Below are positions 1 to 32,000 of a stretch of DNA of 32,000 nucleotides, piece after piece. Within the stretch, counting starts at the first letter, position 1. Every line of letters starts with the position of its first letter. Both the position numbers and the translations under genes were made by a program. Location of the stretch: positions 60,001 through 92,000 of the forward strand of contig NC_014735.1 in the NCBI RefSeq assembly GCF_000172995.2. The letters run 5' to 3'. The stretch comes from Halogeometricum borinquense DSM 11551 (GTDB taxonomy: Archaea; Halobacteriota; Halobacteria; Halobacteriales; Haloferacaceae). The notes under the pieces were generated by a model that worked only from the letters and a program-made list of their open reading frames with translations, ran no database searches and had not been told where the DNA came from.

Positions 1-34
1 TAAAGAATTACTATGAGACACTTGAAGGCCACGT

Positions 35-475
35 ATGGCCATGCGAATTACCTCCCGGGTTCGAAAGGTCGAACTCGCTCTCTCAGTCACGAGCCTCGTG
101 ACAATCGTCGTACTGTCGGCTATCCCTCCGATACACCTCTCTAGCCTATCAAGTACAGTGGTCGGCAGAGCAATCGCATTCGTAATCTGGATGGTGCCAC
201 TGGCACTCAGCGCTGTCGTGCTGTATCGAGTAAGAGCAAGCAAGCGGAGCAGGAGCACATACGTCATCGGGGGACTCAGTGTGCTAACGGCCGCCCTCAT
301 ACTGCTGGATACGCAAACGGTGATCGTTTCGGAAGGCTTCCTGACGCACAGCGGGACAGGGGCGTTCTCTCGGCCACTGATTGCAGTCGTCGCTGGGTCG
401 CTGCTTGCAACTGCGGTAGTGATCAAGGAGTTAGTCAGTCAGGCGGCCGACCAACAGTCAGCACAAACGTCGTAG
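35..475 (+). CDS. hypothetical integral membrane protein (about 4 TM helices)
   Basis: ATG-initiated 146-aa ORF with four hydrophobic stretches (LVTIVVLSAIPPI, IAFVIWMVPLALSAVVLY, VIGGLSVLTAALILL, LIAVVAGSLLATAVVI). No family recognised. Confidence 0.5.
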   Translation: MAMRITSRVRKVELALSVTSLVTIVVLSAIPPIHLSSLSSTVVGRAIAFVIWMVPLALSAVVLYRVRASKRSRSTYVIGGLSVLTAALILLDTQTVIVSEGFLTHSGTGAFSRPLIAVVAGSLLATAVVIKELVSQAADQQSAQTS

Positions 476-487
476 AAAGCGGAGTAG

Positions 488-883
488 CTACAGGTCGTGG
501 GTCTCGGTCTCCCCGTGAGCGGTGATACGGACTTCATCGACGGTGAAATTCGCGTCATCGAGTCCGTGAACGGTTCCGTCAACGTTCTTCGTCAGATCGA
601 ATTTAGTCCGAGACGGCACGTAGACGAGATACGCCGTCTGGTTATAGTTCATCGTAGAAAGTTCAGTGAAAGTCACGTACCCTCCATCGACGACTACTTT
701 TCCGCCCTTCGGGAGCGTTCCATCTTCCGGCGGAGTGATCGCAATGACGCGGGATTGCGAATCATTCACTGTGACCGACTCCATGGCGACATCGTATCGG
801 GCACCGGAATCAGTTGGGAGGGCACTACAACCGGAGAGAACGACGAAGGCGACTATCGCAAAGTGTAGTTTTCTCGATCCCAT
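488..883 (-). CDS. hypothetical secreted lipoprotein
   Basis: ORF 488..910. The internal ATG at 883 gives MGSRKLHFAIVAFVVLSGC, a signal peptide plus lipobox (LSGC). The mature part is hydrophilic and beta-rich. No family recognised. Confidence 0.55.
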   Translation of the reverse strand: MGSRKLHFAIVAFVVLSGCSALPTDSGARYDVAMESVTVNDSQSRVIAITPPEDGTLPKGGKVVVDGGYVTFTELSTMNYNQTAYLVYVPSRTKFDLTKNVDGTVHGLDDANFTVDEVRITAHGETETHDL

Positions 884-1660
884 TACCGTATCGTGTTCAG
901 AGAAGAACAAGTTCTTTATGGCATCTGTTCAGTCAAGTCTGGACGGAAAACGGCTACTGCCGGATACGTTTGCAGAGAGTATCGGTCAATATCAGAATGG
1001 GAGTCGAGACAGGAGACAGAGAGACTGTTCGGGTTGCATACGTCGGGTTCACGAAAGAGTACGCACCGGTTAGTATCAACGGAAACGCCACAGTAGATTA
1101 GCGGATATCGTCTGGTCACACACCCCAAATAAACTGACACTTTGTCCGAGAGACATCGAAATCATGCCGGGAGTTCAAACAAACAACACCGTCTAGCAGA
1201 AGCTCTTCCGGGAATGAAAATCGAAGGACAGAGACGCGAAGCGGATAGAGAAATCAAGTGTAGTGTATGAATGTGGTTCCGGAAAGATAGACGTGTGAGA
1301 AACCAGTATATAATATTACTATAACACCGATAGCGCTGTAATACTGAGGTCTTTGTGGGCTCTGAGAGCGCTGTTGAGCGTACAAAACGGCGTGTATCGG
1401 TGCAGAGAGAACGCGCCCCGAGGATTCCGGTTCTATTCAGAATCTACGAATAGGTAGCAACCAATACCTGTATCTTTCGGTTGTTTGGCTAGATATTCGA
1501 GCAGATGAAATCAAAGTGTCGAAAGAAGACTCCAGATAGATGATATGTGAGTTCGTGTCTGCATTCATTACAGACGGTACAGTGACGACGGACTCCGGAA
1601 ACGTGACCGCGAGACGAATAAAAGAAAGACCTTTTGTGTAATCCAATTGTCCTTTTCGGC

Positions 1661-2545
1661 ATGCAGTGGTCCCCACTTGCACGCAGCGAATGCCGAACAG
1701 TCCTCACCTCCAAAGGGGCATGGATACTTGCGGTTCTCATCGTCCTCAAGGGGTTTTCACCTACGTATACCGGATGGGGCGCGGTCGGGCAGAATATCAC
1801 CATCGGCTATATCCAAATCGGAGTCAGTCTGTTCCTCCCAATTGGTGTGCTGTTACTTACTTACCAGTCGCTTATTAGTGAACGAACGTCAGGGAGCATC
1901 AAATTCCTCCTCGCGTTACCGATAACACGTGCGCAACTCCTTTTTGGAAAGGTAGCCGGAAGGTTTGCGGCTATCGGCGCATCGATACTCGCGGCGATAC
2001 TCGCCCTCAGCGGTATCGGCCTCATCGAGCACGGCGGTTTCAGCGTACTCCAGTTCGTTGAAACCGTCCTCGCAACGCTGTTGCTCATCGGAGTGTTCGT
2101 CGTTCTCGGCATACTCGTCTCGACAGTCACTCAGCGGACCGTGACGGCCACGGCACTCGCGTTCGCGTACTTCCTTACGGATCTATTTTGGGATTCCATC
2201 GTCATGAAATTATACACCGCCGTCGCCGGTGTTCCAGTTGATCCGTACAACGCCCCGGCAAGCGGTCCGCTGTTCCTCGCGCTCAGACTCACGCCGGGTG
2301 GGGCGTACAACGTCCTAACAAACTGGATTCTCGGTGTCGGCAACTCCGCCGAACTGCTCACCACAGTTTACATCAAACTCAAACCGGGCACAGGTATCAA
2401 CGCCTTCGTCGTCGAAGCGGCGTTCGAAAGCGGAGCGGTCCCGTGGTACCTCCACCCCGCACTGAGTCTGGCAATCTTACTCGCTTGGCTGGTGGTTCCA
2501 CTGGTACTCGCTCGCCGTCTGTTCACCAGGGGTGACATCCTATGA
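1661..2545 (+). CDS. ABC-2 type transporter permease (NosY-like fold class)
   Basis: Multi-pass hydrophobic ORF. The track start at 1634 is TTG, so the ATG at 1661 is preferred. The stop overlaps the start of the downstream ATPase gene (ATGA at 2542-2545). Confidence 0.75.
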   Translation: MQWSPLARSECRTVLTSKGAWILAVLIVLKGFSPTYTGWGAVGQNITIGYIQIGVSLFLPIGVLLLTYQSLISERTSGSIKFLLALPITRAQLLFGKVAGRFAAIGASILAAILALSGIGLIEHGGFSVLQFVETVLATLLLIGVFVVLGILVSTVTQRTVTATALAFAYFLTDLFWDSIVMKLYTAVAGVPVDPYNAPASGPLFLALRLTPGGAYNVLTNWILGVGNSAELLTTVYIKLKPGTGINAFVVEAAFESGAVPWYLHPALSLAILLAWLVVPLVLARRLFTRGDIL

Positions 2546-3297
2546 GCGACCCGACACCGACAATCCAGACAGACGCGCTGACCAAGCAATACGGCGACAT
2601 CCGTGCCGTCGATAACCTCGACCTCACCGTCGAGAGTGGCGAGATTTACGGCTTCCTCGGGCCGAACGGGGCCGGGAAATCAACAACCATCGGGATGCTA
2701 CTCGATTACCTCCGTCCGACGTCGGGAACGATGCGTGTGTTCGGTCAAGATCCACAGACAGATGCCGTCAAGATTCACGAGCGGATCGGCGTGTTACCGG
2801 ACCGGTTCGGTCTCTACGAAGACCGCACTGCACGGCAGCACGTGAGGTTTATCACTGAAATGAAACAGTCGGACGACGACCCCGAGACGCTCCTCGAACG
2901 CGTCGGATTGAGTGACGCTATCGACGACGACACCAGTGAGTACTCACACGGCATGGAGCAGCGACTGGCCCTTGCGATGTCGCTTGTCGGAAATCCCGAC
3001 CTTCTCATTCTCGACGAACCGTTTAACGGACTTGACCCGCACGGGGTTCGACGCGTCCGCGAAATTGTCCACGAGGAGAACGAGCGCGGTGCAACCGTCT
3101 TCTTCTCCAGTCACGTACTCGGGCAAGTCGAAATCGTCTGTGACCGCATCGGAATCCTCCACGACGGCCAATTAGTCGCTGAGGGGAATGTCAGCGAACT
3201 CCAAGACGCTGCAGAGACGGACGACGATGCGACGATGGAAGACATGTTCGTTGAACTCACTGACGCTCGCGCGGCTATCGGTGGTGATTCACAATGA
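2542..3297 (+). CDS. ABC transporter ATP-binding protein
   Basis: Walker A GPNGAGKST, ABC signature YSHGMEQRLALA, Walker B LLILDEPFNGLD, H-loop SSHVL. ATGA overlap with both neighbouring genes. Confidence 0.9.
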   Translation: MSDPTPTIQTDALTKQYGDIRAVDNLDLTVESGEIYGFLGPNGAGKSTTIGMLLDYLRPTSGTMRVFGQDPQTDAVKIHERIGVLPDRFGLYEDRTARQHVRFITEMKQSDDDPETLLERVGLSDAIDDDTSEYSHGMEQRLALAMSLVGNPDLLILDEPFNGLDPHGVRRVREIVHEENERGATVFFSSHVLGQVEIVCDRIGILHDGQLVAEGNVSELQDAAETDDDATMEDMFVELTDARAAIGGDSQ

Positions 3298-3872
3298 AGC
3301 GCCGGGCGTTCTTGGCCGCGAGCACGCTGTCGATAGCCGGTATTAGTGGCTGTCTCGGTGATACCGAGTATCGAGTGACAGAGATGACGACGAAGGAACT
3401 GACAGGACCGCTCTCAGTATCAGTTGATCTCACAGCAGCAAACGCTGTTATCGAACACCCCGCCGAGTTCACGTTAACGATTGAGAACACCGGAAATGAT
3501 CCGGTTCGTATCCGGAGTTACTACGTGTGGCCGTTCGGCGTACTCGCGCTCGCCCAGTCACCGAATCCGGGCGAGGACAACAAATGGCTGCCGAGGTTAT
3601 TCTCGCCGTCGTACAAAACGAGCGACCGCGTGGAAGTCAAACCGAACGGGATGAGCCTGAGCAGTGAACCCCTCATACGAGCGCTCGAACCGGGTGAGAC
3701 AGTCACGAGACAGTACAAACTACACGGGGAAGACCTCTCAAGTGCGGGAACGTACTACACTGTCCCCAATTTCGATGGGAGAGGTTCAAGTTACACGACG
3801 GGCGACGATTGGACCCCACTAGACTACCACGCGAAACTGACGATCACGGAGAAAAAACGTCTGCCACTGTAG
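3294..3872 (+). CDS. Tat-exported lipoprotein, function unknown
   Basis: N-terminus MKRRAFLAASTLSIAGISGCLG has a twin-arginine motif plus lipobox (SGC). Translationally coupled to the ABC ATPase (ATGA at 3294-3297). The mature part looks beta-sandwich-like. No family recognised. Confidence 0.75.
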   Translation: MKRRAFLAASTLSIAGISGCLGDTEYRVTEMTTKELTGPLSVSVDLTAANAVIEHPAEFTLTIENTGNDPVRIRSYYVWPFGVLALAQSPNPGEDNKWLPRLFSPSYKTSDRVEVKPNGMSLSSEPLIRALEPGETVTRQYKLHGEDLSSAGTYYTVPNFDGRGSSYTTGDDWTPLDYHAKLTITEKKRLPL

Positions 3873-3914
3873 CCGACGGACGTATCCGGTCGGCCGGATT
3901 TCCACGAATGCAGA

Positions 3915-4889
3915 TCAGTCGCCGTGGTTCCGCGAGGAGCGAACTTCGCTCGTATCCGACTCTCTGAGACGGGCGACGGCATGCCGCATCGTCTCCCGAC
4001 TGATAAGGGTAAAGCCCGCGGCGACGGCGAGAAATCCGATAACGGTGGTTTCATCGAGTGTCTGATCGAAGAAAACCACCGAAACGAACGTCGCCGAGAG
4101 CGGTTCCAGATACGCCACGAGCGTCGTCTCCGTCGCTCCGACGCGGCGAACCAGTCGGAAGTAGAGGAGATAGCCACCGGCCCCAGCTATCAAAGTAATG
4201 TACAGAAGCGAACCGAGTGCGAGCGGGGAGAGCGACCGAAGCGCGGGGACGGCCTCACCGCGGGCGGCGGCACCGAAAAACAGCAGTCCCGCACCGACGA
4301 CCATCGCCCACCCCTGGAGAGATTCCGCCGGGAGTTCTTCGTCGAACAGTTGGATTGTAACGGATCCGACGGCGAACAGTGTCGTTCCGAGAAACACGAG
4401 TCCCACACCGATGGCTGTCGAGGACACCGACGCCGTTCCGACCGACGGCTGTGAGAGAACAAACACACCGGCGATGCCGACGAAGAATCCGATAATATCG
4501 AGGATACCGCGTGACTCCCCGAGGATAGGGACGGCGACGACCGCGGCGACGACCGGAGACATCGTCGTCACGACAGACGCAACCGCCCCGGAGACGTACG
4601 TTGTGCCCATATAGAGACCGGCCTGATATCCACCGAACATGAATCCGCCGATGACGGCGATGCCGAGCAGTTCACGCCACGTCTTCGGGAGCAGGCGGTC
4701 AGTGGTCGCGGCCGCGTAGGCGAGTACGATACAACCAGAGACGGCGTAGCGAATCCCCGCAGCGCCTAGCGGGGGTAACTGTTCGACGACGATGTCGATT
4801 GCCGGAAAGCCCGCACCCCAGAGAGCTCCGAGACCGACGATAGCGAGTCCGGCGGGCACACGGAACTGTTTTCGCGGTGTTGCAACCAT
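3915..4889 (-). CDS. DMT superfamily (EamA-like) transporter
   Basis: 324 aa, about 10 hydrophobic helices arranged as two similar halves. Gly/Ala-rich TM segments typical of EamA domains. Confidence 0.8.
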   Translation of the reverse strand: MVATPRKQFRVPAGLAIVGLGALWGAGFPAIDIVVEQLPPLGAAGIRYAVSGCIVLAYAAATTDRLLPKTWRELLGIAVIGGFMFGGYQAGLYMGTTYVSGAVASVVTTMSPVVAAVVAVPILGESRGILDIIGFFVGIAGVFVLSQPSVGTASVSSTAIGVGLVFLGTTLFAVGSVTIQLFDEELPAESLQGWAMVVGAGLLFFGAAARGEAVPALRSLSPLALGSLLYITLIAGAGGYLLYFRLVRRVGATETTLVAYLEPLSATFVSVVFFDQTLDETTVIGFLAVAAGFTLISRETMRHAVARLRESDTSEVRSSRNHGD

Positions 4890-5046
4890 CGTGATTCGAA
4901 TATCGATATTTTCTGCGTTGCTAATAATGGGACTCCCGCGGCAGTCTATCGAGTGGGTTCCGAGTTATCTGAAATAAGTTCGAAGAGGAACGGATATAGT
5001 CCTATATATTCGAAGTTATTACAGAACTTGGCAGTCATTAGCTGCT

Positions 5047-5532
5047 ATGGACGAAAAAGACGTGCAGATACTGAAATCGATGGAAGACCTCGAAACCACG
5101 AGTACAGAGGCGGTGAGCGACGCAACAGGGATTCCAATCTCCACGATTCACTATCGCCTCAACAAACTCCGCGAGACCGGCGTCATCAAAAACGACCGCT
5201 TGGATATCGACCTCGATAAACTCGGATTAGGGGTTACGATTCTCGTAGAAGTCTTCACGAAAGACGACCGGAACCACACCGAGAGCGGCCGAATAATTAG
5301 CGAGGTCGAAGGTGTGACCAAGGTCTTCTTCACGATGGGAAGTACTGATTTCATCGCGCTCGCCCGACTTCCCGACAGCGACAGCGTCGAACGACTCATC
5401 TCCGACTTCGAGGAACTCGATGCGGTCGCCCGGACCGACTCAACGTTCGTCATCGACCGCGAACTCGACAGCCACTACGCACTCCAACAGTACGCAGAAG
5501 AGACGCTCGTCGAGGAACTCATCGAGGAGTGA
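5047..5532 (+). CDS. Lrp/AsnC family transcriptional regulator
   Basis: N-terminal HTH (MDEKDVQILKSMEDLETTSTEAVSDATGIPISTIHYRLNKLRETGVI) followed by a RAM/ligand domain (LGVTILVEV...FIALARL). A TATA-like tatatatt sits at 5003-5010. Confidence 0.9.
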   Translation: MDEKDVQILKSMEDLETTSTEAVSDATGIPISTIHYRLNKLRETGVIKNDRLDIDLDKLGLGVTILVEVFTKDDRNHTESGRIISEVEGVTKVFFTMGSTDFIALARLPDSDSVERLISDFEELDAVARTDSTFVIDRELDSHYALQQYAEETLVEELIEE

Positions 5533-5567
5533 GATTCGTCCCCACCTGAAACAGACACCGTACGACA

Positions 5568-6230
5568 TCACTCACGGCGCAGTACAGCGTGAACCAATTT
5601 GGCTTCGGCCTTCTGAAGGTGCGTCGTCACAGTGTTCGGTGCGCAGTCGAGTTCGGCCGCGATTTCGGCGTGTGTCGTCCCCCGCGGTTGGTCGTAGTAG
5701 CCGTTCTCACGGGCAACCTCGATAACTTCTCGCTGACGGTCGGTCAACCCCCGAGACGGGTCTTCTACGGTCGAGGGAAACGGACCGATTTGTTCGACGG
5801 TGACGTGAACTTCGGGCGGCGTCTGTTCGATGGCCTCCTGAAGCGCAGTCGGTTCTCCGACGACGTTCCCGAACGACCGAGCGTCACGATAGACGAGCGG
5901 CTTACGAACGACGAGTCCTGCCCGCGCCGTCACAGCCATGAACGTGCTAAAGAACGGAATTGCCCTCGGAGATGCTTCGACAAGTGCATACGATGTCGGC
6001 TGATCCTGTGCCGACAGCGAAATACGCGTAATTCCATTGGTCTCGTCTGCGGCCTCTCGAAACTTCTCGGCGTCACCGTCAATCGCATAGAGGAGCGTGC
6101 CAACCTCGTCGGCGGCGACGTTCCAGTCGATAACTCGAAGCTCAGAAATCGACGATGACTCCGCGACCACAGCGTAGAACGGTGGAATCACTGACGGTTC
6201 AAGTCGGGTCGTAAGACGAAGATGCTTCAT
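5568..6230 (-). CDS. HTH_10 (bacterio-opsin activator-type) DNA-binding regulator
   Basis: C-terminal LTDRQREVIEVARENGYYDQPRGTTHAEIAAELDCAPNTVTTHLQKAEAKLV is the haloarchaeal HTH_10 signature. The internal ATG at 6230 (MKHLRLTT) is preferred over the track start at 6296. Confidence 0.8.
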   Translation of the reverse strand: MKHLRLTTRLEPSVIPPFYAVVAESSSISELRVIDWNVAADEVGTLLYAIDGDAEKFREAADETNGITRISLSAQDQPTSYALVEASPRAIPFFSTFMAVTARAGLVVRKPLVYRDARSFGNVVGEPTALQEAIEQTPPEVHVTVEQIGPFPSTVEDPSRGLTDRQREVIEVARENGYYDQPRGTTHAEIAAELDCAPNTVTTHLQKAEAKLVHAVLRRE

Positions 6231-6332
6231 CGGAGTTCCCCCACGTTTCTCGCTATCATTCTGCAACCAGTAATAAACCCACTGACCATACGTCACACAA
6301 CCTTCTCCGAACTGTCTCCGCTCGTACTATAT

Positions 6333-7808
6333 ATGACAAAAATGAGACCGGACGTGGTCGTCCACGATGCCCTCGTACTGACAGTTGATGACCGAAACCG
6401 GTTGTTCAAACGCGGTACCGTCATCGTCGAAGACGGAGAAATTACGGCGGTTCGGTCCGCACAGGACGGCGACGCGGACATCGAGGCCGAGCACACGATA
6501 GACGGTGCCGGAAAGCTGGTGTTGCCCGGTCTCATCAACGCACACACCCACCTCGAAGTGACACCTCTCATCGGCGCGTTCAGCGATCTCGACTTCGCGG
6601 AGATGATGGGAAGTATGACCGCTCTTTGCAACCAACTCGCAGGTGGGGAACTCGACTACCTCGCCAGTGCCGGATACGAACTCGCCGCACTCAACTTCCT
6701 CAATGGTGGCGTTACGACCACAAATTCGATGGACGTGCGCCCGAGTCTCGGTGCTGAGACGTTCGGTGAAGCGGGGCTTCGCGGCTTCTTCGGTCCGGCA
6801 ATCTCTGATCTCTTCTGGGATATTCCCGTTGAGGAGCAGTTCTCTCGCGCACGGTCATTTATCGAGACATATCACGACACGTACGACGGTCGAATTCGAG
6901 CGACGATCTGCCCGCACGACGACTGGTCGTGTACGCGAGAGTTGTGGGAGCGTACTGCAGAGTTTGCCGACGAATATCCCGGCTTGCTCGTCCACACGCA
7001 CTTGCTCGAACTCGAAGCGAGCAACAAGATGGCGCGGTCGAACGGAAGTGACGGCTCACTCGAACTCCTTGCAGAAGTTGGACTGTTGAACGACCGACTC
7101 CTCGGCGCGCACTACAGGATTGCCGACGAGGATGACATTCGGCGGACAGCAGAATCAGGCGTCTCCGTCGCTCACTGTCCGTCAATCTTCAGCTACTGGA
7201 ACCCCGATGGAGAGACGCAGTGGACGCCCGTCCCCGAACTCCGTGATGCGGGGGTCGATGTCGGGCTAGGAATCGATGACCACTACTGGCACGATTCGTA
7301 CAATATGTTCGGTGAAGCCAGACAAGCACGCCTTGCAGCCAACCTCAAACGGTCTGCGGGTCAGTTCTCCTCGATGGAACTCGTTCGGATGCTCACTATC
7401 GAAGGAGCGCGAGCACTCGGCATCGACGACGAAGTGGGCAGTCTCGAAGTCGGGAAGCGGGCAGATATGCTCGTCCTCGACGTGGACAAGCCGAAGTTCG
7501 TCCCACTGACGAACATTCCCGCCCACGTTGCGAACAACGCCACTCCTGCCGACGTGGAGACGGTCGTTATCGATGGGAACGTCGTCGTTCGGGATGGGGA
7601 GATTCAAACGATGGACGCCGATGCAGTGACAAAACGCGTCGAGCATGCCGTCGAACGATTCGAGGATGAGTCGGCGTGGAAGCTCGGTGTCGGAGGCGGT
7701 GATCCACCGAGTTCGAAGGAGATTCTCAGAAGGGTGCCGAAACGAGGGCCGAGCCAACTACTTGGCCGACTCGCGGTGCAGTCTCTCAAAGAGAGACTAC
7801 GGGTATAG
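6333..7808 (+). CDS. metal-dependent amidohydrolase (chlorohydrolase/deaminase-like)
   Basis: HxH motif INAHTHLE, second His VHTHLLE, and GLGIDD near the C-terminal Asp ligand region. The start is ambiguous (ATG 6333 or 6342). The track start at 6222 would overlap the divergent regulator gene. Confidence 0.85.
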   Translation: MTKMRPDVVVHDALVLTVDDRNRLFKRGTVIVEDGEITAVRSAQDGDADIEAEHTIDGAGKLVLPGLINAHTHLEVTPLIGAFSDLDFAEMMGSMTALCNQLAGGELDYLASAGYELAALNFLNGGVTTTNSMDVRPSLGAETFGEAGLRGFFGPAISDLFWDIPVEEQFSRARSFIETYHDTYDGRIRATICPHDDWSCTRELWERTAEFADEYPGLLVHTHLLELEASNKMARSNGSDGSLELLAEVGLLNDRLLGAHYRIADEDDIRRTAESGVSVAHCPSIFSYWNPDGETQWTPVPELRDAGVDVGLGIDDHYWHDSYNMFGEARQARLAANLKRSAGQFSSMELVRMLTIEGARALGIDDEVGSLEVGKRADMLVLDVDKPKFVPLTNIPAHVANNATPADVETVVIDGNVVVRDGEIQTMDADAVTKRVEHAVERFEDESAWKLGVGGGDPPSSKEILRRVPKRGPSQLLGRLAVQSLKERLRV

Positions 7809-7864
7809 CGTACGCTGTGCCCCGAATCTTTTCGTTCGTCGGACGTGCCATCTCCCGAAGCGTC

Positions 7865-8551
7865 TCAGAGAGAAGGCTGCTCGACGTTGCGTTCCCAGAA
7901 CGCATCGCGCTCGTACTTCGAGTACGTCGCCTCGTACCCGAGCGCGTTCGCAATCGGGGCAACAACTTTCGCAAGTGGTTTTGTAACGGCGGGCGGGGGG
8001 GACGTGAAGACGGTATCGTCTGCGAGTGCCGCCGCCATCGCCATTCCCTGGAAGAATCCCGGCGACCCATCCTCGTCGAGTTTCCCGTCGTGTGCCAACC
8101 CGAACTGTGTCGAGACCACCGTGAACGTCTGGGCTGCCGGACGCACTGTCGTGAGAGCAACACCGATGGAGTCACCGACAGCTTCGAGGCTGTGAGCTGT
8201 CTCCGGCGGGACCGAAATCTCATCGCCGCGTGAGAGATGGTGTGACTCGCCCTCCATTTCGACAACGAACTCGCCACGAATCACCTCAAACGACTCCTCG
8301 TAGCCGACATGATAGTGTGGTGGTGGACCCTCACCGTTCGCCCTAAAGATGCCGAGACCGGTTTCGTACTCGCCACCAGTTTCGGTAGCCGTTTCGAGAC
8401 CGACAGTCCAGTCTTCCGTGACAGGGTTCGAGAGAAGCGGTGTCGTTCGTTGTCGAAGCCGTTCGGCGACAGGCCCCTCCACATCGACCTCGAAACCGGA
8501 ACCTTCGATCGGCTGACCGTCATCGTCGAGACACCGACCCGTCGTGACCAT
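7865..8551 (-). CDS. cupin domain protein
   Basis: Cupin motif 1 PPHYHVGYEESFEVIRG and motif 2 GDEISVPPETAHS. The track start at 8593 is TTG, so the ATG at 8551 is preferred. Confidence 0.7.
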   Translation of the reverse strand: MVTTGRCLDDDGQPIEGSGFEVDVEGPVAERLRQRTTPLLSNPVTEDWTVGLETATETGGEYETGLGIFRANGEGPPPHYHVGYEESFEVIRGEFVVEMEGESHHLSRGDEISVPPETAHSLEAVGDSIGVALTTVRPAAQTFTVVSTQFGLAHDGKLDEDGSPGFFQGMAMAAALADDTVFTSPPPAVTKPLAKVVAPIANALGYEATYSKYERDAFWERNVEQPSL

Positions 8552-8774
8552 GCTCCCGACAAATACAGCCACCGTGAAAAATAGACAGGTCAAACAATTT
8601 GCAGTATATACGATGACACAATTTTTCGATAATCAATCAATAAGTGGTAGTCATCTCGCCTGTGATTCGAAGGCGGTTGTCAGCCATCGGACGGCGAGGC
8701 CGATTCTTACGAACTGGGAAGTTACATTCGTCTACTAAATGATCGCCCGATGACGTTCAGTTGTGGTGAGTTCA

Positions 8775-10376
8775 ATGAGCGACAATTCAGCAACTCAGTC
8801 AGTGGATCCGGCGGAACGTGACGCCTACTTCGTGGGTGGGGGAATCGCATCGCTCGCCGGAGCAGCCTTCCTCGTCCGTGACGCTGGTGTTCCCGGAGAG
8901 AACATCCATATTCTCGAAAAACTCGACGTGATGGGTGGTGCCCTCGACGGCAGTGGCACGCCGGAGGACGGGTACGTCATCCGTGGCGGTCGAATGTTCA
9001 ACTACCCGACCTACGAGTGTACTTGGGACCTGTTAGAGTCGGTTCCGTCACTCGAAGACCCCGACAGGTCGATCAAGGCCGTCATGGACGAGTTCAACGA
9101 GCGGTACGAGTCCTACGCCGAAACGAGGTTGATGGACGAAGAACAGGAGATTCTCGATGCCTCCTCGTACGACTTCGAGATGGAGCATCGACTGTCGCTG
9201 TTGCAGTTAGCGCTCACACCCGAACGGAAACTAGGTGATACGACGATTGAGGAGTGGTTCTCGGAGTCGTTCTTCGATACGACGTTCTGGTATCTGTGGG
9301 CCACGACGTTCGCGTTCCAACCGTGGCACAGCGTAGTCGAGATGCGGCGGTACATGCACCGCTTCATGCACGAGTTCCCCCGACTCGACACACTCGAAGG
9401 AGTTGATCGAACGAAGTACAACCAGTACGACTCCATCGTTCGCCCCCTCGTTCAATGGCTGAAAGAACGCGATGTCGAGTTCCGCGGTGGCTGTGAGGTG
9501 ACTGCTCTCGATATCACGTCCATGCGCGGAGGGAAGACGGTCGAGGCAATTCACTACGAATCCGACGAGACGCCGAACACGATTGATGTTGCACCAAGCG
9601 ACCTCGTGTTCGTCACGAACGGCTCGATGACCGACGGCTCCAGTCTCGGATCGATGGACGAAGCGCCAACGCTGGACACGACGGGTGCGTCATTCGAGTT
9701 GTGGAAATCCATTGTCGAAGACCATCCGGAGTTCGGCAACCCGTCGGCATTCGCGGATCACGTCCAAGAGACGAAGTGGGAGTCGTTCACCGTCACGCTC
9801 GACGAACCTGACCTGCTCGAATACATAATCGAGGTTACGAGAGAGGAGCCGGGGAACGGGTTGGTCACGTTCACCGACTCGAACTGGCTCATGTCTATCG
9901 TCGTCGCCGGTCAGCCGCACTTTGCGAACCAGCCCGAAGACGTGAAGGTGTTCTGGGGGTACGGTCTCTTCCCCGAAGCGAAGGGCAACTACATCGAAAA
10001 GCGCATGGAAGACTGCACTGGCGAGGAAATTCTCGAAGAACTCTGTTATCACCTCGGTTGCAGCGACCGGTCGTCGTCGTTCATCGAATCTGCGACGTGC
10101 ATCCCCTGCATGATGCCGTTCATCACGAGTCAGTTCATGCCGAGAACGCCCGGGGACCGACCAGACGTCGTTCCCGCGAGATCGAACAATCTCGCATTCC
10201 TCGGTCAGTTCGCCGAACTCCCCAACGATGTTGTATTCACCGTGGAATACTCGGTCCGTTCTGCGATGGTCGCCGTCTACGACCTCCTCGATATCGAGCG
10301 AGACGTTCCCAAGATAAGCGCCCATCAGTACGAACCTGAAGTGCTGATGGATGTTGCGCAAGCGTCGTTCAGATAA
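8775..10376 (+). CDS. oleate hydratase (MCRA family, FAD-dependent)
   Basis: N-terminal dinucleotide-binding motif YFVGGGIASLAGAAFLVRD, then GGALDG and GYVIRGGRMF, characteristic of MCRA/oleate hydratases. An alternative GTG start lies at 8763. Confidence 0.8.
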   Translation: MSDNSATQSVDPAERDAYFVGGGIASLAGAAFLVRDAGVPGENIHILEKLDVMGGALDGSGTPEDGYVIRGGRMFNYPTYECTWDLLESVPSLEDPDRSIKAVMDEFNERYESYAETRLMDEEQEILDASSYDFEMEHRLSLLQLALTPERKLGDTTIEEWFSESFFDTTFWYLWATTFAFQPWHSVVEMRRYMHRFMHEFPRLDTLEGVDRTKYNQYDSIVRPLVQWLKERDVEFRGGCEVTALDITSMRGGKTVEAIHYESDETPNTIDVAPSDLVFVTNGSMTDGSSLGSMDEAPTLDTTGASFELWKSIVEDHPEFGNPSAFADHVQETKWESFTVTLDEPDLLEYIIEVTREEPGNGLVTFTDSNWLMSIVVAGQPHFANQPEDVKVFWGYGLFPEAKGNYIEKRMEDCTGEEILEELCYHLGCSDRSSSFIESATCIPCMMPFITSQFMPRTPGDRPDVVPARSNNLAFLGQFAELPNDVVFTVEYSVRSAMVAVYDLLDIERDVPKISAHQYEPEVLMDVAQASFR

Positions 10377-10397
10377 TACATCGCTGCGCTGCTGTAC

Positions 10398-10404
10398 TTT
10401 TTTT
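10398..10404 (+). terminator. oligo-T terminator candidate after the oleate hydratase gene
   Basis: Run of 7 T starting 22 nt after the TAA stop at 10374-10376. Archaeal termination commonly uses oligo-T tracts. Confidence 0.45.
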
Positions 10405-10568
10405 ACGGTGAGAAGCCGAGAGCGAGTTGGCCAGAAATGCGTCCGAAACTAACGGAAACCACCTGGTTTTACAACCAAGTTATCATAGGTCGAACATCTA
10501 ATGTCAGCACCACAGATTGGGCCTTGCGTGTGAAATCGCCCGGATAAAGTTCAACTACATAAGATAAA

Positions 10569-10577
10569 CTTATATTT
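10569..10577 (+). promoter_or_regulatory. TATA-box candidate for a leaderless PadR transcript
   Basis: cttatattt is centred about 27 nt upstream of the ATG at 10600, which is the spacing expected for a leaderless haloarchaeal mRNA. Confidence 0.4.
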
Positions 10578-10599
10578 CCGGAGTAGTCAGATTCATTGA

Positions 10600-10875
10600 A
10601 TGTACGATCTCACTGGATTCCAACGGGACTTGCTGATGGTCATCGCCGGCCTCGACGAACCGCACGGGCTCGCAGTCAAAGACGAACTCGAAGAGTATTA
10701 CGAGACGAAGATTCACCACGGACGGCTGTATCCCAACCTTGACACGCTCGTCGAAAAGGGGTTGATAGAGAAAGGAACAATCGACCAGCGGACAAATTAT
10801 TATACGACCACCCGAAGAGGTCGCCGCGAAATCAACGCCCGTCAGGAGTGGGAAGAGCGATATCTCAACGCTTGA
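10600..10875 (+). CDS. PadR family transcriptional regulator
   Basis: 91 aa. LTGFQRDLLMVIAGLDEPHGLAVKDELEEYYETKIHHGRLYPNLDTLVEKGLIEK matches the PadR winged-helix pattern (..GY.I...L.......G.LYP.L..L...GLI). Confidence 0.85.
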   Translation: MYDLTGFQRDLLMVIAGLDEPHGLAVKDELEEYYETKIHHGRLYPNLDTLVEKGLIEKGTIDQRTNYYTTTRRGRREINARQEWEERYLNA

Positions 10876-10962
10876 AGCGTATCAAACCGAAGAGAACGCT
10901 CTTCATTCACTCAGCTGTGTAACTCAGTCCCGGCAGTTCGAGTCTAGCTGTGAGTAGATTCG

Positions 10963-12279
10963 TTATGCCAGCGAGTCCGCCTGTTCCTCGATAGTTGCCT
11001 CGGTCTCGGGTACAACGTCGCCAAGTATCCATACTGCACCGCCGACCACGAGGAACAGGCCGCCGAGTGCTGCCATCGCTACAGTCGCCGTGGTTGCATC
11101 GGCCACAATCCCAGCCGAAAGCGCCAGCGGTGTCCGAAGCGTCATGTAGAACATTGAGACCGCAGAAAGTAGCGTCGCCCGTCCGACCCCTTCGATGTGG
11201 TCGTTAATGTACCCGTTCGCGATTGGCTGGACTAACGGCATTGCAGTCCGCATCGACGCAAACGTCGGAAGCGCCAGCAGTGCAACCCACAAAGGAACGA
11301 TAAGCGCAATAGCCGTGATAGCCGGTACGAGCAACACAGCACGGCGTATTCCAAGGCGGTCCTCAACTGCGCCGGCGTAATAGCCGCCCACGGAGGACAC
11401 CGCAGTGAGGGAAGCGTACATTGCGCCAAGCCCGAGCGCCATCGTCGCACCCGCATCACCCGAACGGGCCGCCGCAGTCGCATCGCCTGTAACCATCTGG
11501 ACGCCAAAACCGGTAGCGTACGGAGCCAGTGTCTCGACCGCCATCGGTTGTACATACGTGTGAGAAACACCGACGACTGCGTAGAACAGTCCGACGTACA
11601 CCACTAGTGACCGCAATGGTGGTTTCGTCAGATACCCGCGGACAACAGTAAATGCCTCCAGCAGGCCAAGACGGTCTACGTTCGCATCACCGCAACCAGC
11701 ATATTGGCGATTCTTCGGGAGTGAAAGCAGCGTAATGAAACCGAGACTGTTGAATGCGACTGCGGCGACAAAGGGGTACGTTGGGTGTAGCCCATACAGA
11801 AGACCGCCTACAACCATCGATACCGCCGCCGTCCAGTTCTGCACAGCGTCTCCTCGCCCCCTGACATGGCTGAACCGGCCCGAATCGAGTCGCTCGTCGA
11901 GTATATCGTACAGCCACGCATCCATACTGCCCGAGCGGAACGTCAACGCCAGTGCCCACAGTGCATATAGGAACGCATACCAGAGGAATCCCTTGACGAC
12001 GACGAACCCCACCAACGACCCGATGGTAAACGCCACACTGAGCAGGAGGCTGGCCCGCCGTCCCAGTCGGTCGCCAACGTATCCAGTCGGTATTTCGCCA
12101 CCGACCGAAAACACCGAATACAGTGCTGACAGCGTTCCGACCTGCGTAAACGTCAGGGACCGCAGGAGAAACAGGGTGAAGATTGGCGTGATAAACCCGA
12201 CCGACAGCGTGGCGCGGTAGAGGTAATACCGGCGTATCAACGCCCGGTCGGACTGCGGAGGGAACATACAGAACCCCAT
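10963..12279 (-). CDS. MFS transporter
   Basis: 438 aa, about 12 hydrophobic helices. MFS motif A-like GYVGDRLGRRASLLLS between TM2 and TM3. Confidence 0.85.
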   Translation of the reverse strand: MGFCMFPPQSDRALIRRYYLYRATLSVGFITPIFTLFLLRSLTFTQVGTLSALYSVFSVGGEIPTGYVGDRLGRRASLLLSVAFTIGSLVGFVVVKGFLWYAFLYALWALALTFRSGSMDAWLYDILDERLDSGRFSHVRGRGDAVQNWTAAVSMVVGGLLYGLHPTYPFVAAVAFNSLGFITLLSLPKNRQYAGCGDANVDRLGLLEAFTVVRGYLTKPPLRSLVVYVGLFYAVVGVSHTYVQPMAVETLAPYATGFGVQMVTGDATAAARSGDAGATMALGLGAMYASLTAVSSVGGYYAGAVEDRLGIRRAVLLVPAITAIALIVPLWVALLALPTFASMRTAMPLVQPIANGYINDHIEGVGRATLLSAVSMFYMTLRTPLALSAGIVADATTATVAMAALGGLFLVVGGAVWILGDVVPETEATIEEQADSLA

Positions 12280-12368
12280 ACGTCTGACAACTAAAACGCT
12301 CGCTGAATTCGGTTTTTGTATGAATTACGAGTAATGAACGACAGCCAGCGGTGCCGTTGAGGGTCGCC

Positions 12369-15212
12369 TTACAGCACCGCTCTCGTCAACTCGGCTATGT
12401 CCGCTTTCGACAACGGGTTGATATCGACACGCGTCGCCTCGGCCGTGTAGAAGATGGCGGCGGTCACATCGCGTTCGGGAAAACACTCGTGCAAGACGTG
12501 ATAGTACACGCTGAGTTGCTTCCGATATTCGGCCTCTGCGTGCCGTCCGCGATCTGTTTTGAAATCGATGATTTCGACAGTGTCAGGGAGAATATGAACG
12601 AGGTCAACCACACCTGAGATAGTCACTCGTTCACCATCGACGGTAAGCGGGAGATACACGTCCTCTTCGACCCGTATCTCACCGTCAAGTGAGTCGATCA
12701 GGGTCTTGAGATGAGACTCATCGTCGTTACCTTTCGACGGTTCAACATCCGCTCCGAGTGCGTACCGTTCGGCGAACTCGTGGACCTGTGTTCCGAACTC
12801 AGTTCCCCTTCCGCCTGCAACATCCTCGAACACGTCGTCACGCATCAACGTGTGTGGTGAGTGCCCGACCGGTCCCGCAGGTGTCGGCACCGAGATCTGC
12901 AGGTTCGCCTGTGTCGTCTCGCTACGGTCGTCTGCTTCGACCTCGGGAGTGATTTCTTCGACAGCAACCGGCAGTTCCTCGAAGAACGTGTTCGGATTCT
13001 CGCCTGCCGAAAAGACCAGATGGCTCTCCGCACGAGTCATCGAGACATAGAGCAAGCGTCGCTCCTCGTCGTACCCACGCGGCAAGCAGGTTCGGAGCAC
13101 GTCAGTCCGCCAGTTATCGTGGATATGCGGGTAGCCGTAGTCGTCAGCGTAGCGTTTCCGCTGACGGAGACCGATGGGGTCATCGAACGTGATCGTGTTA
13201 CTGTTCCCGCCGGACGGCGGGAAACGATGGCTGTTCATGTTCACAAGGATGACGATGGGATGTTCGAGACCCTTAGCCGCGTGAATCGTCTGGACAGTTA
13301 CTGAGTTCACCCCGGCGCTCGCGTGAACCTCCTGCGTGCTTCCGTTTTCGATGCCGCGTTCGATAAACTGGATGAGGTCACCACGCGTTACCGTCGTCGC
13401 GCTGTGTATCGATTGAACCGTCGTCAACAACACGTCAGCGTGCGCCCCATCGTAGTTATATCGGGAGAAGACGCGCTGTGCAACCCCGCCGATGGTCTCA
13501 AGCTCCGCCAACTCGGTCTTGAACGCCTGCATGTTATCGGGGTAGCGCTCGGTATCGAGGATGTACTCGATCTCGTCCAGTGTGTAGCCTGCCTCTTCGA
13601 GGACGACCGCCCACCCGCGCTCGGAATCGGCGTCGAGAATGCGAAGCCACGCCAATAGAAGCTTCGCGGGATCAGAGCGGAACAACTCAATTCCCCCCTC
13701 GTACGACATCGGCAGTCCGTACTCCGCCGCGGCCGACAGTAGTTCGCGCCCGAAGTCCCGTGTCCGGGTGAGAACTGCAACGTCTCCGTACTCGGGCGGT
13801 CGAAGCTCACCGTCTTCTTCGACCTGATAGTCCTCGTTCCCCGCGATTTCCTGAATCTTCGTCAAGATGGCTTCGTGTTCGTCCTCGTGCTGAATCGCCT
13901 CGATATTCGAGTTCTCGCAGGGCGTGTTCGCGGAGAGCGACACGATTCGGTCTTGGACCTCTTCGACATCGACCTTGTCTGTACTCGCGGCGGGCGTCAC
14001 CAAACTGTGTTCGGAGAAGTCCAAGATAGCCTGCGTCGAACGGTAGTTCTCGACTAGTTCGATGTCTGTGATAGGGCGAGTCGCCCACGACACTCGTTCG
14101 CCGTCCTCGTTCAGTTCCGCGACGAACCGATCCAGTCGAGACTCGAACTCGGTAATATTCTCGACCGCGGCGTACTGGAACGAGTAGATGCTCTGCTTCC
14201 AGTCACCGACGACACAGAGGTTGTTCGTGTCCGCGAGCAAGAGTGCGAGTTTGAACTGGATCTCGCTTGAGTCCTGAAACTCGTCGATCATCACGTACTC
14301 GAAGGCGACATCGTCGCGGAGGCTGTGGTCGTCACAGAGGAGGACGAAGGCAAACAACTGGAGAAAGCCGAAGTTGAGGTAATTCCGGCTCAGCGCGAAT
14401 TCGAGATACTCGAAATACACGTCGTGAACGAACTGCTTGAGGTCCGCTCGGTCCTCCTCGAACGCCCGACGTGCAACGTCGGCAGGGACCTGTTTCTCCC
14501 CCCGGCCACCACGGATTGTCGATTTGTCGGGAGCGTCCGGGAGATAACATTTGTTCCGCCCGTAGCGGCTAAGCTTCGAACGAAGCCGCGACTGTTTGCT
14601 GCCCCCGTTTCGCGGTTGATTCAACTCGTCGAACAGTTCGCTGAACGCCTCGAAATCACCGTCCAGATGGCGTTCGCCGTTTCGGTACCAGCCATCGGCC
14701 GTTGGAAAGACGCCTTTTGATGCGAGCTGTGTGAGTAATCCGAGGAGTTCGACCGGGTCTTCGATAGCACGGAAGAAGTCGTCATACGCAGCGTGGTCGT
14801 CGCTGAACCGGCGGATGAACTCACGGAACTGCGCTTTCTCGACAGTCTCGTCCTCAAGGATACGCGTCGAACCAGTAATTCGGTCGTCGATGCCGAGGTG
14901 CGTCGGTGCCTCGAACCCATGTTCCATGAGCAGGTCGTGACAGAGACTATGGAACGTCTGAATCGGAGCGTCAGAGAGTTCCCGCATCCCGTAGCCGCAG
15001 TGGGAAACGATCCGGTCTTTCATCTCGGTCGCCGCGTTATTCGTGAACGTCACGAGGAGGACGTCCGCCGGTGCAACCTCGTCCTGATCGACAATCTCCG
15101 CGTACCGGCGGGTGACAGTGAAGGTCTTCCCCGTTCCGGCACCGGCGTCAACGACGTGAATGCCGTCAGTACTGTCGATCAGGTCCTGTTGATGGTCGTT
15201 CGGTTGGGTCAT
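12369..15212 (-). CDS. UvrD/Rep-family SF1 helicase fused to a RecB-type PD-(D/E)XK nuclease (AddA-like)
   Basis: Helicase motifs occur in order: AGAGTGKT (I), VTFTNNAA (Ia), MIDEFQDSS (II), VVGDWKQSIYSFQYA (III), VENYRST (IV), TIHAAKGLEHPIV (V), YVSMTRAESHL (VI). The C-terminal nuclease motifs are GVVDLV, EIIDFKTD and QLSVYY. Confidence 0.9.
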   Translation of the reverse strand: MTQPNDHQQDLIDSTDGIHVVDAGAGTGKTFTVTRRYAEIVDQDEVAPADVLLVTFTNNAATEMKDRIVSHCGYGMRELSDAPIQTFHSLCHDLLMEHGFEAPTHLGIDDRITGSTRILEDETVEKAQFREFIRRFSDDHAAYDDFFRAIEDPVELLGLLTQLASKGVFPTADGWYRNGERHLDGDFEAFSELFDELNQPRNGGSKQSRLRSKLSRYGRNKCYLPDAPDKSTIRGGRGEKQVPADVARRAFEEDRADLKQFVHDVYFEYLEFALSRNYLNFGFLQLFAFVLLCDDHSLRDDVAFEYVMIDEFQDSSEIQFKLALLLADTNNLCVVGDWKQSIYSFQYAAVENITEFESRLDRFVAELNEDGERVSWATRPITDIELVENYRSTQAILDFSEHSLVTPAASTDKVDVEEVQDRIVSLSANTPCENSNIEAIQHEDEHEAILTKIQEIAGNEDYQVEEDGELRPPEYGDVAVLTRTRDFGRELLSAAAEYGLPMSYEGGIELFRSDPAKLLLAWLRILDADSERGWAVVLEEAGYTLDEIEYILDTERYPDNMQAFKTELAELETIGGVAQRVFSRYNYDGAHADVLLTTVQSIHSATTVTRGDLIQFIERGIENGSTQEVHASAGVNSVTVQTIHAAKGLEHPIVILVNMNSHRFPPSGGNSNTITFDDPIGLRQRKRYADDYGYPHIHDNWRTDVLRTCLPRGYDEERRLLYVSMTRAESHLVFSAGENPNTFFEELPVAVEEITPEVEADDRSETTQANLQISVPTPAGPVGHSPHTLMRDDVFEDVAGGRGTEFGTQVHEFAERYALGADVEPSKGNDDESHLKTLIDSLDGEIRVEEDVYLPLTVDGERVTISGVVDLVHILPDTVEIIDFKTDRGRHAEAEYRKQLSVYYHVLHECFPERDVTAAIFYTAEATRVDINPLSKADIAELTRAVL

Positions 15213-17797
15213 CGTGATTCCTCCTCCAGAATGCAGTCTCGGTTATCCACGTACCGATAGTTCGGATCGCCGCCGAGTCCCCCAACTGGGAACCGTTCGT
15301 CACCGGCGCGGCGAGCGTTCAACTCTTCGAGTCGTTCTTGCACGAACTGTTCGAAGGCGTCTACATCGTCTGCGAAGTAGTTCTTGTTTCGAATCCGAAG
15401 CACGTGTCTGAGCGCCTGCTTACAGCCGTTTTTTACGTATTTGTAGTCACCGACGTTCTCCTTCATCCGCGCTGTCAGCGCGTGCCCGAACTCGGAGTCG
15501 ATGAGTTCGTCGCTATCACGCGTCTGTGGGAGTTCGTGCGTCTCGAAAATCGCACGATACTCCTCGTACTCCGTTTTCGAGAACGTCTTGTTGCAGTCGT
15601 TCGCGGCCTCCGATTTCAGTTCGTTGAAGACGGCCTCTGTCGCAACGTACTCCGCGAAGGTGTGCGGATAGTACGTCACCGTCGTCAGGCAGTCGTCCAG
15701 AGAGGCCTCACCAGCGACGATGTCATCAAGCGTTTCGAGGAAGTGAAAGAACGTGAATTGGAGTTCCTGGTCTGGCTGTACGGTACGCTGGTGAGCGAGG
15801 TACAGCAGTGCTTGGAAGTTTGGCTTGTCGCTCGGTGGGTCGAGCGCCGAATGTTTGACTATCGAGTGCGCAGACTTCTTCGACCCGCTCTTGTAGTCGA
15901 GAAGATGCGTCGAGTCGTGAACGAGGTCGATTTTGCCTTTCAGACCGAGGTCGCTGTTCTCGAACCACCGTTCCGTGTGGGGTGTGTCAATGGGGCGGTC
16001 GTAGTACTCGGCGAAGAAATTCCGTCCCCAGCCGTCGTTTCCGGCAACGAACTCGTCGCCGTGGGGTGGGTTCGTGTCCAAGAACTCGACGATAGTCTGG
16101 AGTCCGAGACGGTACTTGGTGTGTCGGACCTCCCGGTCAACCCCACGGAGGAATGGATCAACTTCATCGAGGATGATCTCCGCAACTTCAGCAAGCGTCT
16201 CGTCCGTGACAGACTCGGGATGAGCGACGTAATACTCCGCAAAGTCGTGAAGCAGATTTCCTTCCCTGAAGTAGTCCTTGTCCGGAGTATCGAGAAGTCG
16301 AGAGAAAAAGTAGTCTCGGGGTGAGTTGACGTAGGTGTTGAGGCTCGACTGGCTGATGGTCGTGACTTCAGCAGCAGCGATGTCGAGTGGTTCCTTCGCA
16401 AAGCCGTCCGCCGTCGTTCGAAACGCGCGTGAGTGTGGAACCGAATCGAGATCGCTGAATCGCTCGAAGGTCTCATCGAACAGTTCCTCGAAATACAGAC
16501 ACGGGGTCACGGGTGTCCCCCCGGCGGTATCCTGTACGAGGTAGTACTGGTCGATACCGTTCTGGAGGAGCAGTTGGAACTGCTGGATGTTGCGCTCGAA
16601 CTCCCGGTCGCGGTCAACCCACGGCCGCCGTGGGGGCGAGTGCGTCCACCCCTCGTCGAGACCGAGGTAAAACACGACAGGCCGGTCAACGTGAGCCGCT
16701 GACTTCGCATCTGCCAACAGCACACCCTCGTTTCCGTGATCGACGGGGATATCGTACGTCTGTACGTAGAATTCGAGTCGGTCAACTGCCTCCTCAGTAA
16801 CGGGGTCGGTCAAGAGACCAAGCGTGGAAAGTTCGTCACGGAACGCATCGAGAACGGTGTCCGCAGCGGATTCGTAAGCATCGAGGGCCGCACTGAACGT
16901 ACCGGTACGAACCTCGTCGTGGAGTTCGAGAAGCCAGTTGGCCGCTTGCTGGTCGCTGTCGTAAAGGCGCTTTTCGTCGTGTTCGATATCGATCGATTTT
17001 CCGAACCGGGTGAGCAACGGCCTAACGTCACTAATTCGGGTCTCCCGTCCGGCATGGGCACTACGGAGAAGTTGCAGAAACGTCCTGTGATGGGGTAGGT
17101 CGTCGAATCCGGGACCGCCGTGGTACGGAATCCCCGCCGCCTCGAATGCGGATTCGATGAGCGACGAGTACTGACTGGCAGCATCGAGGACGACACCGAC
17201 GTCATCGGCGTTTTCCTGAGTGACAGTATCGAGAACTGCATCGACAATCGCGGCCGGAGAGTCAAAGACACGGAACGGCGGGTAGTCGAACGTCTCATCG
17301 GCGAACGGATCGATTGTCTCGTAGTCGGGCGGGAGAATCGAACGTTCGAGTGCGGTAAGTTGCGTTAGTCCGACGACGGCAACTGACGTATCGGCATCGA
17401 TAGTGTACTCGGTGAGTCGGCGGAGGGTTGTGTCCGACTCACTGACGCAGTTAACGACTGTCCGCGTTGCTGCAGTGCGGAACAGTTCGTATTCGAGGAT
17501 TGACTCGGCCGTTCCTTGATACTCCCAGCATTGGTGGATGTTTCCGACCGCATGGGACGCCTCCTTCCAATCGAGGTCGGTCGATTCGATACTTTCGAGA
17601 AACGAAAGTCGGTACTCGTCCTGTTCGCGGCGTTGTGCAGCGAGGCGACGGGGCGTGATCGCAAACGGACCAAAGTGTGGTCGGTCGAGACGCCGATTGA
17701 GTGCGCTCGCCATCGGCGCGTCGGGCACGAGCACAAGGTCAAAGCCCTTGCATTCCTCGTAGAGGGCGTCGATAGATTTCGCTCGTGTGATTGGCAC
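15209..17797 (-). CDS. PD-(D/E)XK nuclease protein with a degenerate helicase-like body (AddB/RexB-like)
   Basis: 862 aa with a GTG start. Its stop overlaps the downstream helicase start (ATGA on the minus strand, 15209-15212). There is no Walker A. VLLADAKSAAHVDRPVVFYLGLDEGW resembles the AddB 2A-domain remnant. The C-terminal nuclease motifs are GKIDLVHD, LLDYKSG and FQALLYL. Confidence 0.75.
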   Translation of the reverse strand: MPITRAKSIDALYEECKGFDLVLVPDAPMASALNRRLDRPHFGPFAITPRRLAAQRREQDEYRLSFLESIESTDLDWKEASHAVGNIHQCWEYQGTAESILEYELFRTAATRTVVNCVSESDTTLRRLTEYTIDADTSVAVVGLTQLTALERSILPPDYETIDPFADETFDYPPFRVFDSPAAIVDAVLDTVTQENADDVGVVLDAASQYSSLIESAFEAAGIPYHGGPGFDDLPHHRTFLQLLRSAHAGRETRISDVRPLLTRFGKSIDIEHDEKRLYDSDQQAANWLLELHDEVRTGTFSAALDAYESAADTVLDAFRDELSTLGLLTDPVTEEAVDRLEFYVQTYDIPVDHGNEGVLLADAKSAAHVDRPVVFYLGLDEGWTHSPPRRPWVDRDREFERNIQQFQLLLQNGIDQYYLVQDTAGGTPVTPCLYFEELFDETFERFSDLDSVPHSRAFRTTADGFAKEPLDIAAAEVTTISQSSLNTYVNSPRDYFFSRLLDTPDKDYFREGNLLHDFAEYYVAHPESVTDETLAEVAEIILDEVDPFLRGVDREVRHTKYRLGLQTIVEFLDTNPPHGDEFVAGNDGWGRNFFAEYYDRPIDTPHTERWFENSDLGLKGKIDLVHDSTHLLDYKSGSKKSAHSIVKHSALDPPSDKPNFQALLYLAHQRTVQPDQELQFTFFHFLETLDDIVAGEASLDDCLTTVTYYPHTFAEYVATEAVFNELKSEAANDCNKTFSKTEYEEYRAIFETHELPQTRDSDELIDSEFGHALTARMKENVGDYKYVKNGCKQALRHVLRIRNKNYFADDVDAFEQFVQERLEELNARRAGDERFPVGGLGGDPNYRYVDNRDCILEEESR

Positions 17798-17821
17798 GGA
17801 GTACGGAACTCAACTTGGTTG

Positions 17822-17828
17822 TAAAAAT
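17822..17828 (-). promoter_or_regulatory. TATA-box candidate for the AddB-like/AddA-like operon
   Basis: The plus-strand taaaaat reads attttta on the minus strand. It is centred about 28 nt upstream of the GTG at 17797 and marks the start of a roughly 320 bp AT-rich spacer. Confidence 0.35.
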
Positions 17829-18116
17829 GTACCGTTGAGAGATATCTGAGAGGGGTGCAGTGGAGTGATAGAAAGGGAGTATGTAACCGGTATACGTAAG
17901 AGACACCAAATATAGAAACAAAAACAGGATATCGAGTGATATACGTAGTGTATTAAGAGAGTAGCACACAGATATATTGGTGAAATGTAGATAACTAGGA
18001 GGATATGAGATCTAAAAACAGTGTATTCACTAGCGGCATATTAAAATGTGAAAACAAACCAAAATATAAAAACAGATCGTATCGAAACCCAATCGAAACT
18101 GCTGTCAAACCGCTAT

Positions 18117-18503
18117 TCAGTCGTCTTTCCAGATTAGCCCATCGACCGTCCCGGTCAGGACAGGTTCACCATCTGCGTTCTCACAGACAACGTCTGCCGA
18201 GAATTCATAGCGATTGTCGCGTTCTACGACCGTATCGTACGTCGAGGTGCAGGTAACTGATTCGCCAGTGTAGACAGGTTGGTGAAACTCGAATTCCATA
18301 TTACTGGCCAACACCCCGTCGTCACCGCCAAGTTTCGTCGGCATCGTCGCCGTCAATAATCCTTGCACCATCACTCGGCCGTCCTCGTCAGGTTCGGTGT
18401 GTCGAGGCTGTGCGTCTCCAGAAAGTTCCGCAAACTGCTGGACCTCTTCGACGGTAAACGTTCGTTCGAACGTCTGTGTTTTGCCTTCAACTGGTGGATT
18501 CAT
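18117..18503 (-). CDS. MaoC-like (hotdog fold) dehydratase
   Basis: FTVEEVQQFAELSGDAQPRHTEPD...VMVQGLLTATMPTKLGG is typical of the MaoC dehydratase N-terminal region. The track start at 18515 is TTG, so the ATG at 18503 is preferred. Confidence 0.85.
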   Translation of the reverse strand: MNPPVEGKTQTFERTFTVEEVQQFAELSGDAQPRHTEPDEDGRVMVQGLLTATMPTKLGGDDGVLASNMEFEFHQPVYTGESVTCTSTYDTVVERDNRYEFSADVVCENADGEPVLTGTVDGLIWKDD

Positions 18504-18579
18504 ATGACTTCTCAATTACCAATGATAAATTAGTGAGGGATAAGCGTTAGGTATGAAATAGCAATCCTTCAGGTACGTG

Positions 18580-18592
18580 CTGGTTCGACCAG
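18580..18592. promoter_or_regulatory. 13-bp perfect palindrome in the divergent MaoC / nos-operon spacer
   Basis: ctggt-tcg-accag, about 80 bp upstream of the MaoC start. Confidence 0.2.
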
Positions 18593-18711
18593 CCGACTTA
18601 TTGCACACTCTACTCATTGCGCCGGAAGTAGCGACCATAAACGAGCGATTCACGGCAGCGTATACGCAATCAGACGGTAGCGTTTGAACGGAACTCGCAT
18701 CCTCCTTGTGG

Positions 18712-18723
18712 CGAACACGTTCG
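18712..18723. promoter_or_regulatory. CGAA-N4-TTCG inverted repeat upstream of the nos operon
   Basis: cgaacacgttcg lies 55-80 nt upstream of the candidate starts (18778, 18793, 18802) of the first operon gene, just upstream of a weak TATA-like tagtgtatg (around 18756-18764). Confidence 0.25.
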
Positions 18724-18777
18724 GACCGGTTCCCGAGTGGTGAAGAACGTCCAACTAGTGTATGGTTGGGGTCGGGT

Positions 18778-19185
18778 ATGACCGTACATGGGATGATACC
18801 CATGGACTGGAACCGCCTCGGACCACGTGAAAAGGAACTGTTAGCAATCCTGCGACGGAGCGAACAGTCCTTGACTTCGCGGGAAGTCCAGCGTGAACTC
18901 CGAGAAGACGGCGTCGATGTCGTGTACTCGACAGTGAGTGCGACACTCGACCGCCTCGTCGAGAAGCGGTTAGTGGACCGAACCGAGGAGATGCAGCGTG
19001 GATCACCTCGATACCGACACACCTTCGCGGCCGACCAGTACGCCGGTGAACTCCTCGATTCGATCGTCGAGGACGTATCCGAAGTCCTCGGTACTGACGG
19101 CCTGACTGGACTGGTGCGAAGGGCCGAGGCGATGGGCGGGGATGAGCAATCGAACGAACACAACCCTACAAATACGAAAGCATGA
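18778..19185 (+). CDS. BlaI/MecI/CopY-family winged-helix transcriptional regulator
   Basis: LGPREKELLAILRRSEQSLTSREVQRELREDGVDVVYSTVSATLDRLVEKRLVDRTEE..GSPRYRHTF fits the Penicillinase_R pattern (..YSTV.T.L.RL..K.L..R....G....Y). It lacks the C-terminal CxCxxxxCxC of CopY. The start is ambiguous (ATG 18778, 18793 or 18802). The stop overlaps the halocyanin start (ATGA at 19182-19185). Confidence 0.7.
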   Translation: MTVHGMIPMDWNRLGPREKELLAILRRSEQSLTSREVQRELREDGVDVVYSTVSATLDRLVEKRLVDRTEEMQRGSPRYRHTFAADQYAGELLDSIVEDVSEVLGTDGLTGLVRRAEAMGGDEQSNEHNPTNTKA

Positions 19186-19697
19186 CAACGAAACTCGATA
19201 GGCGGAAGTTGATGAAGCAAATTGGAATCACTGGGACCGTAGCGCTGCTGGGTGGCGTCGCCGGATGTACCAGTAGCGCTGACTCAAGCGGTGATGGGGG
19301 TGCGGAGACTGAGGCGAAGACCGCGACATCCAAACCGAAGGACAGCTCGTCGGACGGTGAAAAGTGGACGAAAACCGACACCGTCGATATGAACGATGAA
19401 CTGAAATTCGCACCGAAGCGCATCAAAGTGGAGTCAGGAACGACTGTCACGTGGAAGAACGTCGGTGCAGTCGGCCACACCGTCACCGCCTATGAGGACG
19501 AGATACCCGACGGCGCGACGTACTTCGCGTCGGGTGGATTCGACTCCGAGAAAGCGGCGAAAGACGGCTATCCCGACAAGGGGAACGTGACAGAAGGAGG
19601 CACCTACGAGCACACGTTCGAGACCAAGGGAACGTACAAGTACTACTGTGTACCGCACGAGATGAACGCAATGGTCGGATACGTCAAGGTTATTTAA
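19182..19697 (+). CDS. halocyanin / plastocyanin-like type-1 blue copper protein, Tat lipoprotein
   Basis: Signal RRKLMKQIGITGTVALLGGVAGC (twin-Arg plus lipobox). Type-1 Cu ligands are GAVGHTV and YYCVPHEMNAMVG (C-x2-H-x4-M). Confidence 0.9.
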   Translation: MTTKLDRRKLMKQIGITGTVALLGGVAGCTSSADSSGDGGAETEAKTATSKPKDSSSDGEKWTKTDTVDMNDELKFAPKRIKVESGTTVTWKNVGAVGHTVTAYEDEIPDGATYFASGGFDSEKAAKDGYPDKGNVTEGGTYEHTFETKGTYKYYCVPHEMNAMVGYVKVI

Positions 19698-19698
19698 A

Positions 19699-21717
19699 AT
19701 GAGTTCACACGACACATCGGAGGGGGAGGAGACCGACACCAAAACAGAGCGTAGCGCAGAGACATTACTATCGGAACACGAGGCGCAGTTGAATGCGCTT
19801 ATTGCAGACGTACAGGGGCCGGACGCGGACCCAGTAGAGACGCAACTTCCGAATCTCGGTCTTGGTCTCGGTCGCCGGGACTTCATGAAAGCGGGGGCAG
19901 CCGTCGGGGTTCTGGGCTCCGTCGCCGGGTGTGCAGGGCAGGGCGACAGCCAGGGTGGTACAGCCACGCCGTCTTCGAGTCACGGCGATGTGCCCGACCA
20001 CTTCGTTCCGCCGGGCGAACACGACAAGTACTACGGCTTCTGGAGTGGCGGTCACTCCGGCGAAGTGAGAGTAATGGGAATTCCGTCGATGCGGGAACTC
20101 ACGCGAATCCCCGTGTTCAACAGGGAGTGCGCGAAGGGATACGGTTTCGACGACGGAACGGGGGAGATGCTTAAAGACGCAGGCGACTACACGTGGGGTG
20201 ACTCTCACCACCCGAGCTTATCCGAGACCGATGGGAAGTACGACGGCGAGTACCTATTCGTCAACGACAAAGCCAACGGCCGCGTCGCACGGGTGAATCT
20301 GAAGTACTTCGAGACGGATGCGATTCTGGACGTGCCGAACGTCCAGTCAGTCCACGGATGCTGCATTCAGAGCCCCGACACCGAGTACGTCTTCGCCAAC
20401 GGTGAGTTCCGTGCGCCGCTTCCAAACGACGGGCGCGACGTAGACGACCCGTCGAAGTACGTCTCGCTGTTTTCGGCCATCGACCCCGAAAGCATGGACG
20501 TACTCTGGCAGGTGAAAGTCAGCGGCAACCTCGACATCGCCGACTCCGACAAAGACGGCCGGTGGCTGCTCTCGTCGTCGTACAACGACGAAGAGGGGGT
20601 CGAAATCGAGGAGATGACCCGCGACGACCGCGACTCGGTGAAGGCGTTCGACGTACCAGCCATTCAGAAAGCGGTTGATGCCGGGAAGTACGAGGAGGTC
20701 AACGGCGTCCCCGTCGTCGATGGGACCCGTGAAAGTTCACTCAACAAGGGCGATAACCCACTCGTCCGCTACATCCCGACGCCGAAATCACCCCACTGCG
20801 TTGAGGTGACGCCGGACGGAAAGTACGGCATCGTCGCCGGAAAGCTCTCTCCGACCGTCTCGATCATCGATATCGAGAAACTCGGAACCGAACCCGACCC
20901 GGCGAAGACGATTGTCGGCCAGCCCAAACTCGGTCTCGGTCCACTGCACACTACGTACGACGACCGCGGTCACGGGTACACCTCGCTGTTCATCGACTCG
21001 CAGGTCGTCAAGTGGGATATCGAAAAGGCAGTGGAGTCACCAAAAGGCTCCGAGGAGGCCATTCTCGGGAAGATAGACGTCCACTACAACCCAGGACACA
21101 TCCAAGCGGTACAGGCAATGTCCGTCGAACCGACCGGCGATTGGCTCGTCGTCCTCAACAAACTGTCGAAGGACCGGTTCCTCCCAGTCGGACCGATTCA
21201 CCCCGACAACGACCAACTCATCTACATCGGAAACGACAAAGACAACGAAACCGGTGGAATGGAACTGGTTTCCGATCACCCCGTCTATCCCGAACCGCAC
21301 GACGCCATCATGGTCCACAAAGACAAGTTGGACCCGGCGAAGATATGGGATGCCAAGGACTACGAGGGAGAACGGGAGTACATCTCCGAGAAGAACTCGG
21401 GAATCGAACGCCTCGACGACTCGACCGTCGAGGTGAACATGAGTTCCAAGCGGAGCGAGTTCGGCCTCCGTGAATTCACGGTGAAAGAAGGCGACGAAGT
21501 GCAGATGACCGTGACGAACATCGAGAAGAGTCCGGACATCATCCACGGAGTTGCCATCCCCGAACACGACATCAACCTCGCGCTCGCCCCACAGGACACT
21601 CGGGAAGTAACGTTCGCCGCGGATGATCCCGGCGTCTACTGGATCTACTGCACGTACTTCTGTAGCGCACTGCACCTAGAGATGCGCTCGCGGATGATCG
21701 TCGAACCACGGGACTGA
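19699..21717 (+). CDS. nosZ: nitrous-oxide reductase
   Basis: 672 aa. Tat motif GRRDFMKAG (RR at residues 59-60) and lipobox VAGC (Cys78). CuZ-region WGDSHHPSLSETDGKYDGEYLFVNDKANGRVARV. CuA loop CTYFCSALHLEM (21649-21684). The gene starts 1 nt after the halocyanin stop. Confidence 0.97.
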   Translation: MSSHDTSEGEETDTKTERSAETLLSEHEAQLNALIADVQGPDADPVETQLPNLGLGLGRRDFMKAGAAVGVLGSVAGCAGQGDSQGGTATPSSSHGDVPDHFVPPGEHDKYYGFWSGGHSGEVRVMGIPSMRELTRIPVFNRECAKGYGFDDGTGEMLKDAGDYTWGDSHHPSLSETDGKYDGEYLFVNDKANGRVARVNLKYFETDAILDVPNVQSVHGCCIQSPDTEYVFANGEFRAPLPNDGRDVDDPSKYVSLFSAIDPESMDVLWQVKVSGNLDIADSDKDGRWLLSSSYNDEEGVEIEEMTRDDRDSVKAFDVPAIQKAVDAGKYEEVNGVPVVDGTRESSLNKGDNPLVRYIPTPKSPHCVEVTPDGKYGIVAGKLSPTVSIIDIEKLGTEPDPAKTIVGQPKLGLGPLHTTYDDRGHGYTSLFIDSQVVKWDIEKAVESPKGSEEAILGKIDVHYNPGHIQAVQAMSVEPTGDWLVVLNKLSKDRFLPVGPIHPDNDQLIYIGNDKDNETGGMELVSDHPVYPEPHDAIMVHKDKLDPAKIWDAKDYEGEREYISEKNSGIERLDDSTVEVNMSSKRSEFGLREFTVKEGDEVQMTVTNIEKSPDIIHGVAIPEHDINLALAPQDTREVTFAADDPGVYWIYCTYFCSALHLEMRSRMIVEPRD

Positions 21718-21723
21718 ACCATC

Positions 21724-22488
21724 ATGAATCTGCCAGGACGAACCGAGTTCGCCCAACTCCGCCGGTTGCTTCCGGTGGGAGCGGCAGTGCTGCTGCTCGG
21801 TGCACTGTTACTCCCGATGTGGTCCATCGAGATGCACGCCGTGCAGTATCCGAACGAACCGCTCCACCTCAGCCTGTACGCCTACCCACAGGTCAGCGGC
21901 GACTTCGTCGAGATCCATCGGCTGAACAAATACATCGGGTTCTACTATCCGGATCCTGTGTTCTGGCAGCCGAACTACGAACCGCACCCGCGGGCGATAG
22001 ACGTTCCGGAGTGGTCGCTCGGGCCACTAGCGTTCGTCGGGGTGGCTGCAACGAGTGTGTTCGTTGCGCTCGCGCCGACCGCCCGGAAACTCCGGCGTGG
22101 CCTCACACTCCAACTTGTCGGGGCCGTCGCGGTGTTCGCCGGTCTGCTGGCAGACATCCAGTTCCGACTGTATCAGGCAGGCCACACGCTGGATCCGGAT
22201 GCGCCTGTCATGGGCGTTGAGGGGTTCACACCGCCGCTTTTGGGAACCTATTCGGTTGCCAATATCACGAGTTACTCGCGGTTCGGTGCCGGTGCCTACC
22301 TGACGATGCTTGCTATCGGACTGCTGGTGGTTAGCTACGCGGTCCGCAATTCGACGGTCACGCTGTGGGAGGTCCCGGGATACGCCCGGAACCGATTCAC
22401 GGGCGACGACGAGACGACGGAACCGACAACCGGGACGACAAGCGAGCGAGCGTCCGCTCCGGACGCCTCCCGAACGGGGCGGCGGTAA
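21724..22488 (+). CDS. 4-TM integral membrane protein of unknown function, in the position nosB occupies in clade II clusters
   Basis: 254 aa with four hydrophobic helices (LLPVGAAVLLLGALLLPMW, LGPLAFVGVAATSVFVALAP, LQLVGAVAVFAGLLADI, AYLTMLAIGLLVVSYAV) and a large first extracytoplasmic loop. It starts 6 nt after the nosZ stop and ends 2 nt before the nosD start. Confidence 0.7.
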   Translation: MNLPGRTEFAQLRRLLPVGAAVLLLGALLLPMWSIEMHAVQYPNEPLHLSLYAYPQVSGDFVEIHRLNKYIGFYYPDPVFWQPNYEPHPRAIDVPEWSLGPLAFVGVAATSVFVALAPTARKLRRGLTLQLVGAVAVFAGLLADIQFRLYQAGHTLDPDAPVMGVEGFTPPLLGTYSVANITSYSRFGAGAYLTMLAIGLLVVSYAVRNSTVTLWEVPGYARNRFTGDDETTEPTTGTTSERASAPDASRTGRR

Positions 22489-22490
22489 CG

Positions 22491-23873
22491 ATGCCGTCTG
22501 TATCGGCCGAACGAGCGTTCGCCCTCTTCGCGGTCGTCGTTCTCCTCGGCACGACACTCTCAGCGCTGACGGTTCCGACGGCCGCAGGAGCGGATGACAG
22601 CCTCGCCTTCGAACCCGGTGTTCCGGAAGAGTACGCCTTCGACGCACCGACCGAAACGGGAACGGCGACCGTCGGCGGCGACTCCTACGAGTCGGTACAA
22701 GCGGCCGTCGATGCGGCCACGCCCGGAGACACCGTCCACATACGGGGGTCCTTCTCCGAGCGTGTTATCATCTCGACGCCGAACATCACACTCGAAAGCG
22801 CACCCGGTCGGTTGGCCCGTATCGACGGCGATGAGACGGAAGATGCACTCACGATAGACGCCGACGGCGTTACTGTCCGCCGAATCTGGATTCACAACTC
22901 CGGACGCGACACCGGAAGTAACGACGCCGGCATCTGGGTCAACGGCACGGACGCGCGCATACTCGACAGTCGTCTGACTGACGTCACCTTCGGTATCTGG
23001 GTGAACGGCGTTGACGACGTACTTCTGCGGAACAACACGATTGTCGGCCGCGAAGCGGTCCGGCCGTTATCCTATCGAGGAAACGGCATCCAACTCTGGA
23101 AAACGACAGATACCCGCGTCGTCGAAAACCGCATCACCGACGTTCGAGACGGGTTGTACTACTCGTGGGCGTCGAACGTAACCGCACGGGAGAACACGAT
23201 GTGGGAACTTCGATACGGCGTCCACTACATGTACTCGGACGACTGCCGGTTACAGAACAACACCTCGTTCGATAACGACGTCGGCTACGCGCTCATGCTC
23301 TCAGAGCACATTGAGGTCGTAGATAACGTCGCCGTGAACAACACCGGCGTGAGCGGACACGGGATTCTCCTCAAGCGGATCGACGACTCCGTCGTTCGGG
23401 GGAATCACTTCGTCGGCAACGACCGGGGCATCTACGTGCTGAACTCGGTCCGAAACGTGATGGCAAACAACCTCGTCATGGAGAACGGCATCGGCGTCCA
23501 TCTCACCGCCGGAACCGAAGACGAACGCGTCTTCGGGAATAGCTTCGTCAATAACGACCGGTCAGTGTTCGCGGTCACCGGCGAGTTGGCCGTCTGGAAC
23601 GCGTCCGAACGAGGTAACTACTGGTCGTCCGCCGACGCCGCCGACATCGACAACGACGGCATCAGCGACGTTCGCTACCGGCCGTCTGGACTGGTAGAGC
23701 ATCTGATCTACGAGCATCCACAGGCGGCGGTGTTCGCAGACAGCCCCGCATTCGACGCCATCCGCTTGGCTGAGAGTTCCTTCCCGGTCATCGAATCACC
23801 GGGAGTTGTCGATCACCACCCGCTCACGACACCACCACACAGCGACTGGAGACGATACTATGAACGCAATTGA
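22491..23873 (+). CDS. nosD: copper-enzyme maturation beta-helix protein NosD
   Basis: Signal MPSVSAERAFALFAVVVLLGTTLSALTVPTAAG, then many parallel beta-helix repeat units (N-x-I/V-x-x-N: LRNNTIVG, VENRITD, ARENTMW, LQNNTSF, VVDNVAVNN, VRGNHFVGN, MANNLVMEN, FGNSFVNN). The ATG at 22491 is preferred over the track start at 22365. Confidence 0.9.
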   Translation: MPSVSAERAFALFAVVVLLGTTLSALTVPTAAGADDSLAFEPGVPEEYAFDAPTETGTATVGGDSYESVQAAVDAATPGDTVHIRGSFSERVIISTPNITLESAPGRLARIDGDETEDALTIDADGVTVRRIWIHNSGRDTGSNDAGIWVNGTDARILDSRLTDVTFGIWVNGVDDVLLRNNTIVGREAVRPLSYRGNGIQLWKTTDTRVVENRITDVRDGLYYSWASNVTARENTMWELRYGVHYMYSDDCRLQNNTSFDNDVGYALMLSEHIEVVDNVAVNNTGVSGHGILLKRIDDSVVRGNHFVGNDRGIYVLNSVRNVMANNLVMENGIGVHLTAGTEDERVFGNSFVNNDRSVFAVTGELAVWNASERGNYWSSADAADIDNDGISDVRYRPSGLVEHLIYEHPQAAVFADSPAFDAIRLAESSFPVIESPGVVDHHPLTTPPHSDWRRYYERN

Positions 23874-24828
23874 CGTAACCGACGTAACGCAAACCTACGG
23901 CGACGTGACGGCTCTCGACGGCCTGTCACTATCCATCGAACCGGGGACTACCTTCGGTCTGCTCGGTACGAACGGTGCAGGAAAGTCTACGCTGTTCAAA
24001 CTGGTCGTCGGGCACGTCCGACCCGACACCGGCACGGTTTCGGTCGCCGGGCAGAACGTTGAGACAGCAGGCCCGGCCATCCGTAGCGAAGTCGGATACC
24101 TGCCCGAACACGCCGGATTCCCACCAGCGCTTACCGGCCGGGAGGTACTCGAATTTCACGCGAAGATGCGCGGGCTCGACGACGCGGACGACCGCATCGA
24201 AAGCGTTCTCAGTCTCGTCGGACTGCGTGACGCCGCCGACCGGCGAACCGGCGGGTACTCGAACGGAATGAATCGCCGTCTCGGATTGGCGACAGCGCTG
24301 CTTTCCCGACCGACGATTCTCCTGCTGGATGAACCCACTGCAGGCCTCGATCCACGAGGAGTCGCCGCGTTCCACGACGTCGTCGAACGACTAGCGCGGG
24401 ACGACGACCTCACGGTCGTCCTCTCCTCGCACGTGCTCTCGGAGGTCGAAAAGTTGTGTGATACGGTCGGCATCGTTCACAACGGGCGACTGCGTGCTGG
24501 CGGGTCGGTCGAAGCGTTGAAGCGAGACCTGATCGACGGCGTCCGAGTCCGCGTCCGTCTGGCCGACGCGGGGTCAATGGCCGACGCGACTTCAGTAGTC
24601 GATGAACACGACGGAGCCATTCGGTCCCAATCTAACCGCGAGTTCACCGTCGAATGCTCGTCGGAAGTCCCCCCCGGCCTGTTAGACGACCTGATGGACG
24701 CCGCGTCGCTGTCGGGGTACGAGGTTACCGAGCCGGGCCTCGAACAGGTCTTCGAGCACACTCTTGGCGGCGCGTCGAAGAAAGAGCAGGGAGAAGACGC
24801 GGAAGAGCAGGAGAGGGAGAAAACATGA
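23860..24828 (+). CDS. nosF: ABC ATPase NosF
   Basis: Walker A GTNGAGKST, signature YSNGMNRRLGLA, Walker B ILLLDEPTAGLD, H-loop SSHVL. Overlaps the nosD end by 14 nt. Acidic C-terminal tail KKEQGEDAEEQEREKT. Confidence 0.9.
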   Translation: MNAIDVTDVTQTYGDVTALDGLSLSIEPGTTFGLLGTNGAGKSTLFKLVVGHVRPDTGTVSVAGQNVETAGPAIRSEVGYLPEHAGFPPALTGREVLEFHAKMRGLDDADDRIESVLSLVGLRDAADRRTGGYSNGMNRRLGLATALLSRPTILLLDEPTAGLDPRGVAAFHDVVERLARDDDLTVVLSSHVLSEVEKLCDTVGIVHNGRLRAGGSVEALKRDLIDGVRVRVRLADAGSMADATSVVDEHDGAIRSQSNREFTVECSSEVPPGLLDDLMDAASLSGYEVTEPGLEQVFEHTLGGASKKEQGEDAEEQEREKT

Positions 24829-25775
24829 CCGAAGGACCTAACAGAGCGGATTCCGGTCGAAGCCACGAGACAGACGGTGGGGTCACAACGACCGGAGACG
24901 CTAACGTGACAGAACCAACCGATGTAGCGGAAGCACCAGAAGTGACGGAATCAACCGACGGGCAGGATAGCAGTGCGCTCCGACAGATTGCCACGGTCGC
25001 GGGCATGGAGTTCCGACTCTCGGTTCGGAATCGCTGGGCGGTTGCGCTGGCCGCGCTATTCACCCTCTTTGCGTCGCTCATCGTCGGCTTCGGCGCGTCG
25101 AGTGTCGGCCCGGTACGGGCGGATGCGGTCATCGTGAGTATGGCCTCGTTGGCAACGTATCTGCTCCCCCTCGCTGCGCTGGTCTTCGGCTTCGATGCAG
25201 TCGTGGGGGCCGAGGAACGCGGCTGGCTTGACATCGTGTTTGCACTCCCTGTCTCGCGTGCGCGAGTCGTCGTCGGGTCGTACCTCGGACGGGCGGTCAC
25301 GCTCGTGGCCGCGACGAGCATCGGCTTCGGAATCGGCGGGATTCTGCTGTTTTCGGTGGCATCGAGCGCTAACACCGTGTTGTACGCGACGTTCCTGCTC
25401 GGTTCAGTTGCGCTGGGACTGGGGTTCCTCGCAGTCGGCGTGTTCGTCTCGTCGGTCGTCGGTGAGAAGACCCACGCACTGGGGGCCGCACTCCTCGTCT
25501 GGGTCTGGTTCGTGTTCGGACACGACCTGCTCGCACTCGGTCTCGTGGCCGGGTCAAAACTCCCACAGAGCGCGTTATCGGTGATGGTCCTCTCGAATCC
25601 GGTGAGCGTCTTCCGAGTGTTCGTCCTCTCGGGTATCGACTCGACCGGCGGCGGACTGGCGACCGTCGTAGGGGAATCCACGCTCTCGATGCCACTTCTC
25701 GCAGTCGCGGCGACCGTCTGGGTCGTTGTCCCCGTCGCCGCCGCGGCGCGTGCTGTGCGCCATCGGAGCCTCTAG
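24825..25775 (+). CDS. nosY: ABC-2 permease NosY
   Basis: ATGA overlap with the nosF stop (24825-24828). About 6 hydrophobic helices follow an acidic N-terminal extension of roughly 60 aa. An alternative internal start at MEFRLSV is possible. Confidence 0.85.
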   Translation: MTEGPNRADSGRSHETDGGVTTTGDANVTEPTDVAEAPEVTESTDGQDSSALRQIATVAGMEFRLSVRNRWAVALAALFTLFASLIVGFGASSVGPVRADAVIVSMASLATYLLPLAALVFGFDAVVGAEERGWLDIVFALPVSRARVVVGSYLGRAVTLVAATSIGFGIGGILLFSVASSANTVLYATFLLGSVALGLGFLAVGVFVSSVVGEKTHALGAALLVWVWFVFGHDLLALGLVAGSKLPQSALSVMVLSNPVSVFRVFVLSGIDSTGGGLATVVGESTLSMPLLAVAATVWVVVPVAAAARAVRHRSL

Positions 25776-25827
25776 CCCGCCGCCATCGCTTTCTACCTCG
25801 GTCATCGCTAAAATACCGAAAGCGAGT

Positions 25828-25905
25828 TCCTAAATGCCGGTGCTCCGGAGTCCTAAATGCCGGTTAGCAGCAGGCGTAAATAGCGGTAAGAAGCCGGTAA
25901 GAAGC
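25828..25905. repeat. two pairs of short direct repeats in the convergent nosY / repeat-gene spacer
   Basis: tcctaaatgccggt occurs at 25828-25841 and 25851-25864 (23-bp period). cggtaagaagc occurs in tandem at 25884-25894 and 25895-25905. Confidence 0.5.
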
Positions 25906-25939
25906 AGCCCAGAAAAGTGCGTCCCCGCGTGGAGACGGC

Positions 25940-27109
25940 TTAGTCGCTCTCGAAGTCAAGGTCGTCGTGCTCGACATCGAGGTCACCACCGTCGTGTTCG
26001 ATGTCGTGATCGTCGTCCTCGAACTCGGTTCTGTCGTCGTCGCTCTCGAAGTCGAAGTCGTCGGTCTCGACTTCGAGGCTGTCGCCGTCGTGCTCGATAT
26101 CGTGGTCGTCAGTTTCGACCTCGACGCGGCCGTCTCTGATCTCGATATCGATCCCGCCGGAGCCGTCGAACTCAAACTCGACGCGACCGTCGTCGCTGTC
26201 GAATTCGAGGTCGTCGCTTTCGACCTCGGCACGGTCGCCGTCACGTTCGATCTCGAAGTCGTCGCCTTCGACGTCAACGCGGTCGTCGTCGCTCTCGAAG
26301 TCGAGGTCGTCAGTTTCGACCTCCGCGCGGTCGTTATCCCGTTCCACCTCGATGTCGTCGAGTTCGATATCTACGTCGCGTCCACCGTCGAACACCACGT
26401 TACCGTTGTCATCAGTGTCGAGGGTGAACTCGAAGTCGCCGTCATCTCCCTCGACTTCGATGCGGTCGCCGTCGAATTCGACGTCGAAGTCGTCGCTCTC
26501 AAGATCGAGAGTCGATCCGTCGTACTCGAAGTCGAAGTCGTTCGTCTCGACCTCAATGTCACCATCGGCGTCGATCTCGACATCGAAGTCGTCAGTCTGG
26601 ATTTCGATCGTGTCGCCGTCGAATTCGATATCGAACTCGTCGCCCTCGATTTCGACCCTGTCGCCGTCGCTCTCGATGTCGAGGTTTTCGTTATCGCTCT
26701 CGACATCGTACTCGCCGTTTTTGCGTTCGATCTCGAAGTCATCACTGTCGACCTCGAGGTCGTTGCCGTTGTATTCGACATCGAGAGTGAGGCTGCCGCT
26801 ACGACCTTCGACCTCAATCTCGTTACCGTTAATCTCGACCTCGACGTCGTCACTCTCAAGGTCGATGCGGTCACCGTCTAGCTCGATATCGAAGTCGTCA
26901 CCCTCGATTTCGACGCGACCATCGGACCGAAACTCAATGTCGAAGTCGTCACCATCTAGCTCGACACGCTCATCACTAGTTTCCACATCGAAGTTGCTAG
27001 ACCGGTGGCTTGCTGCGACCGGTGCAACCATCACGGAGAGCACCATCACGAGTACCAGTATCGGTGCAAGTACTCTCGCTATGTTCCGCCGCCCGTATAT
27101 TTGAATCAT
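25940..27109 (-). CDS. secreted ultra-acidic tandem octapeptide-repeat protein, unknown family
   Basis: ATG start. Signal-like N-terminus MIQIYGRRNIARVLAPILVLVMVLSVMVAPVAAS. The remainder is about 40 units of a 5-residue alternating hydrophobic/acidic strand plus a 3-residue acidic turn (RVEIEGDD FDIEFDGD ...). The C-terminal units contain His. Confidence 0.75.
   Translation of the reverse strand: MIQIYGRRNIARVLAPILVLVMVLSVMVAPVAASHRSSNFDVETSDERVELDGDDFDIEFRSDGRVEIEGDDFDIELDGDRIDLESDDVEVEINGNEIEVEGRSGSLTLDVEYNGNDLEVDSDDFEIERKNGEYDVESDNENLDIESDGDRVEIEGDEFDIEFDGDTIEIQTDDFDVEIDADGDIEVETNDFDFEYDGSTLDLESDDFDVEFDGDRIEVEGDDGDFEFTLDTDDNGNVVFDGGRDVDIELDDIEVERDNDRAEVETDDLDFESDDDRVDVEGDDFEIERDGDRAEVESDDLEFDSDDGRVEFEFDGSGGIDIEIRDGRVEVETDDHDIEHDGDSLEVETDDFDFESDDDRTEFEDDDHDIEHDGGDLDVEHDDLDFESD
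25943..26998 (-). repeat. coding tandem repeat, roughly 24-bp unit / 48-bp super-unit
   Basis: Degenerate periodic GAC/GAG/GTC/TTC/ATC codon array (gtcgaagtcgtc-type words recur throughout). It keeps several frames open on both strands. Confidence 0.8.
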
Positions 27110-27311
27110 GGTTCTTCATGTTGCTATACACTAGAGGGTGGCGACAGTCCGAAGCAAAGGTGAGCACCGGTGATCCGGAGACCAACCGAGTACCTTACGA
27201 CTGCTTCTAGGGAGTCGTCAAACCGACTGTGAACAGCTATGTGAATCTACGACCGGATGTGATATGAACTATCCCTAACAAGTGGGATAGGAAGTAACCT
27301 CAAAATCACCT

Positions 27312-27316
27312 AAAAA
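27312..27316 (-). terminator. oligo-T terminator candidate after the YD-like repeat gene
   Basis: The plus-strand aaaaa reads TTTTT on the minus strand, about 37 nt downstream of the stop at 27353. A 7-bp-stem hairpin follows (ctatccc / gggatag, 27269-27290). Confidence 0.35.
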
Positions 27317-27352
27317 TAGAGAACTTCCAGACGGGGTCCGACGGGAGCGACG

Positions 27353-27949
27353 CTAGTCATCGAAATCGTCGTCGTCACGATCCGATTCGATGAGGATCCC
27401 GTTCGCGTCGTATACCCGGCGTACGTCGTCGCCGTCCTCGTCGTCTTTCTGGAACACCCGAAGCGTTCCGGTTTCGTCGTACCATCGCTCTCTCTCATCA
27501 CCGTCGTCGTCTTCGGTTCGCTGGAACCTGAGTGTCCCGTTCACGTCGTATATCCGTTCTTCCTCGTCGTCGTCTTCCTCTTCTTCTCGGTAGACCCGGA
27601 GTGTGCCGTTCCCGTCGTAGATCCACTCTTCTTCGTCGCCATCCTCCTCCTCTGTTCTACGGTAGCGCACTATCCCATTGCGGTCGAACTCCGTTCGCTC
27701 CTCGTCACCATCGTCATCAACTTCCTCGACGAATCCACCGTCGGGTCCGATACAGGACTCGAACTCCTCCCCGTCGGTAGTCTCATACTTGACGAATCGC
27801 CGGCATTTGTCGGTGGACCCGGCTCTATACTCGATGACGTCGTCAGGGCTATGAGTTGCCGTCGCGGCCTGTGGCAATACCGTGACCCCACCGACGAGAA
27901 CCCCAAGCGTACGGAGGCAGTCACGTCTAGTCGGGGAGAGATGACTCAT
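27353..27949 (-). CDS. Tat-exported acidic protein with five 23-24-aa YD-like repeats
   Basis: The internal ATG at 27949 gives MSHLSPTRRDCLRTLGVLVGGVTVLPQAATA (twin-Arg signal). Repeats: RTEFDRNGIVRYRRTEEEDGDEEE / WIYDGNGTLRVYREEEEDDDEEE / RIYDVNGTLRFQRTEDDDGDERE / RWYDETGTLRVFQKDDEDGDDVR / RVYDANGILIESDRDDDDFDD. Confidence 0.7.
   Translation of the reverse strand: MSHLSPTRRDCLRTLGVLVGGVTVLPQAATATHSPDDVIEYRAGSTDKCRRFVKYETTDGEEFESCIGPDGGFVEEVDDDGDEERTEFDRNGIVRYRRTEEEDGDEEEWIYDGNGTLRVYREEEEDDDEEERIYDVNGTLRFQRTEDDDGDERERWYDETGTLRVFQKDDEDGDDVRRVYDANGILIESDRDDDDFDD
27356..27697 (-). repeat. coding tandem repeat, roughly 69-72 bp unit, 5 copies
   Basis: DNA encoding residues 85-198 of the protein above. 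The periodic motif is Y-D-x-x-G-x-L-R plus a poly-D/E linker. Confidence 0.7.
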
Positions 27950-28974
27950 GATGGCGCACCCCCAGAATATCCGGGCGGGATCCAAGACGGCCACAAACGA
28001 GAGGCTTTCGGGATTACGTGACTGGGAACCTGTAGCTCGACGATCCGGCTCACGAGGTGGGGCATCGCGACAACAGTGACGATGCTGCTCGACAGTCTTG
28101 ATGTGAGTTTCATACAATATATTGTGCCCTTGTGTTTATATCTGTGCGCTAACTAACCAATAGTTACTTTCCACTTCGCCACGCAGTTAGGTTCGGCTCA
28201 GGTCGAAAAGGCAGTTTCACGGGAGAAACCTCGTGAAGTGAGGAGATTACCTCGATTAAGCGACTTCGCCATGACAGCAATAACGATGTAATACCATATC
28301 GAGTGAATCTCAACTGTACATCGTATATTCAGAGACGTCGGCCGAAAAAAGAAGAGAGTGAAGCCGTCCAGCGTCAGAAACCAAGATAAAGAAAGAGATC
28401 ATACGTAATGAATCCAGAATAGGAAATGGATTCCAGATACATTATCATTTCACGAGAGATATGTGCCTATGTATGATTTTCTTAACCTGAAATTTGAATA
28501 ACTCGACTGAGATGGCAAAAAACGAGTTCAGATGTTCGAGTCAGAAACTCTACGAAATAGAATGTAGCGAGTGAGATCGGCCGCATTCACACACTGGGCA
28601 GATCTTCGACCAGAAGCCCGCCTACCGCGCTTGTCAGTATCCAAGCCTATACGAACCAGTCCCCATTGACCGACAAATCGTTTGGTAGTCGGTTGGTCGG
28701 TGCCGTCAACGCAACCCATGTCAGAACAACCGGCGAGGGCGCTGACCGACCCACCGATGGTTACCGTGAGATATCGCCGCCTCGAAATCTTCGAGAAGGA
28801 GAGAATATATAATCCCGATTTGGGTCCAAGTCTTGTTAATTTATTCTGTGAAGCCGCAACCTGATCTCATACTTGGCCCTTTATTTATGTATAATTCACA
28901 ATACCACATGTATTTGGTCAATATATAAGTATTATTCAGATGTATAAATTCATATCAATGAAATCTGGGTTAGT

Positions 28975-29010
28975 CTGATGACGGATTGCGGGTCTAACCG
29001 CAGACATCAG
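28975..29010 (-). terminator. hairpin immediately downstream of the PCD gene
   Basis: ctgatg..tgcgg-gtctaa-ccgca..catcag nested inverted repeat ending 4 nt from the stop codon at 29014-29016. Confidence 0.3.
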
Positions 29011-29013
29011 CCA

Positions 29014-29367
29014 TCAATTCGGTTCGTACTCCTCGTGAATGCGGTCCATCCGCGCCGCCATCACAAAGTCGGTCTTATGTAACCCATCGATTTTGTGAGT
29101 CCACATCTCGACGCGTACTTTGCCCCAAGTGAGGTGAATGTCCGGGTGGTGCCACTCTTCCTCAGCGAGTTCGCCAATCTCGTAGGTAAACTCCAGTGCG
29201 TCGCGGAAGTCCTCGAATTCGTAGGTGCCTTCGAGATAGTACTCATCGACGACTTCCCACACACTGTCGTCGAGTTCGGTGAGGTAGTTCGCGTACTCGT
29301 CTTCGGTGAGCGGTTCATCCGCCGAAGTACACGCTTCGCATTCTTGGTCTGCGAGAGTTGATGCCAT
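29014..29367 (-). CDS. pterin-4-alpha-carbinolamine dehydratase (PCD/DCoH)
   Basis: [39 protein letters not shown] matches the PCD signature (E..HHP......V.......H...GL...D). The ATG at 29367 (MASTLADQ) is preferred. Confidence 0.9.
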
Positions 29368-29534
29368 GTGTAATGATACGGTCGCCAGCAGCATGTATCT
29401 TCACCAGCAGCGCAGAACCGAGATGAGAACAACGCCGGACAGGGGAACCACCCAGACGAACCGCACAGTGTGAGTCATGTGGTCCAAAAACAACTACCCT
29501 CGAAATTATGATCGTCTGCGCTCAGTATACACAC

Positions 29535-29699
29535 ATGACGCTTTCAGAGTACACCTGTACCTGCGGTGCCACGCTTCGCTACAAACAGGACCTCTCCAAA
29601 GAGCGGGGCTCCCTCTATCCAGCGTGGAAATGCAAAGAATGTGGCACACCGGTCCCGGGACAGATTGCAGAGAAGATCAGTCACCAACATCCCTCGTGA
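29535..29699 (+). CDS. small zinc-ribbon protein (hypothetical)
   Basis: MTLSEYTCTCGATLRYKQDLSKERGSLYPAWKCKECGTPVPG has a CxC...CxxC knuckle pair. TATA-like aaattat lies about 30 nt upstream of the ATG at 29535. Divergent from the PCD gene. Confidence 0.45.
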   Translation: MTLSEYTCTCGATLRYKQDLSKERGSLYPAWKCKECGTPVPGQIAEKISHQHPS

Positions 29700-29872
29700 C
29701 TGATCTCGGGGTCACCTCCCGTAGCATCTGCTTAGGTCGCTGAACGTTTGGCGGTGTGACCGCCATCAGTTCCAGAATACGTCGGGCCAATATAAGCTAG
29801 CCCCTCAGATCAGCTGTGGACGATAATTGCGCATTAACGTGTTAGGTAGCCGCACCAAGGTTGATAGCTGTA

Positions 29873-32000
29873 TCACAGACGGTCAGCGACCGCCTCGATA
29901 GGATGTTGCGGGATTCCGTTTGCACCCTCTCGGTCGCCGAGTTGTGACCGACACGACCCGCCGGGAGCGACAACTCTGTCGCCGTCGCTGGCATCGACCG
30001 CATCGAACAGAATGCTCCCGATAGCTTTCGAGAGGGCGTAATGCTCGTCGTGGTAGCCGAAACTCCCCGCCATTCCACAGCAAGTCGTGTCCAACGGATC
30101 GACATCGTACCCGACGCGACGCAACACACCGACCGCGTGGTGGTCCTTGTTGGTCCCCTTCTGATTGCAGTGGCCGTGATAGCTGAGTGTTCCGGCCGCG
30201 CCGAGCGAGCGGTCATCGACCGGAAGCGACTCGTCGAGTCGGAGCACGTCGAGGTACTCCAAGACACCGTAGGAACTCCCTGCGACCTGTTCGACGCGTT
30301 GTCCGTCGAGCAAGTTGCAGTATTCATCTTGGAACATCACGGCGTCGGAGGGTTCAACGAATACGATGTCCCACCCGTCTTCGACTTGGCCGACCAACCG
30401 GTCGGTGTTGGACTGCGCTCGTTCTTTAGCGCGATCCAACATTCCCGTCGAGTAGGCAGCGCGACCTGAGGGTGCCGTATCGTCCGGGATACTGACGTGA
30501 ACGTCCGCAGCCTCCAGAACTGTGACCGCCGCCTTACCAGCCGCCGGATACGAGTAGTTCGTATACGTGTCCGGAAACAGCACGACCCGAGCGTTGGCGT
30601 CGGTGCGTTCGACAGTTGACCCACCGCGGCTCTCGAACCAGTCTCGAAGCGTTTCCCGGCGGAAGGGTGGGAGTTCGCGTTCGGGAGCGATACCGAGCGC
30701 TTTCTGCATGGCCGTCCGCACCCCCGGAAGCTTCGTGGCCCAATTCGAAAGTGGGGCGAGCATCGATCCGACTTTGGAGGCGGTGTCGATGTTGGCGAAT
30801 AGGCGTTCACGGAGTCCGATGCCCCTCGCTTGATGGTGCTGGTGTTTCACCTCAGCTTTCAACTTGGCCATATCGACGCCCGTTGGACAGTCGCTTTTAC
30901 ATCCCTTACAGCCGATGCAGAGATCCAGTACCTCCTCTTGGAAGCGTTCTGAGTGTATTTCATCGGGACGAAGGTCGCCGCTGATCGCGGATCGAAGGAG
31001 ATTCGCACGTCCGCGAGTCGTCTGTACTTCCTCGCGCGAGGCGCGGTAGGTCGGACACATCACCTCCTGTCCGGTCTGACGGCAGGTTCCACACCCGTTA
31101 CAGAGTTCGACTAGCTGTGAGAAGCCGCCTTCGTCCGTGAAATCGAGCGTCGTCTGCGGCTCTATCGACTGGTACTGCGCACCGTACCGAAGATGTTCGC
31201 GCATGTCCGCACCGACACCGCGGTCGGAGTCCGGACCGATATCGTCCGCCCCCGAGCGATAGACGACGTTGCCGGGGTGCATCCACCACTCGGGATCGAA
31301 CGCCGTCTTCACCCGCTTGAACGCATCCCAGAGCGTCTCACCGTACATCTTCGGATTAAATTCCGTCCGGGCCATCCCGTCGCCGTGTTCGCCCGAGAAC
31401 GAGCCGTGATGTTCGAGGACGAGATCCGTCACGTCGTCGGTGATAGAGTGCATATCCTCAACACCAGACTCGGACTTGAGATTGAGAATCGGTCGGATGT
31501 GGAGCGTCCCCGACCCCGCGTGAGCGAAGTACGCGGCCGACGTGTCGTGGTCGTCTAAAACCGCCTCGAACTTCTGAACGTACGCGGCGAGTTCCGCAGG
31601 TGGGACGGTCGCATCCTCGATGAACGGATAGGGCTTCGCGTCGCCCTCAAGCGACATCAAAAGCGGAATAGCGGCCTTGCGAAGTTTCCAGATGTCGGCT
31701 TGGTCCGCGTCGGTGTAGGCTTCGACGACTTCGAACGCCGCGCCGTCGTGGATGAATCGCTCGGTCGTCGCGTCGATTGCCGCCTCGAAGTCATCGTGGA
31801 GTTCCGAATCGAACTCCAACAGTAGGGCCGCGTCCGTGCCCTCCGGGATGGGTTCGACGTACTCGGCGTACCCGTCGGAGTTGGCCGCAAGCCGAAACAC
31901 CTCGTCGTCCATCAACTCGACGGCACTCACATCGTACTCCAGTGCAACCGGAACTGCCTCCATCGCCGTCACGAGGTCGTCAAAGCAGTACAAGGCCAGT
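29873..32000 (-). CDS. FAD-linked oxidase fused to 4Fe-4S dicluster and CCG domains (glycolate oxidase / D-lactate dehydrogenase-like), N-terminus outside the window
   Basis: FAD-oxidase C-terminal domain (SGEHGDGMARTEF), two ferredoxin motifs (CNGCGTCRQTGQEVMCP and CIGCKGCKSDCP), and two CCG-type domains (YHGHCNQKG, TTCCGMAGSFGY). The reading frame stays open to the window edge. Confidence 0.9.
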   Translation of the reverse strand, partial: LALYCFDDLVTAMEAVPVALEYDVSAVELMDDEVFRLAANSDGYAEYVEPIPEGTDAALLLEFDSELHDDFEAAIDATTERFIHDGAAFEVVEAYTDADQADIWKLRKAAIPLLMSLEGDAKPYPFIEDATVPPAELAAYVQKFEAVLDDHDTSAAYFAHAGSGTLHIRPILNLKSESGVEDMHSITDDVTDLVLEHHGSFSGEHGDGMARTEFNPKMYGETLWDAFKRVKTAFDPEWWMHPGNVVYRSGADDIGPDSDRGVGADMREHLRYGAQYQSIEPQTTLDFTDEGGFSQLVELCNGCGTCRQTGQEVMCPTYRASREEVQTTRGRANLLRSAISGDLRPDEIHSERFQEEVLDLCIGCKGCKSDCPTGVDMAKLKAEVKHQHHQARGIGLRERLFANIDTASKVGSMLAPLSNWATKLPGVRTAMQKALGIAPERELPPFRRETLRDWFESRGGSTVERTDANARVVLFPDTYTNYSYPAAGKAAVTVLEAADVHVSIPDDTAPSGRAAYSTGMLDRAKERAQSNTDRLVGQVEDGWDIVFVEPSDAVMFQDEYCNLLDGQRVEQVAGSSYGVLEYLDVLRLDESLPVDDRSLGAAGTLSYHGHCNQKGTNKDHHAVGVLRRVGYDVDPLDTTCCGMAGSFGYHDEHYALSKAIGSILFDAVDASDGDRVVAPGGSCRSQLGDREGANGIPQHPIEAVADRL

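What the first reader, a model, noticed from the sequence alone, without database searches (positions are those of the whole stretch)
12369..17797. Bacterial-type AddAB-like dual-nuclease helicase pair in an archaeal genome
Two overlapping minus-strand genes (ATGA junction at 15209-15212) make up this pair.
- The first encodes a full SF1 UvrD/Rep helicase with all seven motifs, fused to a RecB-family nuclease (D...EIIDFK...QxxxY).
- The second encodes an 862-aa protein with no Walker A, a degenerate helicase-like body and its own intact RecB-type nuclease (IDLVHD...LLDYK...QALLY).

That is the AddA/AddB (RexAB) architecture for double-strand-break end resection. RecBCD/AddAB-type enzymes also degrade invading linear DNA.

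Established knowledge is that archaeal end resection is normally attributed to Mre11-Rad50-HerA-NurA, so an AddAB-type machine here suggests horizontal acquisition. The four-Cys Fe-S staple pattern of Bacillus AddB is not evident. The pair is bounded upstream by a sharp 320 bp AT-rich block. It could be a repair module or an anti-viral/anti-plasmid nuclease.
Basis: partly seen in the sequence, partly recalled or inferred. Interest (0 to 1): 0.6.

Follow-up and report, generated by a model that had tools for sequence, protein, structure and literature searches.

The report
Compact AddAB-like helicase-nuclease pair in haloarchaea
Two overlapping genes on a Halogeometricum borinquense replicon encode a slimmed-down, iron-sulfur-free relative of the bacterial AddAB DNA-end-processing machine, and the pair occurs in at least 118 haloarchaeal species although recent papers say archaea lack such enzymes.

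Summary
Two minus-strand ORFs, 15209-17797 (862 aa, "B") and 12369-15212 (947 aa, "A"), overlap in ATGA. A 319-bp block of 37% GC lies upstream.

- **A subunit:** a complete SF1 UvrD-type helicase fused to a RecB-family nuclease.
- **B subunit:** sequence searches find only a PD-(D/E)XK domain. A high-confidence AlphaFold model (pLDDT 93.8) matches Bacillus AddB best (Foldseek E 3.6e-14), then AdnA and RecC. A profile-profile alignment to AddB (92%, E 5.6e-7) aligns the motifs carrying the nuclease residues.
- **Differences from AddB:** B has no Walker A or B motif and no four-cysteine cluster. Distant family members keep the AddB/Cas4 cysteine pattern, so haloarchaea lost it.
- **Distribution:** B-then-A adjacency held in 80 of 80 haloarchaeal loci, and in a Woesearchaeota and a Methanomethylophilaceae contig. 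No third gene is conserved.
- **Mobility:** the pair is accessory and mobile. It sits on 36 haloarchaeal plasmids, and copies are 96-98% identical across orders.

It falls below all curated AddA models and matches no AddB model. I read it as a divergent AddAB-class variant. Whether it serves repair, defence or both is undecided. A recent bacterial origin is not supported.

The parts
15209..17797 (-). Gene B (862 aa, GTG start): AddB-like subunit, first gene of the operon
   Evidence: ORF. Pfam finds PDDEXK_1 only. AF2 model has pLDDT 93.8 and pTM 0.86. The best Foldseek hits are AddB chains 4cej_B and 3u44_B (E 3.6e-14, TMq 0.50), then AdnA and RecC. hhalign to an AddB profile gives 92.3%.
16373..17797 (-). 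B residues ~1-475: inactivated UvrD-like helicase scaffold with no Walker A or B
   Evidence: The model shows alpha/beta core domains with helical inserts. UvrD, PcrA and Rep structures are also hit at about 1e-8. The sequence has 'VPDAPMAS' where a P-loop would sit and 'VAVVGLTQLTALE' where DExx would sit (weak colinear hhalign hits). Domain boundaries are approximate.
15578..16360 (-). B residues ~480-740: RecB/AddB-type nuclease core (S482-x-S...S492-P-x-x-Y, G513...H517, E609, D624, D634-x-K636, Q662...Y666)
   Evidence: Pfam PDDEXK_1 covers 480-739. The residues are invariant in 118 homologues. The SxS..[C/S]P..Y, G..H, GxID, DYKS and Q...Y motifs align to the S. aureus AddB motifs; E609 is assigned to motif I by position and order, not by an aligned residue pair. 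The AddB active site E915, D944, D961, K963, Q981, Y985 is taken from PMC3321194.
12369..15212 (-). Gene A (947 aa): AddA-like subunit, an SF1A UvrD-type motor plus C-terminal RecB-family nuclease; its start overlaps the stop of B (ATGA)
   Evidence: BLASTP to S. aureus AddA gives 3e-26 and hhalign 99.9%.
12993..15212 (-). A residues ~1-740: helicase with motifs I (GAGTGKT), II (DEFQD), III (GDWKQSIY), IV (NYRS), V (TIHAAKGLE) and VI (YVSMTRA)
   Evidence: The core residues of these motifs are invariant columns in alignment A4. Pfam finds UvrD-helicase and UvrD_C.
12423..12815 (-). A residues ~800-930: nuclease domain (H811, E849, D870, D883-F-K885-T-D, Q899...Y903)
   Evidence: Pfam PDDEXK_1 covers 847-923. 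The NCBIfam addA_alphas best stretch is 849-927 against model positions 1051-1134 of 1138. Conservation is shown.
17798..18116 (-). AT-rich intergenic block (37.3% GC), the probable promoter region. A TATA-like TTTTTA lies at 17827-17822, centred about 27 nt upstream of the GTG, which suggests a leaderless mRNA
   Evidence: Sequence, GC. The promoter reading is an inference from general haloarchaeal promoter architecture and was not tested.

Best explanation
The two genes encode the subunits of a compact AddAB-class heterodimeric helicase-nuclease.

**Proposed mechanism (inferred by analogy with Bacillus AddAB):**
- The complex binds a double-stranded DNA end.
- Subunit A (947 aa) is the only motor. 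Its UvrD-type SF1A ATPase pulls the 3'-ended strand through, and its C-terminal RecB-type nuclease cuts that strand.
- Subunit B (862 aa) is a dead helicase scaffold with no Walker A or B. It clamps onto A, guides the strands, and cuts the 5'-ended strand with its own intact AddB-type nuclease.
- The result is resection or outright degradation of linear duplex DNA.
- By analogy with AddB and RecC, the dead-helicase body of B is the place where a regulatory (Chi-like) sequence would be read, if one exists.

**How it differs from Bacillus AddB:** this B lacks the ATP site and the 4Fe-4S 'iron staple'. The cluster cysteines are ancestral in the family and were lost in the branch that includes all haloarchaeal copies.

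**Biological role:** in Halobacteria the module is an accessory, horizontally mobile two-gene unit, often on plasmids. Its most likely role is the dual one of RecBCD/AddAB: preparing broken ends for RadA-mediated recombination and destroying unprotected linear DNA.

**Shown versus inferred:** the domain architecture, fold, aligned nuclease motifs, obligate gene pairing, distribution and mobility are shown. Complex formation, strand assignment, end dependence, any Chi-like control and the cellular role are inferred.
For: - **A subunit:** Pfam UvrD-helicase 4e-50, UvrD_C 6e-29, PDDEXK_1 1e-8. All helicase and nuclease motifs are conserved, including in the Woesearchaeota partner. It is homologous to S. 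aureus AddA.
- **B subunit, structure:** the AF2 model has pLDDT 93.8. Its best PDB matches are the five AddB chains (E 3.6e-14 to 8.9e-14, TMq 0.47-0.50), then AdnA (4e-11) and RecC (4e-10).
- **B subunit, sequence:** hhalign of the family profile against a 12-sequence AddB profile gives 92.3%, E 5.6e-7 over 300 columns. It aligns SxS..[C/S]P..Y, G..H, GxID, DYKS and Q...Y. The same residue classes are listed for the AddB active site in PMC3321194.
- **Family-wide conservation:** H517, E609, D624, D634, K636 and Y666 are invariant in 118 homologues.
- **Fe-S staple:** the ancestral pattern C...CxxCx5C is present in the distant subfamily and absent in the haloarchaeal one. Distant members give weak Cas4 hits on that C-terminal motif.
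- **Pairing:** B is immediately upstream of A on the same strand in 80 of 80 haloarchaeal loci, and A identity tracks B identity. The same pairing holds in Woesearchaeota, Methanomethylophilaceae and a hypersaline metagenome contig. The order is the same as S. aureus addB-addA.
- **No third partner:** no other gene is conserved beside the pair.
Against: - No biochemical or genetic data exist for any member.
- Both proteins fall far below NCBIfam's curated AddA scores (165 bits against 708; 153 against 861), and B matches no AddB model.
- HMMER profiles of the B family reach no PDB chain and do not reach canonical AddB.
- The hhalign match depends on the diversity of the AddB profile. It was not significant with a Staphylococcus-only profile.
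- The whole-protein TM-score is only about 0.5, with rmsd about 11 A, so the domain arrangement in a complex is unverified.
- Only B was modelled; the A-B complex was not.
- In Bacillus AddAB the Fe-S cluster is needed for DNA binding (PMC3321194), so a cluster-free B must bind ends differently.
- The patchy, plasmid-borne distribution is unlike a core repair enzyme.
Confidence: 0.78

Rival explanations
1. The same AddAB-like enzyme, but its selected role is defence or competition between mobile elements. It would be a plasmid-borne 'exonuclease V' that destroys incoming linear viral or plasmid DNA, and possibly feeds CRISPR adaptation, rather than serving chromosome repair.
For: - Distribution is accessory and patchy, with 36 haloarchaeal plasmids carrying it.
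- Copies are 96-98% identical between Halorubrum, Haloglomus and Natronorubrum, and the gene tree disagrees with taxonomy.
- Two divergent copies occur in one genome.
- One copy is disrupted by IS5.
- A minority of loci sit beside defence-type genes: BREX-like and RM genes in Halomicrobium katesii, GmrSD, and LmuB-like, type IIG RM, PbeA, BrxHII, AriA and Csx1 hits among upstream neighbours.
- Hudaiberdiev 2017 linked UvrD-Cas4 fusions to defence contexts.
Against: - There is no consistent defence partner. Many loci are in metabolic or housekeeping neighbourhoods, such as S24e/Kae1 in Halorarum halobium and MCRA, MFS, MaoC and nos genes in this window.
- B matches no PADLOC system significantly, and A gives only generic UvrD/GajB hits.
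- No self/non-self discriminator has been identified.
- I computed no baseline for how often defence genes neighbour any given gene.
Confidence: 0.3
2. The same enzyme, working chiefly as the long-range end-resection machine for RadA-dependent double-strand-break repair. It would fill the place of HerA-NurA, which is reported absent from Haloferax volcanii.
For: - The architecture is that of the bacterial resection enzymes.
- Some copies are chromosomal and lie among housekeeping genes (chromosomal records).
- The pair is conserved at 53-83% identity across many genera, with intact catalytic residues.
Against: - It is not universal in Halobacteria and is frequently plasmid-borne and recently transferred.
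- It was not found on the H. volcanii plasmids in PLSDB, and the 2026 preprint states that H. volcanii lacks AddAB/RecBCD homologues. Haloarchaeal recombination therefore does not depend on it.
- No recombinase-loading element has been identified.
Confidence: 0.3
3. The two proteins act independently. A would be a stand-alone UvrD-Cas4-type fusion helicase-nuclease, as catalogued by Hudaiberdiev et al. 2017, and B an unrelated PD-(D/E)XK nuclease that merely lies next to it.
For: - Databases annotate them separately, as 'PD-(D/E)XK nuclease family protein' and 'UvrD-helicase domain-containing protein'.
- One contig has B without an adjacent UvrD gene.
- One bacterial-context locus pairs B with a shorter UvrD that has no detected nuclease.
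Against: - Adjacency and orientation are strict in 80 of 80 haloarchaeal loci, and the two proteins diverge in step.
- Here the two reading frames overlap by 4 bp.
- The pairing is kept across very distant lineages.
- B's fold is that of the partner subunits AddB, AdnA and RecC, not of a free nuclease.
Confidence: 0.05
4. A plasmid replication or maintenance function, for example a PcrA-like helicase for plasmid replication or multimer processing.
For: - The best NCBIfam score for A is PcrA at 195 bits.
- Orc1/Cdc6-like and ParA-like genes neighbour the pair in 10 and 7 loci.
Against: - Two conserved nuclease active sites and an AddB-like partner are not features of replication helicases.
- Many copies are chromosomal.
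- Orc and ParA neighbours are a minority and simply reflect a plasmid location.
Confidence: 0.04

Closest known systems
Bacillus subtilis / Firmicutes AddAB (RexAB); structures 3U44, 3U4Q, 4CEH-4CEJ
   Same: - Two-gene operon with B upstream of A.
- A is an SF1A UvrD-like motor plus a RecB nuclease.
- B is a UvrD-like fold without helicase motifs plus an active RecB-family nuclease carrying the motif I E, motif II D, D-x-K and Q...Y residue classes.
- It is the best fold match, and the profile-profile alignment aligns the nuclease motifs.
- The ancestral family has the same Cys...CxxCx5C staple.
   Different: - About 25% smaller: 862 against about 1157-1166 aa for B, and 947 against about 1217-1232 aa for A.
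- No Walker A in B.
- No Fe-S cysteines in the haloarchaeal branch.
- About 12% identity in the structural alignment.
- Below every curated AddA threshold and no AddB model match.
- Accessory and plasmid-mobile rather than core.
- Chi control is unknown.
Mycobacterial AdnAB (6PPJ, 6PPR, 7SJR)
   Same: A heterodimer of two UvrD-like-fold subunits, each with a C-terminal RecB-type nuclease. AdnA is the second-best fold match to B (E 4e-11).
   Different: AdnA keeps Walker A and B motifs (PMC3321194). B here has neither.
E. coli RecBCD (RecC subunit)
   Same: RecC is a fully inactivated helicase-fold scaffold without an ATP site, like the N-terminal body of B. It is the third-best fold match (E 4e-10).
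   Different: RecC's nuclease-like domain is not an active nuclease (figure legend in PMC3321194), whereas B keeps all catalytic residues. No RecD-like gene accompanies the pair.
UvrD-Cas4 fusion proteins of bacteria and mesophilic archaea (Hudaiberdiev et al. 2017, PMC5704561)
   Same: A has the described architecture of a UvrD-like SF1 helicase plus a pfam12705 nuclease, and that paper reports the fusion in mesophilic archaea. Distant B-family members give weak Cas4 hits.
   Different: That paper describes the fusion as stand-alone or linked to Type III RM or Dcm/Vsr genes. It does not describe an obligate AddB-like partner. I did not test whether A belongs to their clade.
Epsilonproteobacterial (Helicobacter/Campylobacter) AddAB
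   Same: From memory, these are also compact AddAB enzymes of similar subunit sizes. A gives a sub-threshold hit to the 'RecB-like helicase' model NF010485 (98.7 bits against a cut-off of 650).

Membership tests
AddAB (AddA/RexA + AddB/RexB) | A subunit is an SF1A UvrD-like helicase with motifs I-VI fused to a C-terminal RecB-family nuclease | tested here: met
   Pfam domains. Motifs are invariant in alignment A4. BLASTP 3e-26 and hhalign 99.9% to S. aureus AddA.
AddAB (AddA/RexA + AddB/RexB) | B subunit has an N-terminal four-subdomain UvrD-like fold lacking helicase motifs, followed by an active RecB-family nuclease domain | tested here: met
   AF2 model pLDDT 93.8. Top Foldseek hits are AddB chains, E 3.6e-14. 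hhalign 92.3% with the nuclease motifs aligned. Catalytic residues are invariant.
AddAB (AddA/RexA + AddB/RexB) | [quoted passage not shown] | tested here: not met
   There is no GxGK[ST] in B. The N-terminus reads DLVLVPDAPMASALN, and no P-loop column is conserved in 118 homologues.
AddAB (AddA/RexA + AddB/RexB) | 4Fe-4S 'iron staple': one Cys upstream plus CxxCx5C at the C-terminus of the AddB nuclease domain. PMC3321194 says this is present in 'many' AddAB complexes | tested here: not met
   This protein has S492 and no C-terminal CxxCx5C. The full pattern is present in the distant subfamily, sequences with at most 27% identity to the query.
AddAB (AddA/RexA + AddB/RexB) | Scores above the curated NCBIfam equivalog cut-offs for AddA (TIGR02785, TIGR02784) and a match to an AddB model | tested here: not met
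   A scores 165 bits against a cut-off of 707.65 and 153 against 860.75. B has no NCBIfam hit at E<=0.1.
AddAB (AddA/RexA + AddB/RexB) | Adjacent co-oriented genes, addB upstream of addA | tested here: met
   ATGA overlap. 80 of 80 haloarchaeal loci. S. aureus shows the same order.
AddAB (AddA/RexA + AddB/RexB) | Stable heterodimer with DNA-end-dependent, ATP-driven helicase and dual-strand nuclease activity, regulated by Chi | not testable with these tools
   Needs biochemistry.
AdnAB | Both subunits retain Walker A and B motor motifs | tested here: not met
   B lacks both. AdnA is only the second-best fold match.
RecBCD | RecC without nuclease catalytic residues, plus a third SF1B subunit RecD | tested here: not met
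   B keeps the motif I E, motif II D, D-x-K and Q...Y residues. No RecD-like neighbour is present here or conserved elsewhere.
Gabija (GajA + GajB) | A UvrD-like GajB encoded next to an OLD/TOPRIM ATPase-nuclease GajA | tested here: not met
   A hits the GajB HMMs generically, but its neighbours are the AddB-like gene and an MFS transporter. GajB lacks the nuclease fusion.
UvrD-Cas4 fusion clade (Hudaiberdiev 2017) | A monophyletic UvrD plus pfam12705 nuclease fusion, typically next to Type III RM or Dcm/Vsr genes | tested here: inconclusive
   The architecture matches and the paper reports the fusion in mesophilic archaea. Clade membership was not tested, and Mod/Res or Dcm/Vsr neighbours were not seen among the top families.

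The most novel reading that the evidence does not exclude
A largely archaeal lineage of AddAB-class enzymes that lost both the ATP site and the Fe-S cluster of the B subunit. It would act in Halobacteria as a mobile RecBCD-like machine, providing long-range resection where HerA-NurA is missing. It would also police linear DNA, possibly under the control of a so far unknown archaeal Chi-like sequence read by the dead-helicase body of B, and supply substrates for CRISPR adaptation.
Probability: 0.25. Interest if true: 0.8.

Novelty: new variant of a known kind. Interest (0 to 1): 0.58.

Why it matters
**Gap in the literature.** Reviews and a 2026 preprint on haloarchaeal repair and CRISPR adaptation state that RecBCD/AddAB-type nucleases are absent from archaea. 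They note that H. volcanii also lacks HerA-NurA, which leaves long-range end resection there unexplained.

**What this adds.** An AddAB-class module is encoded in at least 118 haloarchaeal species, as well as in Woesearchaeota and Methanomethylophilaceae contigs. It is hidden under generic annotations and missing from the main model organism.

**Why it is tractable.**
- It gives a two-gene candidate for end resection, for degradation of viral or plasmid DNA, and for RecBCD-like stimulation of spacer acquisition in archaea.
- It offers a natural experiment on how an AddB-type nuclease binds DNA ends without the iron-sulfur staple that Bacillus AddAB needs.
- Its mobility among haloarchaeal plasmids is relevant to how repair and defence functions spread.

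Tried and rejected
**Sequence searches that found nothing**
- B against PDB sequences gave no hit, whether as a single sequence, a 26-sequence haloarchaeal profile or a 118-sequence profile. A distant Fe-S-bearing member gave only two chance-level hits (E 1 and 2) to a calcium uniporter.
- B has no NCBIfam match, and distant members give only weak Cas4 hits.
- PADLOC gives no significant system for B and only generic GajB/DRT helicase hits for A.

**Structure prediction**
- The first AlphaFold run, using only close haloarchaeal homologues, was poor (pLDDT 64.7) and was not used. The deeper alignment fixed it.

**Profile-profile comparisons**
- hhalign of the family against a single S. aureus AddB, or against a Staphylococcus-only AddB alignment, was not significant (nuclease domain alone 16%). 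Significance appeared only after adding eight diverse Firmicutes AddBs.

**Scans of collections**
- No relative was found in phage GenBank records or IMG/VR, so a viral origin or carriage was rejected.

**Context and composition**
- A search for a conserved third gene found none.
- GC and GC3 give no sign of recent foreign origin.

**Literature**
- Cromie 2009 could not be read, so which archaeal AddAB genes it reported is unknown.

**Not attempted**
- Any Chi-like motif analysis, because only 32 kb of the host replicon is available.


Full report

Yes. The window carries two long minus-strand ORFs exactly as described: 15209-17797 (862 aa, GTG start; here "B") and 12369-15212 (947 aa, ATG start; here "A"). 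On the minus strand the junction reads ATGA, so the stop of B overlaps the start of A by 4 bp. B is the upstream gene. The 319 bp between B and the next gene (17798-18116) are 37.3% GC, against 57.1% for the window.

That block contains a TTTTTA element centred about 27 nt before the GTG. I read this, by inference only, as a haloarchaeal TATA box driving a leaderless transcript.

An identical B protein is on record from Halogeometricum borinquense on a 362,641-bp contig. Given its size, this is probably a megaplasmid. The flanking genes are unrelated: an MCRA-family hydratase, an MFS transporter, a MaoC-like dehydratase and a nos cluster.

**2. What the two proteins are**

*Protein A.* Pfam matches UvrD-helicase (4e-50), UvrD_C (6e-29) and PDDEXK_1 (1e-8). 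In an alignment that includes a Woesearchaeota homologue of 37% identity, the helicase motifs I-VI are conserved. So are the nuclease residues H811, E849, D870, D883-x-K885-T-D and Q899...Y903. A aligns with S. aureus AddA over the whole motor (BLASTP 3e-26; hhalign 99.9%), and the nuclease motifs line up more weakly.

*Protein B by sequence.* B is opaque to sequence methods.
- Pfam sees only PDDEXK_1 at residues 480-739.
- NCBIfam sees nothing.
- Neither the protein nor two family profiles hit any PDB sequence.

*Protein B by structure.* A first AlphaFold model built from close homologues was poor. An exhaustive profile search supplied diverse relatives, and with a 118-sequence alignment the model reached pLDDT 93.8 and pTM 0.86.

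Foldseek against the PDB then gave, in order:
- the five B. subtilis AddB chains (E 3.6e-14 to 8.9e-14, TMq 0.47-0.50, about 1,000-1,200 alignment columns, 11-12% identity)
- mycobacterial AdnA (4e-11)
- E. coli RecC (4e-10)
- UvrD, PcrA and Rep (about 1e-8)

B is therefore a UvrD-fold body followed by a nuclease domain. This is the class of "partner" subunit found in AddAB, AdnAB and RecBCD.

*Sequence-level confirmation.* I took addB from a mislabelled S. aureus record, plus eight diverse Firmicutes addB genes, from the plasmid collection. hhalign of the B family against this 12-sequence AddB profile gave 92.3% probability and E 5.6e-7 over 300 columns (B 355-674 against S. aureus AddB 569-979). 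Weaker colinear matches covered the N-terminal domains.

The alignment superposes these motifs:

| B (this window) | S. aureus AddB |
|---|---|
| SQSSLNTYVNSPRDY | SVSRFEGYQQCPFKHY |
| GNLLHD | GDIFHS |
| GKIDLV | GQIDRI |
| LLDYKSG | IIDYKSS |
| FQALLYL | MQMMTYM |

These correspond to the AddB active-site residues E915, D944, D961, K963, Q981 and Y985 described by Saikrishnan et al. 2012 (PMC3321194). H517, E609, D624, D634, K636 and Y666 of B are invariant in all 118 homologues, and Q662 is nearly so.

With less diverse AddB profiles the comparison was not significant. The sequence signal is real but faint.

**3. How B differs from Bacillus AddB**

- **No ATP site.** B has no Walker A; VPDAPMAS occupies the position of the P-loop. 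It has no DExx either; VAVVG...LTALE occupies that position. AddB keeps Walker A. In this respect B resembles RecC.
- **No Fe-S cysteines.** That is correct for this protein, but the family tells a fuller story.
  - 62% of the diverse homologues have Cys at the position of S492, within the motif CPRxY.
  - Nearly all sequences with 27% identity or less to the query also carry a C-terminal CxxCx5C. This is the same arrangement as in S. aureus AddB (C784; C1112, C1115, C1121).
  - It matches the "first cysteine about 300 residues from the second" described for AddB.
  - These distant members also give weak Cas4 hits on that motif.
  - The iron staple is therefore ancestral, and was lost in the subfamily that contains all haloarchaeal proteins.
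- **Smaller.** Both subunits are about a quarter smaller than the Firmicutes proteins.

**4. Are the two genes one system?**

Yes. A scan of one genome per GTDB species found at least 118 genomes with a B homologue, and the 80 loci returned were all Halobacteria. This is a lower bound, because only two peptide patterns were used.

- In all 80 loci fetched, an A homologue lies immediately downstream on the same strand, and A identity tracks B identity: 83/77%, 71/62% and 61/53%.
- The same B-then-A arrangement occurs in a Woesearchaeota genome, a Methanomethylophilaceae contig and a metagenome contig.
- There are two exceptions. One contig labelled Poribacteria has B alone. One contig with bacterial neighbours, including a sigma-54 activator, pairs B with an 813-aa UvrD that has no detected nuclease.
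- Clustering all neighbouring ORFs found no third conserved gene. The next most frequent neighbours are Orc1/Cdc6-like (10 loci) and ParA-like (7 loci).

**5. Distribution, mobility and origin**

*Size of the family.* It is small. There are 573 clusters at 90% identity and 447 representatives at 50% identity with E of 0.001 or better among 1.84 billion proteins. Canonical bacterial AddB is therefore not within HMMER reach.

*Who carries it.* Named members outside Halobacteria are mostly archaeal: Woesearchaeota/Nanoarchaeota, Methanomethylophilaceae and an unclassified "archaeon". A few MAG contigs carry bacterial labels.

*Behaviour within Halobacteria.* The pair behaves as a mobile accessory module.
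- 36 plasmids in PLSDB carry it, all of them haloarchaeal.
- The copies in Halorubrum sp. CSM-61, a Haloglomus plasmid and a Natronorubrum plasmid are 96-98% identical.
- By contrast, H. borinquense and its congener H. pallidum share only 62%.
- Some genomes hold two divergent copies, and one copy is split by IS5.
- Some copies are chromosomal and sit in housekeeping neighbourhoods.
- No phage or IMG/VR contig carries it.

*This window's copy.* GC and GC3 of the pair equal those of neighbouring genes.

*Conclusion on origin.* Transfer among haloarchaea is demonstrated. A recent acquisition of a "bacterial-type" AddAB is not. The deeper direction of transfer remains open.

**6. Function**

The biochemical reading rests on fold, aligned nuclease motifs and obligate pairing, and I hold it at about 0.78. 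The pair forms a single-motor, dual-nuclease, DNA-end-processing heterodimer.

The strand assignments (A cutting the 3' strand, B the 5' strand), the dependence on DNA ends and any Chi-like control are inferred from Bacillus AddAB.

The cellular role is open.
- **For a defence or inter-element competition role:** the accessory, plasmid-borne, recently transferred distribution. Defence-type neighbours also occur in a minority of loci: BREX-like and RM genes, GmrSD, and LmuB-like, type IIG RM, PbeA and BrxHII hits.
- **For a repair role:** many neighbourhoods are metabolic or housekeeping, and the enzyme class is primarily a repair class.
- RecBCD/AddAB enzymes do both in bacteria, and I consider a dual role most likely.

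**7. What is known**

A 2026 preprint states that RecBCD/AddAB "are not present in archaea" and that H. volcanii has no direct homologues. The 2020 H. volcanii review lists no such enzyme and notes that HerA and NurA are absent from that species.

On the other hand, Reuter et al. 2010 cite Cromie 2009 for the suggestion that addAB genes were transferred "even into the archaea". I could not read Cromie's paper. Hudaiberdiev et al. 2017 catalogued UvrD-Cas4 fusions in mesophilic archaea without noting a partner subunit. JGI annotation labels some A homologues "helicase/nuclease subunit A".

I found no paper that characterises or describes this pair, its AddB-like partner or its Fe-S loss.

**8. 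Verdict**

The AddAB-like interpretation is supported in its main point and needs correction on origin.

By curated criteria the pair is not a member of the AddA or AddB equivalog families, and it lacks two features of Bacillus AddB: the Walker A motif and the Fe-S staple. By architecture, fold, nuclease motifs and operon structure it belongs to the AddAB class.

I rate it a new variant of a known kind, with interest about 0.58. It is not a new principle. It is a widespread, overlooked and experimentally tractable machine that bears on open questions in archaeal end resection, defence and CRISPR adaptation.

Noticed in passing
window 19182-25775: A nitrous-oxide reductase cluster lies just upstream, divergently oriented from the pair. 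It comprises a cupredoxin (19182-19697), NosZ (19699-21717) and NosD (22365-23873).
   Followed up: partly
window 28201-29100: A second low-GC stretch (about 0.39-0.41 GC in 300-bp windows) sits in a window that averages 57% GC. Its content was not examined.
   Followed up: no
window 8763-10376: A 537-aa MCRA-family (oleate-hydratase-like) protein with a very strong Pfam match (1.6e-215) is encoded on this haloarchaeal replicon.
   Followed up: no
L001 (Halomicrobium katesii) 3662-8027: A different helicase-nuclease pair lies close to the AddAB-like pair: a 931-aa PD-(D/E)XK protein followed by a 525-aa SF1B-type helicase (AAA_11/AAA_12). Next to it are a methyltransferase, a ResIII helicase and a BrxC/PglY-like gene.
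   Followed up: no
L007, L010, L012: 1121-5814 (or the equivalent positions): In three loci of the ~76% clade, a conserved 577-aa protein with no Pfam match and a 987-aa SMC_N/AAA_23/AAA_21 ATPase (LmuB-like PADLOC hits) sit directly upstream of B on the same strand. This may be a separate Lamassu-like system or an extended operon.
   Followed up: partly
PLSDB NZ_CP026311.1 (Salinigranum rubrum plasmid) 38151-41675: The B gene is interrupted by an IS5-family transposase, while a second plasmid of the same strain carries an intact copy (hits H8 and H9).
   Followed up: no
L092 (Enterococcus faecium plasmid pV1164-3, 21 kb): A canonical addB/addA pair is carried on a small plasmid next to an ISL3 transposase. 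PGAP names this and other canonical AddB partners only 'PD-(D/E)XK nuclease family protein'.
   Followed up: no
L098 493-5697; L004 2944-5589: Two variant arrangements were seen. In a contig with bacterial neighbours (a sigma-54 activator), B (918 aa) is paired with an 813-aa UvrD without a detectable nuclease. In a contig labelled Poribacteria, B stands without an adjacent UvrD gene.
   Followed up: partly
L008, L010, L069 (B genes at about 6001-8586): B proteins from Halorubrum sp. CSM-61, a Natronorubrum bangense plasmid and a Haloglomus halophilum plasmid are 96-98% identical, which indicates very recent transfer between orders.
   Followed up: yes

Follow-up and report, generated by a model that had tools for sequence, protein, structure and literature searches.

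A described counterpart of the locus analysed here lies in Haloferax mediterranei, beside nar on the megaplasmid pHM300 (HFX_RS15890-15860), and reads cupredoxin ('pcy'), nosZ, hypothetical protein, nosD, ABC ATPase, ABC permease and nosL. H. mediterranei reduces N2O in vivo (PMC7188791). Proteobacterial clade I clusters follow the scheme nosRZDFYL(X), as in Pseudomonas stutzeri/mandelii and Paracoccus, with nosR upstream, nosL downstream (in Paracoccus also nosX) and no NosB, and their NosZ has DxHHxH, the CuA loop WFCHA(L/M)HMEM and no lipobox. The clade II (Sec-type) arrangement is exemplified by nosZBDGC1C2HFYL of Wolinella succinogenes, the only organism in which NosB has been shown to be required for N2O respiration (Hein et al. 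2017, as related in papers citing it). In the published scheme clade I is marked by DxHHxH with EPHD and clade II by DxHH with EPH (bioRxiv 10.1101/2024.01.15.574570), so that the discriminators DxHHxH and DxHH, which an earlier note on this DNA had given, were correct.

Layout of the locus and its NosZ

The DNA analysed here is a 32-kb stretch (the window) in which seven ORFs run head-to-tail on the + strand at 18778-25775 (Table 1). Reading frames and coordinates agree with those in the earlier note, as do the junctions: apart from a 14-nt overlap of nosD with nosF, these are overlaps or gaps of at most 6 nt, namely ATGA (4-nt overlap) between regulator and cupredoxin, 1 nt between cupredoxin and nosZ, 6 nt between nosZ and the gene for a four-helix (4-TM) membrane protein, 2 nt between the latter and nosD, and ATGA (4-nt overlap) between nosF and nosY. 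The starts of all seven ORFs are identical in the NCBI gene calls of two Halogeometricum borinquense assemblies. Judged from its sequence, the locus is very probably the nos operon of this H. borinquense strain, of the type that reduces N2O to N2, with a layout normal for haloarchaea.

Table 1. Features of the nos locus (positions in the window)
Feature	Position	Strand	Basis or remark
Denitrification operator, semi-palindromic, CGAACACGTTCG	18712..18723	.	One mismatch to the H. mediterranei motif CGAAYATDKTYG
BlaI/MecI/CopY-family winged-helix regulator	18778..19185	+	PF03965, 46 bits
Plastocyanin-like type-1 copper protein ('halocyanin')	19182..19697	+	PF00127, 66.9 bits
nosZ, Tat-exported lipoprotein N2O reductase (predicted)	19699..21717	+	TIGR04244, 750 bits
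nosB homologue, 4-TM protein	21724..22488	+	hhalign and BLASTP to NosB
nosD, extracytoplasmic beta-helix maturation protein	22491..23873	+	TIGR04247, PF05048
nosF, ABC ATPase of NosDFY	23860..24828	+	PF00005, 6.3e-33
nosY, ABC-2 type permease of NosDFY	24825..25775	+	PF12679, 1.9e-19

With H. mediterranei the locus shares the order cupredoxin-nosZ-NosB homologue-nosD-nosF-nosY (proteins 55-78% identical), the Tat/lipobox signal, DSHHPS, CTYFCSALHLEM, the upstream operator and the lack of nosR. It differs in that the H. mediterranei cluster has nosL directly after nosY, whereas nosL is not linked here; in that the former lacks a BlaI-type regulator and its operator fronts the cupredoxin gene; and in being chromosomal rather than carried on a megaplasmid.

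NosZ scored 750.4 bits on the Tat-type model TIGR04244 (cut-off 625) and 528.1 bits on the Sec-type model TIGR04246, below the cut-off of 625. The Tat motif and lipobox reported earlier were both found: RRDFMK occupies residues 59-64 (nt 19873-19890) within residues 57-70, LGRRDFMKAGAAVG, and is followed by the lipobox VAGC at residues 75-78 (nt 19921-19932), while the Pfam TAT_signal match is weak (18 bits). A misannotated start was considered, as the Tat motif begins only at residue 59, and rejected: the N-terminal stretch contains SE(H/Y)EA(Q/K)LN, which is conserved in four other genera, and the annotated start was therefore kept.

No CuZ or CuA ligand motif is missing. DSHHPS begins at residue 168 (nt 20200-20217), exactly where the earlier note had read it, and lacks the third His of DxHHxH, the aligned column in P. 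stutzeri reading DCHHPH. In P. stutzeri NosZ the CuZ ligands are H129 and H130; the third His corresponds by alignment position to H132, which lies outside the ligand set. EPHD is found at residues 532-535 (nt 21292-21303), where the clade II references read EPHY, and the CuA loop CTYFCSALHLEM at nt 21649-21684. In aligned columns, haloarchaeal NosZ proteins are clade II-like at WGDxHHP(non-H)xS(E/Q)T and FCSALHLEM and clade I-like at EPHD; only the EPHD half of the 'typical' motif set (DxHHxH + EPHD) is present in this protein, and the third-His half is not. That haloarchaeal NosZ with a Tat signal and lipobox, H. borinquense included, has residues of clade II type on the CuA side has been described (PMC8301774).

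Against clade I sequences NosZ shows 48-49% identity (49%, E 8e-184, for the P. stutzeri protein), and against clade II sequences 34-37%. In the phylogenetic check that the earlier note had proposed, a distance tree (NJ) of 17 sequences, and so of limited sampling, grouped haloarchaea with clade I and apart from clade II in 100/100 bootstraps. In the phylogenetic sense the protein appears to belong to a haloarchaeal branch of clade I, with haloarchaeal NosZ a likely sister of the proteobacterial clade I proteins that has kept NosB, DxHH without the third His, and FCSALH.

What the locus shares with proteobacterial clade I is the Tat-dependent NosZ, EPHD, and the order and function of nosDFY; it is the reverse of clade I with respect to nosR, nosL/nosX, NosB, DxHHxH, the CuA loop and the lipobox. 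Sec-type clusters were examined in Thermomicrobium roseum, Deinococcus ficus, Hymenobacter and Tunicatimonas. Like these, the locus has a NosB homologue directly after nosZ and ahead of nosD, no nosR or nosX, a CuZ motif DxHH that lacks the third His, and FCSALH as its CuA loop. In contrast to clade II, its NosZ is predicted to be Tat-exported and lipidated, has EPHD rather than EPHY, groups with clade I and lacks a cytochrome c domain; no cytochrome c gene adjoins it, and in place of a NosGH/C1C2 module the donor would be the cupredoxin.

The cupredoxin carries the Tat motif DRRKLMK, the lipobox VAGC and a visible ligand pattern G-H...C-x2-H-x4-M. Its scores lie below the cut-offs of both the halocyanin model TIGR03102 (47.5 bits against 93.8) and the plastocyanin model (55 against 87.85), and its nearest solved relatives are plastocyanins. 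The earlier note had presented it as a halocyanin and the only evident electron donor; the second part holds, and the name would be acceptable in a loose sense only. It probably donates electrons to CuA. In H. mediterranei its orthologue, encoded upstream of nosZ, is enriched together with NosZ in membrane micelles (PMC7754194), a co-purification that supports the cupredoxin step there. Going by their signals, apo-NosZ and the cupredoxin would both be exported via Tat and lipid-anchored on the outer side of the membrane, and a bc-type complex may pass electrons of the quinol pool on to the lipoprotein cupredoxin and thence to CuA and CuZ, where N2O would be reduced to N2, along a route free of NosR and NosX.

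The NosB homologue and proposed copper-centre assembly

The gene directly after nosZ had been described as a multi-pass membrane gene at the position of nosB, which is correct. Its product matches no Pfam or NCBIfam model and is named 'hypothetical protein', without such a model, in all genomes looked at. It has four hydrophobic segments, and its AF2 model consists of four long helices (pLDDT 75.6). A haloarchaeal profile aligned with four Campylobacterota NosB sequences over 164 columns (hhalign probability 97%, E 8.8e-11), and BLASTP of the protein gave 4e-8 against Sulfurimonas NosB, and 1e-10 (T. roseum) and 5e-12 (D. ficus) against products of genes that follow Sec-type nosZ. The conserved NosB stretches LNHYIGM and YGHN (van Spanning 2011, in the form quoted in PMC9697520) read LNKYIGF (residues 67-73) and AGHT (residues 152-155) here; among haloarchaea L, N, Y, G and the GH pair never vary, the other positions being substituted. 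By these sequence comparisons the gene encodes a genuine NosB homologue. It sits between nosZ and nosD in all haloarchaeal loci that reach both genes. In the four Sec-type clusters, too, a NosB homologue directly follows nosZ, with nosD coming next except in Hymenobacter, where nosL lies between the two, and Tunicatimonas, where a hypothetical gene does.

Next to this gene the NosDFY set is complete: NosD, with an N-terminal signal/anchor, scored 380.6 bits on TIGR04247 (cut-off 300) and 3.8e-50 on PF05048, and is followed by the ABC ATPase (ABC_tran) and the permease (ABC2_membrane_2). If NosDFY works like its P. stutzeri homologue, it would build the copper centres. NosB, whose two conserved loops are predicted by the model to face outside, on the same side as NosD and NosZ, would most likely be a membrane partner of this assembly machine, a role that is, in our estimate, an even call. 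Among the best 150 representatives of the family, 25 have at least 520 aa, and NosD was found in 8/8 of those tested; NosB-NosD(-NosF) fusions thus seem to be widespread and encoded by many bacteria. These fusions suggest a role in enzyme assembly. A NosB-NosL fusion has also been described in published work.

It is unlikely, on balance, that NosB instead delivers electrons, as a quinol-side part or as a docking module replacing NosR. Published NosB-NosC2 fusions do point in that direction, the Campylobacterota reference sequences include fusions of NosB with the cytochrome c NosC2, and the literature assumes an electron-transport role and reports that deletion in Wolinella abolishes N2O respiration. 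NosB and NosR are moreover anticorrelated: both clade I clusters that were examined carry nosR and lack NosB. However, only one His and no Cys is invariant in the NosB family and the helices show no bis-His pattern, so that a haem or Fe-S cofactor is improbable; in the AF2 model it is extracytoplasmic loops that are conserved; and the fusions to NosD, to NosD-NosF and, as published, to NosL tie NosB to copper insertion. Foldseek of the model against the PDB returned no NosB-like structure, only a claudin/TARP-like four-helix topology with an extracellular sheet (TM-score 0.3-0.5), and therefore gives no hint of function.

A more specific version of the assembly reading can be put forward tentatively, although we lean against it as a whole: rather than carrying electrons, NosB would belong to the NosDFY machine for copper/sulfide insertion as a membrane subunit or serve as its docking partner, and the haloarchaeal clusters would represent a transitional state between clade II and proteobacterial clade I in which NosR/NosX had yet to replace NosB. 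The NosB-NosD and NosB-NosD-NosF fusions would then be its Rosetta-stone evidence. Such transitional clusters would be defined by Tat-type NosZ together with NosB, no NosR and often no NosL. Haloarchaea offer a simple background for the role of NosB, having no cytochromes, NosGH or NosR and often no NosL, and the genetically tractable H. mediterranei could separate copper-centre assembly from electron delivery.

The regulator and the denitrification operator

The first gene encodes a 135-aa protein matched by PF03965 (Penicillinase_R) over residues 14-103, above the cut-off of 22.6. A 99% identical protein is named BlaI/MecI/CopY family by NCBI. Only 4 relatives were found, tblastn against the PLSDB plasmids gave nothing, and no BlaR1/MecR1-type sensor protease is encoded among the window ORFs. 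A CopY-like copper-sensing role was considered and rejected because the protein has no cysteine, and hence no C-terminal CxCx4CxC site.

The operator motif lies 66 nt 5' of ATG 18778 and 81 nt 5' of ATG 18793. The latter (MIPMDW...) is the more likely start, as suggested by a metagenomic relative (contig L089) in which the order regulator(ATGA)cupredoxin recurs, operator included, with a regulator 75% identical and the operator 80 nt 5' of it. This motif stands about 78-90 nt 5' of the first gene in the majority of haloarchaeal nos loci, and mutating it in H. mediterranei reduces the activity of the nos promoter (PMC10062603). No clear archaeal TATA box was visible on reading the sequence between operator and start codon. 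A scan of 18000-26300 for sigma-70 promoters and intrinsic terminators, a method unsuited to archaea, gave none above shuffles.

A promoter with this operator probably drives one transcript running from the regulator through the cupredoxin gene and nosZ, nosB, nosD and nosF to nosY. That the regulator forms a separate transcription unit, with the nos operon proper beginning at the cupredoxin gene as in other haloarchaea, seems decidedly improbable. The cupredoxin gene is indeed the first gene in 53 of 72 loci, and only a few relatives have the regulator. Nevertheless, the cluster has a single operator copy nearby, 5' of the regulator and at the usual first-gene spacing from ATG 18793, and none precedes the cupredoxin gene; the regulator stop overlaps the cupredoxin start; and the whole arrangement recurs in L089. 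Only two things are specific to this locus: the rare BlaI/MecI/CopY-type regulator between operator and cupredoxin gene, and the absence of a linked nosL. The locus itself adds little beyond the former.

The haloarchaeal pattern and the absent accessory genes

Synteny was compared across 80 GTDB haloarchaeal loci and 3 plasmid loci. The order nosZ-nosB-nosD-nosF-nosY was found in 71/80 loci, the remainder being cut by contig ends, and the positions of nosF and nosY are conserved in all. A cupredoxin gene lies directly 5' of nosZ in 53/72 loci, and nosL is present at the locus in 25/73 and missing from 48/73. FCSALHLEM occurs in 76/76 haloarchaeal NosZ proteins, EPHD in 75/76 and the third His in 0/76; nearly all have the Tat motif and lipobox. 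The standard haloarchaeal layout is cupredoxin-nosZ-nosB-nosDFY without nosR, and about two thirds of loci also lack nosL. As every haloarchaeal nos cluster examined shares them, mixed clade I/II traits are ordinary for the lineage. The earlier note had implied that this mixture was unusual. With the third His in 0/76 proteins and the layout standard, findings that the note itself had set against its reading, that implication fails; the gene-order comparison that it had proposed likewise showed the architecture not to be peculiar.

The statement that no NosR, NosL, NosX or NosGH-type module is present in the window stood up to profile, tblastn and Pfam searches. Six-frame ORFs of the window gave no match to a NosL profile built for this analysis (E<=10); tblastn with the NosR sequence CAA05521 (E<=1) gave none in the window or in 83 haloarchaeal loci; and the Pfam matches of the other large window ORFs included no FMN_bind/ApbE (NosX), NosG/H-type Fe-S or cytochrome gene. 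A search for NosL homologues, of limited sensitivity, returned none labelled Halogeometricum among 218 scored candidates. PLSDB holds many unlinked haloarchaeal nosL copies, on no Halogeometricum plasmid. Copper might reach NosD directly or through an unlinked chaperone.

The absence of NosL and NosR from the window might be read as a sign that the cluster is incomplete or decaying and non-functional for want of NosL and NosR/NosX, and the genome that represents H. borinquense in GTDB gave no match, which indicates that the cluster is strain-variable. We consider decay very improbable. All seven ORFs are intact (7/7) and their translational-coupling overlaps are kept in three assemblies, the CuZ and CuA ligand motifs are present, haloarchaeal loci commonly lack a linked nosL and all lack nosR, NosL paralogues are often unlinked in haloarchaea, and H. 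mediterranei, with no NosR near its cluster, reduces N2O. Scarcely credible is a new hybrid architecture peculiar to H. borinquense, such as a recombinant of clade I nosZ with clade II accessory genes: the trait mosaic is real, and PMC11096178, among recent papers, still limits nosB to clade II clusters, but every haloarchaeal locus examined, from at least 4 families, shows this mosaic, with NosZ and NosB identities falling together, a pattern that fits vertical inheritance within the lineage rather than local recombination, and archaeal exceptions, nosB in archaea among them, have already been noted in the literature. Surveys of N2O reducers that rely on the Tat/Sec signal, on nosR/nosB or on DxHHxH would give contradictory answers for haloarchaea.

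A megablast of the operon against plasmids found only Haloferax clusters, about 76% identical, and no catalogued plasmid therefore carries the locus. The same nos locus, with the same gene calls, is found on the H. borinquense chromosome CP048739.1.

Layout of the nos operon and its occurrence among haloarchaea

The observation of the earlier note is confirmed in full for the 32,000-nt window. Seven plus-strand open reading frames span positions 18778 to 25775, and their computed junctions match exactly the compact seven-gene layout that had been described (table below). The starts of all seven are identical in the NCBI gene calls of two assemblies. As claimed, NosL and NosR are absent from the window: a profile built from 109 haloarchaeal NosL sequences found nothing at E≤10 among its six-frame ORFs, and tblastn with reference NosR found nothing at E≤1.

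Features of the nos operon and of the surrounding window
Feature	Position	Identity or sequence	Junction with next gene
Second ABC pair and 192-aa ORF	1634-3872 (+)	ABC-2 permease, ABC ATPase	
MCRA-family gene	8763-10376 (+)	PF06100, 717 bits	
Helicase-nuclease pair	12369-17797 (-)	UvrD/PD-(D/E)XK	
Operator motif	18712-18723	CGAACACGTTCG; intergenic, upstream of regulator gene	
Regulator	18778-19185 (+)	Penicillinase_R (BlaI/MecI/CopY) winged-helix protein (profile search)	ATGA overlap
Cupredoxin	19182-19697 (+)	plastocyanin-family (profile search)	1-nt gap
nosZ	19699-21717 (+)	Tat-type, TIGR04244 750 bits (cut-off 625); Sec-type model 528, below its cut-off	6-nt gap
NosZ pre-Tat stretch	19699-19872		
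NosZ Tat motif	residues 59-64	RRDFMK	
NosZ lipobox	residues 75-78	VAGC	
NosZ CuZ motif	20200-20217	DSHHPS	
NosZ EPHD	residues 532-535	EPHD	
NosZ CuA loop		CTYFCSALHLEM	
4-TM gene (nosB homologue)	21724-22488 (+)		2-nt gap
nosD	22491-23873 (+)	TIGR04247 380.6 bits (cut-off 300)	14-nt overlap
nosF	23860-24828 (+)	ABC ATPase (profile search)	ATGA overlap
nosY	24825-25775 (+)	ABC-2 permease (profile search)	
Direct repeat TCCTAAATGCCGGT	25828-25841, 25851-25864	two copies 9 nt apart	
Acidic repeat protein 1	25940-27109 (-)		
Acidic repeat protein 2	27353-28117 (-)		

The protein encoded by the four-transmembrane (4-TM) gene is 98% identical to G3I44_15665, and the locus recurs, flanking genes included, on chromosome CP048739.1 (3.99 Mb) and in another assembly; the DNA comes from Halogeometricum borinquense or from a strain very near it. 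A whole-GTDB scan found no match in the genome representing H. borinquense there, although the window's protein would have ranked first, and the nos cluster therefore seems to be strain-variable within the species. NosF has 322 aa in the window versus 354 aa in strains wsp4 and GCA_040679015 (window 24700-24830 versus 12137-13201 of the compared locus L084); the 96-nt difference is in frame, keeps the overlap with nosY and is probably located in the acidic C-terminal tail.

The layout was implied to be unusual, which a survey of gene order did not bear out. Using a profile of the 4-TM protein, 80 loci were fetched from one-genome-per-species GTDB contigs, all from Halobacteria; three annotated megaplasmid loci (H. 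mediterranei, Halomicrobium salinisoli and Natronococcus occultus) were added, and gene order was read by tblastn with the window's proteins. The order nosZ, 4-TM gene, nosD, nosF, nosY was found in 71 of the 80 loci, the other nine being cut by contig ends. In 53/72 assessable loci nosZ is immediately preceded by a cupredoxin gene; these loci belong mainly to Haloferacaceae, Haloarculaceae and Halobacteriaceae, with Natrialbaceae and Natronomonas lacking the gene. NosL was encoded within the locus in only 25 of 73 cases, and tblastn detected NosR in none of the haloarchaeal loci. On these counts, the compact cupredoxin-nosZ-X-nosDFY arrangement without nosR and nosL is the commonest haloarchaeal form. 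Genes of the NosL family frequently lie away from nos in haloarchaea, as on plasmids of Haloarcula and Haloferax, Hfx. volcanii among them.

Many other copies of the nos cluster are carried by megaplasmids. At one compared locus (L087, 4245-6390; NosB 79% identical), a haloarchaeal tyrosine recombinase and a VapBC pair sit just upstream of the cupredoxin gene, a neighbourhood that hints at mobility.

The gene following nosZ and its proposed role

The 254-aa protein encoded after nosZ matched no Pfam or NCBIfam model. Haloarchaea encode over 300 close relatives of it, each of them labelled 'hypothetical'; their mean column identity is 65%, and their invariant blocks are PMW, QYP, AYP, LN-Y-GFYYPDPV, PEW, IQ-RL-Q-GH-LDP and F-PP. 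Reference NosB sequences of Campylobacterota are provided in Text S1 of PMC11409646; BLASTP aligned the window protein with NosB of Sulfurimonas denitrificans over 186 residues (E 4e-8), and profile-profile comparison with reference NosB gave a probability of 97% (E 8.8e-11, 164 columns). The published NosB signatures LNHYIGM and YGHN (PMC9697520) have the window counterparts LNKYIGF and AGHT.

Searching 1.84 billion representative proteins with a profile returned 631 relatives at E≤1e-3, and one bacterial relative served as probe for bacterial loci. The gene sits between a Sec-dependent nosZ and nosD in Thermomicrobium roseum and Deinococcus ficus. In Hymenobacter and Tunicatimonas it also immediately follows a Sec-dependent nosZ, with nosL or a hypothetical gene separating it from nosD; all four genomes annotate it 'hypothetical protein'. 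The window protein matches those of T. roseum (E 1e-10) and D. ficus (E 5e-12) at 29-30% identity. In contrast, both clade I clusters studied carry nosR upstream, with nosZ followed immediately by nosD. At 783 aa, the annotated nosD product of T. roseum could, by its length, include NosF as well, and the annotation of that cluster lists no separate ATPase gene.

The earlier note had placed a membrane gene in the nosB position; BLASTP, profile-profile comparison and gene position all identify it as a NosB homologue, a firm assignment for a gene annotated 'hypothetical' everywhere. The homologue in H. mediterranei is HFX_RS15880. While nosB has been said to be exclusive to clade II clusters (PMC11096178), its presence in archaea is documented, though not widely appreciated, and the gene goes unannotated in databases. 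An AF2 model of the protein (pLDDT 75.6) contains four helices, with which hydropathy concurs. Because the N-terminus and the TM2-TM3 loop are basic, this topology predicts that two conserved loops, forming a small beta-sheet in the model, are on the outer face.

Among the best 150 representatives of the 631 relatives, 25 have at least 520 aa, and each of the eight scanned proved to be a fusion of NosB with NosD or with NosD-NosF. Many bacterial relatives are such single polypeptides of 520-1150 aa, in which an N-terminal NosB precedes NosD alone or NosD plus the NosF ATPase; examples are proteins P0122, P0129, P0142, P0149, P0154, P0162, P0182 and P0198, among others, and positions 6509-8860 of compared locus L091. 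The papers covered mention only NosB-NosL and NosB-NosC2 fusions. The natural NosB-NosD fusions would predict an interface between the two proteins. Since the NosB family has one invariant His and no invariant Cys, its sequences argue against a redox cofactor. Together with the fusions to NosD(-NosF) and NosL, this favours a role alongside the assembly machine, a reading to which we give roughly even credence. A role in electron transfer, kept alive by the published NosB-NosC2 fusions, is held to be less likely. The assignment of the 'hypothetical' gene as nosB and the NosB-NosD(-NosF) fusions are the most useful by-products of the analysis.

Clade position of NosZ and a working model

The Tat motif, lipobox and DSHHPS motif claimed for NosZ were all found. 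In the aligned CuZ column, P. stutzeri NosZ reads GDCHHPHIS versus GDSHHPSLS in the window. The two His residues before the proline, H129 and H130 in P. stutzeri numbering, we take to be CuZ ligands; judged by alignment position, the third corresponds to H132, a non-ligand. This third His is missing from all 76 haloarchaeal NosZ proteins compared, where the residue after DxHHP is N, R, S, V, A, I or G. EPHD is present in 75 of the 76 and FCSALHLEM in every one.

The discriminators given in the earlier note are correct: clade I has DxHHxH and EPHD, clade II DxHH and EPH (bioRxiv 10.1101/2024.01.15.574570). A neighbour-joining (distance) tree with 100 bootstraps was built from an alignment of 17 sequences, comprising the window's NosZ, ten other haloarchaeal proteins, clade I members from Pseudomonas mandelii and Paracoccus aminovorans, and Sec-type members from T. 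roseum, D. ficus, Hymenobacter and Tunicatimonas. In this small tree haloarchaeal NosZ is monophyletic and sister to proteobacterial clade I, these splits being recovered in 100/100 bootstraps, so that the window's protein falls with clade I; it is 48-49% identical to clade I and 34-37% to clade II. The first CuZ motif of haloarchaea is clade II-like, WGDxHHP-non-H-xS(E/Q)T (WGDTHHPALSET in T. roseum), and FCSALH of the CuA loop also follows the clade II pattern, whereas EPHD is the clade I pattern, with EPHY in clade II. The proposed mixture of hallmarks is thus real, but it is lineage-wide and not special to this locus. The simplest reading is that ancestral characters may have been retained on an early clade I branch.

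Part of this is already published. Haloarchaeal NosZ, including H. borinquense WP_163487366, has been assigned to clade I with a Tat signal and lipobox, and its residues on the CuA electron-entry side resemble those of Wolinella clade II NosZ (PMC8301774). The cluster is an ordinary haloarchaeal nos operon.

About 57 residues precede the twin-arginine motif of NosZ. A published analysis suspected a wrong NosZ start in H. mediterranei; because SE(H/Y)EA(Q/K)LN within this stretch is conserved in Haloferax, Halolamina and Halorussus, it is probably translated.

The cupredoxin also has a twin-arginine motif and a lipobox, so both it and NosZ bear export and lipid-anchor signals, and the locus holds complete CuA and CuZ ligand motifs, the NosDFY set and the operator. 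By homology, apo-NosZ would be exported by Tat, and NosDFY would deliver copper (and sulfide) and build the NosZ centres, as in P. stutzeri. From the literature, a quinol-oxidising bc-type complex would feed electrons to the cupredoxin, which would hand them to CuA, without NosR. The cupredoxin encoded upstream of nosZ was co-enriched with NosZ in membrane micelles of H. mediterranei and proposed as its donor (PMC7754194), and this species reduces N2O in vivo (PMC7188791).

The regulator gene and other genes of the window

The semi-palindrome CGAAYATDKTYG is common to H. mediterranei denitrification promoters, and its mutation in the nos promoter lowers activity (PMC10062603). The total number of such motifs in the window is not above chance; what matters is position. 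In most haloarchaeal nos loci the motif lies ~78-90 nt upstream of the first gene, usually that for the cupredoxin. No copy precedes the window's cupredoxin gene; the spacing from the operator to ATG 18793, a probable alternative start of the regulator gene, is 81 nt, as before Haloferax cupredoxin genes. A metagenomic relative encodes a regulator 75% identical in the same ATGA-overlapping arrangement with the cupredoxin gene, with a perfect CGAACATGTTCG 80 nt upstream of the ATG that aligns with 18793. We conclude that an insertion probably put the regulator gene behind the operator/promoter and ahead of the cupredoxin gene, where it would be co-transcribed with nos. The regulator is rare, with only four relatives among 5.8 billion proteins at the tool's sensitivity, none in PLSDB and one weak match among 83 nos loci. 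Because the protein has no cysteine, a CopY-type copper sensor is ruled out. This BlaI-type first gene and the lack of a linked nosL are the only locus-specific points.

The remaining large ORFs have no relation to nos: ABC-2 transporter genes, EamA, Lrp, an HTH_10 regulator, an amidohydrolase, a cupin, MCRA/oleate hydratase, an MFS transporter, a UvrD/PD-(D/E)XK pair, MaoC, two acidic repeat proteins, a pterin dehydratase and a FAD-oxidase/CCG fusion. The MCRA-family (oleate hydratase-like) match is very strong, and striking for a haloarchaeal window. Directly upstream of the nos unit's divergent neighbour, two large overlapping genes encode a 947-aa UvrD-type helicase with a C-terminal PD-(D/E)XK nuclease domain and an 862-aa PD-(D/E)XK protein, an AddAB-like helicase-nuclease pair. 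The ATPase of the second ABC pair is 42% identical to the window's NosF (tblastn); the overlapping 192-aa ORF that follows matched no family and not the NosL profile. In H. mediterranei, too, the nos cluster is closely followed by an extra ABC pair.

Two very acidic proteins, neither with a meaningful Pfam match, are encoded convergently on the nosY end. The nearer (389 aa) has a hydrophobic N-terminal segment and ~16-aa repeats of the D-D-F-D-(I/V)-E type, with a 48-nt period (Tandem Repeats Finder); the other has a Tat-like motif, TRRDCLRTLG, and E/D-rich repeats. Both copies of the direct repeat lie within the 164 nt that separate the nosY stop codon from the convergent acidic-repeat gene.

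Follow-up and report, generated by a model that had tools for sequence, protein, structure and literature searches.

A secreted hyperacidic repeat protein of Halogeometricum borinquense founds an unannotated haloarchaeal family with a predicted beta-hairpin architecture

The gene at positions 25940..27109 on the minus strand of the window (the 32,000-nt stretch of Halogeometricum borinquense DSM 11551 analysed here) is a complete coding sequence for a hyperacidic hairpin-repeat protein, and this protein founds a so far unannotated haloarchaeal family. It carries a signal peptide, its sequence recurs at lags of 7, 9 and 16 residues, and it follows a 32-residue family consensus, V-x-x-E-x-DD-x-x-IE-x-DGD-x-x-EVE-x-DD-x-DFE-x-D (alignments A1 and A2). 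As to what the protein does, we infer, with a probability of roughly 45%, that it is a secreted polyanionic beta-ribbon which associates with itself, binds cations and belongs to the cell envelope or matrix.

The initial annotation had read a 389-aa ORF from the minus strand, and the ORF listing confirmed it, with an ATG start and a stop codon at 25940-25942. An identical 389-aa protein was also called on Logan contig ERR481281_39. Long ORFs in three other frames overlap the gene (25967-26881 and 26352-27104 on the plus strand, 26371-26874 on the minus strand). Because GC3 did not tell the sense frame from the in-phase antisense frame, we used codon-position substitution counts against a metagenomic orthologue (L005, from a single-protein metagenome scan), which is 68% identical to the target, collinear with it unit by unit and different from it by whole-unit insertions and deletions. 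Differences at codon positions 1/2/3 numbered 71/50/134, a third-position excess in the sense frame, dN/dS was 0.20 at a dS of 1.1, and replacements were mainly hydrophobic-to-hydrophobic, acid-to-acid or small-to-acid. The gene is thus real and under purifying selection. Idiosyncratic units such as LDVEYNGNDLEVDSDDFEIERKNGEYDVESD keep their order between the two proteins; rapid decay of the repeats, which the initial annotation had named as the mark of an artefact, is not what this collinear orthologue and its dN/dS display. Directly after the stop codon, at 25920..25937 on the minus strand, the consensus scan and the sequence gave a terminator-like GC hairpin followed by a T-rich tail, although with three such sites found against 2.1 expected this is weak evidence for a terminator. 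The 32,000-nt window had no match in the plasmid collection, and a literature search by accession numbers and guessed locus tags found no mention of the gene.

Residues 1-34 (MIQIYGRRNIARVLAPILVLVMVLSVMVAPVAAS; 27008..27109, minus strand), as read from the sequence, form an N-terminal signal peptide that is probably cleaved after VAA or AAS. The L005 orthologue and fragment P0026 both keep its hydrophobic core and "...AASH" junction, in agreement with the secretion signal proposed earlier, and residues 11-33 were modelled by AlphaFold2 as a helix with pLDDT < 50. Export by Sec is likelier than by Tat, since the RR pair of the signal peptide is not conserved. Asp makes up 25.2% and Glu 15.7% of the whole protein; the mature part (residues 35-389, ~355 residues) contains 44.8% D+E and 5.6% K+R and has a net charge of about -138. 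For comparison, D+E amounts to 6-19% in neighbouring proteins of the window and to 26% in one small enzyme. The earlier estimate by eye that close to half of all residues are acidic was therefore near the mark for the mature protein (45%) and too high for the whole (41%). The protein contains a single Lys (0.3%), 4 Tyr, 8% Gly and no Cys, and its mature part has no Met and only 6 His. The C-terminus (...HDDLDFESD) shows neither a PGF-CTERM motif nor a transmembrane anchor; this ending and the absence of Cys rule out an archaeosortase substrate of the PGF-CTERM type and a lipobox lipoprotein.

Almost the entire mature chain is repetitive. The motif [DE]-hydrophobic-[DE/Q] occurs 69 times, compared with 19.3 ± 3.9 (maximum 35) in 2000 shuffles. 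Residue identity is 0.22 at lag 7, 0.25 at lag 9, 0.30 at lag 16 and 0.26 at lag 32, but only 0.11 at lag 8; lag 5 lies at background (0.077), and there is no peak at 18. The low value at lag 8 relative to lags 7, 9, 16 and 32 indicates that the unit is a 16-residue pair of non-equivalent halves, organized into a 32-residue super-unit. The hydrophobic phases of the two halves are offset by one residue, and the 32-residue four-strand unit is conserved across genera. Independently of any structural model, hydrophobic autocorrelation peaked at lags 9, 7, 16 and 2 in nearly all family members, and lag 8 was never among the top peaks in the members scanned. The initial description of about 40 eight-residue units was therefore right in its count (41 strands were predicted by AlphaFold2) but not in its period. 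Similarly, the 16-residue super-repeat that it proposed is recovered, whereas the Arg that it placed at each start begins, or immediately precedes, only ~12 of the ~21 hairpins. At the DNA level, tandem repeats with periods of 48 and 96 are 71-81% identical, which is too low for a recent expansion.

Two repeat blocks can be distinguished. The first (residues 40-232; 26414..26992, minus strand) comprises 23 strands predicted by AlphaFold2/DSSP (E40-E232), and the second (residues 246-389; 25943..26374, minus strand) comprises 18 strands predicted by AlphaFold2. The repeat is interrupted between them by an irregular Gly/Asn-rich segment, residues 233-245 (DDNGNVVFDGGRD; 26375..26413, minus strand). 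Residues 233-247 have pLDDT < 50, and whole repeat units are deleted in the L005 orthologue starting within and just past the segment, which may be a hinge between two halves. The second block ends in two 32-residue units with the motif DDHDIEHDG(D/G) (25943..26128, minus strand; unit alignments A1 and A2). This unit is the one best kept among Haloferax paralogues, where it reads DDH[DE]IE[QH] in the translated Haloferax mediterranei sequences.

Both AlphaFold2 models (full length and residues 246-389) were built without an alignment. They predicted 41 strands of six residues joined mostly by two-residue turns, with a mean pLDDT of 69 at full length and, in the separate run on residues 246-389, a mean pLDDT of 81.2 and a pTM of 0.55; the pTM of the models is only 0.42-0.55. 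In the predicted register, all 88 hydrophobic residues of the strands fall on one face, including 22/22 in the nine-strand run 66-138 and 20/20 in the nine-strand run 246-314. Within multi-strand blocks the hydrophobic face is 73% hydrophobic and 1% acidic, and the opposite face is 81% D/E, 11% R/K and 0% hydrophobic. The acidic face holds 58 Glu and 37 Asp in strands, and the turns are dominated by Asp, Gly and Asn; this division of Glu to strands and Asp, Gly and Asn to turns fits selection for hairpin formation. Hairpins with two-residue turns require just such a 7/9/16 hydrophobic periodicity if they are to share a single hydrophobic face. The prediction is thus of a hairpin ribbon with two opposite faces. 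It supports the initial reading of a signal ahead of strand-turn repeats in which one face consists of carboxylates only and, together with the same periodicity, agrees with the beta-meander that was one of the folds suggested there. No convincing analogue was found by Foldseek (TM <= 0.56, and no E < 1e-3 for fragment 246-389). The neighbours were antiparallel sheets (OspA, WD40 blades, the teneurin YD shell and the CPAP TCP10 domain), with OspA 2ol8 (probability 1.00, TMq 0.37) and TCP10 4bxr (probability 1.00) at the top by probability. The only match in a sequence search of solved structures was a hairpin of ribosomal protein L6, at an E of 0.77.

Relatives of the protein were detected in Haloferax, Natrinema, Halomarina and Haloarculaceae, often as clusters of paralogues, and all those with a database entry are named "hypothetical protein". 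Profile A2, built from 64-residue double units of two Haloferax mediterranei and four Natrinema proteins, gave E-values of 1e-36 to 1e-95 on its own source sequences (database size set to 5.8 billion). Outside its build it scored 6e-41 on the L005 orthologue, 3e-18 on a third H. mediterranei protein, 2e-35 on the Haloarculaceae protein and about 1e-13 to 1e-19 on two from Halomarina; over most relatives (four further genera and the metagenome) the range was 1e-17 to 1e-95, with weaker scores for the most distant. Most A2-matched relatives have signal peptides, mostly of Sec type. Family neighbourhoods include secreted or surface proteins (a BGTF surface protein, S8 proteases and DUF4397), and no conserved functional partner was found in those examined. 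As the initial annotation had it, the protein belongs to no recognised family: Pfam, NCBIfam and PDB gave no consistent match across the target and its relatives. A word-indexed homology search with the target, A2 and an H. mediterranei paralogue returned zero matches and missed even the query's own entry; since A2 scores the members locally, we attribute this to a candidate-selection step that fails on low-complexity words and not to absence. A metagenome scan with profile A3 confirmed no relative.

The gene lies 165 bp past the end of nosY and is convergent with it, as the initial annotation had observed for the end of the nos operon. That annotation had also noted that nosL is missing from the window, and tblastn with the Haloferax mediterranei NosL agreed, with a best E in the window of 0.97, outside the target gene. 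The target itself is not NosL, given this location of the best match and the lack of a NosL profile match. In H. mediterranei and H. gibbonsii, nosL directly follows nosY, and the syntenic nos clusters of H. mediterranei, H. gibbonsii and H. larsenii (L010-L012) have no family member by the A2 profile. Five further loci with family members are not close to nos genes: no nos genes occur within 3-4 kb either side of the L005 orthologue, the three H. mediterranei paralogues, HFX_RS18815, HFX_RS18810 and HFX_RS18800, are on plasmid pHM500 with nos on pHM300, and the paralogue clusters of Natrinema, Halomarina and Haloarculaceae are not near nos. The speculative copper link of the initial annotation finds no backing in these loci, the position of the gene beside nos looks coincidental, and nos-operon adjacency should not be read as function. 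The adjacent gene, previously called YD-like, encodes a separate Tat-exported acidic repeat protein with a sub-threshold MORN_2 match only.

In the explanation that we favour, the target would be a secreted, non-enzymatic structural protein. After export and removal of the signal peptide, the ~355-residue chain would fold into ~21 consecutive 16-residue beta-hairpins, with strands of ~6 residues and two-residue turns that are mostly DD, GD, GN or ND. The hairpins would line up as a long antiparallel ribbon, one face of which would be a continuous V/I/L/F stripe and the other a lattice of ~95 carboxylates with scattered Arg, with ~60 more Asp in and around the turns. Since so large an exposed hydrophobic face could not persist in brine, it is presumably buried where two such faces pair; the partners might be the two halves flanking hinge 233-245, two chains or longer stacks, and the outside of the particle or fibre so formed would be carboxylate throughout. 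Such a carboxylate surface needs counter-ions to fold, so binding of Mg2+, Ca2+ and Na+ would be expected to have high capacity and low selectivity. Within the envelope or extracellular matrix of haloarchaea, the product would serve as a hydrated polyanionic layer or scaffold.

It is conceivable, though doubtful, that the two-faced (Janus) ribbon goes further, its hydrophobic faces zipping together, perhaps on a cation trigger outside the cell, into carboxylate-coated fibres or gels that could be the amyloid-staining protein component of the haloarchaeal biofilm matrix or a template for Mg2+ or Ca2+. For the template option, the picture is one of Mg2+ or Ca2+ concentrated and dehydrated at the cell surface. 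The biofilm matrix of Haloferax volcanii stains with Congo red and thioflavin T, with HVO_1403 as a candidate gene only and none confirmed (PMC4180959). If true, a zipped ribbon of this kind would represent a functional polyanionic beta-assembly of a new class, with the designed (Phe-Asp)n materials as its synthetic counterpart.

Less likely than such zipping, in our estimate, is a cation-dependent parallel beta-solenoid similar to a beta-roll. Each 16-residue coil would contain two 5-residue strands with hydrophobics inward, and Ca2+ or Mg2+ would be chelated by the DGD and (G/S/T)DD arcs in the manner of RTX rolls and the Marinomonas antifreeze adhesin. Folding would have to wait for export, and the folded chain would act as a rigid acidic rod or adhesin. 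Periods of 16 and 32 residues and turns rich in Gly, Asp and Asn would suit this fold, as would the mostly Sec-type signal peptides of the family, which imply folding outside the cell; antifreeze solenoids with coils as short as 12-19 residues exist. However, both AlphaFold2 runs gave antiparallel hairpins with two-residue turns, the Foldseek neighbours are antiparallel, with weakly scoring phage spike proteins as the only helical-type matches, and there is no RTX Pfam match. Furthermore, the non-alternating segment of 2-3 residues is very short for a 180-degree arc, and Arg at unit position 1 would have to stack on Arg in a solenoid, whereas the hairpin register pairs it with Asp. An interfacial protein, which we hold to be less probable again, would lay its hydrophobic face on lipid, on hydrocarbon or polymer droplets or on the air-brine interface and turn its carboxylates toward the brine, and would act as a surfactant or coat much like the amphipathic beta-belt of apolipoprotein B around lipid. 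Hydrophobic and acidic residues are indeed perfectly segregated onto opposite faces, and the protein has no anchor and no conserved protein partner. ApoB100 does appear as a weak Foldseek neighbour of the full-length model, but the similarity is generic (TM about 0.13), the gene neighbourhoods contain no pointer to lipid or hydrocarbon metabolism, and self-pairing of two faces is a simpler form of burial.

Further down the scale, the carboxylate lattice could match the faces of Ca/Mg carbonate, gypsum or other evaporite crystals and nucleate or inhibit their growth. This recalls the classical idea of (Asp-X)n matrix proteins in mollusc shells. A regular two-dimensional carboxylate array does follow from the hairpin register, and designed (Phe-Asp)n sheets template calcium phosphate (PMC9078708). 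No conserved neighbours are tied to carbonate or sulphate chemistry, however, and the mineral reading overlaps our preferred one, since cation binding by the acidic face underlies both. A copper or metal accessory of nitrous-oxide reductase maturation, perhaps in place of the missing NosL, would account for the gene 165 bp beyond nosY in a window that lacks NosL and for two HDIEH motifs near the C-terminus. We consider it highly improbable: the gene converges on nosY and is followed by a terminator-like hairpin of its own, the three syntenic Haloferax nos clusters have no member, L005 and other members are not near nos, Cys and Met are both missing from the mature protein, and the Natrinema members do not keep its His positions. 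Least probable of all, and already largely refuted, is a non-functional, low-complexity GAC/GAG-rich repeat that is open in several frames by chance. The overlapping long ORFs in three other frames and the non-discriminating GC3 would be expected of such a sequence, but the Asp/Glu frame alone is open end to end and has a signal peptide in every species seen. The dN/dS of 0.20, the third-position excess and the conservative replacements also speak against it, as do the like order of idiosyncratic units in orthologues and DNA repeats that are only 71-81% identical.

If the structural prediction holds, the 16-residue unit of the target, made up of six-residue strands and two-residue turns, would rank as roughly the shortest known regular beta-hairpin repeat, and the protein would combine full separation of polar and non-polar residues between its faces with a net charge near -138. 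The family is an unannotated, multi-copy secreted family in Halobacteria that could bear on extracellular divalent cations, hydration and matrix formation. Its biology is testable, because Haloferax mediterranei has three paralogues and is genetically tractable. We also note that word-indexed homology searches and several Pfam models perform poorly on hyperacidic repeat sequences of this type.

Comparison with known families and systems places the protein apart from each of them. We defined RTX by GGxGxDxUx nonapeptides in an 18-residue coil, pentapeptide repeats by a period-5 A(D/N)LXX motif that builds a quadrilateral beta-helix and YD repeats by a consensus of ~20 residues that contains the YD dipeptide, and the exclusion of these three in the initial annotation, like that of PGF-CTERM, stands, with no Pfam match at E <= 1. 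RTX/HemolysinCabind (PF00353) is further excluded by the missing lag-18 peak and a Gly content of 8%, the pentapeptide repeat (PF00805) by the lag-5 identity of 0.077, and RHS/YD (PF05593) by the presence of only 4 Tyr, the likeness to the teneurin YD shell being generic (TMq 0.18). Three other Pfam models were exceeded just above their cut-offs: Sarcoglycan_1 (PF04790; 34.1 bits against 32.5, 57/259 model positions covered), YabP (PF07873; 28.4 against 27, 32/64 positions) and Glyco_hydro_65C (PF03633; 23.9 against 22, 31/62 positions). We regard all three as spurious. The Sarcoglycan_1 match is missing from the 68%-identical orthologue and from 13/13 other relatives scanned, and YabP reaches 19.7 bits in the orthologue. 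For Glyco_hydro_65C, the orthologue (33.4 bits) and one Haloferax paralogue (24.0 bits) also exceed the cut-off as a whole-protein sum, but no single matched stretch is significant and the match is absent from most relatives. The "Toastrack" families DUF4097, DUF2807 and LiaG resemble the target in their short "v.v.t.sGdi.v" strand-turn repeats, although its matches of this type fall far short of the curated cut-offs and do not recur across the family. DUF2807 scored 12.9 bits (cut-off 24.2) and LiaG 19.7 (cut-off 285), with no match in most relatives, and both were rejected. DUF4097 scored 19.7 bits in relative P0101, a match that is pattern-driven, since AHNAK-type proteins match DUF4097 too. 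A haloarchaeal protease-precursor system described in the literature is unrelated to the target; its precursor is alpha-helical.

An exhaustive phmmer search with the target returned mostly AHNAK-like vertebrate proteins. The central repeats of AHNAK and AHNAK2 are its strongest sequence matches (E 1e-88 to 1e-10, many stretches per protein) and likewise consist of short alternating hydrophobic/charged strands joined by turns, for which a linked antiparallel arrangement is predicted but unproven (PMC8833689). However, AHNAK2 repeats are ~165 residues long (PMC8833689) compared with 16 and 32 in the target, the identity is 20-25% with the shared pattern behind it, and Lys makes up 12-15% of the AHNAK-type matches against 0.3% here. 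AHNAK proteins are also eukaryotic and intracellular, several with an N-terminal PDZ domain; the target is archaeal, with 1 Lys and no PDZ domain, and does not belong among them. We read the sequence likeness as convergence, not homology.

The central sheet of OspA, the CPAP TCP10/G-box and MORN ribbons are, like the predicted fold, consecutive beta-hairpins in an extended ribbon, and both the DSSP pattern and the Foldseek neighbours (TM <= 0.56) fit this single-layer beta-sheet class. They differ in having no sequence homology to the target, low TM-scores, longer strands or repeats (MORN repeats have about 23 residues) and faces that are both polar or mixed, whereas the target hairpin would have 16 residues with a purely hydrophobic face opposite a purely acidic one. 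A face made up of hydrophobic residues only speaks for a second layer. The RTX beta-roll is also a secreted, acidic, short tandem repeat with Gly and Asp in its turns, and the target plausibly shares its dependence on cations for folding. The RTX period is 9/18 and not 8/16, it is a parallel roll and not a run of predicted antiparallel hairpins, and the target lacks both the type I secretion context and a HemolysinCabind match (E <= 1). Designed anionic beta-sheet peptides, of which the target would be approximately a natural version if the prediction holds, alternate Phe or aliphatic residues with Asp or Glu and so present one hydrophobic and one carboxylate face. The designed (Phe-Asp)n peptides self-assemble into hydrogels, adsorb Ca2+ and phosphate and template calcium phosphate (PMC9078708). 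These are synthetic 13-mers that assemble between molecules, whereas the haloarchaeal protein would join ~41 strands within a single natural, exported chain that has its own turns and Arg at salt-bridge positions.

The target gene, an ORF of 389 codons with an ATG start, lies at window positions 25940-27109 on the minus strand. Asp and Glu account for 25.2% and 15.7% of its product, and past the signal-like N-terminus Asp+Glu reach 44.8% with 5.6% Lys+Arg. The computed net charge is about -138; Cys, Trp, Pro and Met are absent and there is a single Lys, while the mature protein (no Cys or Met) has six His. This acidity is extreme even among halophile proteins, as other proteins of the window contain 6–19% Asp+Glu, with the exception of one small enzyme (26%). 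The initial annotation had described about 40 eight-residue acidic strand-turn repeats. The acidic alternation was borne out, with 69 acid-hydrophobic-acid triplets compared with 19.3 ± 3.9 in shuffled sequences, but the unit that repeats spans 16 residues rather than 8. Specifically, residue identity was 0.22, 0.11, 0.25, 0.30 and 0.26 at lags 7, 8, 9, 16 and 32, and hydrophobic positions showed a 9/7/16/2 autocorrelation signature in nearly all family members. High values at these lags and a low value at lag 8 therefore indicate two alternating, non-equivalent 8-residue halves, F-D-I-E-F-D (hydrophobic at positions 1, 3 and 5) and R-V-E-V-E-G (positions 2 and 4). For the hydrophobic residues of both strands to share a face, an antiparallel hairpin with two-residue turns needs just such a shift by one residue. 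Arg occurs at or just before the start of ~12 of the ~21 hairpins.

AlphaFold2, run without an alignment on the full-length target, predicted 41 strands of about six residues, mostly joined by two-residue turns (DD, n = 13; GD, n = 5; also GN, ND, DG and NG), with a mean pLDDT of 69, a pTM of 0.42 and a low-confidence break at residues 233–247; residues 246–389 alone gave a pLDDT of 81 and a pTM of 0.55. When side-chain orientation was propagated along every strand run joined by two-residue turns, including two nine-strand runs, all 88/88 hydrophobic strand residues fell on one face (73% hydrophobic, 1% acidic), and the opposite face had no hydrophobic residues (0%) and consisted of 81% Asp/Glu and 11% Arg/Lys. 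The earlier reading of amphipathic strands with a carboxylate face is thus largely supported by the model, in which the target is predicted to be a long two-faced antiparallel ribbon (a 'Janus' sheet). Glu is favoured inside predicted strands and Asp, Gly and Asn in turns, consistent with selection of the sequence for forming hairpins. In the PDB, Foldseek retrieved nothing beyond low-TM matches to antiparallel sheets of a generic kind (WD40 blades, the teneurin YD shell, the CPAP TCP10 domain, OspA, axonemal ribbons and ApoB100).

The repeat region is also open in three further frames, with ORFs at 25967-26881 (+), 26352-27104 (+) and 26371-26874 (-) whose products (304, 250 and 167 aa) are rich in Val/Leu, Ser and Thr/Ser/Arg, respectively. 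These ORFs are by-products of GAC/GAG-rich sequence, and the set of open alternative frames varies from species to species. GC3 did not discriminate among the open frames; nonetheless, four lines of evidence favour the minus-strand Asp/Glu frame as the coding frame. A metagenomic orthologue (322 aa) aligned collinearly with the target (218/322 residues identical), with indels of whole units and idiosyncratic units such as LDVEYNGxDLEVDSDDFxIERxNGEYDVESD retained, a result that speaks against a low-complexity artefact. The pair showed a dN/dS of 0.20 (dS ~1.1), and replacements were overwhelmingly hydrophobic-to-hydrophobic, acid-to-acid or small-to-acid. Differences by codon position in the sense frame were 71/50/134; the in-phase antisense frame is disfavoured because coding there would require an excess at its own first position. 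In every species seen, the Asp/Glu frame alone starts with a signal peptide. On the minus strand, the stop codon is immediately followed by a GC hairpin and its T-rich tail, which is weak evidence. Gene calling on an independent assembly (Logan ERR481281) recovered the gene as well. Tandem DNA repeats with periods of 48 and 96 nt were only 71–81% identical, which makes this an old, diverged array and not a recent expansion.

With regard to relatives, family members were found in Natrinema salsiterrestre (four tandem genes and one further, 4 kb off), Haloferax mediterranei pHM500 (WP_049917531.1, WP_004060675.1 and WP_004060677.1, on either side of a BGTF surface protein), Halomarina pelagica (WP_254546313.1 and a second copy), Haloarculaceae isolates (two copies), Haloferax sp. 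Atlit-24N (a fragment, 69% identity) and metagenomes. A 32-residue four-strand unit (V-x-x-E-x-DD-x-x-IE-x-DGD-x-x-EVE-x-DD-x-DFE-x-D) is conserved in Halogeometricum, Haloferax, Natrinema and Halomarina. Its profile scored E values of 1e-36 to 1e-95 on its own seed members (hmmsearch, database size set to 5.8 billion) and 1e-17 to 1e-41 on proteins outside the seed. A word-indexed protein search found zero family matches and missed even the query's own database entry; because local hmmsearch with the same profile gives 1e-36 to 1e-95, an empty result from such a search does not indicate that low-complexity repeat proteins are absent. Together, these results show that the hyperacidic hairpin-repeat proteins form a conserved, exported family.

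Recurrent neighbours of family members were exported or surface proteins and regulators, including the BGTF surface protein, S8 proteases (two loci), DUF4397 proteins (two loci), and BAT/HTH_10 and PAS regulators. Local paralogue clusters occur in pHM500 (L003, 7686-14655; three paralogues around the BGTF-domain protein) and Natrinema salsiterrestre (L002, 7194-16130; four tandem and one nearby). A non-repeat acidic tail at the C-terminus, VGAFLDDLTR(S/D)EIIELGT..., is common to the two long Haloferax paralogues and missing from the target. In Halomarina pelagica (L004, 6178-9975) and a Haloarculaceae archaeon (L007, 6001-12331), a gene for a secreted S8 protease lies between two family members, with BAT/HTH_10 regulators close by; a DUF4397 protein is encoded in one of these loci and in the Natrinema locus. 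This arrangement may be a recurring secreted-protein neighbourhood or else reflect shared ancestry. Directly upstream of the target, on the same strand (27353-27949, -), a 198-aa protein has an evident twin-arginine signal (SPTRRDCLRTLG), is 33% Asp+Glu and contains about five ~25-residue repeats, (R/W)xYDxNGTLRV(Y/F)(R/Q), with Asp/Glu runs between them. Its only Pfam match was sub-threshold (MORN_2, 18.6 bits; cut-off, 29.6), and it was not detected by the family profile, which was built from 64-residue double units. From its sequence it appears to be a second secreted acidic hairpin-repeat protein, probably on a separate transcript given the T-rich tract after its stop codon.

The function of the target and its family can only be inferred. 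The hydrophobic face could be buried by pairing of the two halves across a 233–245 hinge, of two chains, or in stacks, and the product would be a carboxylate-coated assembly that needs and holds counter-ions. Such an assembly may bind cations at high capacity and form a hydrated polyanionic part of the envelope or extracellular matrix. Amyloid-staining material, its protein not yet confirmed, has been reported in the Haloferax volcanii biofilm matrix (PMC4180959). A cation-dependent parallel solenoid ranks first among the alternatives, albeit as an unlikely one. An interfacial coat protein is ranked next and appears doubtful, followed by a binder of mineral faces, which we consider improbable.

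A nos accessory protein is a far more remote alternative. The target is convergent with nosY. On its plus strand the window carries nosZ, nosD, nosF and nosY together with the gene of a copper protein of the plastocyanin/azurin family and a conserved membrane ORF of 254 aa, and the window NosZ is identical to ADQ68580.1 of Halogeometricum borinquense DSM 11551. As initially noted, NosL is not encoded anywhere in the 32-kb window, and the nos cluster (19182-25775) terminates at nosY. In Haloferax mediterranei and H. gibbonsii nosL directly follows nosY, and H. larsenii lacks it there; beyond nosY, these three syntenic clusters carry nosL (2/3) or unrelated genes. The copper link, offered earlier as speculation, found no support because the three Haloferax nos clusters contain no family member, the metagenomic orthologue and the paralogue clusters of other genera lie away from nos, the mature target protein lacks Cys and Met, and its six His sit in C-terminal motifs absent from Natrinema members. 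The 254-aa predicted membrane protein (21724-22488, +), between nosZ and nosD, has no Pfam match; its Haloferax mediterranei counterpart holds the same position (62% identity, E 4e-111), as do similarly sized hypothetical genes in H. gibbonsii and H. larsenii, and it looks like an uncharacterised haloarchaeal nos-cluster component. An artefact is the least probable of the alternatives, since the frame is conserved in the collinear orthologue.

This haloarchaeal family is unannotated: its database entries are nameless or labelled 'hypothetical protein', and no member had a reproducible Pfam or NCBIfam match, in agreement with the initial annotation. The target fell outside each of the following: RTX, pentapeptide and RHS/YD repeats, DUF4097, DUF2807, LiaG, Sarcoglycan_1, YabP, GH65C, AHNAK, PGF-CTERM substrates and NosL. 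The repeat design is unusually minimal and extreme. The strongest sequence matches, with E values as low as 1e-88, were giant vertebrate proteins of the AHNAK type, but these are only 20–25% identical to the target, Lys-rich, PDZ-bearing and intracellular. AHNAK-type repeats are also thought to form linked antiparallel strands (PMC8833689), and we read the likeness as convergence on a common strand-turn pattern.

Follow-up and report, generated by a model that had tools for sequence, protein, structure and literature searches.

A haloarchaeal miniature of YD-type repeats, predicted to form an exported single-layer beta-sheet

In Rhs toxins such as T6SS effectors, in the C components of Tc toxins and in teneurins, YD repeats are known as the units from which very large closed shells are built. 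A second type of hairpin repeat is found in MORN_2 (PF07661)/YwqK-type proteins, small proteins in which beta-hairpins of 22-23 aa with an aromatic-x-x-N-G-x-L core are repeated; MORN2-domain proteins have been found expanded in invasive Fusobacterium (PMC4222103). The sheets of Borrelia OspA and its engineered extensions are flat and two-faced, built of solvent-exposed hairpin repeats with no hydrophobic core. Here we compare with these systems a 198-aa protein (the mini-protein) encoded in a window of 32,000 nucleotides of Halogeometricum borinquense DSM 11551 (NC_014735.1, positions 60,001 to 92,000; coordinates below are those of the window). The mini-protein is an unusual, very small version of a repeat type already known.

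27353..27949, minus strand: gene of the 198-aa protein (ORF with coding GC pattern; start the same in three assemblies)

The ORF runs from an ATG at 27949-27947 to a stop at 27355-27353, and its product matches a hypothetical protein of Halogeometricum borinquense at 100% identity. The longest in-frame reading would begin at a TTG at 28117 and end at the same stop (27353, minus strand), which had been raised as a possible alternative lacking a signal peptide. The start at 27949 is supported, because the extension (27950-28117; GC1/2/3 = 62/54/55) is without the coding GC pattern that is seen in the ORF itself (68/38/67) and in the neighbouring genes (62-72/25-46/67-75). The same start was chosen in three public annotations, and the N-termini of all relatives begin a few residues ahead of an aligned [ST]-R-R-x-x-L motif. 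GC pattern, relatives and annotations thus agree on a real gene of 198 codons, as initially annotated. An Rfam scan of 25700-29500 gave no structured RNA at E<=1, and among 13 upstream regions no shared regulatory motif rose above shuffles. The gene is real but uncharacterised: the accessions of the mini-protein are mentioned in no paper that we found, and a literature search returned no expression, proteomic, genetic or biochemical data on it.

The family is rare. There are about 16 relatives among billions of proteins (nine among 5.77 billion clusters; about 14 short relatives among 1.84 billion representatives, where the window's own cluster is also found), and a profile search of a word-indexed database with 13 sequences gained one further member only (P0159). 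All named relatives are Halobacteria (Halogeometricum, Haloferax, Halegenticoccus, Haloarchaeobius and a Halobacteriaceae archaeon). The members are 144-276 aa long, have their own signal peptide and caps, and come from at least five genera. The parts of the protein are listed below.

27857..27949, minus strand: predicted Tat signal peptide, residues 1-31 (T-R-R-D-C-L-R, uncharged TLGVLVGGVTVLPQAATA, A-T-A)
27722..27856, minus strand: N-terminal cap, residues 32-76 (two degenerate hairpins in 23-aa register, with C49 and C66)
27653..27721, minus strand: repeat 1, residues 77-99 (from the autocorrelation register and the logo)
27584..27652, minus strand: repeat 2, residues 100-122 (DNA 75% identical to repeat 3)
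27515..27583, minus strand: repeat 3, residues 123-145 (absent from four-repeat relatives)
27446..27514, minus strand: repeat 4, residues 146-168 (sub-threshold Pfam MORN_2 match at residues 154-164)
27377..27445, minus strand: repeat 5, residues 169-191 (variant second strand L-I-E-S for L-R-x-x; closes the predicted sheet)
27356..27376, minus strand: acidic C-terminal tail DDDDFDD (from the alignment)

Haloarchaea send most secreted proteins through Tat, and the mini-protein sequence has the layout of a Tat substrate (twin-arginine motif, uncharged hydrophobic stretch and signal-peptidase site): T-R-R-D-C-L-R is followed by 18 uncharged residues, the last three being A-T-A. The twin-arginine N-terminus pointed out in the initial annotation is a family trait, with R8, R9 and L12 at least 90% conserved in the alignment and, in the relatives, an A-x-A end of the signal followed by DD; residues 8-21 appear as a low-pLDDT helix in the AlphaFold2 model. 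Neither of the curated TAT-signal HMMs (Pfam TAT_signal and TIGR01409) matches the protein at E<=10; short TAT-signal HMMs often miss archaeal signals. Judged from sequence, Tat export is most likely and cleavage after A-T-A is probable. The family thus shares [ST]-R-R-x-x-L, the uncharged stretch and A-x-A with haloarchaeal Tat-exported proteins, but differs from them in having neither a lipobox nor a C-terminal anchor, and the mini-protein is therefore predicted to be released, or retained non-covalently only.

The mature protein (∼166 aa) is extremely acidic, with 38.6% Asp+Glu, a net charge of about -42 and 52% charged residues. Five repeats of 23-24 aa had been described; five units do exist, and their period is exactly 23 aa (lag-23 BLOSUM62 autocorrelation 2.66, z = 12.3 relative to shuffles at -0.44 +/- 0.25; at no lag did any of 1000 shuffles get this high). 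Across the family, the spacing is 23 aa in 45 out of 53 cases. A logo built from 68 units of 15 proteins reads E-D-D-D(93%)-G(87%)-D-E-x4-[YF]-D(100%)-x-N(72%)-G(99%)-T-L(88%)-R(78%)-x4, with the acidic turn at D 93%, G 87%, D 78% and E 78%; the acidic tracts are therefore position-specific, with a conserved Gly, and not plain poly-Asp/Glu. Repeat 3 is the only one in which DDD replaces DGD, and the alignment has a gap at this repeat in P0004 and P0006-P0009. The Cys-containing region noted upstream of the repeats is also present, C49 and C66 being invariant in 13 sequences, and the R-D-D ... F-D-D ending of the protein is found again in several relatives.

AlphaFold2 (a model that rests on nine sequences; mean pLDDT 84.6, residues 41-190 at 89-98) predicts that 14 strands, without any helix, follow the signal in one continuous meander. 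The N-terminal 45 mature residues are modelled as two more degenerate hairpins (strands 38-44, 51-57, 62-68 and 71-77; pLDDT 89-95), which fall in the same 23-aa register when stacked with the repeats, and so the hairpins total seven, not five. What had been called poly-acidic linkers are modelled instead as conserved five-residue turns (D-G-D-E in the acidic stretch of each repeat) and strand ends of this confidently predicted sheet, with pLDDT of 96-98; pLDDT falls to 60 in the last block, the region of the C-terminal tail. The top structural matches by Foldseek are engineered OspA single-layer sheets (E 1.8e-7, TM 0.63-0.67), followed by Rhs cores (7q97, E 7.7e-5) and then MORN1 (6t68, E 1.5e-4); teneurins are also among the matches. 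Together with the charged composition, the prediction and the Foldseek matches suggest a single-layer sheet without a core, both faces of which would be exposed.

OspA and its engineered extensions (6kk9, 2fkj and 3cka; E 1.8e-7 to 5e-6, TM 0.6-0.67) are the best structural matches, and the modelled mini-protein may resemble them in being flat, two-faced and solvent-exposed. This likeness is an analogy of structure and no more: over the aligned structures the sequences share 11-14% identity and the profile E is 0.055-0.7, and the sheet is capped by globular domains in OspA but apparently by degenerate hairpins in the mini-protein.

The kinship with YD repeats is real but weak, and it is seen at the profile level. 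Curated YD models miss the protein: Pfam RHS_repeat (PF05593; gathering score 22 bits) and the NCBIfam/TIGRFAM YD models give no match at E<=10, so that the profile comparison proposed with the initial annotation came out negative for these models. Five of the 13 family members have weak RHS_repeat matches (best E 0.025), and one relative carries a 'faint' precomputed PF05593 match. The resemblance proposed from the Y-D-x-x-G-x-L core nevertheless holds at profile level. The top matches of a PDB sequence-profile search are Rhs proteins (8h8a, E 7.5e-6; 7q97, E 3.5e-4), and a canonical YD HMM that we built gives 32.4 bits for the 198-aa protein against a shuffle maximum of 8.8 (a first reciprocal HMM, with segments pre-selected by similarity, gave 56.5 bits against 11.1). 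The family profile has 4942 matches in the protein library at E<=1e-3, but for giant proteins the E-values accumulate over numerous weak matches of single repeats to a short motif, and convergence of the hairpin motif is therefore possible. The best 150 matches are nearly all 1-8 kb-long proteins with 5-26 matched stretches; the strongest single stretch, spanning four repeats, scores 36 bits (i-E 5.5e-4 at library size). Seven of the matches were scanned with RHS_repeat: three are strong RHS_repeat proteins (E 1e-106 to 1e-162), one is barely over the cutoff (23.9 versus 22 bits) and three have no match. One giant match carries the source name 'YD repeat-containing protein'.

The motif common to the mini-protein and Rhs/YD proteins is a hairpin with aromatic-D-x-x-G-x-L and a second D-x-x-G six residues before the next aromatic-D. 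Period and size differ: the period is 23 aa in the mini-protein family and has a mode of 21 in the giant matches (2190 cases), and the giant matches have a median of 39 YD motifs, whereas the mini-protein has 14 predicted strands, too few compared with the very many in a shell for a closed shell to be possible. Unlike Rhs proteins, the mini-protein has no plug, no Rhs core/aspartyl autoprotease and no toxin domain; it is hyper-acidic, has a Tat-type signal and is found in haloarchaea only. We also considered giant haloarchaeal YD proteins as the source of the repeats and rejected them, since none of 141 giant matches has a halophilic composition (highest Asp+Glu 18%).

MORN_2 is the only curated model that touches the protein, below threshold (20.4 bits, E 5e-4; cutoff 29.6 bits). 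It matches 11 of the 13 family members at E<=1 (best 1.9e-8), and the H. limi member is named 'MORN repeat variant' in UniRef. This match does not discriminate, because a bona fide Rhs protein also has a sub-threshold score on MORN_2 (22.5 bits). The mini-protein has one trait of MORN variants, tandem 22-23-aa hairpins in an elongated sheet (23-aa period, predicted meander), and its model matches the fold of MORN1 structures at TM 0.46; a PDB sequence-profile search with the family returned no MORN structure. It differs from MORN variants in its acidic D-G-D-E second turn, in being archaeal and predicted to be exported, and in having no toxin partner.

Downstream of the mini-protein gene, on the same strand, lies a gene for a second acidic repeat protein.

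25940..27109, minus strand: gene of a 389-aa hyper-acidic octapeptide-repeat protein, predicted to be exported (homologues linked elsewhere)
27312..27316, minus strand: T5 run, a possible archaeal terminator, 37 nt past the stop of the 198-aa gene

The 243-bp gap between the two genes and the oligo-T tract within it are as initially reported, and the idea of a paired gene module stands in part. A tblastn search with the neighbour proteins places homologues of the 389-aa protein no more than about 5 kb from the orthologue in four out of six isolate genomes: besides H. borinquense, these are H. limi, Haloferax mediterranei (pHM500) and a Halobacteriaceae archaeon (E 3.6e-31, 6.5e-27 and 1.6e-18 for the loci in the three other genomes), in differing orders and orientations. 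The linkage is not universal: no member of the 389-aa family was found within +/-10 kb in the other two isolates (Halegenticoccus and GCA_026586625.1), nor on three metagenome contigs, and strict same-strand adjacency is seen in H. borinquense only, plus a weaker paralogue in Haloferax mediterranei. The linked octapeptide-repeat proteins contain 30-51% Asp+Glu. A single-sequence AlphaFold2 model of the 389-aa protein, of low confidence, has an N-terminal helix and then about 42 six-residue strands, and a fold search with it gave uninformative matches, none above TM 0.19 when taken relative to the model. A link to the nos cluster was rejected: the 'NosD-like' neighbour in H. limi is not similar to the window's NosD, and nos genes are absent near orthologues elsewhere.

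The reading that we favour, to which we give about an even chance, is that the family provides an exported, non-catalytic strip of 14 strands made of YD-type hairpins and working with the octapeptide-repeat proteins, the partner and the function being what we infer. The gene would yield a soluble protein, most likely exported by Tat, whose mature part would fold as a single antiparallel sheet. In each 23-aa unit, a strand A, the D-x-N-G turn, a strand B and an [ED]-D-x-D-G-D-E turn would follow one another, as a 23-aa variant of the YD/Rhs-type hairpin that also appears to resemble the Pfam 'MORN repeat variant'. The two-hairpin Cys-containing unit would cap the N-terminal end, and the variant last hairpin with the acidic tail the C-terminal end. 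Since the strands are too few to close an Rhs-like shell, the strip would be free-standing and single-layered; with both faces exposed, halophilic adaptation could acidify almost every non-structural position, which would explain the apparent poly-acidic linkers. No catalytic residues or cofactor motifs are apparent, and the protein may serve as a rigid binding or scaffold strip outside the cell, probably cooperating with the co-clustered hyper-acidic octapeptide-repeat proteins; in some genomes a gene for a putative secreted S8 protease also adjoins the mini-protein gene, and BAT/HTH_10-type regulators are encoded nearby.

A conserved mini-family of seven YD-type hairpins (products of about 170-200 aa, predicted to be exported) would mean that this unit is able to stand alone and to be favoured by selection in that form, and folding and design work would gain a natural single-layer beta-sheet adapted to salt. 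That genes of a second extremely acidic beta-repeat family recur near the mini-protein gene points to an unstudied set of haloarchaeal extracellular proteins. A bolder proposal, which we regard as unlikely, is that the strip and the octapeptide-repeat proteins co-assemble, sheet-on-sheet or edge-to-edge, into an extracellular polyanionic beta-sheet material on the envelopes of some Haloferacaceae. If so, this would be a protein-based matrix or cation/water reservoir of a type not described in archaea, and with its building block a YD-type single-layer sheet would be seen standing free in nature for the first time.

Several other explanations were weighed against the exported strip. The initial picture of five short YD hairpins strung on flexible, disordered poly-acidic linkers draws on the Asp/Glu runs, which are classic low-complexity sequence; it is very improbable given the conserved tract positions (Gly included), the 23-aa period of the family spacings and the high pLDDT (96-98) with which the tracts are placed in turns and strand ends. 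The MORN_2 matches and the UniRef name would suit an immunity or antitoxin protein of the cytoplasm, akin to YwqK (MORN repeat variant), but the conserved twin-arginine signal indicates export, a toxin-like neighbour is found in none of nine contexts and a true Rhs protein scores on MORN_2 as well, which leaves this reading hardly plausible. Least credible of all is a remnant of a decayed large Rhs/YD toxin gene: the profile similarity with Rhs proteins is what one would expect of it, but the family is full-length, comes with its own signal and caps and is spread over at least five genera; in the 32-kb window, this ORF alone is matched when all six frames are scanned (family HMM and YD HMM), and none of the giant matches exceeds 18% Asp+Glu. 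No flanking Rhs core or toxin remnants were seen in the relatives.

A polyanion that acts at the cell envelope, jointly with the linked hyper-acidic repeat proteins, is possible though doubtful; the carboxylate rows of the D-x-D-G-D-E and D-x-N-G turns would act on Mg2+/Ca2+, as binder or buffer, or attach to the surface of a mineral or crystal. The acidity of the mature protein, its position-specific acidic turn at fixed spacing along a rigid predicted sheet and the linked proteins with up to 39-51% Asp+Glu all speak for cation binding. However, EF-hand, RTX and other calcium-binding families are unmatched even at E<=10, the same Asp/Asn/Gly positions are structural in ordinary YD repeats (consensus YDAAGRL..TDALGN), and high acidity is expected of any fully exposed haloarchaeal protein. 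It is quite unlikely that the mini-protein is instead a partner of a secreted subtilisin-like protease, as an inhibitor, a folding/anchoring helper, or a processed substrate or precursor: S8 genes are absent from the 32-kb window and, in Haloferax mediterranei and the other contexts, from the DNA within 6 kb, and the published precursor HFX_0892 is alpha-helical and unrelated (PMC12893001), although activation of secreted precursors by halolysins is known from haloarchaea (PMC12893001). What suggests such a partnership is the arrangement in H. limi and the Halobacteriaceae archaeon GCM10025711, where a Tat-type Peptidase_S8 gene lies 80-108 bp upstream of the mini-protein gene on the same strand. 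Both genomes have the succession S8 protease, mini-protein, BAT regulator; between them, the proteases are 57% identical and the mini-proteins only 52%.

The minus-strand gene for the 198-aa protein studied here (hereafter the mini-protein) lies in an ORF that extends, in its longest form, from TTG 28117 to the stop at 27353; starting at ATG 27949 gives the 198-aa product. The initial annotation had left room for use of the upstream in-frame start at 28117, with no signal peptide. The in-frame extension above ATG 27949 lacks the coding GC signature (GC1/2/3 of 62/54/55 vs 68/38/67 for the mini-protein ORF and 62-72/25-46/67-75 for neighbouring genes), the relatives, without exception, start a few residues ahead of an aligned [ST]-R-R-x-x-L motif, and the same 198-aa product is annotated in three public assemblies, all of which supports the start at 27949. 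The ∼1.06 kb upstream of the gene (window 27950-29013) has no annotated gene in the three assemblies, no Rfam match and a GC content of 46% (57% for the window). TATA-like AT-rich boxes can be read near 28116-28143; their use would leave TTG 28117 out of the transcript. We found no motif shared among the upstream regions of the family genes.

The mini-protein belongs to a rare family of Halobacteria. It shares 100% identity with a Halogeometricum borinquense hypothetical protein and matches only nine clusters among 5.77 billion in a homologue search; searching 1.84 billion representatives with a profile added a handful of short proteins (144-256 aa), and a second profile search one more. Named members are from Halogeometricum borinquense, H. 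limi, Haloferax mediterranei (megaplasmid pHM500), Halegenticoccus tardaugens, Haloarchaeobius and a Halobacteriaceae archaeon, while the remainder come from metagenomes and public sequencing runs. Two cysteines, C49 and C66, are invariant in the family alignment. The N-terminus reads T-R-R-D-C-L-R, followed by 18 uncharged residues up to A-T-A, and the relatives share this layout, with an A-x-A end and then DD opening the mature protein; there is neither a lipobox nor a C-terminal anchor. Curated TAT HMMs do not match the mini-protein; from the layout we infer, on good grounds, that it is exported by Tat, as initially annotated, with cleavage probably near residue 31.

The repeats are real and more regular than initially annotated, with a period of exactly 23 aa instead of 23-24. 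The lag-23 BLOSUM62 autocorrelation is 2.66 (−0.44 ± 0.25 for shuffled sequences; z = 12.3), a value attained by none of 1000 shuffles at any lag. The logo of 68 units from 15 proteins is E-D-D-D(93%)-G(87%)-D(78%)-E(78%)-x4-[YF]-D(100%)-x-N(72%)-G(99%)-T-L(88%)-R(78%)-x4. The acidic tract, described as a poly-acidic linker, is therefore more than a simple low-complexity spacer: its residues, a glycine among them, occupy fixed positions. Family members have four to six repeats. Repeats 2 and 3 (window 27515-27652) share 75% DNA identity (45-64% for other pairs), which marks the latest duplication in the mini-protein; since the four-repeat relatives are without the unit corresponding to repeat 3, repeat number is still changing in the family.

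An AlphaFold2 model from nine sequences (mean pLDDT 84.6; 89-98 over residues 41-190) has 14 strands, each six to seven residues long, mostly joined by five-residue turns, and no helix beyond the signal peptide. The 45 residues ahead of the first canonical repeat form two further hairpins in the same 23-aa register, so the mature protein is predicted to be a single meander of seven hairpins. In the family logo, strand A is rich in Glu and strand B in Arg, which suggests cross-strand salt bridges. Foldseek ranks engineered OspA single-layer sheets first (E 1.8e-7 to 5e-6, TM 0.6-0.67), followed by Rhs cores (7q97, E 7.7e-5), MORN1 (6t68, E 1.5e-4, TM 0.46) and then teneurins.

The proposed likeness to YD repeats holds at the level of family profiles, but not of curated models. 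Pfam RHS_repeat and NCBIfam YD models, the check proposed with the initial annotation, do not match the mini-protein even at E≤10; its only curated match is MORN_2 (20.4 bits, below the cutoff of 29.6). Among 13 family members, MORN_2 matches 11 (best E 1.9e-8) and RHS_repeat five (best E 0.025). A true Rhs protein also scores below threshold on MORN_2 (22.5 bits), so this match cannot tell a YD from a MORN label. The family profile has 4942 matches at E≤1e-3, and almost all of the top 150 are giants, 1-8 thousand residues long and each matched in 5-26 stretches; their large E-values accumulate from numerous weak hits to a short motif. In the top-scoring single stretch the alignment covers four consecutive repeats and reaches 36 bits (i-E 5.5e-4 at library size), and one match carries the source name 'YD repeat-containing protein'. 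Out of seven large matches scanned, three have strong RHS_repeat matches (E 1e-106 to 1e-162), one is barely over the cutoff and three have none. A sequence-profile search of the PDB is headed by Rhs proteins (8h8a, E 7.5e-6; 7q97, E 3.5e-4), then Tse5 and Tre23, with no MORN protein among the matches. Two reciprocal HMMs, made solely from repeats of the giants, also match the family:

Reciprocal HMM scores (bits)
Best-matching segments: window protein 56.5, best relative 99.2, shuffle maximum 11.1
Random canonical 21-aa triplets (consensus YDAAGRL..TDALGN....Y.YD): window protein 32.4, best relative 64.1, shuffle maximum 8.8

We conclude from these comparisons that the repeats are probably YD-type hairpins in a 23-aa variant form, bordering on the MORN-variant model as well (the spacing mode in the Rhs/YD giants is 21 aa); convergence of a hairpin motif could also produce the likeness. 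No further YD-like sequence was found in a six-frame scan of the window. Three large proteins strongly matched by the family profile (P0033, P0069 and P0104) have no Pfam RHS_repeat match at E≤0.001 and may represent unmodelled hairpin-repeat families; P0069 consists of repeats whose D/N-G turns are short (e.g. DGS, DGT, NG).

Mini-protein genes are recurrently linked to genes for acidic repeat proteins. In the window, 243 bp separate the gene from that of the 389-aa octapeptide-repeat protein (25940-27109, minus strand), with a T5 run at 27312-27316, both as initially annotated. Gene lists alone had indicated that the pair is not conserved, a reading overturned by tblastn, which places homologues of the 389-aa protein near the orthologue in three more genomes:

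Homologues of the 389-aa neighbour
9476-10447, H. limi (locus L013), 323 aa, E 3.6e-31
1-1142, Haloferax mediterranei (L001), HFX_RS18815, 464 aa, E 6.5e-27
7583-8386, Halobacteriaceae archaeon GCM10025711 (L019), 267 aa, E 1.6e-18

Haloferax mediterranei has an extra adjacent 221-aa paralogue (weaker, E 9e-8), and H. limi and the Halobacteriaceae archaeon carry additional acidic paralogues. The suggested pairing recurs in part: no member of the neighbour family lies within 10 kb on either side of the orthologue in Halegenticoccus or in assembly GCA_026586625.1, nor does one occur on three metagenome contigs. Gene order and orientation vary among genomes, which argues against simple inheritance of one frozen block. 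HFX_RS18815 (pHM500) is 51% Asp+Glu across 380 of its 464 aa, among the most acidic natural proteins in these data. A single-sequence model of the 389-aa neighbour (pLDDT 69) has an N-terminal helix and ∼42 strands, each six residues long and most of them linked by two-residue turns; structural matches to this model are uninformative. Public annotations of this protein differ in start (368 vs 389 aa), and the G-R-R-N motif and hydrophobic N-terminus are retained in the longer form alone.

The mini-protein is a miniature, hyper-acidic, haloarchaea-restricted version of a known repeat, with a Tat-type signal. Once exported, it would be a rigid, two-faced, highly charged strip, too short for shell closure. 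With both sheet faces exposed, halophilic adaptation could turn nearly all non-structural positions acidic, which would be enough to account for the supposed linkers; flexible linkers joining the hairpins are improbable. As the mini-protein carries neither catalytic nor cofactor motifs, its likeliest role is that of a non-enzymatic extracellular binder or scaffold, with the linked acidic repeat proteins as probable partners.

Other roles are less probable to differing degrees. The mature part is 38.6% Asp+Glu and 13.3% Arg+Lys (19 Arg, 3 Lys), with a pI of 4.05 and a net charge of ∼−42; cation binding is a possible, if unlikely, function. A protease-related role is more doubtful still. A Tat-type Peptidase_S8 gene (+), the mini-protein gene (+) and a BAT/HTH_10 regulator gene (−) stand in this order in H. 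limi (L013, 4077-7242) and the Halobacteriaceae archaeon (L019, 4144-7299), with identities of 57% (proteases), 52% (mini-proteins) and 59% (regulators), so the order is kept despite the low identity of the mini-proteins; in Haloferax mediterranei, HxlR and PAS-GAF-BAT regulators lie upstream of the orthologue. We consider a YwqK-like immunity protein very improbable, and an Rhs remnant even more so; the shell, plug, core autoprotease and toxin of Rhs proteins are all absent. No paper mentions the accessions; the MORN_2 literature found concerns Fusobacterium (PMC4222103), and the protein of the halolysin-precursor system in Haloferax mediterranei is helical and unrelated (PMC12893001). The mini-protein is attractive for protein-structure work and hints at a group of secreted acidic beta-repeat proteins that is still unstudied.

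No nitrous-oxide reductase (nos) cluster was seen beside mini-protein orthologues in the other contexts examined. In the window, such a cluster (19182-25775, plus strand) converges on the two minus-strand acidic repeat genes:

Genes of the nos cluster
19182-19697, plus, cupredoxin
19699-21717, plus, NosZ
21724-22488, plus, unannotated 254-aa ORF without a Pfam match
22365-23873, plus, NosD
23806-24828, plus, ABC ATPase
24654-25775, plus, ABC-2 permease

Elsewhere in the window, genes for a UvrD-helicase protein and a PD-(D/E)XK nuclease protein form an AddAB-like tandem (12369-17797, minus strand), and an MCRA (oleate hydratase family) gene lies separately at 8763-10376 on the plus strand.
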